Source: a virus (lineage: Duplodnaviria; Caudoviricetes). From it: DNA of 53,969 nucleotides. The notes beneath the pieces were generated by a model that was not told where the DNA came from, searched no databases, and worked only from the letters and a program-made list of their open reading frames with translations. Of the stretch, positions 1 to 53,969 are shown piece by piece (positions within the stretch are counted from its first letter, which is position 1; every line of letters starts with the position of its first letter). The position numbers and the translations under genes were made by a program. The stretch covers positions 1-53,969 of the IMG/VR virus record IMGVR_UViG_3300018080_000224; one strand, given 5' to 3'.

Positions 1-34
1 ATCTTTCATTATTAAAAATGTAGCGAGGTAATTA

Positions 35-496
35 ATGGACGCAACTACTTTTAGATTCTTGACACTGGGAGTATTAATAGGAGTATTTTTTATAGCATAT
101 GTAGTAGCTGAAGCTAAACGTGAGACAGTACAAAAAGAAGTTGACAATCTTAAAAAATTATTGGAAGAAGAGCAAGTTAAGAATTCTACAGTAATTTCTC
201 AGAAAAAGTCAAGTGAAATCAGAATAGGACAAGTAGCAGAGCATCTAATACCATTTCTATCACAATGTAAATATGATCCTAAGTCGATGCATTTTCAAGG
301 AAATCCGATAGATTTTTTAGTATATGATTTAGATCAAGCTGAAATAATATTTTTAGAAGTCAAAACTGGAAAAAGTAAACTGTCGAAAAGGCAGAAGACT
401 ATCAAAAATATAATCAAAGCTGGAAAAGTTTACTATGAAGAAATCCGAGTTAGCCCAAAAGGTGTTCGGGTTCGTAGAGAAAAGAACGAAAAATAG
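35..496 (+). CDS. Holliday junction resolvase-like PD-(D/E)xK endonuclease with N-terminal TM helix (Endonuc_Holl-like)
   Basis: GQVAEHLIPF...GNPIDFLVY...IIFLEVKTGKSKLSKRQ motifs; hydrophobic N-terminus; GAGG SD. Confidence 0.8.
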   Translation: MDATTFRFLTLGVLIGVFFIAYVVAEAKRETVQKEVDNLKKLLEEEQVKNSTVISQKKSSEIRIGQVAEHLIPFLSQCKYDPKSMHFQGNPIDFLVYDLDQAEIIFLEVKTGKSKLSKRQKTIKNIIKAGKVYYEEIRVSPKGVRVRREKNEK

Positions 497-510
497 ACAT
501 TGGAGCATTT

Positions 511-837
511 ATGGATAAAGTAAAAAAGTTTTTTAGTAGTATGGGTGGAAAAATTGTCTTGATTTTTTCCGTAATATTTTCTATACTTATATATATCCTA
601 GACAAAAAAAATAGGGAAATAGTATCATTCAAGGCTAAGGCTAAGCTAGTGAAGACGGAGCAAGAAGCTAAAGACCTCAAGAGAGAGATCAATGCGGCCT
701 CCAAAGAAAGAGATATGCTAAAGGGAGAAAGAGAGAGTATTAATGAGGCCTTAAATATTCTAAAAACTAAACGTAAACAATTAAAAGAAGAATCAAAAAA
801 CAAATCTAGTAAAGATATTGAAAGCTTCTGGGAATAA
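511..837 (+). CDS. membrane-anchored coiled-coil protein
   Basis: TM segment IVLIFSVIFSILIYIL then a charged heptad-like region; GGAG SD. Confidence 0.6.
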   Translation: MDKVKKFFSSMGGKIVLIFSVIFSILIYILDKKNREIVSFKAKAKLVKTEQEAKDLKREINAASKERDMLKGERESINEALNILKTKRKQLKEESKNKSSKDIESFWE

Positions 838-847
838 AGGACATACA

Positions 848-1135
848 ATGTACGGAAACATAAAAGAGTCAGATTTAGACACTCCATGCTTAATGAACGA
901 CGAAGAAGGTCGATTAATGACAATAAGAGAAAGATTAGATGAGCTTTGTTTAGACGAAGAACTCGAATATGTCGATTATAAATTAACGCAGGGTAGATTT
1001 TCTGAAGAAATTACAATAGGAAAATTTACTGCCTGGACAGAAAGTTATGTTATAATTTATATGTCAGCATTATTTGGAGAAGAGTATTTCATGAAATTAG
1101 ATAGAAATCCTCCTCCAAAAAATATGAGATATTAA
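848..1135 (+). CDS. hypothetical protein
   Basis: ORF in gene-dense operon; AAGGA SD favours ATG at 848 over TTG at 818. Confidence 0.55.
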   Translation: MYGNIKESDLDTPCLMNDEEGRLMTIRERLDELCLDEELEYVDYKLTQGRFSEEITIGKFTAWTESYVIIYMSALFGEEYFMKLDRNPPPKNMRY

Positions 1136-1170
1136 ACGGCAGTTAGTTTAAATTTTAACTAGGAGTTACT

Positions 1171-1506
1171 TTGTTAACCGCAGCTCAAGCAAGAAGTAAG
1201 GCCAAGGATACAAAATTACAACAAAAGGTCAATTTCGTGGACGAAGTAGTAGAATTGATGGAAAAGATAGATAAATCAGTGGACAAAGCTGCCTCTGAAG
1301 GTAAATTGACGTGTACTGTAAGTTGTATTAAACAATATGGAATTAGAGACAAAAATGGGGTATGGGGTTGGTACTATCCTAATTTTATAATTAACGAAAT
1401 AAAAAAGAGACTAAAAAATTCTGGATATGACGTTAAAATAGAAAGAAAGAAGAAACGAGAATTAGAAGACTATAGCTACAAAGATTTAATCATTTCATGG
1501 AAATAA
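1171..1506 (+). CDS. hypothetical phage protein
   Basis: GGAG SD plus TTG start; C-terminal LIISW typical of a small phage protein family. Confidence 0.65.
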   Translation: MLTAAQARSKAKDTKLQQKVNFVDEVVELMEKIDKSVDKAASEGKLTCTVSCIKQYGIRDKNGVWGWYYPNFIINEIKKRLKNSGYDVKIERKKKRELEDYSYKDLIISWK

Positions 1507-1507
1507 T

Positions 1508-1753
1508 ATGAGATATTATGAAATAGCGGATTTTATGCATGAGCAGGGTGATATTACACTACTTGAGAAGAAAATAATTTATAAGCTAAGTAAAGATTAT
1601 GAGGGAGTCAGAGATTTACTGGACATATATATAAAAGAACCAGTAAAAGAACAAATACACACATCTGAATTTATAAGAGAAACGTGTATAGAAATATTAT
1701 TCACTTGGTATACTACATGTAGGGATAAGCATGACAAGAAAAGAAGCAAATAG
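1508..1753 (+). CDS. hypothetical protein
   Basis: ORF abutting neighbours. Confidence 0.55.
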   Translation: MRYYEIADFMHEQGDITLLEKKIIYKLSKDYEGVRDLLDIYIKEPVKEQIHTSEFIRETCIEILFTWYTTCRDKHDKKRSK

Positions 1754-1961
1754 AAAAATAGTAAAAATTATTGAAAAAGAGATCGAAAGTCCATTTAATG
1801 AAGATATTAGATTTGGTCAATTGATGAGAAACATAGGAGTAGTATTAGAAGATAGAAATGGTCTTCCTAATGAACCTATTATGTGGTATGATGAGTTTAA
1901 TTTAGAAAGTACAGAATTACTAAAAAGAATTAGAAAAACTATTAAAAAATTGGAGTGGTAA
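1731..1961 (+). CDS. hypothetical phage protein
   Basis: DIRFGQLMRN motif seen in small phage proteins; overlaps upstream gene. Confidence 0.6.
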   Translation: MTRKEANRKIVKIIEKEIESPFNEDIRFGQLMRNIGVVLEDRNGLPNEPIMWYDEFNLESTELLKRIRKTIKKLEW

Positions 1962-1962
1962 T

Positions 1963-2166
1963 ATGTATAGATGTGATATATGCAATACTATAGTTGGACC
2001 TAGCGTTAAAGTTATAAAAAGGGTATCAAAAAAGAGAAATAAAGAGTATGTTAATGAAATAAAAGACAAGAAAGGAAGTAGACGTAAAGTATATAGCGAT
2101 GGATGGGAAATAGCTAAAGAAGTAGCTTTGTGTCATATTTGCGATGGAAAGGATATTCTAGGATGA
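1963..2166 (+). CDS. small zinc-ribbon protein
   Basis: CDIC...CHIC; GGAG SD. Confidence 0.65.
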   Translation: MYRCDICNTIVGPSVKVIKRVSKKRNKEYVNEIKDKKGSRRKVYSDGWEIAKEVALCHICDGKDILG

Positions 2167-2459
2167 AATATTTATTTATTATATCACTATTTTTAACAAG
2201 TTGTAGTGGTACATTTGATATTTTTAATTTAAATCCTAGATTTGAGGTTGGAGATTGTATAAAAAAAGTACACGAACCACGAGAATCTTGGGACGTACCA
2301 GACTTTGATACTGGATATAAAATTAAAGAGATTGGAAAACATCATTACAGATTAGTGTGGTGGTATCCAAAAAAATGGAGAAATCATGATGTTGGGTTTG
2401 CTGGTTACACTACTTTTAGTTATATGGACAGTTCACACAAGAAAGTGGAGTGTAAGTAA
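2163..2459 (+). CDS. lipoprotein
   Basis: start at ATG 2163 gives MKYLFIISLFLTS-C, a lipobox signal peptide; ATGA overlap with upstream gene. Confidence 0.7.
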   Translation: MKYLFIISLFLTSCSGTFDIFNLNPRFEVGDCIKKVHEPRESWDVPDFDTGYKIKEIGKHHYRLVWWYPKKWRNHDVGFAGYTTFSYMDSSHKKVECK

Positions 2460-3127
2460 TGAAAATATTTGCACTATCAGGATTTAAGTTTTCAGGAAAA
2501 GATACTGTAGCAGATTATTTAGTAAAAAATTACGGGATGATGAAGCATTCTTTTGCTGGACCACTAAAAGATATGGTTTCGGAAACATATAAATTTCATA
2601 GGACATATTTGGATGACCCAACAAAAAAAGAAACTCCATTAACTCAATATCCAGTAGACCCAAAAGATGAGTTTTCTATGATGATATCTGGATTTATGTT
2701 TAAAGAATTTAGAGAAAGAAACGGAAATGTTCCAGAGGATAGAACTAAACTACACAAAAAAGAATTATTTTGGACTCCTAGGGCACTCGCAATTCTAGAA
2801 GGATCAGTAAAAAGGTCGGTAAATTCAAAACATTGGGTATCTTCAGTAATTGATAAAATAGCTTTCAGTAAAGATAAAATTCACGTTATTTCTGATATGA
2901 GGTATAAAAGTGAAATGTCTCAACTCAAAGCTTATTTTGGATCGGCTTTAGTAACTGTTAGAATAGATAGATTTGATACCGTTGATTCTAAAGACCCGAG
3001 CGAGTTTGATTTAGCTAGCACCAAACACAATATTATATTAAATAACAGAGGTACTATAGGAGATTTATATAAAAATATAGACCTTATGTTAGACAGAAGA
3101 AATATAAAAGGACCATTAAATGTCTGA
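2459..3127 (+). CDS. deoxynucleoside monophosphate kinase (T4 gp1-like)
   Basis: P-loop SGFKFSGKDT, FAGPLK, TPR, ISDMRY, PSE motifs. Confidence 0.85.
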   Translation: MKIFALSGFKFSGKDTVADYLVKNYGMMKHSFAGPLKDMVSETYKFHRTYLDDPTKKETPLTQYPVDPKDEFSMMISGFMFKEFRERNGNVPEDRTKLHKKELFWTPRALAILEGSVKRSVNSKHWVSSVIDKIAFSKDKIHVISDMRYKSEMSQLKAYFGSALVTVRIDRFDTVDSKDPSEFDLASTKHNIILNNRGTIGDLYKNIDLMLDRRNIKGPLNV

Positions 3128-3464
3128 TAATAAAAAAGATAATTTAGATGATATTACAAAAAAAGTTAGAAAAGCTGCTAAGGAAGGTAATGTAACCTTC
3201 GCAACTGACCATATTATTGATATGTATCCAGAAATAGTGAATAGATTATTAGATGATGTGCTACAACATCCAGAAGCTTTTATAAGTGATATGAGCTGTA
3301 TTAATGATTTTTGTTGGGCAAGAGATGATGATGAATATAAAGAAGAATTACTAGAAATAGAAGAACGATTAGAAGCTGTATTTGGAGTAAAGATAGAAGG
3401 GTTCGAATCTATGGAGTTTGGAGAACTCGTACCACTTATAGAATTACGGAGAGGTTCTTATTAA
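3120..3464 (+). CDS. acidic hypothetical protein (possible ACP-like fold)
   Basis: ORF overlapping neighbours; C-terminal LEAVFGVKIE...GELVPLIE. Confidence 0.55.
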   Translation: MSDNKKDNLDDITKKVRKAAKEGNVTFATDHIIDMYPEIVNRLLDDVLQHPEAFISDMSCINDFCWARDDDEYKEELLEIEERLEAVFGVKIEGFESMEFGELVPLIELRRGSY

Positions 3465-4155
3465 AAGACTACTAATAGTATTATTAATATGTTTTTCAGC
3501 TACTGCTAAAGATAAACTTAAAGTTATGGTGCTTGATACCGGAGCAGATAAGAAAAACACATATATAATGAAACATATACCAAAGGATTACGAATTTCAT
3601 CAAGACGAAAACGGACATGGTACTAGTATTTCTTGGTTTATACTGAAGGACGCTTGCGAAGAAGTGGAACTTTACCCGTGTAAATTCTACGGAGTAAAAT
3701 ACTATATTAATAATATAGAAAGATTGGTAGATTGTTTAGAACATGCTAATATGTTAGATATTGATATCATAAATTTGTCAGGCGGAGGTAGATCGCCTTA
3801 TAAATCTGAAAAAGAGTGGATATCAAAATTCCTAAAAAAAAGAGGAAGACTATTTATAGCCGCTGCTGGAAACAATAATCAAGATTTAGATAAAAATCCA
3901 TATTACCCCGCCAGCTATAGGATTGACGGACTTAGGGTTGTAGGTGCTTTGGACCCAAAAACGAAGAAAAGAGCTTCATATAGTAGCTACGCTGATTGGA
4001 TAGTGTGGGAAATTGGTACTGCTAATTCTTTTGGTTTAAATTATAAAAGTACAATTATTAGCGGAACTTCAGTATCTACTGCTATTTATACTGGAAAGAT
4101 AGTAAAGAGGTGGTGTGAAAAAAGGAGAAAAAATGCCATACATCAAAAAAAATAA
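3460..4155 (+). CDS. secreted subtilisin-like (S8) serine protease, probable ATT start
   Basis: catalytic motifs LDTG, GHGT, AAAGN, SGTSVS; in-frame upstream extension IKRLLIVLLICFSATA is a signal peptide; ORF track starts at 3526. Confidence 0.85.
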   Translation: MKRLLIVLLICFSATAKDKLKVMVLDTGADKKNTYIMKHIPKDYEFHQDENGHGTSISWFILKDACEEVELYPCKFYGVKYYINNIERLVDCLEHANMLDIDIINLSGGGRSPYKSEKEWISKFLKKRGRLFIAAAGNNNQDLDKNPYYPASYRIDGLRVVGALDPKTKKRASYSSYADWIVWEIGTANSFGLNYKSTIISGTSVSTAIYTGKIVKRWCEKRRKNAIHQKK

Positions 4156-4390
4156 ACGTGACGAAATGAAGGGTTTAATCAATGCCCTATCAGACCAAAT
4201 AGGAGGAATGCCTGGAAACTTAAACTACGTAATAACCAAATTAGTTCTAAACTCCATGCCTCAGAAACCTACATATTTTAATTATAATGAAATGGTAGGG
4301 GTGTTGGAGTGCGCTAAGCAGGAATTTTACAGAAGAGCGGCAGTTCCTTATGAGAAAAATAAAATAGACGAAAATGGAGATGTATATTAA
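4133..4390 (+). CDS. conserved phage hypothetical protein (MPYIK family)
   Basis: MPYIK...GNLNYVIT...GVLECAKQEFYRR...PYEKNKIDENGDVY; AAGGAG SD before ATG 4133. Confidence 0.75.
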   Translation: MPYIKKNKRDEMKGLINALSDQIGGMPGNLNYVITKLVLNSMPQKPTYFNYNEMVGVLECAKQEFYRRAAVPYEKNKIDENGDVY

Positions 4391-4486
4391 GTGAAAAACG
4401 TAATAGTATTCACTTTAGGTATAACCTGCTTTTTCGGAACAGGACTATTAATACTTGAAATTGTTAGAAGATTACTAGTACCATAA
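4391..4486 (+). CDS. 31-aa membrane peptide
   Basis: GTG start after GGAG; MKNVIVFTLGITCFFGTGLLILEIVRRLLVP; below ORF-track cutoff. Confidence 0.45.
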   Translation: MKNVIVFTLGITCFFGTGLLILEIVRRLLVP

Positions 4487-4510
4487 ATAACTACAAAAGG
4501 GAGAATAATA

Positions 4511-4648
4511 ATGCCTAGATTTGATGGAACAGGGCCAAATGGAAAAGGACCAAAAACTGGTAGAGGACTTGGTAATTGTAATAAAAATACTAAAAATGGT
4601 AACGTTAAAAACTCCAAAAAAGCAAAAGGTAAAGTAAAAAAGAAATAG
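4511..4648 (+). CDS. DUF5320-like small basic protein
   Basis: MPRFDGTGPNGKGPKTGRGLGNC motif, Lys-rich tail; GGGAG SD; 45 aa, not in ORF track. Confidence 0.75.
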   Translation: MPRFDGTGPNGKGPKTGRGLGNCNKNTKNGNVKNSKKAKGKVKKK

Positions 4649-4656
4649 GTATATTT

Positions 4657-5055
4657 ATGAAAAATGACATGCCGCCTCCTGGCAGAAAGCTTGATAGACT
4701 AATTGCTCAAAAAATATTTGGTTGCCAAGTTAAGATGATACCAGTATTTAGAGATTCAGAGGAATTGGAACCATCTTATTGTTGTACTTGTAAAGATCAA
4801 GCGCACAGGATTCAAAAATCATCTTTCCGTTATCGGGATGAAGATATAAAATTTTATTCTTCGTCAATAGAAGCTGCTTGGGAAATTGTTGATAAACTAG
4901 GAGAACATCCTGGATATTACAGTGTAAGGCTTGCTGGTCACTCAACTTTATACAGATGTGTGTTTGAAGAACAAGGTAAGTTTGAGGCTTTCGGAAAATC
5001 TGCACCTCATGCTATATGCTTGGCAGCCCTAAAAGCAATAGGTTATGAGGAATAA
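4657..5055 (+). CDS. phage ABA-sandwich domain protein
   Basis: LDRLIAQKIFG...YSSSIEAAWEIVDKL...APHAICLAALKA. Confidence 0.75.
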   Translation: MKNDMPPPGRKLDRLIAQKIFGCQVKMIPVFRDSEELEPSYCCTCKDQAHRIQKSSFRYRDEDIKFYSSSIEAAWEIVDKLGEHPGYYSVRLAGHSTLYRCVFEEQGKFEAFGKSAPHAICLAALKAIGYEE

Positions 5056-5293
5056 TATGACAGTTTGGGTAGTAGTGCATAGGTTTGAGGATAGTTGTAG
5101 TAAAATAGGTTGGGAAGACATAAAATGTATATGTAGGGATGAAGATACTGCTGTAGCAGAAACTGTAAAATTAATTAGAAAAGAACTATCTGTAGGTAAG
5201 AATAAAAAATTAAAATGGAAACGATTGGGAGAGAACTTGTGGGGAGCTGGTAAAGAATATGAAGTAGAATTAATAGAAATGGAGGTCATATGA
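5045..5293 (+). CDS. hypothetical protein
   Basis: ORF coupled to neighbours; start may be 5057. Confidence 0.55.
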   Translation: MRNNMTVWVVVHRFEDSCSKIGWEDIKCICRDEDTAVAETVKLIRKELSVGKNKKLKWKRLGENLWGAGKEYEVELIEMEVI

Positions 5294-5499
5294 TGCATAA
5301 TGATATGGCAATGGCTATCGCTGCTTACGAGGCTGATAATTACGAATTAATCCTCAGAGAAGCTTTAGAAACAAATAATATAGAAATAGTAGAGTTTTGT
5401 AGAATACATATATATCCTAGTTATATAGATGCTGCTCTAGCTGCTGAAATAGATATAGATGTAGAATTAGTGAATATATTTGGAGGACCGTTAGAATGA
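5290..5499 (+). CDS. acidic hypothetical protein
   Basis: GGAGG SD, ATGA overlaps. Confidence 0.6.
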   Translation: MMHNDMAMAIAAYEADNYELILREALETNNIEIVEFCRIHIYPSYIDAALAAEIDIDVELVNIFGGPLE

Positions 5500-5822
5500 A
5501 GAAATCAGAAAAAATATTATTAGCAGTACTAGTAGTACTTTTAGCAGTTACAGTGTGGTTCCATTTCCACCCTAAAAATAGTTTTGAACCTAACGACTGT
5601 ATAGCGACTTTAGGTAAGAATCAAAACATATATACATTTTGGGTAGTAGATTATAATAAAGATATAGATAAGTATTTGATGTGGTTTTATAATAAGGAAA
5701 GAATAGAACTTCCGATAGTAATTAATGCTGATATTATAGATAAAACTTCGGAAAAAGTAGATTGCCCTCTATATCTGCAACAAAGAATAGATAAAAAGGA
5801 GCCGAAAAATGTCCAATGGTGA
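5496..5822 (+). CDS. membrane-anchored protein
   Basis: N-terminal TM ILLAVLVVLLAVTVWF; FEPNDCI...KVDC resembles the 2163 lipoprotein. Confidence 0.65.
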   Translation: MKKSEKILLAVLVVLLAVTVWFHFHPKNSFEPNDCIATLGKNQNIYTFWVVDYNKDIDKYLMWFYNKERIELPIVINADIIDKTSEKVDCPLYLQQRIDKKEPKNVQW

Positions 5823-6243
5823 TAAATACGGGCACTGGATAGCCACCGGTTCTAGTACAACTACTGGAAATAGTATTACTGTTACGTCTACTCCTAACGG
5901 CAATAATTACCAATATATGACCTGCGACGACGACGGCACAATATTAGTTTACACTACTGACGGTACTGGAGGATTAACGACGTGTTCGAACATGCCTAGA
6001 ACAGAAAATGTCTACCAATCTCCAGATTATGAAGGAGAATCTCTAACAGGTCCAGAAGACAAAATATGTACGAAGTGTAAAGAAACTGTTCCAGACCATA
6101 AAGTAGCCGCTTCATACGGCTACAGAAAAATAGCCAAACACGTATGTCATAAATGTTATATAAAACAACTAGATAAACAATTTGGAATAGAAGAATCAGT
6201 AGATATAGAAGATGTACTATATGGCGAAAAAGAAGAAAATTAG
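5809..6243 (+). CDS. zinc-ribbon protein
   Basis: CTKC...CHKC; Thr/Ser-rich N-terminus; ends EDVLYGEKEEN. Confidence 0.65.
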   Translation: MSNGDKYGHWIATGSSTTTGNSITVTSTPNGNNYQYMTCDDDGTILVYTTDGTGGLTTCSNMPRTENVYQSPDYEGESLTGPEDKICTKCKETVPDHKVAASYGYRKIAKHVCHKCYIKQLDKQFGIEESVDIEDVLYGEKEEN

Positions 6244-6526
6244 GTCAACTACAGCTAGTTTTAATAATTCTCTTAATAATAATACTAGTATTGGAACTAC
6301 TGAACCAGGAAATTTAACTATTCATACAGATAGTACAGATATTATTATTTATGGAGAAAAAGAAGGGGTGTGCGATTCTTGTAAAGAAATTAAACAGCTA
6401 TCTTTAGGATTTAAGTTTAGTGCTATAGAAAGAAAAATATGTGGTCGTTGTTTGAATATGAAAATAGATAAGATGTTTAAGACGGGAATGGATGTGGATT
6501 TTGAAGAGGTGTTGTATGATGACTAA
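6221..6526 (+). CDS. zinc-ribbon protein, paralog of upstream gene
   Basis: CDSC...CGRC; ends EEVLYDD. Confidence 0.65.
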   Translation: MAKKKKIRSTTASFNNSLNNNTSIGTTEPGNLTIHTDSTDIIIYGEKEGVCDSCKEIKQLSLGFKFSAIERKICGRCLNMKIDKMFKTGMDVDFEEVLYDD

Positions 6527-6712
6527 AGTTGATTATAGCCCTCATTTGTGCGTGGAGAGTCCTCAGATTGGCTTCTAAGGGCCTTTTAGCTACCAACCTA
6601 TTACCAACTACCTACAAGTCGATCTCAAGCCAATACAGAGCATTTTAGAGGTTTTAGTACTATTTTAGCCTGTAAAAGCTGTAATAGAAATATTATTCGT
6701 TTTTATCACTTT

Positions 6713-6785
6713 GAAAAAGAATGAACCCCACCCTGTCCGAGGAGTTAACAGGGTTGGGGTCCACGTTAGCCTCCGAAGAAGCTAA
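6713..6785 (-). terminator. tandem hairpins ending the late operon
   Basis: minus strand TTAGCTTC-TTCG-GAGGCTAA (cUUCGg loop), then GGACCCC/ACCCTGT...ACAGGGT/GGGGTTC followed by ATTCTTTTT; lies at the convergence of the two transcription directions. Confidence 0.75.
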
Positions 6786-6788
6786 ACC

Positions 6789-7001
6789 TTATTTTTTAAG
6801 AGCTTCCAAAAGTTCATTCATTTTTGCTTTAAGCTCGTTGCAGAGGGCCATAGTAGTAGCTGCATCAATTGCATCAATAGTAGATATAGCTTCAACAGCA
6901 CTAGGTTTAGAGGCTCTCGATTGATATACTTTTGCTGGGCTTGAAGTCTTTAAAGACTCACAAGGTTTGTTCTTACAAACTTTTCCTGTTCCAATTGCCA
7001 T
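6789..7001 (-). CDS. small head-fibre/trimeric coiled-coil-like protein
   Basis: AAGGAG SD before ATG 7001; C-terminus NELKAKMNELLEALKK matches the long fibre's NELKAQVNDLLGKLR. Confidence 0.6.
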   Translation of the reverse strand: MAIGTGKVCKNKPCESLKTSSPAKVYQSRASKPSAVEAISTIDAIDAATTMALCNELKAKMNELLEALKK

Positions 7002-7078
7002 AATATACACTCCTTTTTTGACAAATTATTTAAACTAACGGTGATTCCTCCGAAAAGGCCGCAAATCAAATAAAGGGT

Positions 7079-7480
7079 CTATTTTTTATAATATTGAATG
7101 TGAAAATGGAACGCTCCATTTCCAACTTTATGAACTTTGGCAGTCCATTTATAGTAGTTAGAACTATCATACTTATTATTTAAATATGTAGTAATTCTAC
7201 TCCTCTCATCGTCTGTATAAACTCTACTTCTAATATCTAATCCATGCCAAAACTGGTGTGGAGATTTAAAAGGTTTATTCTTATATCTTCCAGAATTTCT
7301 ATACAGATAATCTTGTTCTTTTGGGGTTCTAAAAATCATAGTAAGAATAACATCTTTACTAAGCTCTTTATCTACCCATTTATATAGGTCTAATACAAGC
7401 TTTAGTAGAGGTTTATTATGATGTCTAAGTTCCCGTAATTCGTCTTTTAGCCGCTTTGAATTATTTTTCGCATGTAACAT
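7079..7480 (-). CDS. M15-like (Hedgehog/DD-peptidase fold) Zn endopeptidase, probable endolysin
   Basis: FRT, SPH-x6-D (SPHQFWHGLD) and HFHIQ zinc-ligand pattern; end of late operon. Confidence 0.75.
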   Translation of the reverse strand: MLHAKNNSKRLKDELRELRHHNKPLLKLVLDLYKWVDKELSKDVILTMIFRTPKEQDYLYRNSGRYKNKPFKSPHQFWHGLDIRSRVYTDDERSRITTYLNNKYDSSNYYKWTAKVHKVGNGAFHFHIQYYKK

Positions 7481-7483
7481 ATA

Positions 7484-7600
7484 TTATTTCTTTTTCTTCT
7501 TCTTCTTTTTGTTTTGACCTTTTACGAGAGGTTTGTGAATCATAACTTTTTTCTTCTTAGGTTTTTTCTTCTTACTTTTCTTAGACTTATTACGCCCCAT
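7484..7600 (-). CDS. 38-aa poly-lysine peptide
   Basis: MGRNKSKKSKKKKPKKKKVMIHKPLVKGQNKKKKKKKK fills the intergenic gap; weak SD. Confidence 0.5.
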   Translation of the reverse strand: MGRNKSKKSKKKKPKKKKVMIHKPLVKGQNKKKKKKKK

Positions 7601-7628
7601 TTATAATATGCTTTCGTGATTTATTAGT

Positions 7629-7841
7629 TTAAGAAATATCTTCATCTGAGTTCATCGCAGCTTCAGCTAAAGCCATTAAATCGTCCGCTTTCGTTTGTGC
7701 TTCTGCTAGTGTTATTTCATTGAAGCACTTTTTACTCAAAGATGCATCGTCAGATGATCCCACATCTCCGAAGTAATACGCCTTTACTACATTATCAATG
7801 ACTCTAAGTTCTACTCTACACTCTTTTATTGTTTTTGCCAT
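7629..7841 (-). CDS. small protein downstream of tail fibre (possible fibre chaperone)
   Basis: AGGAG SD; position. Confidence 0.55.
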   Translation of the reverse strand: MAKTIKECRVELRVIDNVVKAYYFGDVGSSDDASLSKKCFNEITLAEAQTKADDLMALAEAAMNSDEDIS

Positions 7842-7853
7842 TATATTCTCCTA

Positions 7854-10800
7854 TTATGTTGCAATAATACCATGTGCTCTTAGTTTCCCAAGTAAGTCAT
7901 TAACTTGAGCCTTAAGTTCATTAATTAGATCTCTTTCCTCTGTGCCGTAGGTTGCATCCGCATCCGCTGTTGCTACACTTGCAACCGCAGCCTGTTGTGT
8001 CGTTAAAACTTGCGTTCCTGCCATTTCAATATTACCTCTGGTAATATTAACATTACCATCAGTGCCTGAATTTGCTGCAGCACCTGGAGTTATATCAATG
8101 TCACCACCATCGTAGTTATTGGTATCAGTACCCTCTGCATCACCAGCTTCAATAGTTAACTTCTTACCAGCGGCATTTAAAACTGTATCGTCTTGCTTGA
8201 TGGATTGATTTGATATTTCTAATCGGTCCCCATCAGGGCAGTTATCAGCTCCAGCATAATATGCCCCTTCAAAATAGGCATTTCTAAAAGCATATAAATT
8301 AGCACCACCTATATCTATAGAACCGCCGCCATAAATAGTTTGGCTAGCTAATGTGTAACCTGGCCCTATTGTAAAATTGCTAGTGAAAGTAGTGCCCGAT
8401 CGATACCCTATTTCAGGGGCATTCGCTATTTGCTTTATTGTCAACCCTTTTGTAGTAGATCCTCCATCATAAAAGGTAGTAGTAGTCGAATTTGCACCTG
8501 ATATAATATCATATCCACGACAGGACATCATAAGACGACTCAACCCACTAGTTGTAGCAGCATATATATTTACGCTACTAGAGGCTAGTGCCCCTGCATA
8601 CCCCGTCGTCCCTGACTTAAGATTAAGATTCCCTCCCAAGACTGCAGCCGTATCTGTTGTGTTTCCTGCCTGAATTGTTATATCATTTCCAGCCCCAGAA
8701 CTTACTGAAGCTTTAGATATACTCCAAGCAGATGTAGTATCTGTATTAACTAAGTCTCCGGTTGTATCTGCAAGGCTGAGAGCACTATCTTGGACATTCT
8801 TTGACCCACCATCTCCTCGAACGATTCTGTTATCTGCAACAACTGCAGAGGAGGATACATCGCCCCAAACCGCTGGAGCAGTCCACTGGGCCTCATTAGA
8901 AGCATTAACCCAAGAAAGTAAATACCCATCTTGTCCGGCACCCAAGGAAACATTAGAAATCGGATTTCCCTGAAGTTCATCCGCATTCCATATAGCCTCA
9001 TCGTTATCAGCTGTTAGATCTGTAATATTAGAGCCGTTATCTCGAAAATATAATTTTGTTGTTCCACCATCATCCGCTACATAGAGACGACCTTTATTGG
9101 CTGCTGGATCACTAGGGCTACCCCACTCCTGCATATCCATATATTCTGAGGTTATAGTAGTTTTGCCATCAACATCAAAAGATGATGAGGCATATACATT
9201 GACTGGGCGGTCCGCTGAAGCGTTACCTATATTACATGCACTGTCAAAAGTCAGATTCTGATAAGATTTAAATTCTGCTGCATCACCTTCAAAAATATAA
9301 GTTTCGAGTCCAGCACTATCAGAACACGTCAATCTAATTTTATTTGCGTAACCGGTGCCAGTATTTTCTTTGGTTATACAGACAAGCTTACCCACCACTT
9401 TGGGTGGATTGACAGCATCAATTTGAACGTTCCAATTTGTTTCACCAAGAGATTCTCCTGAGGAAATATTGCTTGGAGATCCTACAGTGCCTCCACCACG
9501 TATAAAGCTCAAAAAATTATATTGAGAAGAATTATTAAAAGTACTAAGCATGACGCATGCGGGATAGACGGCACCACTTCCGGAAGCAAATATTCCTTGT
9601 GCTAAGGAGGGGATAGGTGCTCCATAAAGAGTTGTCAGCATATTTGCATAAGACTTTGCATCGGGACCCACCAGTATCATAGAGCCGTCTGAAACCTCAA
9701 CATAGCCTTTCGTAGCATTGGAAGTTGATTCTAATAGAAGACTTCCAGCGGAGGCCGTACTACCCCGAACCGCAGGTGTAGCTAACTCATTGGATAGAAA
9801 TGCATCTTTAAACCTAGCTCCAGGACTGCCAAGATCATATGTAGCATCATTCCCTGTTGGAAGTATATCCGAGGTAACTGCATCTGACCACAGATCACCA
9901 CCACCGCCTGCTGCTTCCCAGGTGAGTGTTGGAGCACCTCCATTATAATTGTATCGTAGAAATTCGGCATCATCTCCCGACACAGGAGCCGTAATGGAAA
10001 TACCCCGTAGTTTATCTGCATTCCATTGTGCGGTTCCATTACCTACCTGAGAAGCTGAAACGCTATGGGGATTAGAAGTTGAGGATATATGTGTTTGAAT
10101 ATTAGCATTGATCGGCTCATATAAACCAGCATGATCGCCCCATCCATAGGCGGTATTGTAGTTTGCGATATCAGAATCAGTAAAGTTCTGTGCAGCGATC
10201 TGCATACTAGTTTTAGCGTAGACATTATTTGGCCGAGTATCACTTGCTGCACCAATATCTCCACCACCATCAGTGGTCCACAGAATATCAGTATCATTAA
10301 GTTTAAAATTACCAGAACTACCAAATCTCGCAACTTCACTACTATTGATATTAAATAATAATGGATTAGCTCCTGATTGAGAAATAGATCCGTCAGCTAT
10401 TGTGGTAGTAGCTCCAACATTTACTGAACCAGAAAAGTAAGCATCTTTCCAACGAGCTGAAGAAGAACCTATATCATAAGTAGCATCGTCACCAACTATA
10501 GGAGTAAAATCTTGAAAATTGTCAGCATTAAGATGAAAAGAAAGAGGATCAGCCTCAACTCCGCCGCCACCAACTAAATTGTGTACTGTACCAGAAGTAT
10601 CTTTCCATTTAATTTCATCATCGGCAGTATCTATAAACAAAGATCCATTAACAGCAGTAGCAGCAGCTATAGCAGTCCAAGATCGAACTTCAGTTAAATC
10701 ATATAAATCAAAATTGCCTAAAGGAATATCGGCAGTAGGCGTAGTAGTACCACCTAAAGCTATGGCACTAGCTTGAGCAGCAGTAACTGTATGAGGATTA

Positions 10801-12713
10801 GAGGTAGAACTTAAATGACTATCTATAGTAGCATGAGTATTAGTACCTTTATCAGTTAAAGAGGTATGAGATTTAGTAGTTAAGTCAGCTAAATCTGAAA
10901 CTGTTTTATCAATTTGTGCCCAAGTATAATCATTAGAAGATGAAGTTACGGCTCCAGTTCTAGTATTAAAACTAGTTACTACAGCAGAAGTTGCAGACCA
11001 TTCAGCAGTTTCTGCTCCAGTAACTTTCAATATTTTACCAATATCTGCAACTTCTGCTTTAGGAAGTAGAGCATAAGGTCTTGGTCTGACATCTTCACCA
11101 ACTAAACCACTATTAAGAAGAGTTATTGATCCTCTAGGTAAATGTCTAACAAAATTAATTCCATAATGACTAGTACTAGAAGGTTTAGTTCCAGCATTAT
11201 CCCAATCAACGGTTATAGAACCAGAAGATTCACTATCTTCACAGTAAATACCAGAAACTTGTTCATATAATTGACTACCCATTATATATGTATTTTGATA
11301 ATCAATATAATTTACTATATTAGCATGGATAGAGTTTGAGCCTTCAAATCTACAATCCTTGAATTGCAACTCATTTCCACCTAAACTAGAACCAGCAATT
11401 CCAGTAATTGTTACTGAATAATCAGAAGTTGAAGAGTTAATAGATACACCAACAACCTTAAGGTCCCAAGGTTCTGGATCAGTACTATTGTCTTCTATTC
11501 TTAAAGCAGTTCCTGCGTATTGTATTCTAGTGACCCCTTGACCAAAACCATAAAGATTAATTCCATGATAGTCTAGTAAAACTTGTTCTGAATATTCCCC
11601 AGGACTGACTATAATATTCACTGGATTAGTATAACTAGGAAGTGGAGATAATGATTTAGCTGCGGTTATAGCAGCTCCTATAGTTAAAAATGGATCTAAA
11701 GATGATCCAGAATTAGAATCATTTCCACCCTTACTGACATTTAAAGTTCTTGTTAAATAGTTAGATTTTAATGTTAGATCACTAGTATCAACTATACCAT
11801 GAACAGATGTTGAGGCCAAAATATGACTATCAATAGCAGTATGACTATTACTTCCGATATCTTGAATATTTAAATGGCTTATACTAGATTCAGAATAATG
11901 AATAGAACTATCAGATATGTGACTGTCAATTTGAGAATGAGCATTTGTTCCTATATCAGTTAAATCGCTATGTAATCTACTACTAAATTGTGATAATGCT
12001 CCAGATTGTAATGCCAAATCAGAGGTATCTACTATTCCATGAATAGCAGTAGTGTCAGACTCATGGCTAGTTAGTTGACTTTTATTAATAGCATCATTAG
12101 GATCTGTACCGTCATCTAAATCTGTTAACTTATTAGAATCCCAACTAATGTCTGTAGTAGGAGGCTGAGTATTATCCCTCAGAATGGCACTAGAGGATAC
12201 TGAGGATAATTGATCAAAATTTACAGCGTCGGCAAGATTAGCTCCGTCAGCTAAATTAGTTATCTTATAACTACCCCAAGAAATATTAGCTCTCGGAGGT
12301 CTGTCTCCGTCTCGTCCAATATCATCGCTCCAATCCAGATCGACCCTCTGGACTTCCCAGGTACTTGATTCAGAGGAATAGGCAAGTAGTTTTTGAGCAT
12401 TGTCCGTCCCTTGTAATATGTAAATTACATCCCCATCCATCGGCTCGGAATTAAACCTTTGAAGGTCTTTCTGCACTAGCCAATGCAGAGAATTATCAAC
12501 TACTACAAGTTCATATACTCTATTATTTAAACTAGTATCACTTAAATTAGTAAAAATAACTCTAGTGCCTCTAGTTATAGAAGCACCGTCAATTGTAATT
12601 GTACTACCTGAAGGTAAACTAACTGACGTGTTATCCCAAACAAGGACAGCCGGCCTATTATTAAATTTACCTATATCAGGGTTATTATAAAATCTATGAA
12701 AAATCTTTGCCAT
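7854..12713 (-). CDS. long mosaic tail fibre / receptor-binding protein
   Basis: AAGGAG SD favours ATG 12713; YadA-like KITNLADG..DAVN motifs, His-rich IGTNxHxxIDSHI repeats, pectin-lyase-like beta-helix start VSKGGNDSNSGS..PFLTI, C-terminal coiled coil. Confidence 0.85.
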   Translation of the reverse strand: MAKIFHRFYNNPDIGKFNNRPAVLVWDNTSVSLPSGSTITIDGASITRGTRVIFTNLSDTSLNNRVYELVVVDNSLHWLVQKDLQRFNSEPMDGDVIYILQGTDNAQKLLAYSSESSTWEVQRVDLDWSDDIGRDGDRPPRANISWGSYKITNLADGANLADAVNFDQLSSVSSSAILRDNTQPPTTDISWDSNKLTDLDDGTDPNDAINKSQLTSHESDTTAIHGIVDTSDLALQSGALSQFSSRLHSDLTDIGTNAHSQIDSHISDSSIHYSESSISHLNIQDIGSNSHTAIDSHILASTSVHGIVDTSDLTLKSNYLTRTLNVSKGGNDSNSGSSLDPFLTIGAAITAAKSLSPLPSYTNPVNIIVSPGEYSEQVLLDYHGINLYGFGQGVTRIQYAGTALRIEDNSTDPEPWDLKVVGVSINSSTSDYSVTITGIAGSSLGGNELQFKDCRFEGSNSIHANIVNYIDYQNTYIMGSQLYEQVSGIYCEDSESSGSITVDWDNAGTKPSSTSHYGINFVRHLPRGSITLLNSGLVGEDVRPRPYALLPKAEVADIGKILKVTGAETAEWSATSAVVTSFNTRTGAVTSSSNDYTWAQIDKTVSDLADLTTKSHTSLTDKGTNTHATIDSHLSSTSNPHTVTAAQASAIALGGTTTPTADIPLGNFDLYDLTEVRSWTAIAAATAVNGSLFIDTADDEIKWKDTSGTVHNLVGGGGVEADPLSFHLNADNFQDFTPIVGDDATYDIGSSSARWKDAYFSGSVNVGATTTIADGSISQSGANPLLFNINSSEVARFGSSGNFKLNDTDILWTTDGGGDIGAASDTRPNNVYAKTSMQIAAQNFTDSDIANYNTAYGWGDHAGLYEPINANIQTHISSTSNPHSVSASQVGNGTAQWNADKLRGISITAPVSGDDAEFLRYNYNGGAPTLTWEAAGGGGDLWSDAVTSDILPTGNDATYDLGSPGARFKDAFLSNELATPAVRGSTASAGSLLLESTSNATKGYVEVSDGSMILVGPDAKSYANMLTTLYGAPIPSLAQGIFASGSGAVYPACVMLSTFNNSSQYNFLSFIRGGGTVGSPSNISSGESLGETNWNVQIDAVNPPKVVGKLVCITKENTGTGYANKIRLTCSDSAGLETYIFEGDAAEFKSYQNLTFDSACNIGNASADRPVNVYASSSFDVDGKTTITSEYMDMQEWGSPSDPAANKGRLYVADDGGTTKLYFRDNGSNITDLTADNDEAIWNADELQGNPISNVSLGAGQDGYLLSWVNASNEAQWTAPAVWGDVSSSAVVADNRIVRGDGGSKNVQDSALSLADTTGDLVNTDTTSAWSISKASVSSGAGNDITIQAGNTTDTAAVLGGNLNLKSGTTGYAGALASSSVNIYAATTSGLSRLMMSCRGYDIISGANSTTTTFYDGGSTTKGLTIKQIANAPEIGYRSGTTFTSNFTIGPGYTLASQTIYGGGSIDIGGANLYAFRNAYFEGAYYAGADNCPDGDRLEISNQSIKQDDTVLNAAGKKLTIEAGDAEGTDTNNYDGGDIDITPGAAANSGTDGNVNITRGNIEMAGTQVLTTQQAAVASVATADADATYGTEERDLINELKAQVNDLLGKLRAHGIIAT

Positions 12714-12768
12714 TTTTTCTTCCTTCAACAATATTTATGATATAAAACTTTTTATTTATTAAATACGT

Positions 12769-15273
12769 TTATGCTGTAAAATCAGTGTCAGCTCTTGGTC
12801 CTACAGCCGTAAAGTGAATAAAGAATGTACCAGTAGTTAGAGAATTCTGATATACTTTAACTATGCAAGCTGAATGATCTACACCATCTAAGTAAGGTAC
12901 ATACCAGTTACCAATTCCATTCCTGTCTGCAGTCAGAGTTACAGTAGCGTAGGTTTTAAAATTTTGATCGTAGTTTATTCGAAAACTAGTTGCTGTAGTA
13001 TTATCAATTATAAAACCATCTCCGTATGCTTTAGTAATTGTAGTAAAATCTCCTGGAGTACCGGACATAACTATCTGAACAATCCCACGAATTACTTTGA
13101 TATTATTATCTGAACCTTCATTTCCAACGACTGCGTTTTTACCGTTTATAGATAATATATTGGCTCCACCTGAATCTAAACTCGTCCAGCTACGTAGTGT
13201 GATTGCTTTTGAAGTTTGCACTGCAATACCAGGATTAAATCCACTCGTATTTGCTCCTGTTATACGTGTCAGTGTATTATCAGCATTCATTACTGCAAGT
13301 GCACCAGAAGTTAGCAAAGTCCCACTAGAATTAGATATAGTGGGGCCGCCAGCAGTAAATTCAATACCGCCAGATCCTATACTTAAATAGTTTCCACTTG
13401 CAGAATTTGATAATAGAACACCACCGGCTAATTGAAGTTGATCACTTACATTTAGCCGATTATTTGCGCTTCTACTCAATATTGGACCATTAAGATCCAA
13501 AAATTGTAACTCATTAGTTAGCAAAAATCGCAGATCAGAAGCTTTTGATAAAATAGGGGGATTTGGATCAACTCCAACTCTTAATTTCTCAGCTTGCAGG
13601 GTCATAGTATTAGGAATTCCATCAGCATTAAAATGTAGTATATTAGTACTATCATCAAAAACTACATCATCGTCCGCACTTAAACCTTGTATTGATCCTA
13701 AAGCTGCAGCATAATCACTCCATATTCCGGCATCTCTTCTAACAAATAAAACGTAAGAATTTTCATTAAAAGGAGCAGAAATATCAGAAAAAGAATCTTT
13801 ATACACTGTAGTAGAGCCATTAACTAGGGCGTCATTTACAGTTAAAGTATCATTAACATTATCAATAGAAGTAATATATGTAATAGTATTAGCGGAATCT
13901 CTTATAACATTGCCAATTCTAATATCAGATAAATCAGGAGATCCGCTCAACGTAATAGTAGTTCCACCACTAGATATATTATAAACTTGATTTCCCTTAT
14001 CTATAGCACCACCTGAAGAATTAAGTTCATATACAATTGCTCCGCCGTCTATAATAACAACTGTATTATTTGATATAGTATTATTATTTCCATAAGGATT
14101 TACTAAAGTAAAATCAGCAGTCCATTGTAATTCTTCTGTATTTGGAGTAGCATCCCAATTAAGAGTACCGGGCATAGTTGCAATAGTTTGTAATTTTTGA
14201 TTAAAAAGATTTTCAAAATCTACTTGTGACTGTGTCGTCTCTCTTAGATCAGATATTCTAGATGCATGAACTATTTCGTCTGTACTATTCCAGTCAATAT
14301 CAGCAGAACTAACAAAAATTTTACCTATAGGATTACCAGTAGATCCTTCGGCATGCAGAATGTCATTTTTCCAAACTTGATACGTAGTTCCATTAGTTAT
14401 TGTTGGATCTAACTGTCCTACTTCTTTATCTAATCGTAATACTATATTAGTTGGAGTAGCATCATTAAATATATCAGTTATATAATATGAATTGCCGACA
14501 CTATCAACTAATCGACCACCTTGAAATCTTTCTTGATCTGAAGAAGAATTTGGGAGTACTCTTCCACCAACTCCTGGGTCGTTTCTCAATACAATTTCTA
14601 CATTTCTACCATCTACTTCTTCTGAACCTGATAGAGGATTAGTACTAATCAAATCCCCCGGTCCACTTCCAGTTGGAGAAATAGTTACAAAATTTACCAA
14701 ATTTTGATCTGAAGTATCATTAGTATAAGGTATAGGAGCTTCATCAATAGATGATGTTGGTACAACATTAAGCTTATATGTTACTCGAACTTTCTGAGCT
14801 GTGGATTCAGTTAAATTAGCATTTTTAATAAATGGATCTTCTACATTAGTAATAACTTCTTCTTCTGCACTAACAACTATAGAATAATTATTAGTTGGAG
14901 TAGTTCCACCATCATTAAAAGTAATTAATTTGCCTTCGCCATTAGGGTCATCAACAATAGTAACTGCAGTAGGAAGTATACCAGAAGTAAGCACATTTCC
15001 TGAAACTAAATGATCCTTTGGTGACTTAATAACAAAAGGAAACCCTTCGTACCAAGCTTCTCCGTATTTTACTACAACTTCAGTAGAAGACCGCATATCA
15101 GCTTTAAAAGCATCACCAACAAATGCATTTCCTATAGTATTTTTAATACTTTTTCGAAAATACTCAAGCATTTGTAATTCTATATCAGTAGCTTCACTGG
15201 CAAGTAAATATTTACCTTCTACATATCTGGATCGTAAATATCGACTAGCTCTAAATGTATTAAACTTTAAAAT
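12769..15273 (-). CDS. baseplate-proximal tail fibre/receptor platform protein, probable ATT start
   Basis: follows baseplate wedge genes; frame is open 34 codons upstream of ATG 15171 to an ATT 5 nt after GGAGGT. Confidence 0.7.
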   Translation of the reverse strand: MLKFNTFRASRYLRSRYVEGKYLLASEATDIELQMLEYFRKSIKNTIGNAFVGDAFKADMRSSTEVVVKYGEAWYEGFPFVIKSPKDHLVSGNVLTSGILPTAVTIVDDPNGEGKLITFNDGGTTPTNNYSIVVSAEEEVITNVEDPFIKNANLTESTAQKVRVTYKLNVVPTSSIDEAPIPYTNDTSDQNLVNFVTISPTGSGPGDLISTNPLSGSEEVDGRNVEIVLRNDPGVGGRVLPNSSSDQERFQGGRLVDSVGNSYYITDIFNDATPTNIVLRLDKEVGQLDPTITNGTTYQVWKNDILHAEGSTGNPIGKIFVSSADIDWNSTDEIVHASRISDLRETTQSQVDFENLFNQKLQTIATMPGTLNWDATPNTEELQWTADFTLVNPYGNNNTISNNTVVIIDGGAIVYELNSSGGAIDKGNQVYNISSGGTTITLSGSPDLSDIRIGNVIRDSANTITYITSIDNVNDTLTVNDALVNGSTTVYKDSFSDISAPFNENSYVLFVRRDAGIWSDYAAALGSIQGLSADDDVVFDDSTNILHFNADGIPNTMTLQAEKLRVGVDPNPPILSKASDLRFLLTNELQFLDLNGPILSRSANNRLNVSDQLQLAGGVLLSNSASGNYLSIGSGGIEFTAGGPTISNSSGTLLTSGALAVMNADNTLTRITGANTSGFNPGIAVQTSKAITLRSWTSLDSGGANILSINGKNAVVGNEGSDNNIKVIRGIVQIVMSGTPGDFTTITKAYGDGFIIDNTTATSFRINYDQNFKTYATVTLTADRNGIGNWYVPYLDGVDHSACIVKVYQNSLTTGTFFIHFTAVGPRADTDFTA

Positions 15274-15297
15274 GGCACACCTCCAGGTTTACACAAA

Positions 15298-17064
15298 TTA
15301 TATAAATATAAACCCTGCTTTTGTTTTAAATGGGATATATAAAGACAACAAATTATTTAAAACTATAAATCTATTAGTATTAAGAGGAGATAATACTACA
15401 TAATTTCCGCCAGCAGTTCTGTTCTTAACTATTCCTCTAACAGTTATTGTAGTGGCAGTATTTGCTATTATCTCAAAAACATCGTTAATTTCAGCCTGAT
15501 TAGGTAACAAAAAATTGCCAACCAAGCTATCAACAGCACCAAAAGTAGCAGTACTGTCTGTTAGTATTGTATTACCTCCAGATAAAACAATACTCTCACT
15601 CTCCCCAACATGAAGAGCAACATTTGGTATATTTATTACAAATTCTTTAAACGTAAAAAATCCAGGTATAACAATCCCAGGAAGAGTAGTAGCAAATCTT
15701 CCGCCCTCTATAAATGGATCAGGCTGCACTAATCTAGTATTAGTACTTCCTAATGTTGGAGAATACCAACGTAATGCGTCTATATTCTTAACATCATCAT
15801 TAATAGCTTCATCAAAATCAGCAGTACCATCAGTAATATCCCAAGTAGTTATAATTTTAATAAATAAAGCTATTCCTTCTTTAGTACCCTTTAATTTCCA
15901 CGCAGACAAAAGATCATTAGCTATTCTTCTTAATGTGTCTATTCCCAATGAATACCCAACAGAAGGAAGTCCAGTCTGCTCAGAAAGGGGAGTTAAAGCT
16001 GAAACAAAAACAGTATGGGTATTTTGAAGTCTATAAGTTTCTACCAGAGCATGTAATTCATTAAATTGAAATCCAAATACTTTCATTAAATCATATAAGT
16101 CGCCAGTAGCATCTAATCTTCTATAAAAAGTAGGCCAGTAATTATATATAGTATTACCAAAATCTTTATCTGCTATATTTAATGCAGATACTTGAGTAGA
16201 ATCTTCACTTTTATAAGTTCCAGATTCTACCTGAGCTACGTTTAAATTTAAATCGTAAGTAAAAGCTGTATAATAATAAAATACATTATCTCTAAGGCCA
16301 CTTCCAGAAGGAGGATTAGTAGTAGCTTCAGACTCTATTTTAAAATTATCAACAAAAGATATAATAGTATCTACATTATTAAAACTATTAAGTATGGACA
16401 TTCCAGCTCCAATAACAGGAATATCTGGAGTAGAACTATTATCATAAAAATAAACAGTATCTTCAGTATTACTTTTTACAATATACCTATTATCATTTCC
16501 ATCCTTAAATATAAGATTAGCTAATTCGTCTGTCTCAAATTTTATTAATTGTATAGTGCCATTAATAACACTAACTAAATCTTTTATATAAAAATTACCA
16601 GCAGTAGTTCTAATATCATTTTCAAAATCAGTAGATTCTCTTATACTTGAGGGGAAATCTGCTAAAACTACATAAGGACCTATAGCAGGAGTTTCATTTT
16701 CTACTAATTTTATTGAGCTAACACTACTTTCTGATATTTTAAAAACATTACTGCTAGAATCTCTAAGTAACCTTCCACCCATATTAATAGGCATATTATT
16801 ACTAGAGTCATTTAGTTCTCCTGCAGAAGATGAATCAGCAGGCTCTACTGGAGCTTCCGTTTTCCAGTTAAGTATCTCAATTCCCCTATTATCACTAACA
16901 GTAGTAGGATAAGCTGTATTCTCTAATTCCATAAGGAAATGAGAAATTGACCTATGGACCAATATATGATCATTAGTATTATTAAAATCCAGAGGTTGAT
17001 CCCAAGTTAAATTAATAGAACCTGGATTTGAAGCTGTAGCTGTAAAGTTTCTAACCAACGCCAC
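15298..17064 (-). CDS. baseplate wedge protein (P2 gpI / T4 gp7 / Afp12-like)
   Basis: YWPTFYRRLD...LRRIANDLLSAWKLKGTKEGI motif; follows baseplate J. Confidence 0.8.
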   Translation of the reverse strand: MALVRNFTATASNPGSINLTWDQPLDFNNTNDHILVHRSISHFLMELENTAYPTTVSDNRGIEILNWKTEAPVEPADSSSAGELNDSSNNMPINMGGRLLRDSSSNVFKISESSVSSIKLVENETPAIGPYVVLADFPSSIRESTDFENDIRTTAGNFYIKDLVSVINGTIQLIKFETDELANLIFKDGNDNRYIVKSNTEDTVYFYDNSSTPDIPVIGAGMSILNSFNNVDTIISFVDNFKIESEATTNPPSGSGLRDNVFYYYTAFTYDLNLNVAQVESGTYKSEDSTQVSALNIADKDFGNTIYNYWPTFYRRLDATGDLYDLMKVFGFQFNELHALVETYRLQNTHTVFVSALTPLSEQTGLPSVGYSLGIDTLRRIANDLLSAWKLKGTKEGIALFIKIITTWDITDGTADFDEAINDDVKNIDALRWYSPTLGSTNTRLVQPDPFIEGGRFATTLPGIVIPGFFTFKEFVINIPNVALHVGESESIVLSGGNTILTDSTATFGAVDSLVGNFLLPNQAEINDVFEIIANTATTITVRGIVKNRTAGGNYVVLSPLNTNRFIVLNNLLSLYIPFKTKAGFIFI

Positions 17065-20000
17065 TATTCTACCCCACCAAAAATTAGTATATTAACATCG
17101 TCAGTTGATATTTGCGGAACTTCATTTAATCTTAAATTAATTACATCATCAGCTATTCTAGAAGTTCTAAAAGTAAACGTATCCAAAGAACTGTTCGGTT
17201 CGCCACTAACAGTACCCTGACCTGCAGCATTAGCATCAGAAGCAGAAGTAGGGACACCTTCAGATAATCCTAATATAAATGAAACTTCATTAGAATCGTC
17301 ATAATATCTTTTAGATACTATAGCTCCAGTACCTAATTCAGGAGTAAGGTTAGAATCTACAGTTATAGTTTTTGTTCCTTCAACAGTAAATACAGCATCA
17401 GAATCTGGAGATACATAAGTCCAAATAAACCCATCATAACTAGTAAGTCCGCCACTTTCCACAATAGACCCATCACTAGAGTCATTTACAGTATTATTTA
17501 TCGTAAGTCCCGTATCTAATGTAACTTCATCACTAGGATCATCAACTGATAAAATTTTAAATATATTTCCTGCTCCATCTTTAAAAAAATTACCTGCTTC
17601 TGCTGACGATAAGTCAACAACTCCGCCATAAGTTACTACTCCAGTACCTGAAACATAGGAAAAACTCTCTAATCCTGAATTAGAAAACAAGACAGCAGAT
17701 TGGTATGTCGGAGATGAATTATCTATTCCAACTAGAACTCTGTCATTCTGTATAATTCTACTATTATTACCGGCAGTGAAGTTTATTTCATTATCAGAAA
17801 TTACAAGTTCATCCCCAGCATCATCTACAGAGATTATAAGAAATAAATCCCCATCATCATCTTCAAAATAATGTCCAGGTAACACTGTAGATAAGTCTAC
17901 AGTAGAGACGTAAGTTATAACTCCAGTACCAGAATTATAAGTATAATTAACTGTCGGATCTGCCATTATTACTATATTACTAGTTTCTAATCCATCATAT
18001 GTTCCATCACCCTCTAAAGCTATATGATATGGAGATCCTGCAGTAAGTGTTGGAGGAACAGCAAATGTGAATGTAACTTTATCAAATACAGTTCCATCCA
18101 CAGCTATACTATCTATTCCTTTTGAAGCTGTAGCTACGTTTATAACATTAACTGGAACAGAAGTAGCTAATACTGACCCTAAATCTGGAACTCCAGTACC
18201 ATTATCGGATAATACTCTTAAAATTAAACTACCTTGAATATTACCTTCTCTTCTCAAATATAAATTTACAGCAGCATAAGCGCCAGTTTCTGAAACCTTA
18301 AATCCCTGACCGACTTGATTACCGGCTCCACTACCTTCTAGAAGGAAACTAGCACTTTTATTAGAACTCGAATAAAGTTCTAATGGCTGCTGACGGTCAT
18401 CCACCCCTACTACGTTAAAAATTTGTCCACTAGAGTCAATTACTGACCATTCTGAACTAATACCTATAAGATTTGGAGAACTATTTAACTTAATTATAGT
18501 TTCCCCAGAACCACCTATACTGGTGGACAATAAATCTAAACTTTCTCCAAGCACTCCTATATTATCTTGAACTTCAACTATATCAAAAGTATCACCAATA
18601 GTACCTATCTGACTAAACTGAGCACTAACCGAAAATAAAGTATCTTTTGTATTATATTGTACATCAAATATATTTTCGTTAAATACTACCTGATATCCAG
18701 TGAGATTTTTGACTACATCGTAATTTCCAGCTACTACAGCCATTATAGCACTATCATTAATAGCATTAGGTCCAGTAGTAATTGTATTACTCTCGTTAGA
18801 AACTATACTCCATATATTATCAGCAGCATCTATAAAATAGTAATCTCCAGTTGCATATTCATCCTGAATGAGTACCTTACTATTATCTAACACTAGATTA
18901 TCATCAAGAGATACGCAAGTTCCGCTAATTAATGCTAAATCTAAATTATTATCAGTAATACTATTTACAGCAAGATTAGTAGTTGTAGATATTGTTTTTT
19001 TAAAACATTTAAAAGCTTCATACTCCGTTGACCCGTTTCTAATGCTGCCGTGATCATCTGTAGTAGGAGCCGCATCATCTACGCCCAAACCGTCGTCCAA
19101 AGTGAGATTATAATTAATAGTATCTACTCCCAATATCGGCCAATTGGCGTCAGACGTATCTCTAAAGAAATCGCCAGGAGCTACTAAAGCCAAATCTACT
19201 GGGTTAGCATACTGTAAAACACCAGTAACGGAACTATATGAAAATGCTACTCTAGGAGAAGAATTGTTATTAAATAATACTACATTAGGAGTCTCTGATA
19301 ATGCTCCTGAAGCTACATTAAGCCATTCAGACTCACTAACATTATTAAAAATAGTAACATCAGAATTATGGTATGAAGTTAAGTCACTAACAATATCTTC
19401 CGCTATTCTCGGTCTATATGTAAGTTTTTTAATTTCGAATCTAGTAATTCCATCTACATCCTCTATAACGTCCATAATATCTTTTAATAGGACTTGTTTA
19501 GCAAATCCCATCCCAGACCCGTCACTACCGCCAGTATCTAAATCAAAAAAGGATTTTAACGCTGTATTTATAGATTCAACAGTAGTAGACCTACTAATAG
19601 TACTTCCCACAAATATTTCTAATTCAATTATAAAATCTATTCCATAAGCATCAAGAATTGAGTATTGTACAGTAACCATTTTTCTTCTATTAAGAAAATC
19701 TACTAGTTGATTGTATAATACTACATTATCAGTAATACTAGCAATACCAGACCCACTAGGTATTACATACACGTTTAAATCTACGCCTGGATCTTTTTTA
19801 TTTTGTTCCGTACTAGCGTCAAATACTTCATTAAAATTAGCTTTTAATATGTCAGAATAGTCTTGTTCGGCCACTGCTCGTTCTAGAGTTCTAAGGCTAG
19901 CAGGAATAAGCTCTCTAAGCCTATTAATAGATTGTTCATCAGCACCACCAGAAAAATCAGCATTATTAGTAACAGAAGAAACTATTATATTAGAATCAAC

Positions 20001-20855
20001 TAAAGTAGTTAGAGTATCTTTACTAATATTACCAATAGAACCTCCACCATTTCTATAAGTAATGGAAATAGTATCCCCAGACACTAATTTTCTTCCGAAT
20101 TCCCCATCACCGAACATGATATAAGGTATTCCACTATCTCTCTCTTTTAAATCATAAACTCTTCCGCCTCCGCCTATTACATTTCCCAAACTATCAGTAA
20201 TAGCGTCAGTATCTGTACCATTCTGCCAAATAAAAGTATTCACTAATGTATATTCATTACCATTTACTGTTAATACTGGAGAAATTAAACTAGTACTGGA
20301 ATTTGATTGATCAACAATAATATCTTCTTTACTAAGATCAAATTCTTCATTCTGTAAACCTTCTGCCACAAAAGTATCTACTACTTCTTCCCCTTGAATA
20401 ACATTACCATCAATCTCCTGTGCTCCAGATGCAGTAATAGCAGCAGTTAAGTAAAATTCTGCTCCATTAGTAGCGGCAACTTTAAATCCTTTAGGAATCG
20501 TACCTGCGCCTGTAGTAGTAAATGTAGCCACCCCAGAAGCACTCGTATTCGTAGCTGGCACATACCCAAATTGCGCAGCTATGTCTTCCACAGCACTACG
20601 TATAGTTGCTGTTTGTAAATAAGATTGAGTAGCTTGATTATCTAAATAGAAAAATAAAACATCGGATACATAAGCAACAATTTCTAACCAAGTTCTAGAA
20701 AACGAATCAGCGTTAAAATCTGTCCACAATCTATTAGCACTAGTACCAGAACCGTAGTTAACTGTAGCATAGGTGATTAAAGCGTCAACTACACTACTAT
20801 AATCTTTTTCTATATAGTCAATGTCTTGATTTGCTGTTATGATTTCATTGGCCAT
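17064..20855 (-). CDS. baseplate J-like wedge protein (T4 gp6 / Afp11-like) with long C-terminal extension
   Basis: DYIEKDY, LFFYLDNQATQSYL, FGDGEFG, GGADEQS, RAVAEQDY motifs. Confidence 0.9.
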   Translation of the reverse strand: MANEIITANQDIDYIEKDYSSVVDALITYATVNYGSGTSANRLWTDFNADSFSRTWLEIVAYVSDVLFFYLDNQATQSYLQTATIRSAVEDIAAQFGYVPATNTSASGVATFTTTGAGTIPKGFKVAATNGAEFYLTAAITASGAQEIDGNVIQGEEVVDTFVAEGLQNEEFDLSKEDIIVDQSNSSTSLISPVLTVNGNEYTLVNTFIWQNGTDTDAITDSLGNVIGGGGRVYDLKERDSGIPYIMFGDGEFGRKLVSGDTISITYRNGGGSIGNISKDTLTTLVDSNIIVSSVTNNADFSGGADEQSINRLRELIPASLRTLERAVAEQDYSDILKANFNEVFDASTEQNKKDPGVDLNVYVIPSGSGIASITDNVVLYNQLVDFLNRRKMVTVQYSILDAYGIDFIIELEIFVGSTISRSTTVESINTALKSFFDLDTGGSDGSGMGFAKQVLLKDIMDVIEDVDGITRFEIKKLTYRPRIAEDIVSDLTSYHNSDVTIFNNVSESEWLNVASGALSETPNVVLFNNNSSPRVAFSYSSVTGVLQYANPVDLALVAPGDFFRDTSDANWPILGVDTINYNLTLDDGLGVDDAAPTTDDHGSIRNGSTEYEAFKCFKKTISTTTNLAVNSITDNNLDLALISGTCVSLDDNLVLDNSKVLIQDEYATGDYYFIDAADNIWSIVSNESNTITTGPNAINDSAIMAVVAGNYDVVKNLTGYQVVFNENIFDVQYNTKDTLFSVSAQFSQIGTIGDTFDIVEVQDNIGVLGESLDLLSTSIGGSGETIIKLNSSPNLIGISSEWSVIDSSGQIFNVVGVDDRQQPLELYSSSNKSASFLLEGSGAGNQVGQGFKVSETGAYAAVNLYLRREGNIQGSLILRVLSDNGTGVPDLGSVLATSVPVNVINVATASKGIDSIAVDGTVFDKVTFTFAVPPTLTAGSPYHIALEGDGTYDGLETSNIVIMADPTVNYTYNSGTGVITYVSTVDLSTVLPGHYFEDDDGDLFLIISVDDAGDELVISDNEINFTAGNNSRIIQNDRVLVGIDNSSPTYQSAVLFSNSGLESFSYVSGTGVVTYGGVVDLSSAEAGNFFKDGAGNIFKILSVDDPSDEVTLDTGLTINNTVNDSSDGSIVESGGLTSYDGFIWTYVSPDSDAVFTVEGTKTITVDSNLTPELGTGAIVSKRYYDDSNEVSFILGLSEGVPTSASDANAAGQGTVSGEPNSSLDTFTFRTSRIADDVINLRLNEVPQISTDDVNILIFGGVE

Positions 20856-20878
20856 CTATTACTCCTGAATATAGTCAA

Positions 20879-21292
20879 TTAAGCAAAGCTCAAATCTGTT
20901 CCACTTCGAAATGGAAAGACAAGGCTTAGTTTTTCATCAGTTTCATTAACTAAAAACGTTATATTAAATATAATTAAACCAGTATTGAGATTACTACTAG
21001 TATCAACACTAATTAAAGTTATTCTAGGTTCATATTTACTAATAGCAGTTTTAATAGCTTCAATACCAGCAGGTTCTGCATCTAGTTGATTTTCCCACAC
21101 CAACCCCATAAGAGAGCAGCCAAAATCAGGCCTATTTACTCGCTCACCTGGCACAGTTAAAAGTAGCTGTTCTACATCTTGTATAAGAACATCTACTCCA
21201 GATACATGATTAAAGTCTCCATTAATAGGAAACTTAGCATCAGCACCCAATCTTTGCTTTAAAGCATCTTCTTTTGATCTAATTTTAGCCAT
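20879..21292 (-). CDS. gp25-like baseplate/sheath initiator
   Basis: LLLTVPGERVNRPDFGCSL...YEPRI. Confidence 0.92.
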   Translation of the reverse strand: MAKIRSKEDALKQRLGADAKFPINGDFNHVSGVDVLIQDVEQLLLTVPGERVNRPDFGCSLMGLVWENQLDAEPAGIEAIKTAISKYEPRITLISVDTSSNLNTGLIIFNITFLVNETDEKLSLVFPFRSGTDLSFA

Positions 21293-21297
21293 ATTAT

Positions 21298-21855
21298 TTA
21301 ACTTATAATAACTGTTCCACTACCAGCACCTGGAGCAGCAGCACCAGCTAAAACACCAGTACCAGCGGCCCCAATTTCAGTACAAACTCCAGTAGCTATA
21401 GCTTCAGCAAAATTTTCCCACTGAGGCCCAGTAAATCCAGGAGCTGCAGCAACTATAGCATCTCGCATACTATCTATAGCTCCAGAAAAACTAGAAAAAG
21501 TAGCAGACCCGTTAGTATCTGAAGCTAGCGTAGCTAAAGCAAACTGCGACACAGTAACACTTCCTATGGCATCAGCAAAATTCCGTAACTCAGATCCACC
21601 ATCAGTCCCAAATAAAGTTTTACCAGTATCTACGATAGTTGTAGCAATGTTACTAGAACTTATTCCAATTATCCCAACACCAGCACTAACTCCAACTAAT
21701 ACTGGAGTGGTCACTTGACCAGTTAATCCTATAGATGTAGTAACTATACCAGTTGAAACAGCTAAAGTGAATACAGGTAACATAGGCCCTAAATATCCCA
21801 TTCCAGTTAACTGCGCTGTTAAAGCTACAGTAAATGTTGGTACTAATAAGGGCAT
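21298..21855 (-). CDS. Ala/Gly-rich virion protein next to spike
   Basis: coupled between spike and gp25; repeated FAxAI motif. Confidence 0.6.
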   Translation of the reverse strand: MPLLVPTFTVALTAQLTGMGYLGPMLPVFTLAVSTGIVTTSIGLTGQVTTPVLVGVSAGVGIIGISSSNIATTIVDTGKTLFGTDGGSELRNFADAIGSVTVSQFALATLASDTNGSATFSSFSGAIDSMRDAIVAAAPGFTGPQWENFAEAIATGVCTEIGAAGTGVLAGAAAPGAGSGTVIIS

Positions 21856-22547
21856 TACTCTGTTTTCACTCCTCCAGATGGAACTAATGGAATTCCAGTT
21901 ATAGGATCATTATTTAACGGAACCGCAGCAACTAATAATCCAGGAGCAGCGGCATTTAATGGTGTTTTTAAAGTAATTGTAGCTGTCGCTTCAATAGTAG
22001 CACTTCCTCCAGCTTCAACATTAGCATCGCCTCCAGACTTAACATTAACATCTCCTGAAGTTTCTATCGTAATTGATCCATCTTCATCAGAAATATGAAT
22101 TTTATTACCACTAGAAGTAGTAATTCTTATTCCTTTATTAGTATCAGATATATCATTAACTTCTGGATTTGAAGTAGGTTCCGCTTCTCCATCATCTAAC
22201 TCTACTAAATGTCCACCAGAAGTATAAAATCCAAAATTTGTAGGTACATCCCTTTTAAAACCTTCAGGTATTTGCGGACTAGAAAAATCGCCCTTTGTAA
22301 CATTTCCCCAAGCAATAAGATATTCCGTATATCCGCAGTCAGCTTCTATATACACCAAATCCCCTACATTGGGAACATCAAAAGTGTTAGGTGCCATTAA
22401 ATATTGAATCCATGAATTATTTTCCACTAACGGGTGATAAACTCGTATTCTTCCCCTTTTCATGGGGTCTCTATTGTCGATAACCTTAGCTTTAGATCTA
22501 CCAACATATTTAATTTTACCAGTATTTAAATCTCTTACGGGAAACAT
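21855..22547 (-). CDS. baseplate central spike (gp5/gpV OB-fold plus beta-helix)
   Basis: VIDNRDPMKRGRIRV, VPNVGD, TSGGHLVELDD. Confidence 0.88.
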   Translation of the reverse strand: MFPVRDLNTGKIKYVGRSKAKVIDNRDPMKRGRIRVYHPLVENNSWIQYLMAPNTFDVPNVGDLVYIEADCGYTEYLIAWGNVTKGDFSSPQIPEGFKRDVPTNFGFYTSGGHLVELDDGEAEPTSNPEVNDISDTNKGIRITTSSGNKIHISDEDGSITIETSGDVNVKSGGDANVEAGGSATIEATATITLKTPLNAAAPGLLVAAVPLNNDPITGIPLVPSGGVKTE

Positions 22548-22548
22548 A

Positions 22549-24114
22549 TTAAGTATAACTTATTCCATAAAGTTCGTTTATTAAAGCATGTAGAGGTTTT
22601 TTATCTTTGAATACAGATTTATCTAATTTAAGTTTAATATCAGTTGTACTAGAATCTGAATTATCTGATCCATCAGGTTTTAATTGACCAAAACTAGCTG
22701 CAAAATTAACGCCCATAACTTCCGTAACATAACCATTCATTGTTATAGTGTGTTTAGTAGTCATTATTCTGTATATTCCACTATATCGAACGCCTAATCC
22801 ACCGACAATAATAGGCCCAGGAACTAATAGTGGATAACCTAAAGTAGTCATTCCTAGAGCTAGTATTCTACTTACAGGTTCTGCAATATTTTCAGCTTTT
22901 TCGTCTAAAGTTCCACCTTCGAAAGGAGTTACCTCTAAAAGTCCTGTATGTTTATTTTTGTAATTACTAGCTTGTAAATTTTTATGTTCAAGTATATCGT
23001 CAGGATTCGTATCTATTTTACCTTCACCTATATTCAATTTAATGTTAGTCATATGATCAGAATTTCCCTCTAATGGATTACCGTCTTTATCTAATCCACT
23101 ATTAGAAGCTTCTACTATAGATGATAAATCTACTTTTAAACTAACCCTTTTAATTATACTTCCAGGTGATCTATAATTAAATAATGTAGTACTTCTTAAT
23201 CGTAACTGAGATTCCCAATCTTTTCTAGAAACAAAAACTAATACATCTTTTTCTTTTGTTGGATGAGTTATAATTTTTACTACGGCATTACTAGCATCAG
23301 CTAATTCTTTAAGAAACTGATCTAAACTTTGGCCAGCTTTATGAATCTTATTTCTATGTTCTTCATATCTATCATTAGATAACTTATCACCAACTATATA
23401 GCTAATTCCAGCTTTTTTACAAATATCAATAACTGCTTCTTCAGTAGAAACGTCATCAAAATCATAAATACCAGCTTCTGAATTGATTGTGTGAATTTTT
23501 CTATATTGATTAGCTTCTTTTGGTGATTTTATACCGTACAAAGCTTGAGTACTACAAGTTATATTTAAAGTAGGTTGTGAAGTTTCTGGAAATGTAGAAT
23601 TTATAATAACTATAGGAGCTTCAACTGTTGCCGTTAATTCTGGACTTTCCAAATATCCCCATTTTACCTTTATAAAATTTCTTTGTTCAAATAAAAATCG
23701 TGGAGAGGCTAAATCAGAATCTCTATACCTATCTTCTGGTTCTGTTTCGTATTTTTTATCTTTCTTTTCTTTAGAAGTTAACCAAGTTACTCCACTATCT
23801 CCGCTAAATCTTAAATCTGTTAAAACGCCAGTTCTATTAGTTATGGAACCGCCAACATCACTATCTAAATGATAAACGCCGCCAGCTCCTTCGCTCGAAT
23901 CTCTAGAGGCAGGTTCTCTGGAACCTTCTACAAGAGTGATATTTATAATATCAAAAGTTTCACGCTCTATAGACTGCTGTACTTCTACTTTAGAAACTAA
24001 TTTTAATATATGTCCAGGAAGTTTTACTTTAGCCTTCCTAGTAGGATCACTAATAGTAATTTCAAAGAATGGAGTCTTAAATTTACTATAGAATGTATTA
24101 AAATCAGTAGCCAT
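22549..24114 (-). CDS. baseplate hub (gp27 / late control D-like)
   Basis: VKWGY, FLKELAD, GYPLLVPG...GLGVRYSGIYRI...H...GYVT. Confidence 0.85.
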   Translation of the reverse strand: MATDFNTFYSKFKTPFFEITISDPTRKAKVKLPGHILKLVSKVEVQQSIERETFDIINITLVEGSREPASRDSSEGAGGVYHLDSDVGGSITNRTGVLTDLRFSGDSGVTWLTSKEKKDKKYETEPEDRYRDSDLASPRFLFEQRNFIKVKWGYLESPELTATVEAPIVIINSTFPETSQPTLNITCSTQALYGIKSPKEANQYRKIHTINSEAGIYDFDDVSTEEAVIDICKKAGISYIVGDKLSNDRYEEHRNKIHKAGQSLDQFLKELADASNAVVKIITHPTKEKDVLVFVSRKDWESQLRLRSTTLFNYRSPGSIIKRVSLKVDLSSIVEASNSGLDKDGNPLEGNSDHMTNIKLNIGEGKIDTNPDDILEHKNLQASNYKNKHTGLLEVTPFEGGTLDEKAENIAEPVSRILALGMTTLGYPLLVPGPIIVGGLGVRYSGIYRIMTTKHTITMNGYVTEVMGVNFAASFGQLKPDGSDNSDSSTTDIKLKLDKSVFKDKKPLHALINELYGISYT

Positions 24115-24115
24115 A

Positions 24116-24433
24116 TTAAGTTTCTAGTTCTTCGATTTTATCTATAACCCTAGTTAATTCTGGAATTCTCAATACTTGCCCAGAAGCAATATCAGACGTA
24201 GGGTCTTGTATTTCATTAAATTGACAAATCACCCACCATAATTCTGGTATTTGATATACTGCTGCAGCTATTAAGTCTGGCCTTTTTTCCATTACTTGTG
24301 TCACGGTGATAAAAATATCTCCGTCAGATTCCTCTAAGTCTAGTCGTCTAGGGAGTGTTAAAAATTCAACATCAGAACGATTTTTTATAACCACTCCACC
24401 AGTATATCTAGAAAATCTTTTAAAATTTGCCAT
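24116..24433 (-). CDS. LysM-like baseplate protein (gp53/gpX-like)
   Basis: RPDLIAAAVY..PELWWVICQFN.I.DP...GQVLRIP. Confidence 0.88.
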   Translation of the reverse strand: MANFKRFSRYTGGVVIKNRSDVEFLTLPRRLDLEESDGDIFITVTQVMEKRPDLIAAAVYQIPELWWVICQFNEIQDPTSDIASGQVLRIPELTRVIDKIEELET

Positions 24434-25176
24434 TAGGACACCCTATGAAATCTCAACCTATCAAAAGGTTTAGTAGTATATTGTACTAATTTAAAATTAA
24501 CTATAGCTTCCATTGGTGCTAGATTTGATAACTGCTTTGTTACTCTTATTCTAAGATCAGTCAATATCCAAACATCAGAATCTGGGGATACACTAGCTGC
24601 TACGGGTTCTATATTTATAGCGGAACCTACGTATAATACAATTAATGGAGGACTTTGTTGTAACCTACCAGGATTATTTCCTTCATTATATTTAGGGTAT
24701 AATAATGATCTATAATAGTTAAGGTGTCCAGATATATCCAATGTTCCAGTTTTAGAGCTTTTCGGACTTTTAGGTTTCTGACCTTTGCTTAAATTATTAA
24801 CTCCGAAAAGAGCTGAAGCTAACGTAGATACAACTTGAGTTCCTAAATTTTTACGCCGTTCATCAGATTTTATGTGATCAAACTTAAACACTGAAGTGTC
24901 GTTTGTTACTAATGCCTCAAAAGATACTATTCTAGGGCCTCCAGCCATCCACTGATAAACTGGGTCGCTTTGTCCAGGAATACTATGTTCTGCCCAATTA
25001 GCAGTTTTAGTATCTTCATATGTAGACGGGTTTAGTAAAAAAAATGAGGCATACTGGTCGTAATTTTCTACTAATCCATAGCTATCAACTGTAAATATCC
25101 CTGCCCTCGCTAATTCAGAAGAATTAAGTTCAATATCAGAATTTAAAGATCTTTTATTTTTAGGTCTGATAGGCAT
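24433..25176 (-). CDS. tail tube initiator (CIS tube / Afp7-like)
   Basis: LNPSTY...W....IPGQSDPVYQWMAGGPRIVSFE...PPLIVL. Confidence 0.8.
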   Translation of the reverse strand: MPIRPKNKRSLNSDIELNSSELARAGIFTVDSYGLVENYDQYASFFLLNPSTYEDTKTANWAEHSIPGQSDPVYQWMAGGPRIVSFEALVTNDTSVFKFDHIKSDERRKNLGTQVVSTLASALFGVNNLSKGQKPKSPKSSKTGTLDISGHLNYYRSLLYPKYNEGNNPGRLQQSPPLIVLYVGSAINIEPVAASVSPDSDVWILTDLRIRVTKQLSNLAPMEAIVNFKLVQYTTKPFDRLRFHRVS

Positions 25177-25180
25177 TTAA

Positions 25181-26794
25181 CTAATTAGGCCTCTTAGATT
25201 TTAATTGTTCAGTAGCAGTAACATTATCAATATTTGAATTAGATACTTTTATATTCTCTAATAGCTTTGTTTGTTTTTCACTCTCTATTCTTATACCTTC
25301 TAATTGTGTGGCGTAATTCTCCATATTAACACGCTCAGAACCCTTTGTTGTAGGTACAGTTCCTTTTGGCATTTTAAGTTGAGACTTTGGTCCAGGAGCA
25401 ATTTTTCCTTTTTCTTCTATTATTCGTATAGCTTCTGGAGAGGCTCCTTTTGGATATTGCGGCGGAAAAGTTGGCGTTTCTCCAAATTCTCTACCCATTA
25501 GATATTTTCTAGCTGTTTCATTAGGATCACGTCTACCTTGTTTTCTATTTCTATATTCCTTAAGTACTCCTCTACTAGCTAAAGCTATGGCTTGCTCTTT
25601 TCCCTCTGCGTCCAATTTATCCCAAATTTTCGTTTTAACTTGACTAATTCCTTTTTCTATATTTTTAGGATCAGAAAAATGTAATTCTTGAAGTGAATCT
25701 GCCACTTTTTTTATTAATTCCGCTCTATCGAGTTTATCGTACAATCTATCCAAAGATTCTGTAGCTGTCTCAGTATTTGCCGCTAAACTCGCAAATCCAA
25801 GAGACAAAGACATCACAAATCCTAATAACAGCGGCAGTGCTAGGCCTCCTGCAGCTAAAGAAGCAATAGCTATCATAAGTAATTTAAATGTACCCATAAC
25901 TGCTATAACTGCGGCAAAAGATCCTGCTACTACTAATAAAAATTTAGCCAATCCTATTAAGAATGGACTAGTTTTTCTAATATTTTCTAGAAAATCAGCG
26001 AAACTATACGTACCTACGGAAATTTTATCAAATAAAGGTCCTAAAGCTTGAGCTAAAATAGCTCCAATACTCATACCTAACATATCAAAAGATTCTTTTA
26101 ATGATTGTATAATATCAAGTAAGTCTCTATTTCCCTTCTTCTCATTTATTGTAGCTAAAAGTAAAAGTTTCTTTCCTAATATTAGCTTTCTTTGAGTAGA
26201 AACCATTCCACCTAAAATACCAGTTCCGGCTTTTAAAATAGATAGTTCGGCTTGCAAAGCTGGGTTAGTTTTAGCAACTATATTCAAAAAGTTTAAATGA
26301 CTAAGAGCGCCATCTCTTAAAAAGTTAGTGAACCTTTTAATACCCTCTCCAGCTTTAAACCCAGCCATTTTAGATGCAGTACCGGCAGCCGCAATCATAT
26401 TTGCAGTTTCCGATAAAGTTTTAGTCATTCCTAGAGTTTTCATAGTAACAGCAGCTCTCATAGCTTCTACTCTAGGAATAAAATTATCAGTAAACTTCTT
26501 TAATTCGACATATAGTTTTCCGCTAGGAGTTCCAAATACTCTTTCAAATTGATTTGTTATCCTATCTAACTCTGCTCCTTTTTCCATAAGATTCATAGCA
26601 TTAGAGAAACCTTTAGAGAACATACTCATAAAGGCTGTAGCAGAAAACATTACTCTATTAAATTCTTTAAAATCCCTTCCGCCTTGTTTGGCGTTTTTTC
26701 CAAGTTTCTTTAGATGACGACCTACCGCCTTTAAGCCTGCTTTTGCTGCAGCAGCTCCAGAAACTTTTACTAATATTTCTAATAATTTTTTCAT
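25181..26794 (-). CDS. tape measure protein
   Basis: Ala/Gly/Leu-rich helical protein with hydrophobic segments, between chaperone and tube initiator. Confidence 0.8.
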   Translation of the reverse strand: MKKLLEILVKVSGAAAAKAGLKAVGRHLKKLGKNAKQGGRDFKEFNRVMFSATAFMSMFSKGFSNAMNLMEKGAELDRITNQFERVFGTPSGKLYVELKKFTDNFIPRVEAMRAAVTMKTLGMTKTLSETANMIAAAGTASKMAGFKAGEGIKRFTNFLRDGALSHLNFLNIVAKTNPALQAELSILKAGTGILGGMVSTQRKLILGKKLLLLATINEKKGNRDLLDIIQSLKESFDMLGMSIGAILAQALGPLFDKISVGTYSFADFLENIRKTSPFLIGLAKFLLVVAGSFAAVIAVMGTFKLLMIAIASLAAGGLALPLLLGFVMSLSLGFASLAANTETATESLDRLYDKLDRAELIKKVADSLQELHFSDPKNIEKGISQVKTKIWDKLDAEGKEQAIALASRGVLKEYRNRKQGRRDPNETARKYLMGREFGETPTFPPQYPKGASPEAIRIIEEKGKIAPGPKSQLKMPKGTVPTTKGSERVNMENYATQLEGIRIESEKQTKLLENIKVSNSNIDNVTATEQLKSKRPN

Positions 26795-26979
26795 TAATTT
26801 TTATTGATAACTTCGTCTATATAGCATTGCTTCATTTCTTTTCTATATGACCAACGAAGATTGTCTATTTCGCTAGGAGGCCAACCAAACAGTTTACCGA
26901 AAAATAAGTAGTCCTCCAGAAGATCGTTTCGGTGAGTCGTATACTCTAAGTTATTGATCCCCTGGAAGGGTCGAAAAAA
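26794..26979 (-). CDS. -1 frameshift extension of tail assembly chaperone (P2 gpE'-like)
   Basis: slippery T TTT TTC at 26979-26973; -1 frame is open for 59 codons incl. LFGWPPSEIDNL and ends TAATG on the TMP start. Confidence 0.85.
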   Translation of the reverse strand, partial: FFRPFQGINNLEYTTHRNDLLEDYLFFGKLFGWPPSEIDNLRWSYRKEMKQCYIDEVINKN

Positions 26980-27710
26980 TCTGGATCAAACGGGTTCAAT
27001 TTGAACTCGAATTCCTGTTTACACTTCTTATTAGTACATTTAACTTGTATATTAGTGTCTATATTGCCCATTAATTTTATATTTTTAGCTTCTTTATTTA
27101 AATAATATATATCAGAAGCTGGAATTTTTTCTATATCTGCATTAGTTATGTTAGTTTTTTCGCCCATTCTACGCATAGATAATTTTAAAAATCCAGTAAT
27201 TAATGAGTCTTTTTTATCCTTTATTAATTTTAAACTCTCTAGAAGTTCTTTTAATCTAAGTGGACCTAATTCAATTTCTATATCCATCTTCGGTAAATGA
27301 ACTACTTTAGGTTCCATCATTTCATCTAAAGATAGTTTATCTACTTCTAATTTACTAAGATCCAATTTCAAATTTTTAATTTCACTACCACATTTATCAC
27401 ATTTCGCTGATAAAAAATATTCTGGACCAAAAGTCTTTTCTCTAATTCTAATTAGAATCACTTCTAAATCTTCTACAGGTAATCTTTGTATGCCAGAAGA
27501 AATTTTACCTTTCCATCTGAGACCTTGCTCATTTTGAAAAGATAATACTAAATCTTCTAATATTTTTTGAACGTGACCTATATTTCCTATTACTAAACTT
27601 TCATCGACTAAGTAATTTTGTTGTTTTCCCTTTAATTCGTCTATTTCAGCATAGTCAAACAGTTCCATACCTGAACTTTCTACAAGTCCATTAGGTAATC
27701 GTATTAACAT
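26946..27710 (-). CDS. tail assembly chaperone (T4 gp26/gp51-like, Zn-binding)
   Basis: DLEVILIRIREKTFG, CDKC, CTNKKC, ends DFFDP; between tubes and TMP. Confidence 0.8.
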   Translation of the reverse strand: MLIRLPNGLVESSGMELFDYAEIDELKGKQQNYLVDESLVIGNIGHVQKILEDLVLSFQNEQGLRWKGKISSGIQRLPVEDLEVILIRIREKTFGPEYFLSAKCDKCGSEIKNLKLDLSKLEVDKLSLDEMMEPKVVHLPKMDIEIELGPLRLKELLESLKLIKDKKDSLITGFLKLSMRRMGEKTNITNADIEKIPASDIYYLNKEAKNIKLMGNIDTNIQVKCTNKKCKQEFEFKLNPFDPDFFDPSRGSIT

Positions 27711-27730
27711 ATAACCTCCTCGATTATTTA

Positions 27731-28285
27731 TTATAAGTTTCTAGTTAAACGTTTTACTATATCAGCAGGACTGAATGGGTTTCTTTCTTGTTCTTGAGAC
27801 TCTACGTCGAACCCTTCATACCTTATAACTAATCTTTCTAAACTCACTGCATCGTCAGCTCCAGAATCAAAATCAGACGCAACTTCATATTCAACAGGCA
27901 CAGCATTATATAAGGTGTAGACTTTAACTACTGTACCATCTCTAGCTAAATGTTTTATAGTTACTGTTGTTCTATAGTCGCTGGTAACATAATTCTCAGA
28001 TTCGCCAAACTCACCCTTAGCATTTAAAGCCGCAAACGGTTTTGATGCCCACCTATGAAAATCTAAATTGCCAGTAACTCCTCTACTTAAAGTTATAGGT
28101 TTATAGGATATACTGTCTATTATTTGTCTAGGATGTAAATGTGCCCCACCTTCAGCATACTCAGTAGTAACTATTTCATACGCAGGAGTACTTACATTAG
28201 TAAATCCAGCTTTTCCACTAAATTCACTAATTTCTATAGACCATCTAAATTTATCTAACGGGTCTTTTAAACTAGGTCTAGCCAT
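27731..28285 (-). CDS. tail tube protein paralog 3 (T4 gp19-like)
   Basis: DPLDKFRW, YAEGG, ITLSRGV, LYNAVP, ERLVIRYE. Confidence 0.85.
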   Translation of the reverse strand: MARPSLKDPLDKFRWSIEISEFSGKAGFTNVSTPAYEIVTTEYAEGGAHLHPRQIIDSISYKPITLSRGVTGNLDFHRWASKPFAALNAKGEFGESENYVTSDYRTTVTIKHLARDGTVVKVYTLYNAVPVEYEVASDFDSGADDAVSLERLVIRYEGFDVESQEQERNPFSPADIVKRLTRNL

Positions 28286-28971
28286 TATAAAATACCACCT
28301 ATAGCGTTTCCTGCATATCCAAGAACATTTTCTGTAGCATCTTTAGCCAACTCTTTCAACAATCCGTCAATACCGCCTTCTAGCTCAAGAAAAAACTCAT
28401 AATTTAATGTTAATTCTTCTATAAGTTTAGTATCTTCACCAGCATCCAAGTTATCTCCGCCTTTATACATAGAGGGATAAGCATTAAAAAGCATCCACTG
28501 TTTAACAGGCTCCCCGTCACGATTATGTACATTTATAATAACTTCTTTTCTAAAATTGTCAGTTTGCAGCGGAGGAGCGTATGTAGTATTAGTAAGCTCT
28601 TGAGCACTTGCTAGTAAAAGTTGGTCATCATGAACTAATCTATACCAATTGTATAAATCTCTAGTACCAGTAACTCCCCTTTTAAGTACTACGGGAGTGT
28701 AAGTAGCTAAGCCTGGTATTCTAGTAAATCTTTGGTTATCCACATTTTCTCTGTATAGCATTTCATTAACAGCTACACTAGGGAGAATTACTTCACTAAA
28801 TCCTGCCCTACTAACTACAGAAAGTAAGTTCTTTCCTTGTTTAGACTGTAGAAGCTTAGGAAAAGCTGCTGCTGTTAAATCCATAGCAGCAGTAGCACTT
28901 ATATCTATAGATACTACTAATATACTAAATCTAAATTTTTCAACTGGATCATATTCAGAAGGTCTTGCCAT
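28285..28971 (-). CDS. tail tube protein paralog 2 (T4 gp19-like)
   Basis: DPVEKFRF, YRE, VVLKRGV, WMLFNAYP, EELTLNYE. Confidence 0.88.
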   Translation of the reverse strand: MARPSEYDPVEKFRFSILVVSIDISATAAMDLTAAAFPKLLQSKQGKNLLSVVSRAGFSEVILPSVAVNEMLYRENVDNQRFTRIPGLATYTPVVLKRGVTGTRDLYNWYRLVHDDQLLLASAQELTNTTYAPPLQTDNFRKEVIINVHNRDGEPVKQWMLFNAYPSMYKGGDNLDAGEDTKLIEELTLNYEFFLELEGGIDGLLKELAKDATENVLGYAGNAIGGIL

Positions 28972-28980
28972 ATTATCCTA

Positions 28981-29013
28981 AAGTGGGAGGAGACTTTTAA
29001 TATCTCCTCCCCA
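28981..29013 (-). terminator. hairpin after major tube gene (partial terminator/stabiliser)
   Basis: GGGAGGAGA-9 nt-TCTCCTCCC stem followed by a short CTTT. Confidence 0.6.
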
Positions 29014-29027
29014 ATTCTAATTCGTAT

Positions 29028-29612
29028 TTATAAAGATCCACTAACTGCTTTTGACGATAGTCCATCAATAGCCATTTCTTTAAAATCTTCATATCCAATT
29101 GTTAGTGATTCTAGAGCTTTGTCTCCATCTTCACTAGCATCAAGATCAGAACCTGGAACGAAATTTACAGGAAAAGCATTATATAGAACCCAAACTCTAG
29201 CCACATCACCATTTCTGCCATACATTTTAATTGTTAAATCTTTTTTATAACAATTAGCAGCAGCATCTGAGTTTCTAGCACTAACAGAATCACGTCCAAC
29301 GTGACCTGCTGTTGGATTATGTACCGCACTTATCCACTTATAAAATTCATTATTATCGTCTGCAGCAATTACTCCACGACTGAGAACAATATCTTCCATG
29401 CTACTTAAACCAGCAGAAATTTGATTGATATCAGGATCAATACCTTCTCTATACGTGATTTTAGTAGTGGCTCTCTTGGGCATTTGTACATCATGAAAAC
29501 CAAACCTAACAAGTGAGGTAGCTTCAGATGTAGCACTTTCTCCAGTTTCAGCCGTCCATTCTACTCGAAATCTAAATCTTTCTAATGGATCTACTGTTGA
29601 ACATCTTGCCAT
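29028..29612 (-). CDS. major tail tube protein (T4 gp19-like)
   Basis: DPLERFRF, YREG, IVLSRGV, WVLYNAFP, ESLTIGYE; directly after sheath. Confidence 0.9.
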   Translation of the reverse strand: MARCSTVDPLERFRFRVEWTAETGESATSEATSLVRFGFHDVQMPKRATTKITYREGIDPDINQISAGLSSMEDIVLSRGVIAADDNNEFYKWISAVHNPTAGHVGRDSVSARNSDAAANCYKKDLTIKMYGRNGDVARVWVLYNAFPVNFVPGSDLDASEDGDKALESLTIGYEDFKEMAIDGLSSKAVSGSL

Positions 29613-29628
29613 AATTATACTCCATTAA

Positions 29629-31089
29629 TTAAGCTGTTGGGATTGGATATTCAAGAGCAATTTCAATAAACCTAACAGCTTTATTAGGTCTAACTTGAAC
29701 TCTAACCCTTAACAACCCTTGGTCTAACTCATCTTGCGTAGGTTCAACACTAACAACTATAAATTGCTGAGCTTCAGGAAGTCCAGCAGGAAATAGATGT
29801 ATATTGTTCCTAAGAAAGGACTCAATAGCCCTTTGTATTTGTTCCTGAGTTTCTGGTGAGAAATTTTCCCACAGAAAACCCCTAAGTCCTCTTTCCAACG
29901 AACCTTTAATATACTGTAATGATCTCATTACTTGAATCAATTGTTCATCAGCAGTGACTGCGGCTCCACCAGCAGTGTAGCCTCCAAAAATAATATTTCC
30001 AGAACCAGGAAAAGATGTAATTCTATTAATCCACGCTAATCTTAGCGGAGCAGCATCAACTCTTTCCGAAAGAATCAAACTAAGGCCAGTAATTCCAGCA
30101 ATACTAGCATACTGAATGCCTGCAGGAGCGTGAGATGGTCCACCAATACCTATATTGGCGTCAATTCTAGCCATAACTCCAGCTACGTGCCCTATAGGGT
30201 CAATAGCTTTAATTGCCCCAGGACTAGCCAAAGAAGATTGGTCGAGAACAACAACATTATTAAAATACCATGCTGCTACTCTAGATGGATTATTAATAAC
30301 GTCATCTTTATAACTTATAGCAGAAGGAATTGAAATATTAACATCGTCGCCTACACCAAAAAATGTACTCGGGTCTGCTGCTACTGTTACTTCATCAGTA
30401 GTATCATTTACTGCGGAAATAACTGATGTATAACTGCCAGCATCGTTAGTGACAACCATACCTGGCGTAACTGCAGATAAATCTGGAGTACCTGACATAG
30501 TTATAACATACGGCCCTGTTCCAGCAACTGACGCATATTTACCGTCTTCTGTAATAAGTTCATTAGAATCAGCTAATCCTATTTCTTCAGGAATAGTCAA
30601 TAATGAAAAGGACGTAGAAAGTGTCGCCCCAAATTCCGCTCTTACTGTTTCCGTGTAATCAATCAATGCGCTTTGAACTAAATAAGCATCTTCCAAAGGT
30701 AGTCCAGGAACACACACTAGTCCTAAAACATCTTGTGCGTCTAAAGCACGTAGTCCTGAACCGTCTGCAGCACTACCTACGTAATCTGCTGCGGTTGGAG
30801 AACTACCAACATTGACAATTATAGCCACATTACCAGTACCAGCGTTGTCAAAAAATCCTTGCACAGCATAATAAGCGTCATTAGCGACCTCATCAACGTC
30901 ACCAAACGTATCTTCAAAATCAGATAGATTGGTTAGTTGAGTCGGCGTATTAACAGGAGCACCAGATTTAGTGGTACTAATTAAAAACGCTGTAACTGCA
31001 GTAGGAACACCAGCAACTTGTACAGTTCCTAATGGAACATCAAATACTTGTACTCGTTCTGGCCCTATATTTGTATTTAAATTGGCCAT
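29629..31089 (-). CDS. contractile tail sheath protein
   Basis: GVPTAVTAF, GHVAGVMARID, HAPAG, INRITSFPG, VRPNKAVRFI. Confidence 0.93.
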   Translation of the reverse strand: MANLNTNIGPERVQVFDVPLGTVQVAGVPTAVTAFLISTTKSGAPVNTPTQLTNLSDFEDTFGDVDEVANDAYYAVQGFFDNAGTGNVAIIVNVGSSPTAADYVGSAADGSGLRALDAQDVLGLVCVPGLPLEDAYLVQSALIDYTETVRAEFGATLSTSFSLLTIPEEIGLADSNELITEDGKYASVAGTGPYVITMSGTPDLSAVTPGMVVTNDAGSYTSVISAVNDTTDEVTVAADPSTFFGVGDDVNISIPSAISYKDDVINNPSRVAAWYFNNVVVLDQSSLASPGAIKAIDPIGHVAGVMARIDANIGIGGPSHAPAGIQYASIAGITGLSLILSERVDAAPLRLAWINRITSFPGSGNIIFGGYTAGGAAVTADEQLIQVMRSLQYIKGSLERGLRGFLWENFSPETQEQIQRAIESFLRNNIHLFPAGLPEAQQFIVVSVEPTQDELDQGLLRVRVQVRPNKAVRFIEIALEYPIPTA

Positions 31090-31113
31090 ATTTTAATATC
31101 TCCTCATAATTTC

Positions 31114-32553
31114 TTATGGGTCTTCGATTATTACATTGCCCTCAATATCTGCTATAGGCGTAGCTATGTCTTGAATCACGCCACGAATCTCTTCAGCTTC
31201 GAGCTTGTCAATCCATGTCTGCACCCAGAATGTAAATTCATGAATCCAGTATTGAGCGCCTTCTATATCTCTAGTTATATGGTCCACGAAATGGAACATA
31301 AAAACCTTTAAAGTTGCATTACTGACTATCATAGATCTCTTATCTGTAGTATATGTATCAGGTACTGTGTTTGATAGTACCAAAGTGTCAGTAGATTGCT
31401 TTTCTATTATTTTAGCCTCGTGAGGGCTTTCAAAACTTCCAGCCGAGTCTTTACTCGGAGTCACGTCATCTATTATAAAAACACTATCATTTAAATTAAA
31501 ATCACTATTATTAGCAACTTTTATAGTGCTACTTCCACCAGCAGAGACATCTTCAGTTAACAATTCTTCCGCACTCTGTTCACTTCTAACGACAACTGAA
31601 AGTCCCGATCTAGGTGGATTAAACTCTTCCCACATTCTATTAAGAGTATCTACATGATTATCTTTAGTTTTAGAGTCAATTCTAATCAAATAGTATAAAT
31701 CTAATGGAATGCTAAAACTTTTTCTTGACGCCAAACCAGTAGCTTCTTGAGATCCTGCTCTAAGAACTGGCTGCGCTGGGTCCATAACTACATACTTCAC
31801 TGGAGTAGTATCAGCATTTTTAAACACGTTTCCAGGTCTTTTTATGTATCCGCCTGTAGATAAATCTGGTGAACCGCCAGTTATTACAATAGAATGATTT
31901 TCAATATCTGTAGATGTTATTGGAAAAGGATTATTAAGTGAATCATAAAAAACATCAGCAGCTTCTACAGTATTTAAATCAACAGCTTCTTCAAAAGTAA
32001 TAGTACTTGTAGTAGAATCAAATAATAACGTAGGCATACTATCGACTAATGTATCAGATACAGTTACAGTATGAGGTCCAATAGCACTAGGAGTTATTGA
32101 ATCTACTTTGTATACTCCTATATTATTACCCCGTAATAGTTTAATAGTATAAGTATTTAAAATTTTTCTAATATTATATATAGAAGTTTCTAAAGTATTT
32201 CCTGGAGCAGCAATAACAGCATCTGACCCAGATACCATTATTTCATAACCTCGAACAGCATAATCAAGATATTTAGTACATCCACGTCCGTATTGAGATA
32301 CAACTCTTCCAGAAGTTAAATCTTCTCTTGATCTAAGTAGTCGTATAAAAAAGTGAGGATATTGAATATGATTAGCATCAGCACTACTATCATAAAAACT
32401 AGGTTCAACAGGAGTAGTTATAATTTCTCCAGTAAAAGGATCAAAAGTATCTTCCAGCACTACAGTATCAATAGTTCTAGTATCGTGAAATGTGATTCTA
32501 CGAACTTCTCGTGCTAAAGCTTCTTCTATGTCTCTAATTATCCTTCTACTCAT
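31114..32553 (-). CDS. tail terminator/completion protein with inserted domains
   Basis: directly upstream of sheath; PLDLYYLIRI and FTFWVQTWI strands resemble terminator fold. Confidence 0.6.
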   Translation of the reverse strand: MSRRIIRDIEEALAREVRRITFHDTRTIDTVVLEDTFDPFTGEIITTPVEPSFYDSSADANHIQYPHFFIRLLRSREDLTSGRVVSQYGRGCTKYLDYAVRGYEIMVSGSDAVIAAPGNTLETSIYNIRKILNTYTIKLLRGNNIGVYKVDSITPSAIGPHTVTVSDTLVDSMPTLLFDSTTSTITFEEAVDLNTVEAADVFYDSLNNPFPITSTDIENHSIVITGGSPDLSTGGYIKRPGNVFKNADTTPVKYVVMDPAQPVLRAGSQEATGLASRKSFSIPLDLYYLIRIDSKTKDNHVDTLNRMWEEFNPPRSGLSVVVRSEQSAEELLTEDVSAGGSSTIKVANNSDFNLNDSVFIIDDVTPSKDSAGSFESPHEAKIIEKQSTDTLVLSNTVPDTYTTDKRSMIVSNATLKVFMFHFVDHITRDIEGAQYWIHEFTFWVQTWIDKLEAEEIRGVIQDIATPIADIEGNVIIEDP

Positions 32554-32556
32554 TTA

Positions 32557-33678
32557 CTATTTCCTAAATGAAGAAGTAACTTTCTTAGCTACATTCCTTA
32601 AATCATTATACCATTTACTATAATTGCCGACTTTCCACATCACTATTAATCTGTGTACTGCTGGCCAAAATTCAATATCTCTATTAGATTCTAGAGAATA
32701 AGAAGAAGTTAAACTGTATATAACCTCTCCGCTTTTTTTAATTTCTTTATCTACTCTTAAATTATTTATAAGATGAATAATATTAGATTGAGTAATAATT
32801 TCTGGACCGCCAACAGCTTCAGGATCTACTTTTCTATCACGTATCTTTCTAATCTTATCAATCCAACCTTCAAGACTTTTTCTCAAACTACCAGTTTTAG
32901 CTGATTCTAACATGATAATAGCATTATCATACTGTCCATTTTTTACGTCAGTTATTACTGAGTTCAGATTTATAAAATGAGGAAATACTTCTTCTTCAAG
33001 AACAGCTTGCCTTAACATCCATATGGGCATTTGCCCTTTTTCCTTAGCTGTATTAAACCTATCTTCGTCAGTTACTGCTTTTTTGCCTTTTTGTCCTATA
33101 TGTGCGCAGTGAGCTTTAACATATTTTCTTAAGTCTATTCCTGGATTAAGATAATATGTGAGCCTGTTACTACCATCTATTACAGCAAAAATAGAACTAT
33201 TTATAGAAGTTATAACCTTATTTTTATGCTCTTCAAATGATGAGTCATCCTCAATAGGCTGCTGCATTCTGATTAGCATTGTCTGCTCACCATCTTTATT
33301 CACTTTTTGAAGAGTACTTACAGCTATTATTTCAGCATCTACATCAGCTATTGGAGTACTACCGTCAGTAAGTACATCCGACTCAAATCCTGACAAGTAT
33401 TTAAATACAGCACTCTCTGAAGCTAATATATCGCTCCAATTTTCATTATCACCAATATTTATTGGATTCCCAGGAACTGCTGTTTTTTGACTAAGAATTT
33501 CTTCGTTTACGGTAATTCTGAGTCTGTTTCTTAATTCATTTACATCCTTTTGTATAGGTTCGTCAAGTCCTTTTTGTATTACTTTTTCTTCTACTTCTTT
33601 AGTAAGGCGTCTTATTGCAGCTTCTATATCGTTAGTTCCAGGTTTTAATTTTACTGTTATGTTTAAATTCCTAGCCAT
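32557..33678 (-). CDS. probable neck/head-tail joining protein
   Basis: position only. Confidence 0.45.
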   Translation of the reverse strand: MARNLNITVKLKPGTNDIEAAIRRLTKEVEEKVIQKGLDEPIQKDVNELRNRLRITVNEEILSQKTAVPGNPINIGDNENWSDILASESAVFKYLSGFESDVLTDGSTPIADVDAEIIAVSTLQKVNKDGEQTMLIRMQQPIEDDSSFEEHKNKVITSINSSIFAVIDGSNRLTYYLNPGIDLRKYVKAHCAHIGQKGKKAVTDEDRFNTAKEKGQMPIWMLRQAVLEEEVFPHFINLNSVITDVKNGQYDNAIIMLESAKTGSLRKSLEGWIDKIRKIRDRKVDPEAVGGPEIITQSNIIHLINNLRVDKEIKKSGEVIYSLTSSYSLESNRDIEFWPAVHRLIVMWKVGNYSKWYNDLRNVAKKVTSSFRK

Positions 33679-34571
33679 TAATCTCTGCCGTAATTTCTAT
33701 GATGCTGTCTATGACAGATGTTACAAAGAGATACTCCATTGTCTATATCATAAAAATAATTATTATTTAGGTCATTTTCAGTTAAATCAGAAATAAATTT
33801 ATTATTAGTTGTACAATAACTATGAATCAAATGCTTTAGAGTAGTAATATGATGAACCTCTAAATCTGTAGTAGAATTACATTTTGTACAACATCTATTA
33901 TCTCGTTCTACAACTGCTGTTCTCCAATCCCAGTAGGATTTTAAATCTCTAACTCTCTCATATATAGATTTAATACCACCTTTCCAGGATGGATTATTTT
34001 TACCGAATTGATTATAACAACGATGGTGTTTATAAATACTATACTTATTCTTTGAAATATTTTTTAAAGTTTTTAAAATGGGAGTTTTTGAACAACTAAA
34101 TTTATCTGCTATTTGATTACACGACATTCCAGATTTATATAGTTGAATTACTTTTTGTTCTTGTTTTTCAGTTAAAAACTTAATTTGGTATTTACTAAGG
34201 ACAGTTTTTGCGTGATGTTGTAATTGTTCTTTAAGTTTAGGGTTATTTTGTACTATTAATTTTTTATCTACTTTTAAACCTAATTTATTAGCTATTTTTT
34301 GAATAGTACAATATTTTTTATTCAACTCTTTAGCACAATACTTACAACCTTTAGTTTCGTAGTTATCTTTTAAAAATTGTATTTCTTCATCATTTAATAT
34401 TTTTATGGTATCTTTATTCCAAGAGCCGTTGGAGCGACCCTTAAAACCCAGCTTCCAAGCTTTCATATAAATAGATTTTTCAGAGGTGTTTAGCATATTA
34501 GCTAATTCTTTAGCAGACATGTTTCCATAATTTTTTGTTAATATTTCAATATTAGAATCTGTCCAAATCAT
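33678..34571 (-). CDS. free-standing HNH homing endonuclease with HTH repeats
   Basis: NPSWKGG, CTKC, LEVHH, NGVSLCNICHRQHH; N-terminal WT..I..L...Y repeats; very AT-rich. Confidence 0.88.
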   Translation of the reverse strand: MIWTDSNIEILTKNYGNMSAKELANMLNTSEKSIYMKAWKLGFKGRSNGSWNKDTIKILNDEEIQFLKDNYETKGCKYCAKELNKKYCTIQKIANKLGLKVDKKLIVQNNPKLKEQLQHHAKTVLSKYQIKFLTEKQEQKVIQLYKSGMSCNQIADKFSCSKTPILKTLKNISKNKYSIYKHHRCYNQFGKNNPSWKGGIKSIYERVRDLKSYWDWRTAVVERDNRCCTKCNSTTDLEVHHITTLKHLIHSYCTTNNKFISDLTENDLNNNYFYDIDNGVSLCNICHRQHHRNYGRD

Positions 34572-34598
34572 TACTTCTCCTCTAAGTAGTTGATATTA

Positions 34599-35354
34599 TT
34601 AACCTCTTCCGATTCCGATAGATTGAAGCTGAGACTCCCTTTTCTCTTGACTTAAAACCCTACTCCATTCACCCTTCCAAAAAGTTATATTTTGATCACT
34701 AACACTACTACCATCTTCACCTCTAGAAGCTAGTAATATACTCCATATAGTATAATATACTACAAATAGTCTATTGTTCTCCGTATTACCTCTAGATTTA
34801 CTTAAATTAAGTTCTTCTCTAAGTTTAGTAGTAGCATTATTAATATGAGTTTGTATCATATTATCCCTAGCTTGTTGATCATTTCTTATAGCTTTTGGTA
34901 GAAATTGGTCAATATTAAATTTAGTAACTCTAACATCAGAAACAGTAGCATAACCGTAATCTCTAATACCTATCTGACCTGCTCCACTTTTAATTGTAAA
35001 ATATTCATCTCCAAAATACTGTGTAATTCCACCAAGTATTCCAGAATATGTAATTATATATTCATCAAGCGGAGTCTGACTACCAGGTATATCCCACTCA
35101 AATTGGTATTCATATTGCTGGCCAGGTACTAGAGTGCCAGTTAATGTAGCTAATACTACTGGAAATGGCTGCACATCCATCAAAAAACTAGGTTCTAAGA
35201 TTTGAGCAGTAGGCTCTGTTCCAGTATCTACTACTGTAGGTCTACCGTCATCCATAAAAATAATCTTAAATGTAGCTGTAGTTCCCCTTAAAAACGTATA
35301 ACCGTCTTTAGTTTCGATTCTAGTTCCTGCTGTTGGACTAATTACTCCTGCCAT
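34599..35354 (-). CDS. head-tail adaptor-like protein with N-terminal Ig-like domain
   Basis: YATVSDVR motif typical of connector proteins; position. Confidence 0.55.
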   Translation of the reverse strand: MAGVISPTAGTRIETKDGYTFLRGTTATFKIIFMDDGRPTVVDTGTEPTAQILEPSFLMDVQPFPVVLATLTGTLVPGQQYEYQFEWDIPGSQTPLDEYIITYSGILGGITQYFGDEYFTIKSGAGQIGIRDYGYATVSDVRVTKFNIDQFLPKAIRNDQQARDNMIQTHINNATTKLREELNLSKSRGNTENNRLFVVYYTIWSILLASRGEDGSSVSDQNITFWKGEWSRVLSQEKRESQLQSIGIGRG

Positions 35355-35358
35355 AAAC

Positions 35359-35676
35359 TTATCCTATAACATAATTTATAAGTACACTTGCTATCGCACT
35401 AAATACCATACCAAGAACACCTGCAACGACACCAACTTTAATCAAAATGCCGTTAGTTTTATTTTCTACCTTACAGAGTCTTCCCCTAAGGTCCCCCACC
35501 ATTTCTTTCGTGCTAGATTCTACTTTATCAATATCATCTTTAACGTCTACAAATTCTATTCTACTAGGTAGATACTTCAGATCATCCTTAATCTCTCCTA
35601 AAAGATCTATAATAGACTCTACTTTTGTTTCGACCCTAACTAGTCTCTCTGAGGTTGGGATGTTGTCTGGTGGCAT
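35359..35676 (-). CDS. coiled-coil protein with C-terminal TM (holin/XhlA-like)
   Basis: ERLVRVETKV coiled coil then VGVVAGVLGMVFSAIASVLI. Confidence 0.6.
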   Translation of the reverse strand: MPPDNIPTSERLVRVETKVESIIDLLGEIKDDLKYLPSRIEFVDVKDDIDKVESSTKEMVGDLRGRLCKVENKTNGILIKVGVVAGVLGMVFSAIASVLINYVIG

Positions 35677-35824
35677 TTGATTGTTCCTCTTCTATTTCCT
35701 TACATAATTCTTCTCGAATTATTTTCTGTTCGCTACAGATGTCCTCGGCATGTTTACAAGCTTGGTCTAGCTTTTCTTCTAGACTACTCTTTTGCTTTGT
35801 CTTCTTCAGGCTCTTGTGGTTCAT
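35636..35824 (-). CDS. hypothetical protein
   Basis: GAGG SD; overlaps both neighbours by ~40 nt. Confidence 0.45.
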   Translation of the reverse strand: MNHKSLKKTKQKSSLEEKLDQACKHAEDICSEQKIIREELCKEIEEEQSNATRQHPNLRETS

Positions 35825-35966
35825 TTACAAGTTCCTCACTCATTTGACCCTGAAGAGCACTTTTAATAGTTGCCAAACTAGTCTGAATAACTTGATGTTC
35901 TTGCAAATTACCAGTGTATGCTGCGCATACTTTCTCAATCGTATTTAAGCACTCTTTAAGTTCCAT
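35784..35966 (-). CDS. hypothetical protein
   Basis: GAGGAG SD. Confidence 0.6.
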   Translation of the reverse strand: MELKECLNTIEKVCAAYTGNLQEHQVIQTSLATIKSALQGQMSEELVNEPQEPEEDKAKE

Positions 35967-35979
35967 TGTATTCTCCTCG

Positions 35980-36153
35980 TTATTGTAGTTTTAACAGTAA
36001 ATCGACTAGATATTTATCTAATCTTAACATTACGACATAAAGACCTGCAGTTAAAATAATATTAAGCCAAATTACCCATTTTATTCTGGATACTTTAGAG
36101 CTTTTTATCCTACTTGTTAGGTCTTTTCTCGGTTTTCGATTTAATTTAGCCAT
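35980..36153 (-). CDS. 57-aa single-TM protein
   Basis: MAKLNRKPRKDLTSRIKSSKVSRIKWVIWLNIILTAGLYVVMLRLDKYLVDLLLKLQ; fills gap, not in ORF track. Confidence 0.6.
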   Translation of the reverse strand: MAKLNRKPRKDLTSRIKSSKVSRIKWVIWLNIILTAGLYVVMLRLDKYLVDLLLKLQ

Positions 36154-36159
36154 AAAGCC

Positions 36160-36981
36160 TTAATCTAGTTTTATAGGCCCTTCCATTGCTGAAAAGTAAC
36201 CTTGATTTATAGCTTCTCTTATTTTCTTTGGATCAAATTCCAAAGTGTCTATTAATAGTTTTTTAGGGGCATAAACCTCTAAATCTATCTTTTTATACAT
36301 AGGATCGCAGTTTTTTCTTATACAACACCAGATGTCATCAACGTATACTTCATGAGAAATAACATCTATTGTACGCATTCCTATTTTCAAACTCTTAAAT
36401 AATGGAAATTTTGGAAGTTCCCACTCAGCAGGATTGATATCCCAAGGGCTAGCTAATATAATAACTATTTTCTCCGCCCCATTATCAATAGCCTTTTTCA
36501 ATGGTGTGATTTCCCTAACTCCACCATCTACCCATATTTTATCCACAGGAGACATAGCTACTGGTATACAAGCACTAGCTTCTACAGAACTATTAAAATC
36601 ACTTTCGTCACTGTTTCCGTGTACTAATTCTCCAGTTTCTATATTAACTTTAGTAACTGTTGCAGGTATTCTACTTTTACCAGAACAACATGTATCTATA
36701 ATTTTTCTTAAAGGTTTAGTGTTATAAATACCATCTGCTGCCATGAAAAATAGATTTGACCAGTTAAATTTCAATAAATCTGATTTCTTTTTTATATTTT
36801 TCCAAACTACTTCTAAACCAGCAACTCCCTGATAAGCTAGACCAGCAGCATTCAAAGCACCTACAGAAGTTCCGTAAGAGTGTTCGAATTCATAACCCTT
36901 TTCAGCTAATCCTTTTAATACTCCTACTTCAAATGCTCCTTTTGCTCCTCCACCAGACATAACTACATGTACTTTTTTCAT
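36160..36981 (-). CDS. patatin-like phospholipase
   Basis: SGGGAKG oxyanion loop, GTSVG nucleophile elbow, ASACIP, VDGG. Confidence 0.93.
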   Translation of the reverse strand: MKKVHVVMSGGGAKGAFEVGVLKGLAEKGYEFEHSYGTSVGALNAAGLAYQGVAGLEVVWKNIKKKSDLLKFNWSNLFFMAADGIYNTKPLRKIIDTCCSGKSRIPATVTKVNIETGELVHGNSDESDFNSSVEASACIPVAMSPVDKIWVDGGVREITPLKKAIDNGAEKIVIILASPWDINPAEWELPKFPLFKSLKIGMRTIDVISHEVYVDDIWCCIRKNCDPMYKKIDLEVYAPKKLLIDTLEFDPKKIREAINQGYFSAMEGPIKLD

Positions 36982-36985
36982 AGTA

Positions 36986-37657
36986 TTATCCCTTAGTGTG
37001 TAATTCGTAATTTATATAGGCCTTTACATCATTTTCTGTACCAATACTTGTATATTTACACCTTAAATATAAACCTATAGGAATCTCTCCAGGAGAAAAG
37101 GATTTGAATTCCATAGTTCTATCTGGATCAATAAAAACTTTTTTAATATATTCTTTAGCTATAAATCCTGCCCCATACCCAAGTATATTATCTACATCTA
37201 CTATTAAAAATACCGCATAGTCTCCGTGTACGGCATTTTTAGTTATTAACTTTCCTCCCCATATATACTTAGACGTAAAAGATTCATCTTGTCCAGTATT
37301 CGGAAAATCAGTATAATTTTCTATTTTAAAATCAATAGAAGTAGTAGAATTTTTAGTAGCAGTAGCATCTTTGGCTACCATTTGCATAGTAAACGTATTA
37401 GCTGGCTCATTTATTACTGATTGTGTTATATTTCCTTTAAGCCAATTATCTCCACTAACTGAATCTAAATCATTTTCACCGTCATTAATAACTAATTTAG
37501 CAGGACTGCTCCATAAATCTTGATTAACTTTATAATCAAGAGACATGGCAGCACGTTCTATTTCAGTTAGTTCTTCAGAATATTCTCCAGCATCAATAGT
37601 AGTATTATACCAAGTATCTTCAGTTTCTTGTGCATTTTTAAGTTTGATTATTCTCAT
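36986..37657 (-). CDS. probable virion structural protein
   Basis: in head/neck module; beta-rich C-terminus. Confidence 0.5.
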   Translation of the reverse strand: MRIIKLKNAQETEDTWYNTTIDAGEYSEELTEIERAAMSLDYKVNQDLWSSPAKLVINDGENDLDSVSGDNWLKGNITQSVINEPANTFTMQMVAKDATATKNSTTSIDFKIENYTDFPNTGQDESFTSKYIWGGKLITKNAVHGDYAVFLIVDVDNILGYGAGFIAKEYIKKVFIDPDRTMEFKSFSPGEIPIGLYLRCKYTSIGTENDVKAYINYELHTKG

Positions 37658-38304
37658 AATGCTTTCCTAGTCCATAAAATAACATTTAAATTCGCAGGTT
37701 TAGGATTACCCACACTAAGCATTTTAACCGCTACTCCATGACCAGATGTTACGTTTAATGCTGGATCTATAAGTTCAATTCCAGACCTACCATTCCAATT
37801 TCCGTTAGCTATAGAAAATGTACGAGTCCACAAAGTAGTAAATATGGTAAGTGTAGGGTCTACAGTTTCAATTCTAAGCGTAAATGGTTGAGCATTATTA
37901 CTATTAGATATACTAATTCCTCTAATAATAGTATTAAACAAAACAACATCAGGAGCATTATTAGATGGTATATTATTTAATGTTAATAAATATTTATTAG
38001 CACTAACAACACCTTGTAGAGCAAATTGGAATTTATCTAAATCATTATCTGCCCAAGACACTGCAGGTACATCAACAGTTACCTTACCTCCACCGTCATT
38101 AGTAACATCTAAATAATCGCCAAAATTTATAATTTTAGTGTCTACTTGAACAGAAATATCATCATCTTCTACATCTACTTGAGATTCTACAATAGCATCT
38201 TGAGCATTATCTGCGACAAACCCATTACCAGTAGTATCAAATGGAGTCTCTTCAGAAACTTGTATTTTTTGATGACCTGCTGGTTTTTTAATCATTACAC
38301 CCAC
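37654..38304 (-). CDS. probable head decoration/fibre protein
   Basis: DNAQDAIVE and INFG..VT.DGGGKVTV fibre-like motifs. Confidence 0.55.
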   Translation of the reverse strand: MGVMIKKPAGHQKIQVSEETPFDTTGNGFVADNAQDAIVESQVDVEDDDISVQVDTKIINFGDYLDVTNDGGGKVTVDVPAVSWADNDLDKFQFALQGVVSANKYLLTLNNIPSNNAPDVVLFNTIIRGISISNSNNAQPFTLRIETVDPTLTIFTTLWTRTFSIANGNWNGRSGIELIDPALNVTSGHGVAVKMLSVGNPKPANLNVILWTRKAL

Positions 38305-38635
38305 CCCACAGAATTACTTCATAGTCGGTGCCGTCATCATTAGTATCTAATTTTAAAGTTTGGGTTAATCCTGGTACAAAAATACTTTCTCCGCTCATTA
38401 TTGTTACGTAAGTAGAAGTTCCGTCAATATTAAACTTTATGGCATCATGTATACCATTAGAACTACTTTGATCCCGTACACTAGGAACACTAAGAAAAAA
38501 CCATTGTATAGCTTTACCAGAAGTTAACTGTAAAGATACTGGAGATCCAGCAGTAGTTATAGAGCCGTTAAAATGCTCCGGCTCACTCTGCTTTTCATCT
38601 TGAATTTCTAGATCAAAATCGTTAAATTCAACCAT
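38288..38635 (-). CDS. small beta-sandwich virion protein
   Basis: position; beta-rich. Confidence 0.5.
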   Translation of the reverse strand: MVEFNDFDLEIQDEKQSEPEHFNGSITTAGSPVSLQLTSGKAIQWFFLSVPSVRDQSSSNGIHDAIKFNIDGTSTYVTIMSGESIFVPGLTQTLKLDTNDDGTDYEVILWGGCND

Positions 38636-38638
38636 TAT

Positions 38639-39004
38639 TTAGTCCCATGATAACTTTTGAATTTTTTCTGAACTTCTAAACTCAGATACATCTTTTACTG
38701 CTTGTATAAATTTATCATCTACGACGACTGTTACAGTAGATCCCCAATTTACTAAACCTCTTTTAGAGGCTTTAGGATTTGGAATTTCCCCATCAACAGT
38801 TCTATTTTTAAATGATTCTGATATTTGCATTCTTTTAGATGGGCGGACAGAAACCTTAATTACTTTCTTATCGTCTTCATAGGAGCCAATATAGAAATAA
38901 TCTATATGATCTTGAGATAGTTTTCTAGGAGTTTTTACCCAATTAAGCTTGTTAAAAAATTCCTTAAACGCCTCTACATTAAGATTTCCGTCCACTATTA
39001 ACAT
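38639..39004 (-). CDS. hypothetical protein
   Basis: ORF in operon. Confidence 0.55.
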   Translation of the reverse strand: MLIVDGNLNVEAFKEFFNKLNWVKTPRKLSQDHIDYFYIGSYEDDKKVIKVSVRPSKRMQISESFKNRTVDGEIPNPKASKRGLVNWGSTVTVVVDDKFIQAVKDVSEFRSSEKIQKLSWD

Positions 39005-39033
39005 AATTTACCTAAATTAGTAAAATTTATTTA

Positions 39034-39885
39034 TTAAGCAGGTGTTACTCTAATATGCATACTACCAGTACCATTGGCGTCTCCACCGCAAGCACTTCGT
39101 TTTTTGATTTGTAACTTAACTTCTGATCCATCTGCACCAGCTATTTCAATTCTTCCACCTTCAGAAAAATGCTCACTAAGACCTGGTTGAGCGGAACCGT
39201 TAATCGCAGTTTTATAAACTACGAGATTAGCAGGCGTTCCATCGTCCAGCACTATTCTAGCTTGAACGTTTTGATCAGCAGCAAACTGATAACCATAGAT
39301 CCATATTCTTTCATCATTGAGTGTTGCCAAAGTTGCAACATCAACCCATGGTGTAGCCGAAGCAGTAATAGTCTCAAGACAGTCACCTGCAGCAGCAAGG
39401 GCATCAGTTACAGTGTATTGCTCGTCTCCTCTTATAGAGACGGTCCGCAAATACCCTTCGTCGTCAACTTGAAATGGAGCATAGTCCAGATCAGTGTCAA
39501 CCATCGAAGCTTCATCATCCTGCCTTACAGCAAGACTAAAAGAACCAAGATCACCTGAGCTATGTCCCGAATCTTCTGGATATACAAAATCCATATCCAC
39601 ATCAAGATCAGAAACTACTCTTAATCTACCTAGTTCGTCCACTTGCAGTGGAGTATATTCACCGTCAGCGACTCCAGATAATGGTCCATCTGCATCTTGG
39701 CGTACAGCTAACGCACTAACGCCAGCATCTCCCTCGGCCCAACTGTTCGTACCAGCTAACCAACGACCAGATATGATTAATCTACCATAATCGTCTACGA
39801 TCAACTCTAAAGGCTGATCGACACAGGTAAGTTGGGATAGCGGATCTTGTTTCATCCGACTAACTAATAGTCCAAAATCATTCAT
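39034..39885 (-). CDS. probable head decoration protein with internal repeat
   Basis: two copies of GDxG...LAVRQD......D..Y.P.QVD..G.LR. Confidence 0.6.
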   Translation of the reverse strand: MNDFGLLVSRMKQDPLSQLTCVDQPLELIVDDYGRLIISGRWLAGTNSWAEGDAGVSALAVRQDADGPLSGVADGEYTPLQVDELGRLRVVSDLDVDMDFVYPEDSGHSSGDLGSFSLAVRQDDEASMVDTDLDYAPFQVDDEGYLRTVSIRGDEQYTVTDALAAAGDCLETITASATPWVDVATLATLNDERIWIYGYQFAADQNVQARIVLDDGTPANLVVYKTAINGSAQPGLSEHFSEGGRIEIAGADGSEVKLQIKKRSACGGDANGTGSMHIRVTPA

Positions 39886-39938
39886 TCAGATTTCTCCTAT
39901 CATCTCCTCCTGTTAAACAAAATCTACTCCTCAATAGA

Positions 39939-40187
39939 TTACACACTCTCCTCATTTTCCTCGTTACTAGCCGCTTTATCGGCAGACTTTTTGTTCTCCT
40001 CTGCTACAAGCTTCTCAATCTCTTCTACTGCAGGATATACAACTTTTTCTCTAAATTCTACCAATTTATCCTGAAGTTCGAGAACCTTGCTTTGTAAAAC
40101 CTTTATATCTTCGGTGGGATCATATTTTTCTAGAGTCCCACAAATAACTTGTAAATGCATTCTTTGTTTATCGAATTGTAAAACCAT
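39939..40187 (-). CDS. small coiled-coil protein
   Basis: coupled TAATG. Confidence 0.55.
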   Translation of the reverse strand: MVLQFDKQRMHLQVICGTLEKYDPTEDIKVLQSKVLELQDKLVEFREKVVYPAVEEIEKLVAEENKKSADKAASNEENEESV

Positions 40188-40843
40188 TATGTTAAGTACC
40201 CTTCTAATGAAACGAAACTATTATGATTACCAGGCCCACATGAAGGAGTAATAAACCTATCTACTAAAGCTTCAACTGTCAAAGTTTCACTACTTAATAG
40301 AGGTCTATGTTCATCAAACTTGAATACCACATTTCTTTCAAATGGCCCAGATCTCAAAACTTTCTTTATTACACCATTTATTTTTAATGAAAACGTAGCT
40401 GGAGTACTTGCGGTAGCATCAACTCTCACAATTCTAGTACCATTATTTGTAGAAACGTGAGTAAATACTACTACAGGAGCCATAGAAGGTATTACTGTGT
40501 ATTGTTCATCAAATATAGGGTCAGGATGACCACTTATGGCGATATTATCACCATCAGCAGCATCAACTTCTACATTTGCGTCAATAGACCCGTCAGGATT
40601 TATAACTAAAACATTACCTGATATAGGGTCTCCAATATGTACCCCGTCGTCGTAAAAGTCTAGATCTACTTCTACTTGTATATTTTGAGCAGTAATATTA
40701 GCATCTACAGCTAATCTTTGAATACCAGCACTATCAACTACGCAATCAATCGGCAAACCAGTCTTATGGCAAACTAAAACGTTACCTTGAGTAAATCCTC
40801 TCGGAGTACATTGCGAACCTGCTGATTTGTTCTTTGTGCTCAT
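40187..40843 (-). CDS. probable head decoration protein
   Basis: downstream of capsid; INPDGSI motif; GAGG SD. Confidence 0.55.
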   Translation of the reverse strand: MSTKNKSAGSQCTPRGFTQGNVLVCHKTGLPIDCVVDSAGIQRLAVDANITAQNIQVEVDLDFYDDGVHIGDPISGNVLVINPDGSIDANVEVDAADGDNIAISGHPDPIFDEQYTVIPSMAPVVVFTHVSTNNGTRIVRVDATASTPATFSLKINGVIKKVLRSGPFERNVVFKFDEHRPLLSSETLTVEALVDRFITPSCGPGNHNSFVSLEGYLT

Positions 40844-40864
40844 TAACGCTACCTCGTCCCAAAA

Positions 40865-41443
40865 TTATTTAGATAGCCTTTTAATTATGCTTTCTCTTAA
40901 TTTTTGTTTTTCTTTTTTTGGGATAAACTTTGGAACTTCTACTCCAAAGTCTACTAATTTTGGGTCTTTTAATATATGGAGTTTGCAATATTTACTAGGA
41001 GAAACGTCTAATGCTAAATTCTTGCAAAGTGCTCCAGTAGATTTCCTAAACTGGCACAGCTCTCCCTCAACATGTTGCTCTTCTTGAATTTTTTGTTCTT
41101 CTTGTTCTTTTTGAATTTTATATTCTTCTTGTTCTTCGAGAAATTCATTTAATTGTGTAGTATATTTTACATATACATCTTTTCCAAAAATTGTTTCTAT
41201 ATCTCTAGTTTTTGTAACAAATTTTAAATCTTTCAAAAATAGTAAAGGTTCTGGAGTTCTAAGACTAAGAGCAGAAGTCTTTTTTAACATGTGATGAGCT
41301 TTACTATCTTTAATTACTACTGCATACCCATCTCTAAACTTTATACCACACACATTCCCATTTACGTTCCTTAATTTATGCTGCACTACAACATATTCTA
41401 CAATTTTAGTATCATTTCTAGTTCTTGTTGTCCAATAAGACAT
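40865..41443 (-). CDS. hypothetical protein with C3H zinc finger
   Basis: CQF..STG.LC.N.A......YCKLH; GGGAG SD favours ATG 41443. Confidence 0.6.
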   Translation of the reverse strand: MSYWTTRTRNDTKIVEYVVVQHKLRNVNGNVCGIKFRDGYAVVIKDSKAHHMLKKTSALSLRTPEPLLFLKDLKFVTKTRDIETIFGKDVYVKYTTQLNEFLEEQEEYKIQKEQEEQKIQEEQHVEGELCQFRKSTGALCKNLALDVSPSKYCKLHILKDPKLVDFGVEVPKFIPKKEKQKLRESIIKRLSK

Positions 41444-41512
41444 ATAAACTCCCATCGGCTCTTCCGATAAAATATTTAACTATTTCCTCTTGAAATAGGT
41501 AAGAAATGAAGG

Positions 41513-41544
41513 GTAAGAGAGGAACCTTTCGGTCCCCCTCTTAC
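41513..41544 (-). terminator. strong hairpin after major capsid gene
   Basis: GTAAGAGGGGGACC-GAAA-GGTTCCTCTCTTAC, 14 bp with GNRA loop; interrupted U-tract. Confidence 0.7.
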
Positions 41545-41554
41545 AATTCGGTTA

Positions 41555-42883
41555 TTAGCAACTTAGCGGCAGTACATTCTGCATACGAGCTAAAGCTAGA
41601 CGATTATACAGATCAAAACCGCAATACCATTTCATGCGATATTGATAAGCATTTTCATCTTCTCTAGGTCCAACATACTCTAATTTAAGACCGGCGTTGT
41701 TGGCGGAAGTGAATCCAACGATTCCCTTATATTCGCCCCAGCAACCAGCATAAATTGAGGATGCGTCGTCTCTTTCAGCAAGAATAGCATCTTGTCCGTC
41801 AGTGAAAAGAGCGTCATTAGGAGCAACCCTAGCGACCATTTCATTCTGTTCTGGATCAAAAAATGAACCAGTAGAATCGACGGTAAGAGTATCTGTGCCA
41901 GCACCAGCAGAAACTTCCCAACGATACATAACACCATCTGATCCACGCATAGAGGCGTGAGATGCTCCACCAGTAACTGCTTCAGCAACAGTCAATGCTA
42001 GAGTTGTAGCGTTAGAAGAACCTTTGTCCAATAATTTAGTATCAGTATTACAAAAATCAGCTTTAGAAACAAAATCATTCCTGTAGACAGGAATATCTTG
42101 ATAATAAAGTTGAGGTTTGGCATTGCCAAGACCCTGCTGCTGAATTTGCACTGAATCTGTTCCACCACCTGTATTCCTAAGAAGAACTCTCAGAGTACGA
42201 ATCTCACGAGCATTCATCATAAGAAAATCAGACGAAGCTGCCGTAATACGGTCAATCATGTCATCGAGATCTTCAAGAGTGAAAACCCGACCAGAACGAC
42301 CATTACGAGCACTTGCAGGATCATCTTCTACAAGACTAAGACTCTGCGTAGATGCACCAGCATTAAAAAATGGATGGTTAACATCGTCTGCGTTGCCCTG
42401 CTCAGCGTCCAGAATGGAGGCCATTCCGTTAAACCTATCAGAAATACCGATAGGACCGTTGTTTGCTTGCGCTAGAGGACCGCTGCTTCTACGAGAATTA
42501 ACAATCGCATTCATATAAATACGAGCAATAACTTTCGCTTTGGCGGAAATCTGAACTTGAAGTTGGTCATTTGATTCGCTCAATTGATCTTCAACTTGAC
42601 CGTCCAGAATAATATCAGCAATAATTGCTGAAAGGTTAACGTTGACCGGAACAAATTTTGCCCCAGCCTGATATTTTGACAGATTAAGATTCTGTCCTGG
42701 TGCAGCAAAAGCTGCTTTAGCTAGCTGTGATTCACGAGTAAACGTGTAAGCCAAACCTTCAAAAACCACGAATGGAAGGTGTTTAAACCATTCATCCACG
42801 GATACGATGTCAGCGATGATACCTTCAACGAGAAGGTTATTTGATAATACAGCCGCATCAGTTAATGAAATTACCTGAGCCAT
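41555..42883 (-). CDS. major capsid protein (HK97 fold)
   Basis: LPF...EG.AY...RE, FNGM, LDDMID, IPVYRNDF, SSIYA, RMKWYCG..L...ALAR; follows scaffold, followed by hairpin. Confidence 0.9.
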   Translation of the reverse strand: MAQVISLTDAAVLSNNLLVEGIIADIVSVDEWFKHLPFVVFEGLAYTFTRESQLAKAAFAAPGQNLNLSKYQAGAKFVPVNVNLSAIIADIILDGQVEDQLSESNDQLQVQISAKAKVIARIYMNAIVNSRRSSGPLAQANNGPIGISDRFNGMASILDAEQGNADDVNHPFFNAGASTQSLSLVEDDPASARNGRSGRVFTLEDLDDMIDRITAASSDFLMMNAREIRTLRVLLRNTGGGTDSVQIQQQGLGNAKPQLYYQDIPVYRNDFVSKADFCNTDTKLLDKGSSNATTLALTVAEAVTGGASHASMRGSDGVMYRWEVSAGAGTDTLTVDSTGSFFDPEQNEMVARVAPNDALFTDGQDAILAERDDASSIYAGCWGEYKGIVGFTSANNAGLKLEYVGPREDENAYQYRMKWYCGFDLYNRLALARMQNVLPLSC

Positions 42884-42894
42884 CTATCAACTCC

Positions 42895-43824
42895 CTATTG
42901 TCTTTTTGCAAAGGCACTATTATCTTTACCAGATTTTATGGCATCAAGAGCGGATCTAATTTTCAGAGCAGGACTCATTTTATCCTTCTCTGCTCTTTCG
43001 GCTTCATCAATAGATTTTTTGTCTCTTCTTGCACCGTCAGTAGCACCAGGAGTGCCGTGATTGACGTGTACAGATTTTTCATCAAAAATACCATTAATTT
43101 TGGCTTCGGATAGTTCTATTAGAGCATCTCTATAGTTACCAGCACCTTTTACCATTAAATTTGCAGCTTGTTGAAATTTCTCTGGAATTGCTTTCAACTC
43201 CTCTTCCAACCTCTGCTTATATACTTCTTCTTGAGCTTCATTGTCAGCTCTGAGTTTTCCAAGCTCTTCTTGCAACTCGCCAAGTTTGTTATCAAAATTT
43301 CTTCTCTGAGTCTCTACCTCAGTTTCTAGTTGTACTACTTTCTTTGATCTATGTTCTAGCCTCTCTTCAAGAGTTCTTTTTTTGTCAGCTTCCGCTTCTT
43401 TTCTATCTTCGAGTTCTTTTTTGGCTTTCCGTAGTTCTTCGTACTCTTGTTCTTTTTCTGTTAATTTACTATCTGCTATTTGTTTAAGTTCATCAATTTT
43501 AGTTGCATATTTTATTCTTGATTGTTTATTTTCTTCTCTGAGTTTCTTAACTTCTTTAAGGGCACTCTCTACGGTCCAAGATGTTTTACTTTCTTCGTCT
43601 TTTTCTTTGTCCTCTTTTGAAACGTCGCTAGAGTTTTTGGAATCAGCATTCGCAGGCTCAGTTTTGGTTGTAGGAACGTCGCCTGTTTTTGCTTTAGAAC
43701 CGCCATCTTTCAAAAGATCTTCTGAAGGTGTATCCTTCAGAGGGTTCGAAGCCGGTTCTGATTTTTTATCAGATCCTTCTGCTGTGCCGTCTTTTTTTTG
43801 ACCAATTTTATCAAGTAGATCCAT
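42895..43824 (-). CDS. capsid scaffolding protein
   Basis: highly charged coiled coil, VKKLREEN...R motif, directly upstream of MCP. Confidence 0.8.
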   Translation of the reverse strand: MDLLDKIGQKKDGTAEGSDKKSEPASNPLKDTPSEDLLKDGGSKAKTGDVPTTKTEPANADSKNSSDVSKEDKEKDEESKTSWTVESALKEVKKLREENKQSRIKYATKIDELKQIADSKLTEKEQEYEELRKAKKELEDRKEAEADKKRTLEERLEHRSKKVVQLETEVETQRRNFDNKLGELQEELGKLRADNEAQEEVYKQRLEEELKAIPEKFQQAANLMVKGAGNYRDALIELSEAKINGIFDEKSVHVNHGTPGATDGARRDKKSIDEAERAEKDKMSPALKIRSALDAIKSGKDNSAFAKRQ

Positions 43825-43860
43825 TTTTTACTCCTTCACTAGCTCTTCTAGGTATTGAAG

Positions 43861-44217
43861 CTAATTTAGTTTGTAGCCGTTATCCAGCAAATCTGGATAA
43901 GTACTATTATTTTTTAAGGATTCAGTAAATCCTTTGTTCACCATGTTTTTTTTATACGGATTAGATTGATCTACCTTAGATGTGGCATCTGCCGCATGAA
44001 TTGTAATTTCCTTTATAAGTCCTGGATCAAATGCTGTCAATCTAGGTTCTTCCAGCTTAAAAGGTTTTTGTTTTTCTATACACTCAGCCCACAATTCTGT
44101 AAGCTCGTGCCATTTAGTTTTAATCTCACTAAAATCTGAGGTTTCGCATACGAGCAATGATTCTTGTCTATCCCTAAGTAAGATAAATAATCCATAAGAG
44201 ATTTGTCTATCTTCCAT
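43861..44217 (-). CDS. hypothetical protein
   Basis: GAGGAG SD. Confidence 0.6.
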   Translation of the reverse strand: MEDRQISYGLFILLRDRQESLLVCETSDFSEIKTKWHELTELWAECIEKQKPFKLEEPRLTAFDPGLIKEITIHAADATSKVDQSNPYKKNMVNKGFTESLKNNSTYPDLLDNGYKLN

Positions 44218-44231
44218 AATTTTCTCCTCGT

Positions 44232-45998
44232 TTATTTTGCTCTAGGGTCACCATTTTTCTTTTTTTGAACAGAACTTTGTTCTGAATGTTTCGCTTTATT
44301 GTCTACAGATACTTTTCCTTGTGATCCTGGACTACTCTTTGGAGCCATAGTAATAGTTTCATCAGTAGTTGATTTATTAGTAAGTCTTCCAGAAGCGACA
44401 CTACTACCCTCTGCGGCAGAACTTATTCCGCCTTCTACGAGAATTTTAGCAACTTCTACTTCTCTTTTTGCATCTTCTTTTGCTTGTTCTAATTTGTCTT
44501 TTCTTTTTTGTTTAATTTTTTTGTTTATGTCAGTTTCACTGAGATGTGGATAAATTTTTCTATATGATTCCCTATCGCCATAATCTAAAAGTTTACTTTC
44601 AATTACTAGTGTCTCTAACTTTGTTTTTGGATCAACTGGGAAAGACGGTTCTTTGTACGTTACTTCTAATTTGCATCCTTTACTAAACTGTCTTTCTCCG
44701 CCTTTGCTGTGATGAGTATTCCACAATTTTTTAATAACCTGGAATAGTTGTTGTTCCCTTTCTCTGAAGAGTTTAGCTCTTCTGATATTATCTTCCATTA
44801 CTCCGATTTTTTCCATTAAAAGAGCAAAACCAGAACTAGGAAGAGTATCTTTATATTTAGGCCTAAGTCCGTGATTAATTCTTACCATATCAGTAACACC
44901 TTCAATGGTTTTTATTAATCCAGTAATATCAGCCGAAGGGTGAGCAAACTTAAAATCTCCCTTTTCACCAACAGCTATAGCGGTATCTGGGCCAATGCTT
45001 ACTCCCAGAGCATTCGCATCAGCATTCCCATCTCTATTTAGACCCATTCCAGCATCAAATGTCCTAAAATTTCCTCCTGCACCAAAACCGCTTACTCCAC
45101 TTAGTCCGCCAAAAGTAGACTGAGCAGAACCGCCTTTAAGTACATTAGCATCATCAACAGGCCTGCCTTGTCTTAATGACGTAGGCCTTTCAATTCCACT
45201 AACTACTGGGACACCGAATGATTGGAATTTCGCAATATGATTAAGATCCGTGATTCTCATATTTAATGCGTGATTAGCATAAATTAGAGGCTCATTAATT
45301 GGTAAAAAATAATAATGAGCAGGATCTTGGTTAAAAAACGGAATCGCAGGTACTAACCCATATGGATTGTCCCCCTCATAAGCATTGTTTTCTTCGTCAA
45401 CAATTTTATGAGAATTAGGACTCCAGTAAATAGTATTTACTCCTCTTAATTGTCCTGGAGTAGCTACTATATTCTGTCTCTGCTCAATCCCAGCAGCGCC
45501 GTAGTTAGATGGATTAGGAATTTTTCCAGAAAGACTACCACCAGTATAACTAGTACCACCGAATCCAGTAAATTTTGTACCAAATCCTATTAGTAGTTCA
45601 GTTATATAGTATGGAGAAGCCCCGTGTTTGATGTCATAGGTTCCACCATGAAGCATATCAAGTTGAACCATTCCGCCTTCAGTCTGGTTAACTAATTCTC
45701 CACTATCTGGATTAACGAAACTCACTTTAACTAAAACTGTACCAAGCAGTTTAGTCCACCTATCAAGCTTATCCATAAACATGAGATATCTACAATCTTT
45801 TTGTATTTCTTCCCATAGTTCTTGGTCTGCTTTGGATTGTTTTCCGCCGTCATCCACAACCGAATATATGGGATCTTCCCTATATAATATGGATGTCTCG
45901 TCAATGATCTCTTTAGTTAGATTCATTGGGAGGATTTGTTGTTTTTCGGGATTACGAAATTGGCGGACCAAGTCCAACCAAACAAATTCATCTTGACG
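44232..45998 (-). CDS. portal protein, exon 2
   Basis: NLTKEIID, NPYGLVP, SGFAL motifs of SPP1-like portals; starts after the intron's terminal G. Confidence 0.88.
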   Translation of the reverse strand, partial: RQDEFVWLDLVRQFRNPEKQQILPMNLTKEIIDETSILYREDPIYSVVDDGGKQSKADQELWEEIQKDCRYLMFMDKLDRWTKLLGTVLVKVSFVNPDSGELVNQTEGGMVQLDMLHGGTYDIKHGASPYYITELLIGFGTKFTGFGGTSYTGGSLSGKIPNPSNYGAAGIEQRQNIVATPGQLRGVNTIYWSPNSHKIVDEENNAYEGDNPYGLVPAIPFFNQDPAHYYFLPINEPLIYANHALNMRITDLNHIAKFQSFGVPVVSGIERPTSLRQGRPVDDANVLKGGSAQSTFGGLSGVSGFGAGGNFRTFDAGMGLNRDGNADANALGVSIGPDTAIAVGEKGDFKFAHPSADITGLIKTIEGVTDMVRINHGLRPKYKDTLPSSGFALLMEKIGVMEDNIRRAKLFREREQQLFQVIKKLWNTHHSKGGERQFSKGCKLEVTYKEPSFPVDPKTKLETLVIESKLLDYGDRESYRKIYPHLSETDINKKIKQKRKDKLEQAKEDAKREVEVAKILVEGGISSAAEGSSVASGRLTNKSTTDETITMAPKSSPGSQGKVSVDNKAKHSEQSSVQKKKNGDPRAK

Positions 45999-46031
45999 CA
46001 AGTATTTAATATTCTTGGACTATATCTTCAG

Positions 46032-46739
46032 TTAAAATATTAACTGCTTCGCTTTCTCGGTAAGAATATCCATATTATATTTTTCATATAACTCTGGATA
46101 TCTACTATCATATTGTAAATCAATTTTATATAACATATCTGGAATAATATACTTTTTTATAATTTCTCTAAATTTACGAAAATTAGTTGAATTAAATTCT
46201 ATATAATATTTAATTCCACCTGTTTTTATAGAACTATAAATTTTGATATGTATATTCCATTTATCTTTAAAATATTTTTTAATTAGTAAATGTTCTTCAT
46301 ATGTAAATGACATTGACCAAATTCTAGCTCTTCTAGATTTAATTTTAGTCTTATCAAATTTATCTTTTTGTAAACACAGTTGTCCATCATCCATATACCA
46401 AAGTGCTAATCCTAGAGGTGTTAATTTTTTTAGTATTTTTTTAGTAACGATTTTTGTTTTGTTTTTGTAGAATATTTTATGTAATTTTGTAAAATATTTT
46501 AAAGAATTAGTATTTAATTGATAATCGCCCCTTAAAGATTGTTTTAAATTAACTTTAACGGGATGTATTTGTTTTAATATTTTTTCTTTAAACTCTATCA
46601 GTTGTTTTTGTTCTTTACAATGAGAACATTTAAAATATCCGTTGTGTGTTAGTTTTTTTCTAACTATACTAGAATCTCCTAGTAAAGTACCAAAAACAAA
46701 TCCATCTAATTGAGAACTTGATAGAGAATTTATATTCAC
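46032..46739 (-). CDS. intron-encoded LAGLIDADG homing endonuclease (I-SceI-like, two motifs)
   Basis: FGTLLGDSS and LALWYMDDG motifs; lies between R and S elements. Confidence 0.93.
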   Translation of the reverse strand: MNINSLSSSQLDGFVFGTLLGDSSIVRKKLTHNGYFKCSHCKEQKQLIEFKEKILKQIHPVKVNLKQSLRGDYQLNTNSLKYFTKLHKIFYKNKTKIVTKKILKKLTPLGLALWYMDDGQLCLQKDKFDKTKIKSRRARIWSMSFTYEEHLLIKKYFKDKWNIHIKIYSSIKTGGIKYYIEFNSTNFRKFREIIKKYIIPDMLYKIDLQYDSRYPELYEKYNMDILTEKAKQLIF

Positions 46740-46833
46740 TTAAAGGTTTCCCTTTCTAAAAATACGATAATAAACTTACTAGTCTCTGAACCTTCTCATA
46801 ATAATATTATAAGCTTGGCTGCTGATTGTTTAT

Positions 46834-46862
46834 ATTATACCATAAGATTCATTGTTTGTCAA
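46834..46862 (-). promoter_or_regulatory. consensus sigma70 promoter inside intron
   Basis: TTGACA-17 nt-TATAAT with TG extended -10. Confidence 0.8.
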
Positions 46863-46915
46863 GATATAATACTAAATGTTCCAGCAATTAACGAAGTTTA
46901 AAGAGGGCCGAGTTA

Positions 46916-47050
46916 ACCCTCATAAAAGGCTAAAGCAATCTCCGAAATCCATTGGCGATAATAAATATCCTCATATAAGTAAATCCCAATAGAACTAAGT
47001 CCGCCAAGCCTACTTATAGGATGATTAGATATACCTAAATTAAAAGCCAT
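46916..47050 (-). CDS. portal protein, exon 1 (45 aa)
   Basis: AAGGA SD; MAFNLGISNHPISRLGGLSSIGIYLYEDIYYRQWISEIALAFYEG joins RQDEF to give the portal-type FYEGxQ motif. Confidence 0.9.
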
Positions 47051-47105
47051 AATTTATCCTTTTTCTCTCTAGAAATAGGTTGTCGTCTCTTCCGACATAG
47101 TTTAT

Positions 47106-47134
47106 AAAGTAAGCGGAGGGACTAAGCCCTCCAC
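47106..47134 (-). terminator. hairpin/weak terminator upstream of portal
   Basis: GTGGAGGG-CTTAGT-CCCTCCGC then TTACTTT. Confidence 0.55.
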
Positions 47135-47142
47135 CTAAAAAC

Positions 47143-47283
47143 TTATTTTTTTTGCTTTTGAAGTTCGTGAGGTTTTGGCATTTCTTGAGGTTTTGGTTGT
47201 CCAACCATACCATCTTTACCAAGTTTAGCACCACGACTTTTATAAGCTTCGTCAGAATTAGAAACTTTTCGTTTGTCTGCCAT
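47143..47283 (-). CDS. 46-aa basic protein
   Basis: AAGGAG SD; MADKRKVSNSDEAYKSRGAKLGKDGMVGQPKPQEMPKPHELQKQKK. Confidence 0.7.
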   Translation of the reverse strand: MADKRKVSNSDEAYKSRGAKLGKDGMVGQPKPQEMPKPHELQKQKK

Positions 47284-47294
47284 TGTTATCTCCT

Positions 47295-47555
47295 TTATTT
47301 TTTACCTTTTTTGAAGCTATGAGAATAATCTTTTGGATCAAGAGTTTTTTTAGGAACTCCCAAAAAATCAGTCTGACTACCTCTCAAACTTTTGGCATCT
47401 TCCATTATTGAGCGAACCGCATCTGCAAATTCAGAACCTGCTCCTCTATTTAATGTTCTTGGCATGTGTTGCTGTCGAGCATCTGATGCAGATTTAGGCT
47501 TCGCTTGATCTCCTTGAGACTTTTGGGAAATACCTTTGTGTTTTAAGTCGGACAT
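47295..47555 (-). CDS. small basic protein
   Basis: coupled TAATG; hydrophilic and basic. Confidence 0.6.
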   Translation of the reverse strand: MSDLKHKGISQKSQGDQAKPKSASDARQQHMPRTLNRGAGSEFADAVRSIMEDAKSLRGSQTDFLGVPKKTLDPKDYSHSFKKGKK

Positions 47556-47782
47556 TATTCTAGTCCCCTTTCAATTAACCAATTAATAGCAAAAACGTTT
47601 AAGCTATTAAGTCTTTCCAGAGGTGTCATCCTTTTATATTTTGGGCTTTCATTGGCTCCTTTGAATTCCTCATACAAAGCCGCATACAGACCATTATATA
47701 CTTCAGTTGTCCTAGCCTCTGGTTTTAACTGTGTCTTGTCGATACAAAACATCCTACTTTTTCGTTTAATAATTTGTTTCAT
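47555..47782 (-). CDS. hypothetical protein
   Basis: coupled to neighbours. Confidence 0.6.
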   Translation of the reverse strand: MKQIIKRKSRMFCIDKTQLKPEARTTEVYNGLYAALYEEFKGANESPKYKRMTPLERLNSLNVFAINWLIERGLE

Positions 47783-48093
47783 TATCTTGTAGCAATAGAT
47801 AATTTTCCAGAACCACTAGTTCTAGTTACTTTAATCGCCAAAACATTATGCGAGCTATAGCTAGTTAGTGCGTTAGCTGCAAACGCAGTAGAATCTTTCC
47901 AATCTACTCCGTTTATAGAAAATTCAACGTTACCAGCTAAAGTGTCGTTGGACTGAAAAGATACTTTTGAAGCCGACGAGCCTAGACTTATTATTTGCTC
48001 TGTAGTAACAGCATCTAATACTTCAGTAGAAAACTGACTACCTACGCTGACTTTTTGTGTCTTTTTAGCCAACTGTTCTCTTGTAAACGCCAT
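47782..48093 (-). CDS. small beta-sandwich protein (possible decoration)
   Basis: ATG 48093 just after TerL stop; VEFSINGVDW motif. Confidence 0.6.
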   Translation of the reverse strand: MAFTREQLAKKTQKVSVGSQFSTEVLDAVTTEQIISLGSSASKVSFQSNDTLAGNVEFSINGVDWKDSTAFAANALTSYSSHNVLAIKVTRTSGSGKLSIATR

Positions 48094-48094
48094 A

Positions 48095-50908
48095 TTAAAA
48101 CCCTTTAAATGTTGCAAAAAATTGATTTCTGTCGTGAAATATGTAAACCATTAAATATCTAATAGCATCAATTAAACCTTCATATCCCTCTGGTGTTTCT
48201 TCGTAATCTTCTTTAAGTCCGCCATTTTTTGTTCTTTTGAATCTAGCAGAACTTAAGGCATAGATAGTATTAACGCAATTCTTAGAAACAAAAAACTTAG
48301 GTAAAGTTTCTTGTTCGCCATCAGAGTTTAATTTCGGTTTACCTCTTTCATCAAATTGTGGAAACTGCATCCACAATCTAATCATATTTCCACCTGTTTC
48401 TCTGTCTTGTTTAAGACCCACAGGACTTCTATTTAAAACTTCCTTAAAATCGTCCCAAGCAGCTCTTCCATTTAACTGCCTCTGTTTTCCTGAAATATCA
48501 GCCACAATTTCTGTAAATTTTATGTGATGCCTATATTTCATTTCCTGGCATTGATCTTGCCAAATTTTAAGAGCTGTCCTACTTAATTCTCCCTCTTTAT
48601 CTGCTATCTGCTGAGCTTGCATATATGATGTTGTAGTTTGTGTGAATCTCTCATCAAAAATGATAATATCTTCATTTGAGTTTATTTGTGCAAATATTGT
48701 AGATGCTGGTCTAGCAAAGTTATGATCACATGCTGCGTACACTGGCCCGTTGTCTGGGTGCCAAATATAATCTATTACATTTGGATATAAATTAAGATCT
48801 GTTTTCTTTTCTATAAATCCAGGAAAACAAGAATCAGCAATTGATTCGAAATCAGCTAAATATTCTTGCTTAAACTTTTGAGCTTTACCAGATAATACTG
48901 CTCTTCTATAAGCAGAATCAATTTCTTCCTTTGATTTGTCTGGACTAGAAGCTAATAGTGGATTATCGTAACTAGTTTTTTGAAAAGAACTCCATTCCCT
49001 ACTATCGTTAGTAGTTCCTGTTTCTTCATTAAAAATTATTTGTTCGCTGCCACTTCTTTGAGATTTACCAAGTTGTCCAAATAAAAATAATTTATAAAAA
49101 GTGTTTTTACCACGAGGAGTACTAATAAAAATTGCACTACCTTCTTTATCCATCAGTGTTGGCTGAAGCATTTGAGTCCATATGTCGTCTAACTTAGGCT
49201 CAAGAGCAGCTTCATCAACAATTACTAAATCATTTGCTTCTCCAGCTAACGAATCTGGGTTCTCCATAGATTTGGCTTCTAAAACTGAACCCCAAGGTGT
49301 TTCTAAATAATAATCACCTTTTTGGTTCCTAGCTCTTCCGCCTCCAGGTTTTCCTGGTTTAATTATCCTTAGCTGAGTTACTAATATACTATAAAGTTCT
49401 CTAAATACCTTTTCGCATAGTCCGTAGTCAGGAGCAACTATCCATACTCGCCTATTCATTTGCATCAATACGGCTAGAGCTGCCAACACAACTAAAAAAG
49501 TATTATGTTCTAAACAATCACTTATGTAATTATGATATATAGGAACAGATAACCCAGCAGTTGCTTTTTCTCCAACAAACTCAATAGAAACTATTTCATC
49601 CCAATATCCAGGAATATTTATAATTTTTCGTTCTTCTTTAAATTGCTCAGGAAATTTATCACAATAAAATAAAAGTTTATTCCGACCAGCCGCTCGATCA
49701 GGCCTTACTCTACCTACTAAAGTTTTCTCTTGTTCTCGATAAGAAATTAAACTCTTTAGTTTATTTGCAAACTCATAACAAAATTCTTTAGGTATAGTAT
49801 TAAGTTGAGAATTAAAACTACCTTTAGTATGAGTTAAAACTTCATCAAATTTATCTTCTTTACCTAGTATACCTACTAATTCTACAAATTTTCTTATTTC
49901 TAAATAATTATGTATTTTTAACTGGTAAGCTACATTACCTCTCCAACGTCCTAATTTTAGGATTTTAGTTTCAAAATTACTGACAATTCCCAATCTAGCT
50001 AGTAATCTTTTAACTCCTTGAGTCAATTTAAAAGAAACAGAGCAATATCCTATTTCGTTATTAGAAACCCAACCGTCTGTAGCAAACAGTCTATTTAAAA
50101 ATAGTGCTATTTGGTCATTTGGCGCAGTATAAATATAATTAGGTATAAATTTTGTATGAGAACTTGTACCGGCTAGTCCAGTATCTTCAATAACCTGATA
50201 TATAGAATTATTTATATGTAGATGATAATCTTTTGCTTTATTATTTTCTTGCTGAGTTATTCTATAAGTTCCATCAAGTAATTCTATAAATCTTTTTTCT
50301 ATAATTGGATTAGCTACGGAAAATGAGTAATACTTTTGAGTTAGACACCCATCGCCTAATAAAAGTCCTAAAAGTTCTATATATTTTGAGTTTTTCCTGT
50401 CTTTGCCCCTATGTGGGAGTTGATTAGGAACCAGAACTCTCATTCCAGATTTTAACTCTTCTATGGATTTCCACCCAAAAGAAGTAAATAGTGGATGATT
50501 AGCAGTTCGTAATAATTCCAATCCATACTTAGTTTTTACCTTATATACAGGTTTTATGTTGTTATCTACACAAGTTGCTTTAGTTCTAATTAATTTAAAA
50601 TTTTCATCAACTGAATTAACATAAAATTCTTTTCCTATTAGATTCCCATAAGTTTCTACTGACCCATCAGCTAAAATTAACTCCTCATCTATACATCCGC
50701 ATTTACCAAAACGTCGACCACAAGCTAAAACCTTGAATCTAGCATCATCATTGAGTATATCTATGTGAGCATCATGAAGAGGTTGTATTGTTTTACCTTG
50801 AGTTGTTCTTATATTTTTTTCATTAAGATAATTAGCTAATTCTCGTATATTTAGGTCGTGTATTCTTAGTGGTTTACCTTCTGTATTATTCGTCTTCATC
50901 TTTTCCAT
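48095..50908 (-). CDS. terL: terminase large subunit containing an intein
   Basis: Walker A ACGRRFGK/T, Walker B VIVDEAA, ISTPRG, QEYLADF, nuclease DAIRY. Confidence 0.95.
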   Translation of the reverse strand: MEKMKTNNTEGKPLRIHDLNIRELANYLNEKNIRTTQGKTIQPLHDAHIDILNDDARFKVLACGRRFGKCGCIDEELILADGSVETYGNLIGKEFYVNSVDENFKLIRTKATCVDNNIKPVYKVKTKYGLELLRTANHPLFTSFGWKSIEELKSGMRVLVPNQLPHRGKDRKNSKYIELLGLLLGDGCLTQKYYSFSVANPIIEKRFIELLDGTYRITQQENNKAKDYHLHINNSIYQVIEDTGLAGTSSHTKFIPNYIYTAPNDQIALFLNRLFATDGWVSNNEIGYCSVSFKLTQGVKRLLARLGIVSNFETKILKLGRWRGNVAYQLKIHNYLEIRKFVELVGILGKEDKFDEVLTHTKGSFNSQLNTIPKEFCYEFANKLKSLISYREQEKTLVGRVRPDRAAGRNKLLFYCDKFPEQFKEERKIINIPGYWDEIVSIEFVGEKATAGLSVPIYHNYISDCLEHNTFLVVLAALAVLMQMNRRVWIVAPDYGLCEKVFRELYSILVTQLRIIKPGKPGGGRARNQKGDYYLETPWGSVLEAKSMENPDSLAGEANDLVIVDEAALEPKLDDIWTQMLQPTLMDKEGSAIFISTPRGKNTFYKLFLFGQLGKSQRSGSEQIIFNEETGTTNDSREWSSFQKTSYDNPLLASSPDKSKEEIDSAYRRAVLSGKAQKFKQEYLADFESIADSCFPGFIEKKTDLNLYPNVIDYIWHPDNGPVYAACDHNFARPASTIFAQINSNEDIIIFDERFTQTTTSYMQAQQIADKEGELSRTALKIWQDQCQEMKYRHHIKFTEIVADISGKQRQLNGRAAWDDFKEVLNRSPVGLKQDRETGGNMIRLWMQFPQFDERGKPKLNSDGEQETLPKFFVSKNCVNTIYALSSARFKRTKNGGLKEDYEETPEGYEGLIDAIRYLMVYIFHDRNQFFATFKGF
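49502..50701 (-). mobile_element. 400-aa intein with LAGLIDADG endonuclease
   Basis: starts with Cys after GRRFGK; block B TANHP; LGLLLGDG and LFATDG motifs; ends HN followed by Thr. Confidence 0.93.
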
Positions 50909-51437
50909 GTAAAACCTTGTTTATTTCTCTAAACTTCTCAAGGGTTCCGTCTGTGAAATCGACTTTATCAGTATAATCTCCACTAAGAGTGAGCCAAATC
51001 TTTGCAGCAGAAGTATCTCTTTCTACTCCTCTTTTATGCAAAGCATTAATCATTTCCATTCTATTCTCATGAGTAAAAAGTCCAGTTTCCTGAATCTTTT
51101 TCCAAATGGCTTCTCCCCATCCATCTTTTTTCATCCATGCTCTAATAGAAGCTACTTTAGGTATGCTTTCTAGCAGTAATTTTTGTAGTTCTTCTTCTAA
51201 TTTGTATCTTTTCTTTATTTCAAGCTCTAATTCTCTTATTAGCTGCGGTACTCTGGGTAGGACTTCTGGATTAGCTATGGTGTGCGACGCTATGATTTCT
51301 TGTAGAGTTTCTTGGACTAAATCCCATTCTGCGTTCCCACTAAGCTGTTTTACTGCTCTACGTGCTTCTAATTTAATAACAGCATTCTTAGAAGCTTCTT
51401 TATTAACTTTGGTTTTAGTGGAATCTTTATCAGACAT
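50886..51437 (-). CDS. probable terminase small subunit
   Basis: helical protein immediately upstream of and overlapping terL; AAKIWLTLSG motif. Confidence 0.6.
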   Translation of the reverse strand: MSDKDSTKTKVNKEASKNAVIKLEARRAVKQLSGNAEWDLVQETLQEIIASHTIANPEVLPRVPQLIRELELEIKKRYKLEEELQKLLLESIPKVASIRAWMKKDGWGEAIWKKIQETGLFTHENRMEMINALHKRGVERDTSAAKIWLTLSGDYTDKVDFTDGTLEKFREINKVLHGKDEDE

Positions 51438-51751
51438 TACTTTTTCTTATTTTTTTTAGATTTCTTTTTAGATTCGCATTTTTCGGAACATTCTTCTGGA
51501 CAGTCGTCGTCACACTCTTCGCATTTCTCTTCAATTTCAACAGGTTTAGATGCTACTGGTTTCTCTACTAAAAGTTTATCTGGACTTTGTAAAAAACTTG
51601 TTTTGCACTTTTTGCCCATACACTTTTTAGGCTTTAAATCAGCCCATGAAGCTAGTATAGATGTCTGCCAGCCGCAATCTTTACATTTATAAACTATCCT
51701 TTGATTTTCTTTTATTCCGTATTTATAGCTTTTATCAGCCAAATTCTTCAT
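51437..51751 (-). CDS. zinc-ribbon protein, first gene of late operon
   Basis: CKDC...CMGKKC; Cys/Glu-rich then Lys-rich tail; GAGGAG SD. Confidence 0.7.
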   Translation of the reverse strand: MKNLADKSYKYGIKENQRIVYKCKDCGWQTSILASWADLKPKKCMGKKCKTSFLQSPDKLLVEKPVASKPVEIEEKCEECDDDCPEECSEKCESKKKSKKNKKK

Positions 51752-51763
51752 AAATCTCCTCGT

Positions 51764-51810
51764 AAGAAAAAGAAAAGGGAGGCTCCAAAATGGGTCGAGG
51801 AGCCTCCCTT
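51764..51810 (-). terminator. intrinsic terminator directly before late operon
   Basis: AAGGGAGGCTCC-12 nt-GGAGCCTCCCTT followed by TTCTTTTTCTT. Confidence 0.85.
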
Positions 51811-52002
51811 CAGAGGGTACTTTTAGGGAAAAGTATAACCATTATTAGTTTAAGCCTTACAGCTTCTTCTAATAATTGATCGGGACGCCGTATAAATATC
51901 TTAATTTTCCTATCCCGAAATTGAAATAATTAAGATATCCATAGGAAACTTGCTAGAGAAACTACATAAATCCTTTGTAGTAGGGTAGGAATTATTGTCA
52001 AT

Positions 52003-52293
52003 CTAACAAACGAAACCGTGAATACTGTCTTCAGGCATAATGCCCGTTAACATTGTATTCGGATCAAATACTGTCGCTAGTTGCCCGTGAGAGATTCTGT
52101 ACAGAAGTTTTAACTTCTTTCTAACACACTGTTTTTTAATAATATTAAGTTCTTGTGGTGTTGCGTAGTCTCCATCAGCATCAGGCAAGGCAACTACCTG
52201 TATTTTCCGAGTTTTTGCCACTGTTTCGTAAAAAAGCACCTCAAATTCTATATCTTGTTTGAGGCTCTTTAAATCTTTATATTTAGTAGTCAT
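52003..52293 (-). CDS. hypothetical protein
   Basis: GGGGG SD-like; downstream of a promoter-like site. Confidence 0.6.
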   Translation of the reverse strand: MTTKYKDLKSLKQDIEFEVLFYETVAKTRKIQVVALPDADGDYATPQELNIIKKQCVRKKLKLLYRISHGQLATVFDPNTMLTGIMPEDSIHGFVC

Positions 52294-52306
52294 CGTTCGC
52301 CCCCAC

Positions 52307-52350
52307 TTGACAAAAAACCCTCATAATATATTATGTATATCCTAAGTCAA
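52307..52350. promoter_or_regulatory. symmetric overlapping promoter pair / operator
   Basis: TTGACA-16-TATTAT on + and TTGACT-16-TATTAT on -, centred on palindrome CATAATATATTATG. Confidence 0.55.
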
Positions 52351-52397
52351 CTTTTTTCTACTAATTTTTATTGATTTTTTTATAAAAAGATTGGATT

Positions 52398-52679
52398 TTA
52401 TTCTTTGTAGAGAATTTCCCACCATTCATCTGTACTAATTTCTGAAAATTTTGAAAGAAAATTATAACTAAGATCTATACGAATTCCTGTTTCTAAATCA
52501 CTTAATTGATCTATAGGTTTTCCGTTCTTTACTTTTCGGTGGAATAAAAGCACTACTTCATATCCGTCAGGGTCTAAATTCTTTCTTCTAATCAATACTT
52601 TACACACTTTTACTATAGCTTCCTCGCTTGGAGTCCTAATATGCACTAAATCTCCAACTATATAAGGTCTATTAGCCAT
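52398..52679 (-). CDS. small SH3/KOW-like protein with WxxILY tail
   Basis: YIVGDLV...WWEILYKE. Confidence 0.7.
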   Translation of the reverse strand: MANRPYIVGDLVHIRTPSEEAIVKVCKVLIRRKNLDPDGYEVVLLFHRKVKNGKPIDQLSDLETGIRIDLSYNFLSKFSEISTDEWWEILYKE

Positions 52680-52926
52680 ATAAAATGTCCCAAAACTCTG
52701 TTTTTGTTAGCTTTTTTACACTATGGTCGTTGAAATAACCTTTGGAATACAGCATGTCAGTAGAAATATTAACATGTTCATAGTCTAATTCTCTGGGACA
52801 ATACACAATTTTAGTATAAAAACTATCATATTTATTAGTACTATAGTTAAGTAGCTTTAATATTACATGAAATTTATGTTTTTCTGACACAACCTCAACA
52901 TAATCGCCTGGTTTAAATTTAGTCAT
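52672..52926 (-). CDS. small SH3/KOW-like protein with WxxILY tail
   Basis: FKPGDYV...FWDILYG. Confidence 0.7.
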   Translation of the reverse strand: MTKFKPGDYVEVVSEKHKFHVILKLLNYSTNKYDSFYTKIVYCPRELDYEHVNISTDMLYSKGYFNDHSVKKLTKTEFWDILYG

Positions 52927-53206
52927 ACAGTAATTTTGTCCAATCCCTTTTGTCTTTACTTAACACATCAATTTCACTGTGGTTACTTAAATTATCAAAA
53001 CTTAGGAATGCTAACCTATCATCTGCAATATCATTTTCTATAAAAAATCCTTTATTTACGAGTATTTTAGCCTTAAAATAAGGATTAATTGCCCATTCTG
53101 GCTCAAAACTATAAGTTTCTGTGCCTACTACTTCAACAATTGCCCACGAGGACAAAGTCAGCGTCGAATCTAAACGAATGTAATTGCCGTCTCTAAACCA
53201 ATTCAT
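52919..53206 (-). CDS. small protein with WxxLLY tail, probably leaderless
   Basis: FRDGNYI...WTKLLYD; ATG 53206 sits at the predicted +1. Confidence 0.65.
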   Translation of the reverse strand: MNWFRDGNYIRLDSTLTLSSWAIVEVVGTETYSFEPEWAINPYFKAKILVNKGFFIENDIADDRLAFLSFDNLSNHSEIDVLSKDKRDWTKLLYD

Positions 53207-53212
53207 ACTATA

Positions 53213-53241
53213 AGTATACACTATTTATATTTAAATGTCAA
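53213..53241 (-). promoter_or_regulatory. sigma70-type promoter
   Basis: TTGACA-17 nt-TATACT. Confidence 0.75.
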
Positions 53242-53340
53242 GCTTTAAAAAAAATCGCCCAGGATAGCTTCTGAACTAACTGCGAAGCCCTAGGCCTGCT
53301 TCGCAAGCCCAGAGGCCGGCACAGGGCCAATAAATGGAAA

Positions 53341-53559
53341 TTAAGGGGTATTGTATTCTCGTCCGTAAAGTATTTGTGCCCATGTGGAAACCTCCTTCAA
53401 CTTCCCAATGGCCTTTGAGCACATCCCTATATCACTTTTACTTTTAATAGTAATAAATTCATAAGGAAAAGCACCTCTTTTATTAAATTTTCTATATATC
53501 ATAACTATTCCCAATTCGTCCTTATAAACCCTACCTATCTTTAACTCTTTAATTTCCAT
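53341..53559 (-). CDS. small protein with WxxILYG motif
   Basis: LKIGRVY...WAQILYGREYNTP. Confidence 0.65.
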   Translation of the reverse strand: MEIKELKIGRVYKDELGIVMIYRKFNKRGAFPYEFITIKSKSDIGMCSKAIGKLKEVSTWAQILYGREYNTP

Positions 53560-53785
53560 AAAGAATTTCAGCCCACTCCTTATCTTTTCCTACATAGATT
53601 CCATAACTATCTATAAAATGACAATCAATATCTGCAGTTCTACCAACCATAGAACTTAGACAATACGTTTCCTCTGTTGAAAACCAAGCATTTTCAGTAG
53701 TAATACCACTACCTATAATCCTAACTAAATAATTACTAGAATCCCAACTAATATAAATAATATCACCACTCTTAAACTTAGCCAT
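53549..53785 (-). CDS. small SH3/KOW-like protein with WxxILYG tail
   Basis: GGAGG SD before ATG 53785; FKSGDII...WAEILYGN. Confidence 0.7.
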   Translation of the reverse strand: MAKFKSGDIIYISWDSSNYLVRIIGSGITTENAWFSTEETYCLSSMVGRTADIDCHFIDSYGIYVGKDKEWAEILYGN

Positions 53786-53936
53786 GCAGTAGCCTCCACA
53801 TCTCGGCTTCCTCACTTTTAGGGTCTAACTGTATAATTTGCTCACACCTCAAAGCACCAGAATCATAACTATTACAACTAGTTATTATTACTATTACTAC
53901 ATCTTTGTGTATTTCGATTATTATTGTCTTATCCAA
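53778..53936 (-). CDS. 52-aa protein ending WRLLHG
   Basis: TTG start after AAGGA; MDKTIIIEIHKDVV...EEAEMWRLLHG; not in ORF track. Confidence 0.55.
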   Translation of the reverse strand: MDKTIIIEIHKDVVIVIITSCNSYDSGALRCEQIIQLDPKSEEAEMWRLLHG

Positions 53937-53967
53937 AGTATAGTATCCTTGCTAGTTCTTGGTCTTC
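53929..53967 (-). CDS. C-terminal fragment of a gene ending LARILYFG (truncated by window edge)
   Basis: EDQELARILYFG-stop, same tail motif as downstream genes. Confidence 0.45.
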   Translation of the reverse strand, partial: EDQELARILYFG

Positions 53968-53969
53968 TA

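Follow-up and report, generated by a model that had tools for sequence, protein, structure and literature searches.

A seven-residue C-terminal ending unites about 100 otherwise unrecognisable ORFs across a phage clade. The reading we favour, at a probability of roughly 55%, is that these ORFs form a clade-specific, fast-diverging multigene family in which the ending, here called the tag, is a conserved C-terminal helix belonging to the predicted fold. No part of phage genomes is less well understood than the small early genes, for which sequence searches usually come back empty; in this family the shared ending points to a likely fold, an SH3-like barrel plus a helix. The gene junctions also follow a regular design, with the next start codon placed within a conserved tyrosine codon that is re-coded when no start is needed. 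The carriers of the family are uncultured sediment phages, myoviruses of roughly 100-115 kb that are known only from metagenomes.

The window (the whole 53,969-nt stretch of DNA that was analysed) ends in a minus-strand array at 52398-53969 (Table 1). The ORFs and a reading of the sequence confirmed that its seven genes, A to G, have the C-terminal ends described for them in the initial annotation; gene A is cut by the contig edge, and the array extends past the end of the window. The tag had been written as W-x-x-[IL]-L-Y-G. The endings are real, but the spacing of the tryptophan is not fixed (it lies one residue closer in F and B), and the core common to the window tags is [IL]-L-[YH].

Table 1. 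Genes and flanking sites of the array, and tag carriers elsewhere in the window. C-termini are the last residues before the stop codon.
Feature	Coordinates	Strand	Length	C-terminus	Remarks
Gene A	53929..53969	-		..ELARILYFG	3' end only, runs off the contig
Gene B	53778..53936	-	52 aa	..EMWRLLHG (His variant)	TTG start within the TTT-GGA of A
Gene C	53549..53785	-	78 aa	..WAEILYGN	N-terminus MAKFKSGD..; ATG within the CAT-GGC of B
Gene D	53341..53559	-	72 aa	..WAQILYGREYNTP (= ..TWAQILYGREYNTP)	Tyr is TAC; run-end gene
Gene E	52919..53206	-	95 aa, counted from ATG	..DWTKLLYD	
Gene F	52672..52926	-	84 aa	..EFWDILYG	N-terminus MTKFKPGD..; ATG within the TAT-GAC of E
Gene G	52398..52679	-	93 aa	..EWWEILYKE	Tyr is TAC; run-end gene; ATG within the TAT-GGC of F
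Gene H	52003..52293	-	96 aa	no tag	Kept in relatives; inner border of the array
Terminator-like element	53247..53330	-			Between D and E; GC-rich hairpins, then a T-run
Sigma-70-like promoter	53213..53241	-			TTGACA-17-TATACT, 11/12; precedes gene E; by consensus match only
Sigma-70-like promoter	52323..52350	-			TTGACT-16-TATTAT, 10/12; precedes gene H; by consensus match only
Tagged zinc-ribbon-type gene	5809..6243	+		..IEDVLYGEKEEN (contains DVLYGEKEEN)	CxxC..CxxC
Tagged zinc-ribbon-type gene	6212..6526	+		..FEEVLYDD	
Putative small terminase	50886..51437	-	183 aa	..FREINKVLHGKDEDE (His variant)	ATG of the large terminase (TerL) within its CAT-GGA

Two counts rule out chance as the source of the window tags. 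First, W-x-x-[IL]-L-Y occurs five times in the six-frame translation of the window (7,779 stop-to-stop segments); four of the five lie at most seven residues from the stop, and those four are all in the array. Second, relaxing the core to [ILVMA][LI][YF] within the final nine residues gave hits in 9 of the 73 window ORFs, a set that includes the doubtful ORFs 5029-5298 and 46032-46394 and omits A, B and D, against 2.2 ± 1.5 in residue shuffles (maximum 7 in 300).

Tags also occur outside the array. Of the two zinc-ribbon-type genes, the one at 5809-6243 had a weak match to DUF7685 (E 0.0022, below the cut-off), and the other has a second in-frame ATG (6221) within the TAT-GGC of its upstream neighbour. 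The His variant ends an ORF that we call the putative small terminase from its position upstream of TerL, its overlap with that gene and a language-model lead (atlas features at 0.92 to viral clusters that partly carry HTH_Tnp_1_2); it had no match in Pfam or PHROGs. Its C-terminus, [FY]REINxILH, is kept in 20 of 20 distinct relatives, and the His variant recurs in gene B and in one ORF of the related genome G002. Bodies of three or more kinds carry the tag: SH3-like proteins, zinc-ribbon proteins and, with the His variant, the putative small terminase.

Related phage contigs were found through their capsid and terminase proteins, the capsids being 65-78% identical. Genes B to G gave no tblastn match to these contigs, which at the equivalent position carry arrays whose genes end in φ-x-[K/E]-φ-L-[Y/F]-G, the clade consensus of the tag. 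In two full genomes the tagged ORFs numbered 18 of 186 (G001; 6.3 ± 2.3 in residue shuffles) and 28 of 176 (G002; 5.4 ± 2.2), an excess over shuffles that both genomes share with the window. A more distant relative, G004, has no tagged arrays, with 2 of its 220 ORFs matching against 6.6 expected from shuffles.

Members of the tagged family range from 40 to 157 aa (median 90). Among 120 distinct tagged ORFs, counting from the aromatic as position 0, the positions set by the search pattern (-2 to 0) hold Y in 101 and F in 19 at 0 and L in 107 and I in 13 at -1, while the remaining positions, which were free, favour K (42) or E (28) at -3, T (30) at -7 and G (58) at +1. The number of residues past the aromatic varies: none in 4 ORFs, one in 35, two in 27, three in 22, four in 7, five in 16 and six in 9. 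Gene D has seven such residues and one G002 ORF has 14. One family, c09, has a second copy of the tag close to its N-terminus.

Databases gave these genes no names. Searches of Pfam and PHROGs with genes B to G, gene H and the adjoining ORF returned nothing beyond chance, gene B having no match at all in either. Across 5.8 billion proteins, a word-indexed search with gene C found no protein other than gene C itself, and with the family alignment it returned 11 matches, all unnamed or 'hypothetical protein'. The array had no blastn match among isolate phages, and the 589-aa ORF at 44232-46001 had none by tblastn. We did find an 84-aa protein, P0078, that resembles gene F and ends in ..EYWEILYG. 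Viral-contig scans with P0078, gene C and the putative small terminase yielded no relatives, and a metagenome scan with P0078 yielded one unrelated contig (48% GC, without tags). The sequencing runs holding the window stretch comprise one DNA run, with no RNA run listed. At the level of literature listings, no description of the motif turned up, whether for LYG motifs in phages, for families of small paralogues that keep a motif at the C-terminus, or for C-terminal peptides of small terminases.

The initial annotation had seen no obvious similarity among the bodies beyond an N-terminal start. This holds for most of the pairs compared: 455 of 480 body pairs lack detectable similarity, which counts against a helix inherited with one fold. 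A subset is nevertheless linked by profiles: in hhalign comparisons of tag-trimmed bodies, covering 480 of the 1,485 cluster pairs, 25 pairs reached at least 10% probability, whereas the control, in which one of the two profiles was reversed, gave 1 of 480. The start itself, described as KOW/SH3-like, is present as φ-x-x-G-D-x-φ in 44 of the 120 tagged ORFs, and among 37 aligned family members Pfam KOW matched two (best E 6.1e-7), uL24m-like two and SH3_1 two; the window genes B to G had no Pfam match at E 1 or better, chance-level rows aside. Judged by sequence, KOW membership applies to a few relatives and not to the window genes.

A profile of the bodies alone, trained partly on the same sequences it was scored against, matched 3 of 8 tagged small ORFs in the window, 4 of 18 in G001 and 4 of 27 in G002, shares low enough to weigh against the fold reading. 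Gene C gave an SH3-like match to this profile and has a counterpart of 30% identity in G001 (40642-40878). The same profile picked out three SH3-like small ORFs in G004; these have no tag and speak against the fold reading, because they imply that the barrel does not need the tag.

Structure prediction is in line with a barrel closed by the tag. For one 79-residue subfamily, AlphaFold2 gave a model with pLDDT 83.7 and pTM 0.70, in which four strands (11-14, 17-26, 35-41 and 54-57) are followed by a helix (66-76) that carries the tag; the helix comes straight after the last strand, with no linker, in a compact barrel domain. The neighbours of the model, matched along its full length, combine a barrel with a helix; it aligned with the MRG15 chromo domain (2f5k; Z 7.3, 71 of 79 residues), with Tudor, chromo and KOW domains generally at Z 6-7.3 (below the Z 8 guide) and with HspQ (5ycq; Z 7.0, rmsd 3.1, 62 residues). 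HspQ was also the best Foldseek match (E 8.1e-3, TM 0.54/0.55, 22% identity across 78 columns); all of these structural matches have Z < 8 or E > 1e-3, values typical of common arrangements of small barrels. Gene F, from the window itself, modelled poorly (pLDDT 66.6; strands 9-14, 19-25 and 38-42; helix 75-83), with a stretch of pLDDT < 50 ahead of the helix, another point against the fold reading, and fold searches with this weak model reached at best Z 3.5 and a BFVD E of 0.03. We suggest that small KOW/SH3-like (chromo-barrel-like) β-barrels make up many of the members, probably the majority. The MRG15 domain, a barrel plus a long helix, shares with them, as do Tudor and KOW domains, a predicted small barrel (four strands as modelled) and then a helix. 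The phage proteins differ in standing alone, in having 20-40 paralogues per genome, in the fixed ..L-[Y/F]-G helix end, which is absent from those families, and in the want of any Pfam match for the window genes.

In the reading we favour, a C-terminal α-helix would close a small KOW/SH3-like barrel, opening with an N-cap (T, S, P or D) and ending in the clade consensus, with leucine and the aromatic as its hydrophobic staple and glycine as its C-cap, roles suggested by the models. Held by selection on the peptide, the helix would be the slowest-evolving part of the protein and therefore the only part still recognisable between paralogues; in the infected cell the barrels, being variable, presumably each have their own targets. 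The genes would be packed tightly in operons behind sigma-70-like promoters, with TAT-G (tyrosine plus a G-initial codon) co-opted as the next gene's start in about half of the junctions, so that neighbours are likely translated as coupled units, to judge from the geometry. That the helix end additionally contacts one shared partner is a possibility to which we would give somewhat less than an even chance. Against the favoured reading, a purely structural barrel helix explains neither the tag on zinc-ribbon bodies nor its His variant on the putative small terminase. If the tag is only a structural cap, it makes a neat case of a multigene family decaying to one recognisable helix.

The strongest competitor, which we think unlikely, is that the helix end is a short linear motif grafted on unrelated bodies, all of which would dock to a single hub of the phage or its host for delivery, timed removal or competition; candidates for the hub are an AAA+ protease, RNA polymerase, a sliding clamp and the terminase. 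The three kinds of body speak for it, as do the tag's presence in 10-16% of the ORFs of G001 and G002 and its absence from G004 (including the SH3-like ORFs there), its stronger conservation than that of the bodies, the low-confidence stretch ahead of the gene F helix and the second copy in c09. Precedents exist in HspQ and LarA, which act with Lon (PMC10665427, in excerpt), and in the LDFLF[G/D] helix of T4, which binds the gp45 clamp (PMC6212786, in excerpt). On the other side, no partner was found, and the best model has the helix continuous with the barrel, without a linker; moreover a subset of the bodies is homologous, so shared descent accounts for much of the sharing. The initial annotation had set a portable tag against a core structural helix: the best model agrees with the latter, and the spread over at least three kinds of body supports the former. 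In its fullest form, at the same low odds, the docking idea would make the helix end a portable peptide tying 10-16% of these phages' genes to a single hub (a host AAA+ protease such as Lon, RNA polymerase or their own terminase), the arrays a fast-evolving adaptor or decoy library with interchangeable target-binding barrels, and the start-in-tag junction a place that admits new co-translated cassettes. A docking peptide would mark a phage-host interaction hub, and tag versus tag mutant would be a handle for finding it.

The tail past the tyrosine, 0 to 6 residues and 14 in one ORF, bears on how such a peptide could be read: because its length varies, a signal at the free C-terminus is unlikely. 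A degron of the ssrA, SulA or LarA type was ruled out, the tag having no fixed position at the extreme C-terminus across the 120 ORFs. [quoted passage not shown] HspQ (YccV family) resembles the phage proteins through the weak Foldseek match above. The likeness ends at the terminus: in LarA and SulA the signal hinges on the very last residue, whereas in the phage proteins 0-6 residues follow the tyrosine. Sequence searches did not extend it: none of the 22 Pfam families that any of the 37 members matched at E ≤ 0.1 is YccV-like, and HspQ was not among the nine rows at E 10 or better in a profile search of PDB sequences.

We consider it very unlikely that the motif is a by-product of the gene junctions, held at the DNA level since its codons carry the next gene's start and ribosome-binding region. 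The junctions do have this geometry. The embedded start codons of the initial annotation are there, with ATG in CAT-GGC (B/C), TAT-GGA (C/D), TAT-GAC (E/F) and TAT-GGC (F/G); the start at A/B, TTG in TTT-GGA, is less certain than these. In 56 of the 120 tags the ATG of the following gene starts at base 2 of the tyrosine codon (ORFs of at least 40 aa counted), the codon after tyrosine begins with G in 72 of 101, and the purine-rich K/E codon at -3 precedes the embedded ATG by 8-10 nt. Overlapping genes with an ATG just before the stop are common in phage operons. The tagged junctions are of this sort: neighbours overlap by 8, 11, 14, 17 or 20 nt, and the second gene's ATG comes just 5' of the first gene's stop. 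These junctions differ in that the ATG sits at a fixed base of a conserved motif tyrosine, and in that this tyrosine is re-coded to TAC or swapped for phenylalanine if no gene follows.

Those genes without an embedded start are what tell against the by-product explanation. φ-L-[Y/F] is kept in the 59 of 120 tags that hold no ATG, and where such a tag has tyrosine the codon is TAC in 23 of 40, against 29.8% genome-wide (p = 2.5e-4). As the initial annotation had noticed for D and G, run-end genes go to TAC, or elsewhere to phenylalanine, in place of TAT and do not drop the residue; genes with no downstream overlap have not lost the motif. The seven window tags use five leucine codons (CTT, CTG, TTA, CTC and CTA), and 11 of 19 phenylalanine tags, in which no ATG is possible, still precede a G-initial codon. 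Conservation agrees: orthologues have nothing but Y or F at the aromatic position, in seven of seven orthologous groups the tags are more alike (identity 0.41-0.78) than the bodies (0.30-0.43), and L-Y-G is invariant in an eight-member group that is 27-42% identical overall. Because 59 of 120 tags lack an ATG, tyrosine swaps only with phenylalanine and TAC is favoured there, we infer that the tag is under selection as a peptide and not solely as a gene overlap, in line with the original suggestion; the junction as sole cause of the tag is already largely refuted. None of nine DNA repeat families falls on the tags, which also tells against the by-product explanation, leaves the proposal that the tag eases cassette shuffling without support at the DNA level and rules out a DNA repeat or recombination cassette as the tag's identity. 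Nor is there support for the idea that the nascent peptide influences termination or reinitiation.

That the tag binds a sliding clamp in the manner of the T4 motif (..L-D-F-L-F-G at the C-terminus) we regard as scarcely credible. The resemblance is to the ..EKASLDFLFG of T4 gp43 and the ..LDFLFD loop of T4 ligase, which insert into gp45 as an amphipathic helix; as excerpted from PMC6212786 and PMC2988020, the T4 motif shares with the tag a short amphipathic helix at or near the C-terminus, of the form φ-charged-φ-L-aromatic-G/D, on otherwise unrelated proteins of one phage. Dozens of carriers are found here as against a handful in T4, and no clamp gene was detected in five related records, three of them at least 90% complete (PF09116 0 of 5, PF00712 0 of 5), the window itself being about half a genome; PF02916 likewise matched none of the five, in a search made uninformative by a control that matched nowhere. 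The G001 polymerase is of family A and has no tag, in G001 the motif is absent from the C-terminal region of every ORF above 180 aa, and position -3 is K as often as E, while the T4 motif is acidic.

It is equally hard to credit that the tags bind the large terminase by imitating the helix at the C-terminus of the small one. The arrays adjoin the terminase genes, and the terminase ending described above fits the tag pattern with His for Tyr, as in gene B and the G002 ORF. But that ending is kept in G004 too, a genome without tagged small genes; the 183-aa protein is identified from its position and the language-model lead only; and there is no obvious reason for a phage to make dozens of proteins that bind its terminase. 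When one tagged protein was co-folded with the large terminase of a relative, the outcome (score 0.00, mark 0.32) was uninformative in either direction.

Around the array, the terminator-like element between D and E combines a stem at 53276-53257 and a T-run, both from the scan, with a longer upstream palindrome spotted by eye. Promoter-like sites overall were not commoner than in shuffles (11 versus 10.2), and they are the sole evidence for calling the expression of the arrays early. Gene H, at the inner border, has tblastn matches at 26 loci, with E as low as 1e-21.

We confirmed from the sequence all seven minus-strand C-termini that the initial annotation had reported (genes A to G, 52398-53969; A is a 3' end only, running off the window end), together with the start codons that it had placed inside them. 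The downstream ATG lies within CAT-GGC, TAT-GGA, TAT-GAC or TAT-GGC, and the start of gene B would be TTG, within TTT-GGA; the tyrosine codons claimed for the two genes ending a run of overlapping tagged genes also held. The gap between D and E holds a terminator-like hairpin with a T-run. Sigma-70-like sites (11/12 and 10/12) in the gaps before E and before H, an untagged 96-aa minus-strand ORF (52003..52293) at the inner border of the array, are among the region's best; a plus-strand site there also reaches 11/12, and promoter-like sites overall show no excess over shuffles in the array region. A six-frame translation of the window contains W-x-x-[IL]-L-Y at five places, four of them array gene ends. 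Because the seven tags use five different Leu codons and none of the region's nine DNA repeat families overlaps a tag, their likeness lies at the protein level. Beyond the annotated array, the plus strand carries two tagged genes whose bodies have CxxC..CxxC; their C-termini read ..DVLYGEKEEN and ..EEVLYDD, and TAT-GGC of the first encloses the second ATG of the other. The putative small terminase ends in ..FREINKVLHGKDEDE, its CAT-GGA holding the large terminase ATG.

Features of the window, with the C-termini of the tagged array genes
Feature	Coordinates	Strand	Remark
Holliday-resolvase-like ORF	35-496	+	auxiliary block
dNMP kinase	2459-3127	+	auxiliary block
Subtilase-like S8 peptidase	3526-4155	+	auxiliary block; E 1.9e-14
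Phage_ABA_S domain ORF	4657-5055	+	auxiliary block
Tail sheath	29629-31089		
Major head protein	41555-42883		
Putative small terminase	upstream of large terminase		conserved 183-aa ORF; named on position alone
Large terminase	48095-50908		PHROG match spans residues 470-927 only
Gene A		-	..LARILYFG
Gene B		-	..WRLLHG
Gene C		-	..WAEILYGN
Gene D		-	..WAQILYGREYNTP; Tyr = TAC; run end
Gene E		-	..WTKLLYD
Gene F		-	..FWDILYG
Gene G		-	..WWEILYKE; Tyr = TAC; run end

The array proved to be part of a clade-wide family. Genes B to G match no Pfam or PHROG family, and gene C has no relative among 5.8 billion proteins in a word-indexed search. We collected IMG/VR loci of related phages, 31 via the capsid (65-86% identity) and 14 via the terminase (67-74%); these keep gene H, a zinc-finger ORF, the putative small terminase and the downstream genes, and give no tblastn match to B to G. 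Their stretch upstream of H is packed with small genes on both strands ending in ..[K/E]-[I/V/L/A]-L-[Y/F]-[G/D/E/K]. We counted the core [ILVMA][LI][YF] within the last nine residues in three whole records and the window, against residue shuffles, using crude ORF sets (minimum 40 aa, starting only at ATG, overlaps removed greedily). The core ends 18/186 ORFs in the relative G001 (shuffles 6.3 +/- 2.3, maximum 13), 28/176 in G002 (5.4 +/- 2.2, maximum 13) and 9/73 in the window (2.2 +/- 1.5, maximum 7). The most distant genome, G004 (L058-L063; 117 kb, terminal repeats, capsid 65% identical), has 2/220, below shuffle expectation (6.6 +/- 2.5, maximum 15); its putative small terminase still ends in ..FNKILH, and it also has SH3-like small ORFs. 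Searching 1.84 billion representatives with a profile of 37 aligned members yielded 198 hits with E of 1e-3 or lower, many of them long proteins in which the N-terminal barrel motif is repeated 4-9 times in tandem. Four such hits (P0013, P0014, P0017, P0019; 300-2,200 aa) carry 4-9 tandem SH3-like units; behind several units of P0017 comes ..A-T-[P/D]-x-E-[V/I].., which resembles the residues leading into the tag helix. Among 18 small full-length hits inspected, eight were the query's own rows and nine of the ten new ones are tagged, one of them an 84-aa protein that closely resembles gene F and has the C-terminus ..EYWEILYG. A literature search found no description of the motif.

Composition was taken from 120 distinct tagged ORFs (40-157 aa, median 90) at positions that the search pattern left free. 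Counting from the aromatic as position 0, -7 is mostly T (30), G (17) or S (13), -3 is K (42) or E (28), and +1 is G (58), K (15), E (13) or D (8); 0-6 residues follow the aromatic. The tryptophan that the initial annotation had included in the tag is present in the window but is a local habit: position -5 is mostly A (26), L (24) or T (18), and Trp there is common to the window and one subfamily of relatives (..VWELLYG, ..TWKVLYG). One small-gene family (L011:1226-1492, L012:63-350) is doubly tagged, with N-terminal ..DGPIAKSLFSD.. and C-terminal ..SPAAKTLFSSDVE.

The peptide is what selection acts on. An ORF of at least 40 aa begins at base 2 of the TAT tyrosine codon in 56/120 tags, and in five more TATG opens only a short ORF; the others have TAT without a following G (17), TAC (23) or Phe (19). 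The motif is thus kept in 59/120 tags that lack an ATG. Two tests set in the initial annotation come out in its favour: the overlap does not account for the motif's enrichment, and genes with no downstream overlap retain it. Of the ATG-less Tyr tags, 23/40 use TAC, versus 29.8% across all Tyr codons (p = 2.5e-4), as if an unwanted ATG had been eliminated and the residue retained. In seven orthologous groups the aromatic column is only Y or F, and in all seven conservation is higher in the tag than in the body. The start codon within the tag is frequent, regular and re-coded where unneeded.

The initial annotation had seen no obvious similarity among the bodies beyond a KOW/SH3-like start in several; they are not wholly unrelated. 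With the tags cut off, we grouped the ORFs into clusters and aligned the cluster profiles by hhalign, covering 480 of 1,485 pairs: 6, 18 and 25 pairs reached at least 50%, 20% and 10% probability, against 0, 1 and 1 with one side reversed; the other compared pairs show no detectable similarity. The linked clusters are those with an N-terminal phi-x-x-G-D-x-phi start, including window genes F and C; this start occurs in 44/120 tagged ORFs, and 2/37 aligned members match Pfam KOW. A body-only profile, trained partly on the same sequences, finds 3/8 tagged small ORFs in the window, 4/18 in G001 and 4/27 in G002, and 0/102 untagged G001 ORFs; in G004 it picks out three untagged SH3-like ORFs.

The AlphaFold2 model of gene F (37-row alignment) is weak (pLDDT 66.6, three strands, helix 75-83, residues 55-68 below 50), and fold searches with it found no structural neighbour. 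That of a 79-aa subfamily (8 rows) reaches pLDDT 83.7 and pTM 0.70, with strands at 11-14, 17-26, 35-41 and 54-57 and a helix (66-76) directly after the last strand; L and Y of the tag would be buried. Its neighbours, aligned over the whole length, are barrel-plus-helix domains: the MRG15 chromo domain (Z 7.3, 71 residues), HspQ (Z 7.0; best Foldseek hit, E 8.1e-3), MRG701 and Tudor domains. All these matches fall below the level that would set them apart from the arrangement common to small barrels.

We favour, at a probability of roughly 0.55, a diverged multigene family of small barrel proteins, in which the C-terminal helix would belong to the fold and outlast the rest of the protein in recognisability. 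A possible addition is a common docking role for the tag. The initial annotation's proposal, a portable tag on unrelated bodies, is partly supported: it agrees with the peptide-level selection, but the bodies are partly linked and in the better model the helix is continuous with the barrel, and we consider it less likely. The tag also resembles the T4 clamp-binding helix (gp43 C-terminus EKASLDFLFG and ligase loop LDFLFD, as given in excerpts of PMC6212786 and PMC2988020); T4-type clamp binding is disfavoured, since neither of the sliding clamp families PF09116 and PF00712 was found in five related records and the polymerase of G001 is family A and untagged. The nearest functional analogy may be HspQ and LarA, described in excerpts of PMC10665427 and PMC6719616 as small proteins acting on Lon via C-terminal sequences. 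G004 is a natural comparison genome for seeking a possible partner gene. The putative small terminase has [FY]REINxILH in 20/20 distinct relatives, including the tag-less G004. Relatives encode an adjacent DUF2201 (metallopeptidase-like plus VWA-like) and AAA_5 (MoxR-like) ATPase pair, at 33231-35820 (L047) in G001 and found in G004 too.

The window, 53,969 bases long, is a complete virus record and has a G+C content of 34.5%. Relatives are 97-117 kb long, three of them at least 90% complete, which puts the window at roughly half a genome; the tagged array continues past its end. The large terminase is 937 aa, versus 531-542 aa in relatives, whose alignment to it begins near their own residue 80; it carries an intein-like insertion of ~400 aa. 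Intein_splicing and LAGLIDADG domains also occur in a 962-aa RNR-like ORF of G001. A 297-aa ORF (33678-34571) ending in ..CNICHRQHH.. has no G001 counterpart between conserved flanking structural genes and, by eye, looks like an HNH-type homing endonuclease. The plus-strand auxiliary gene block spans 35-7000.
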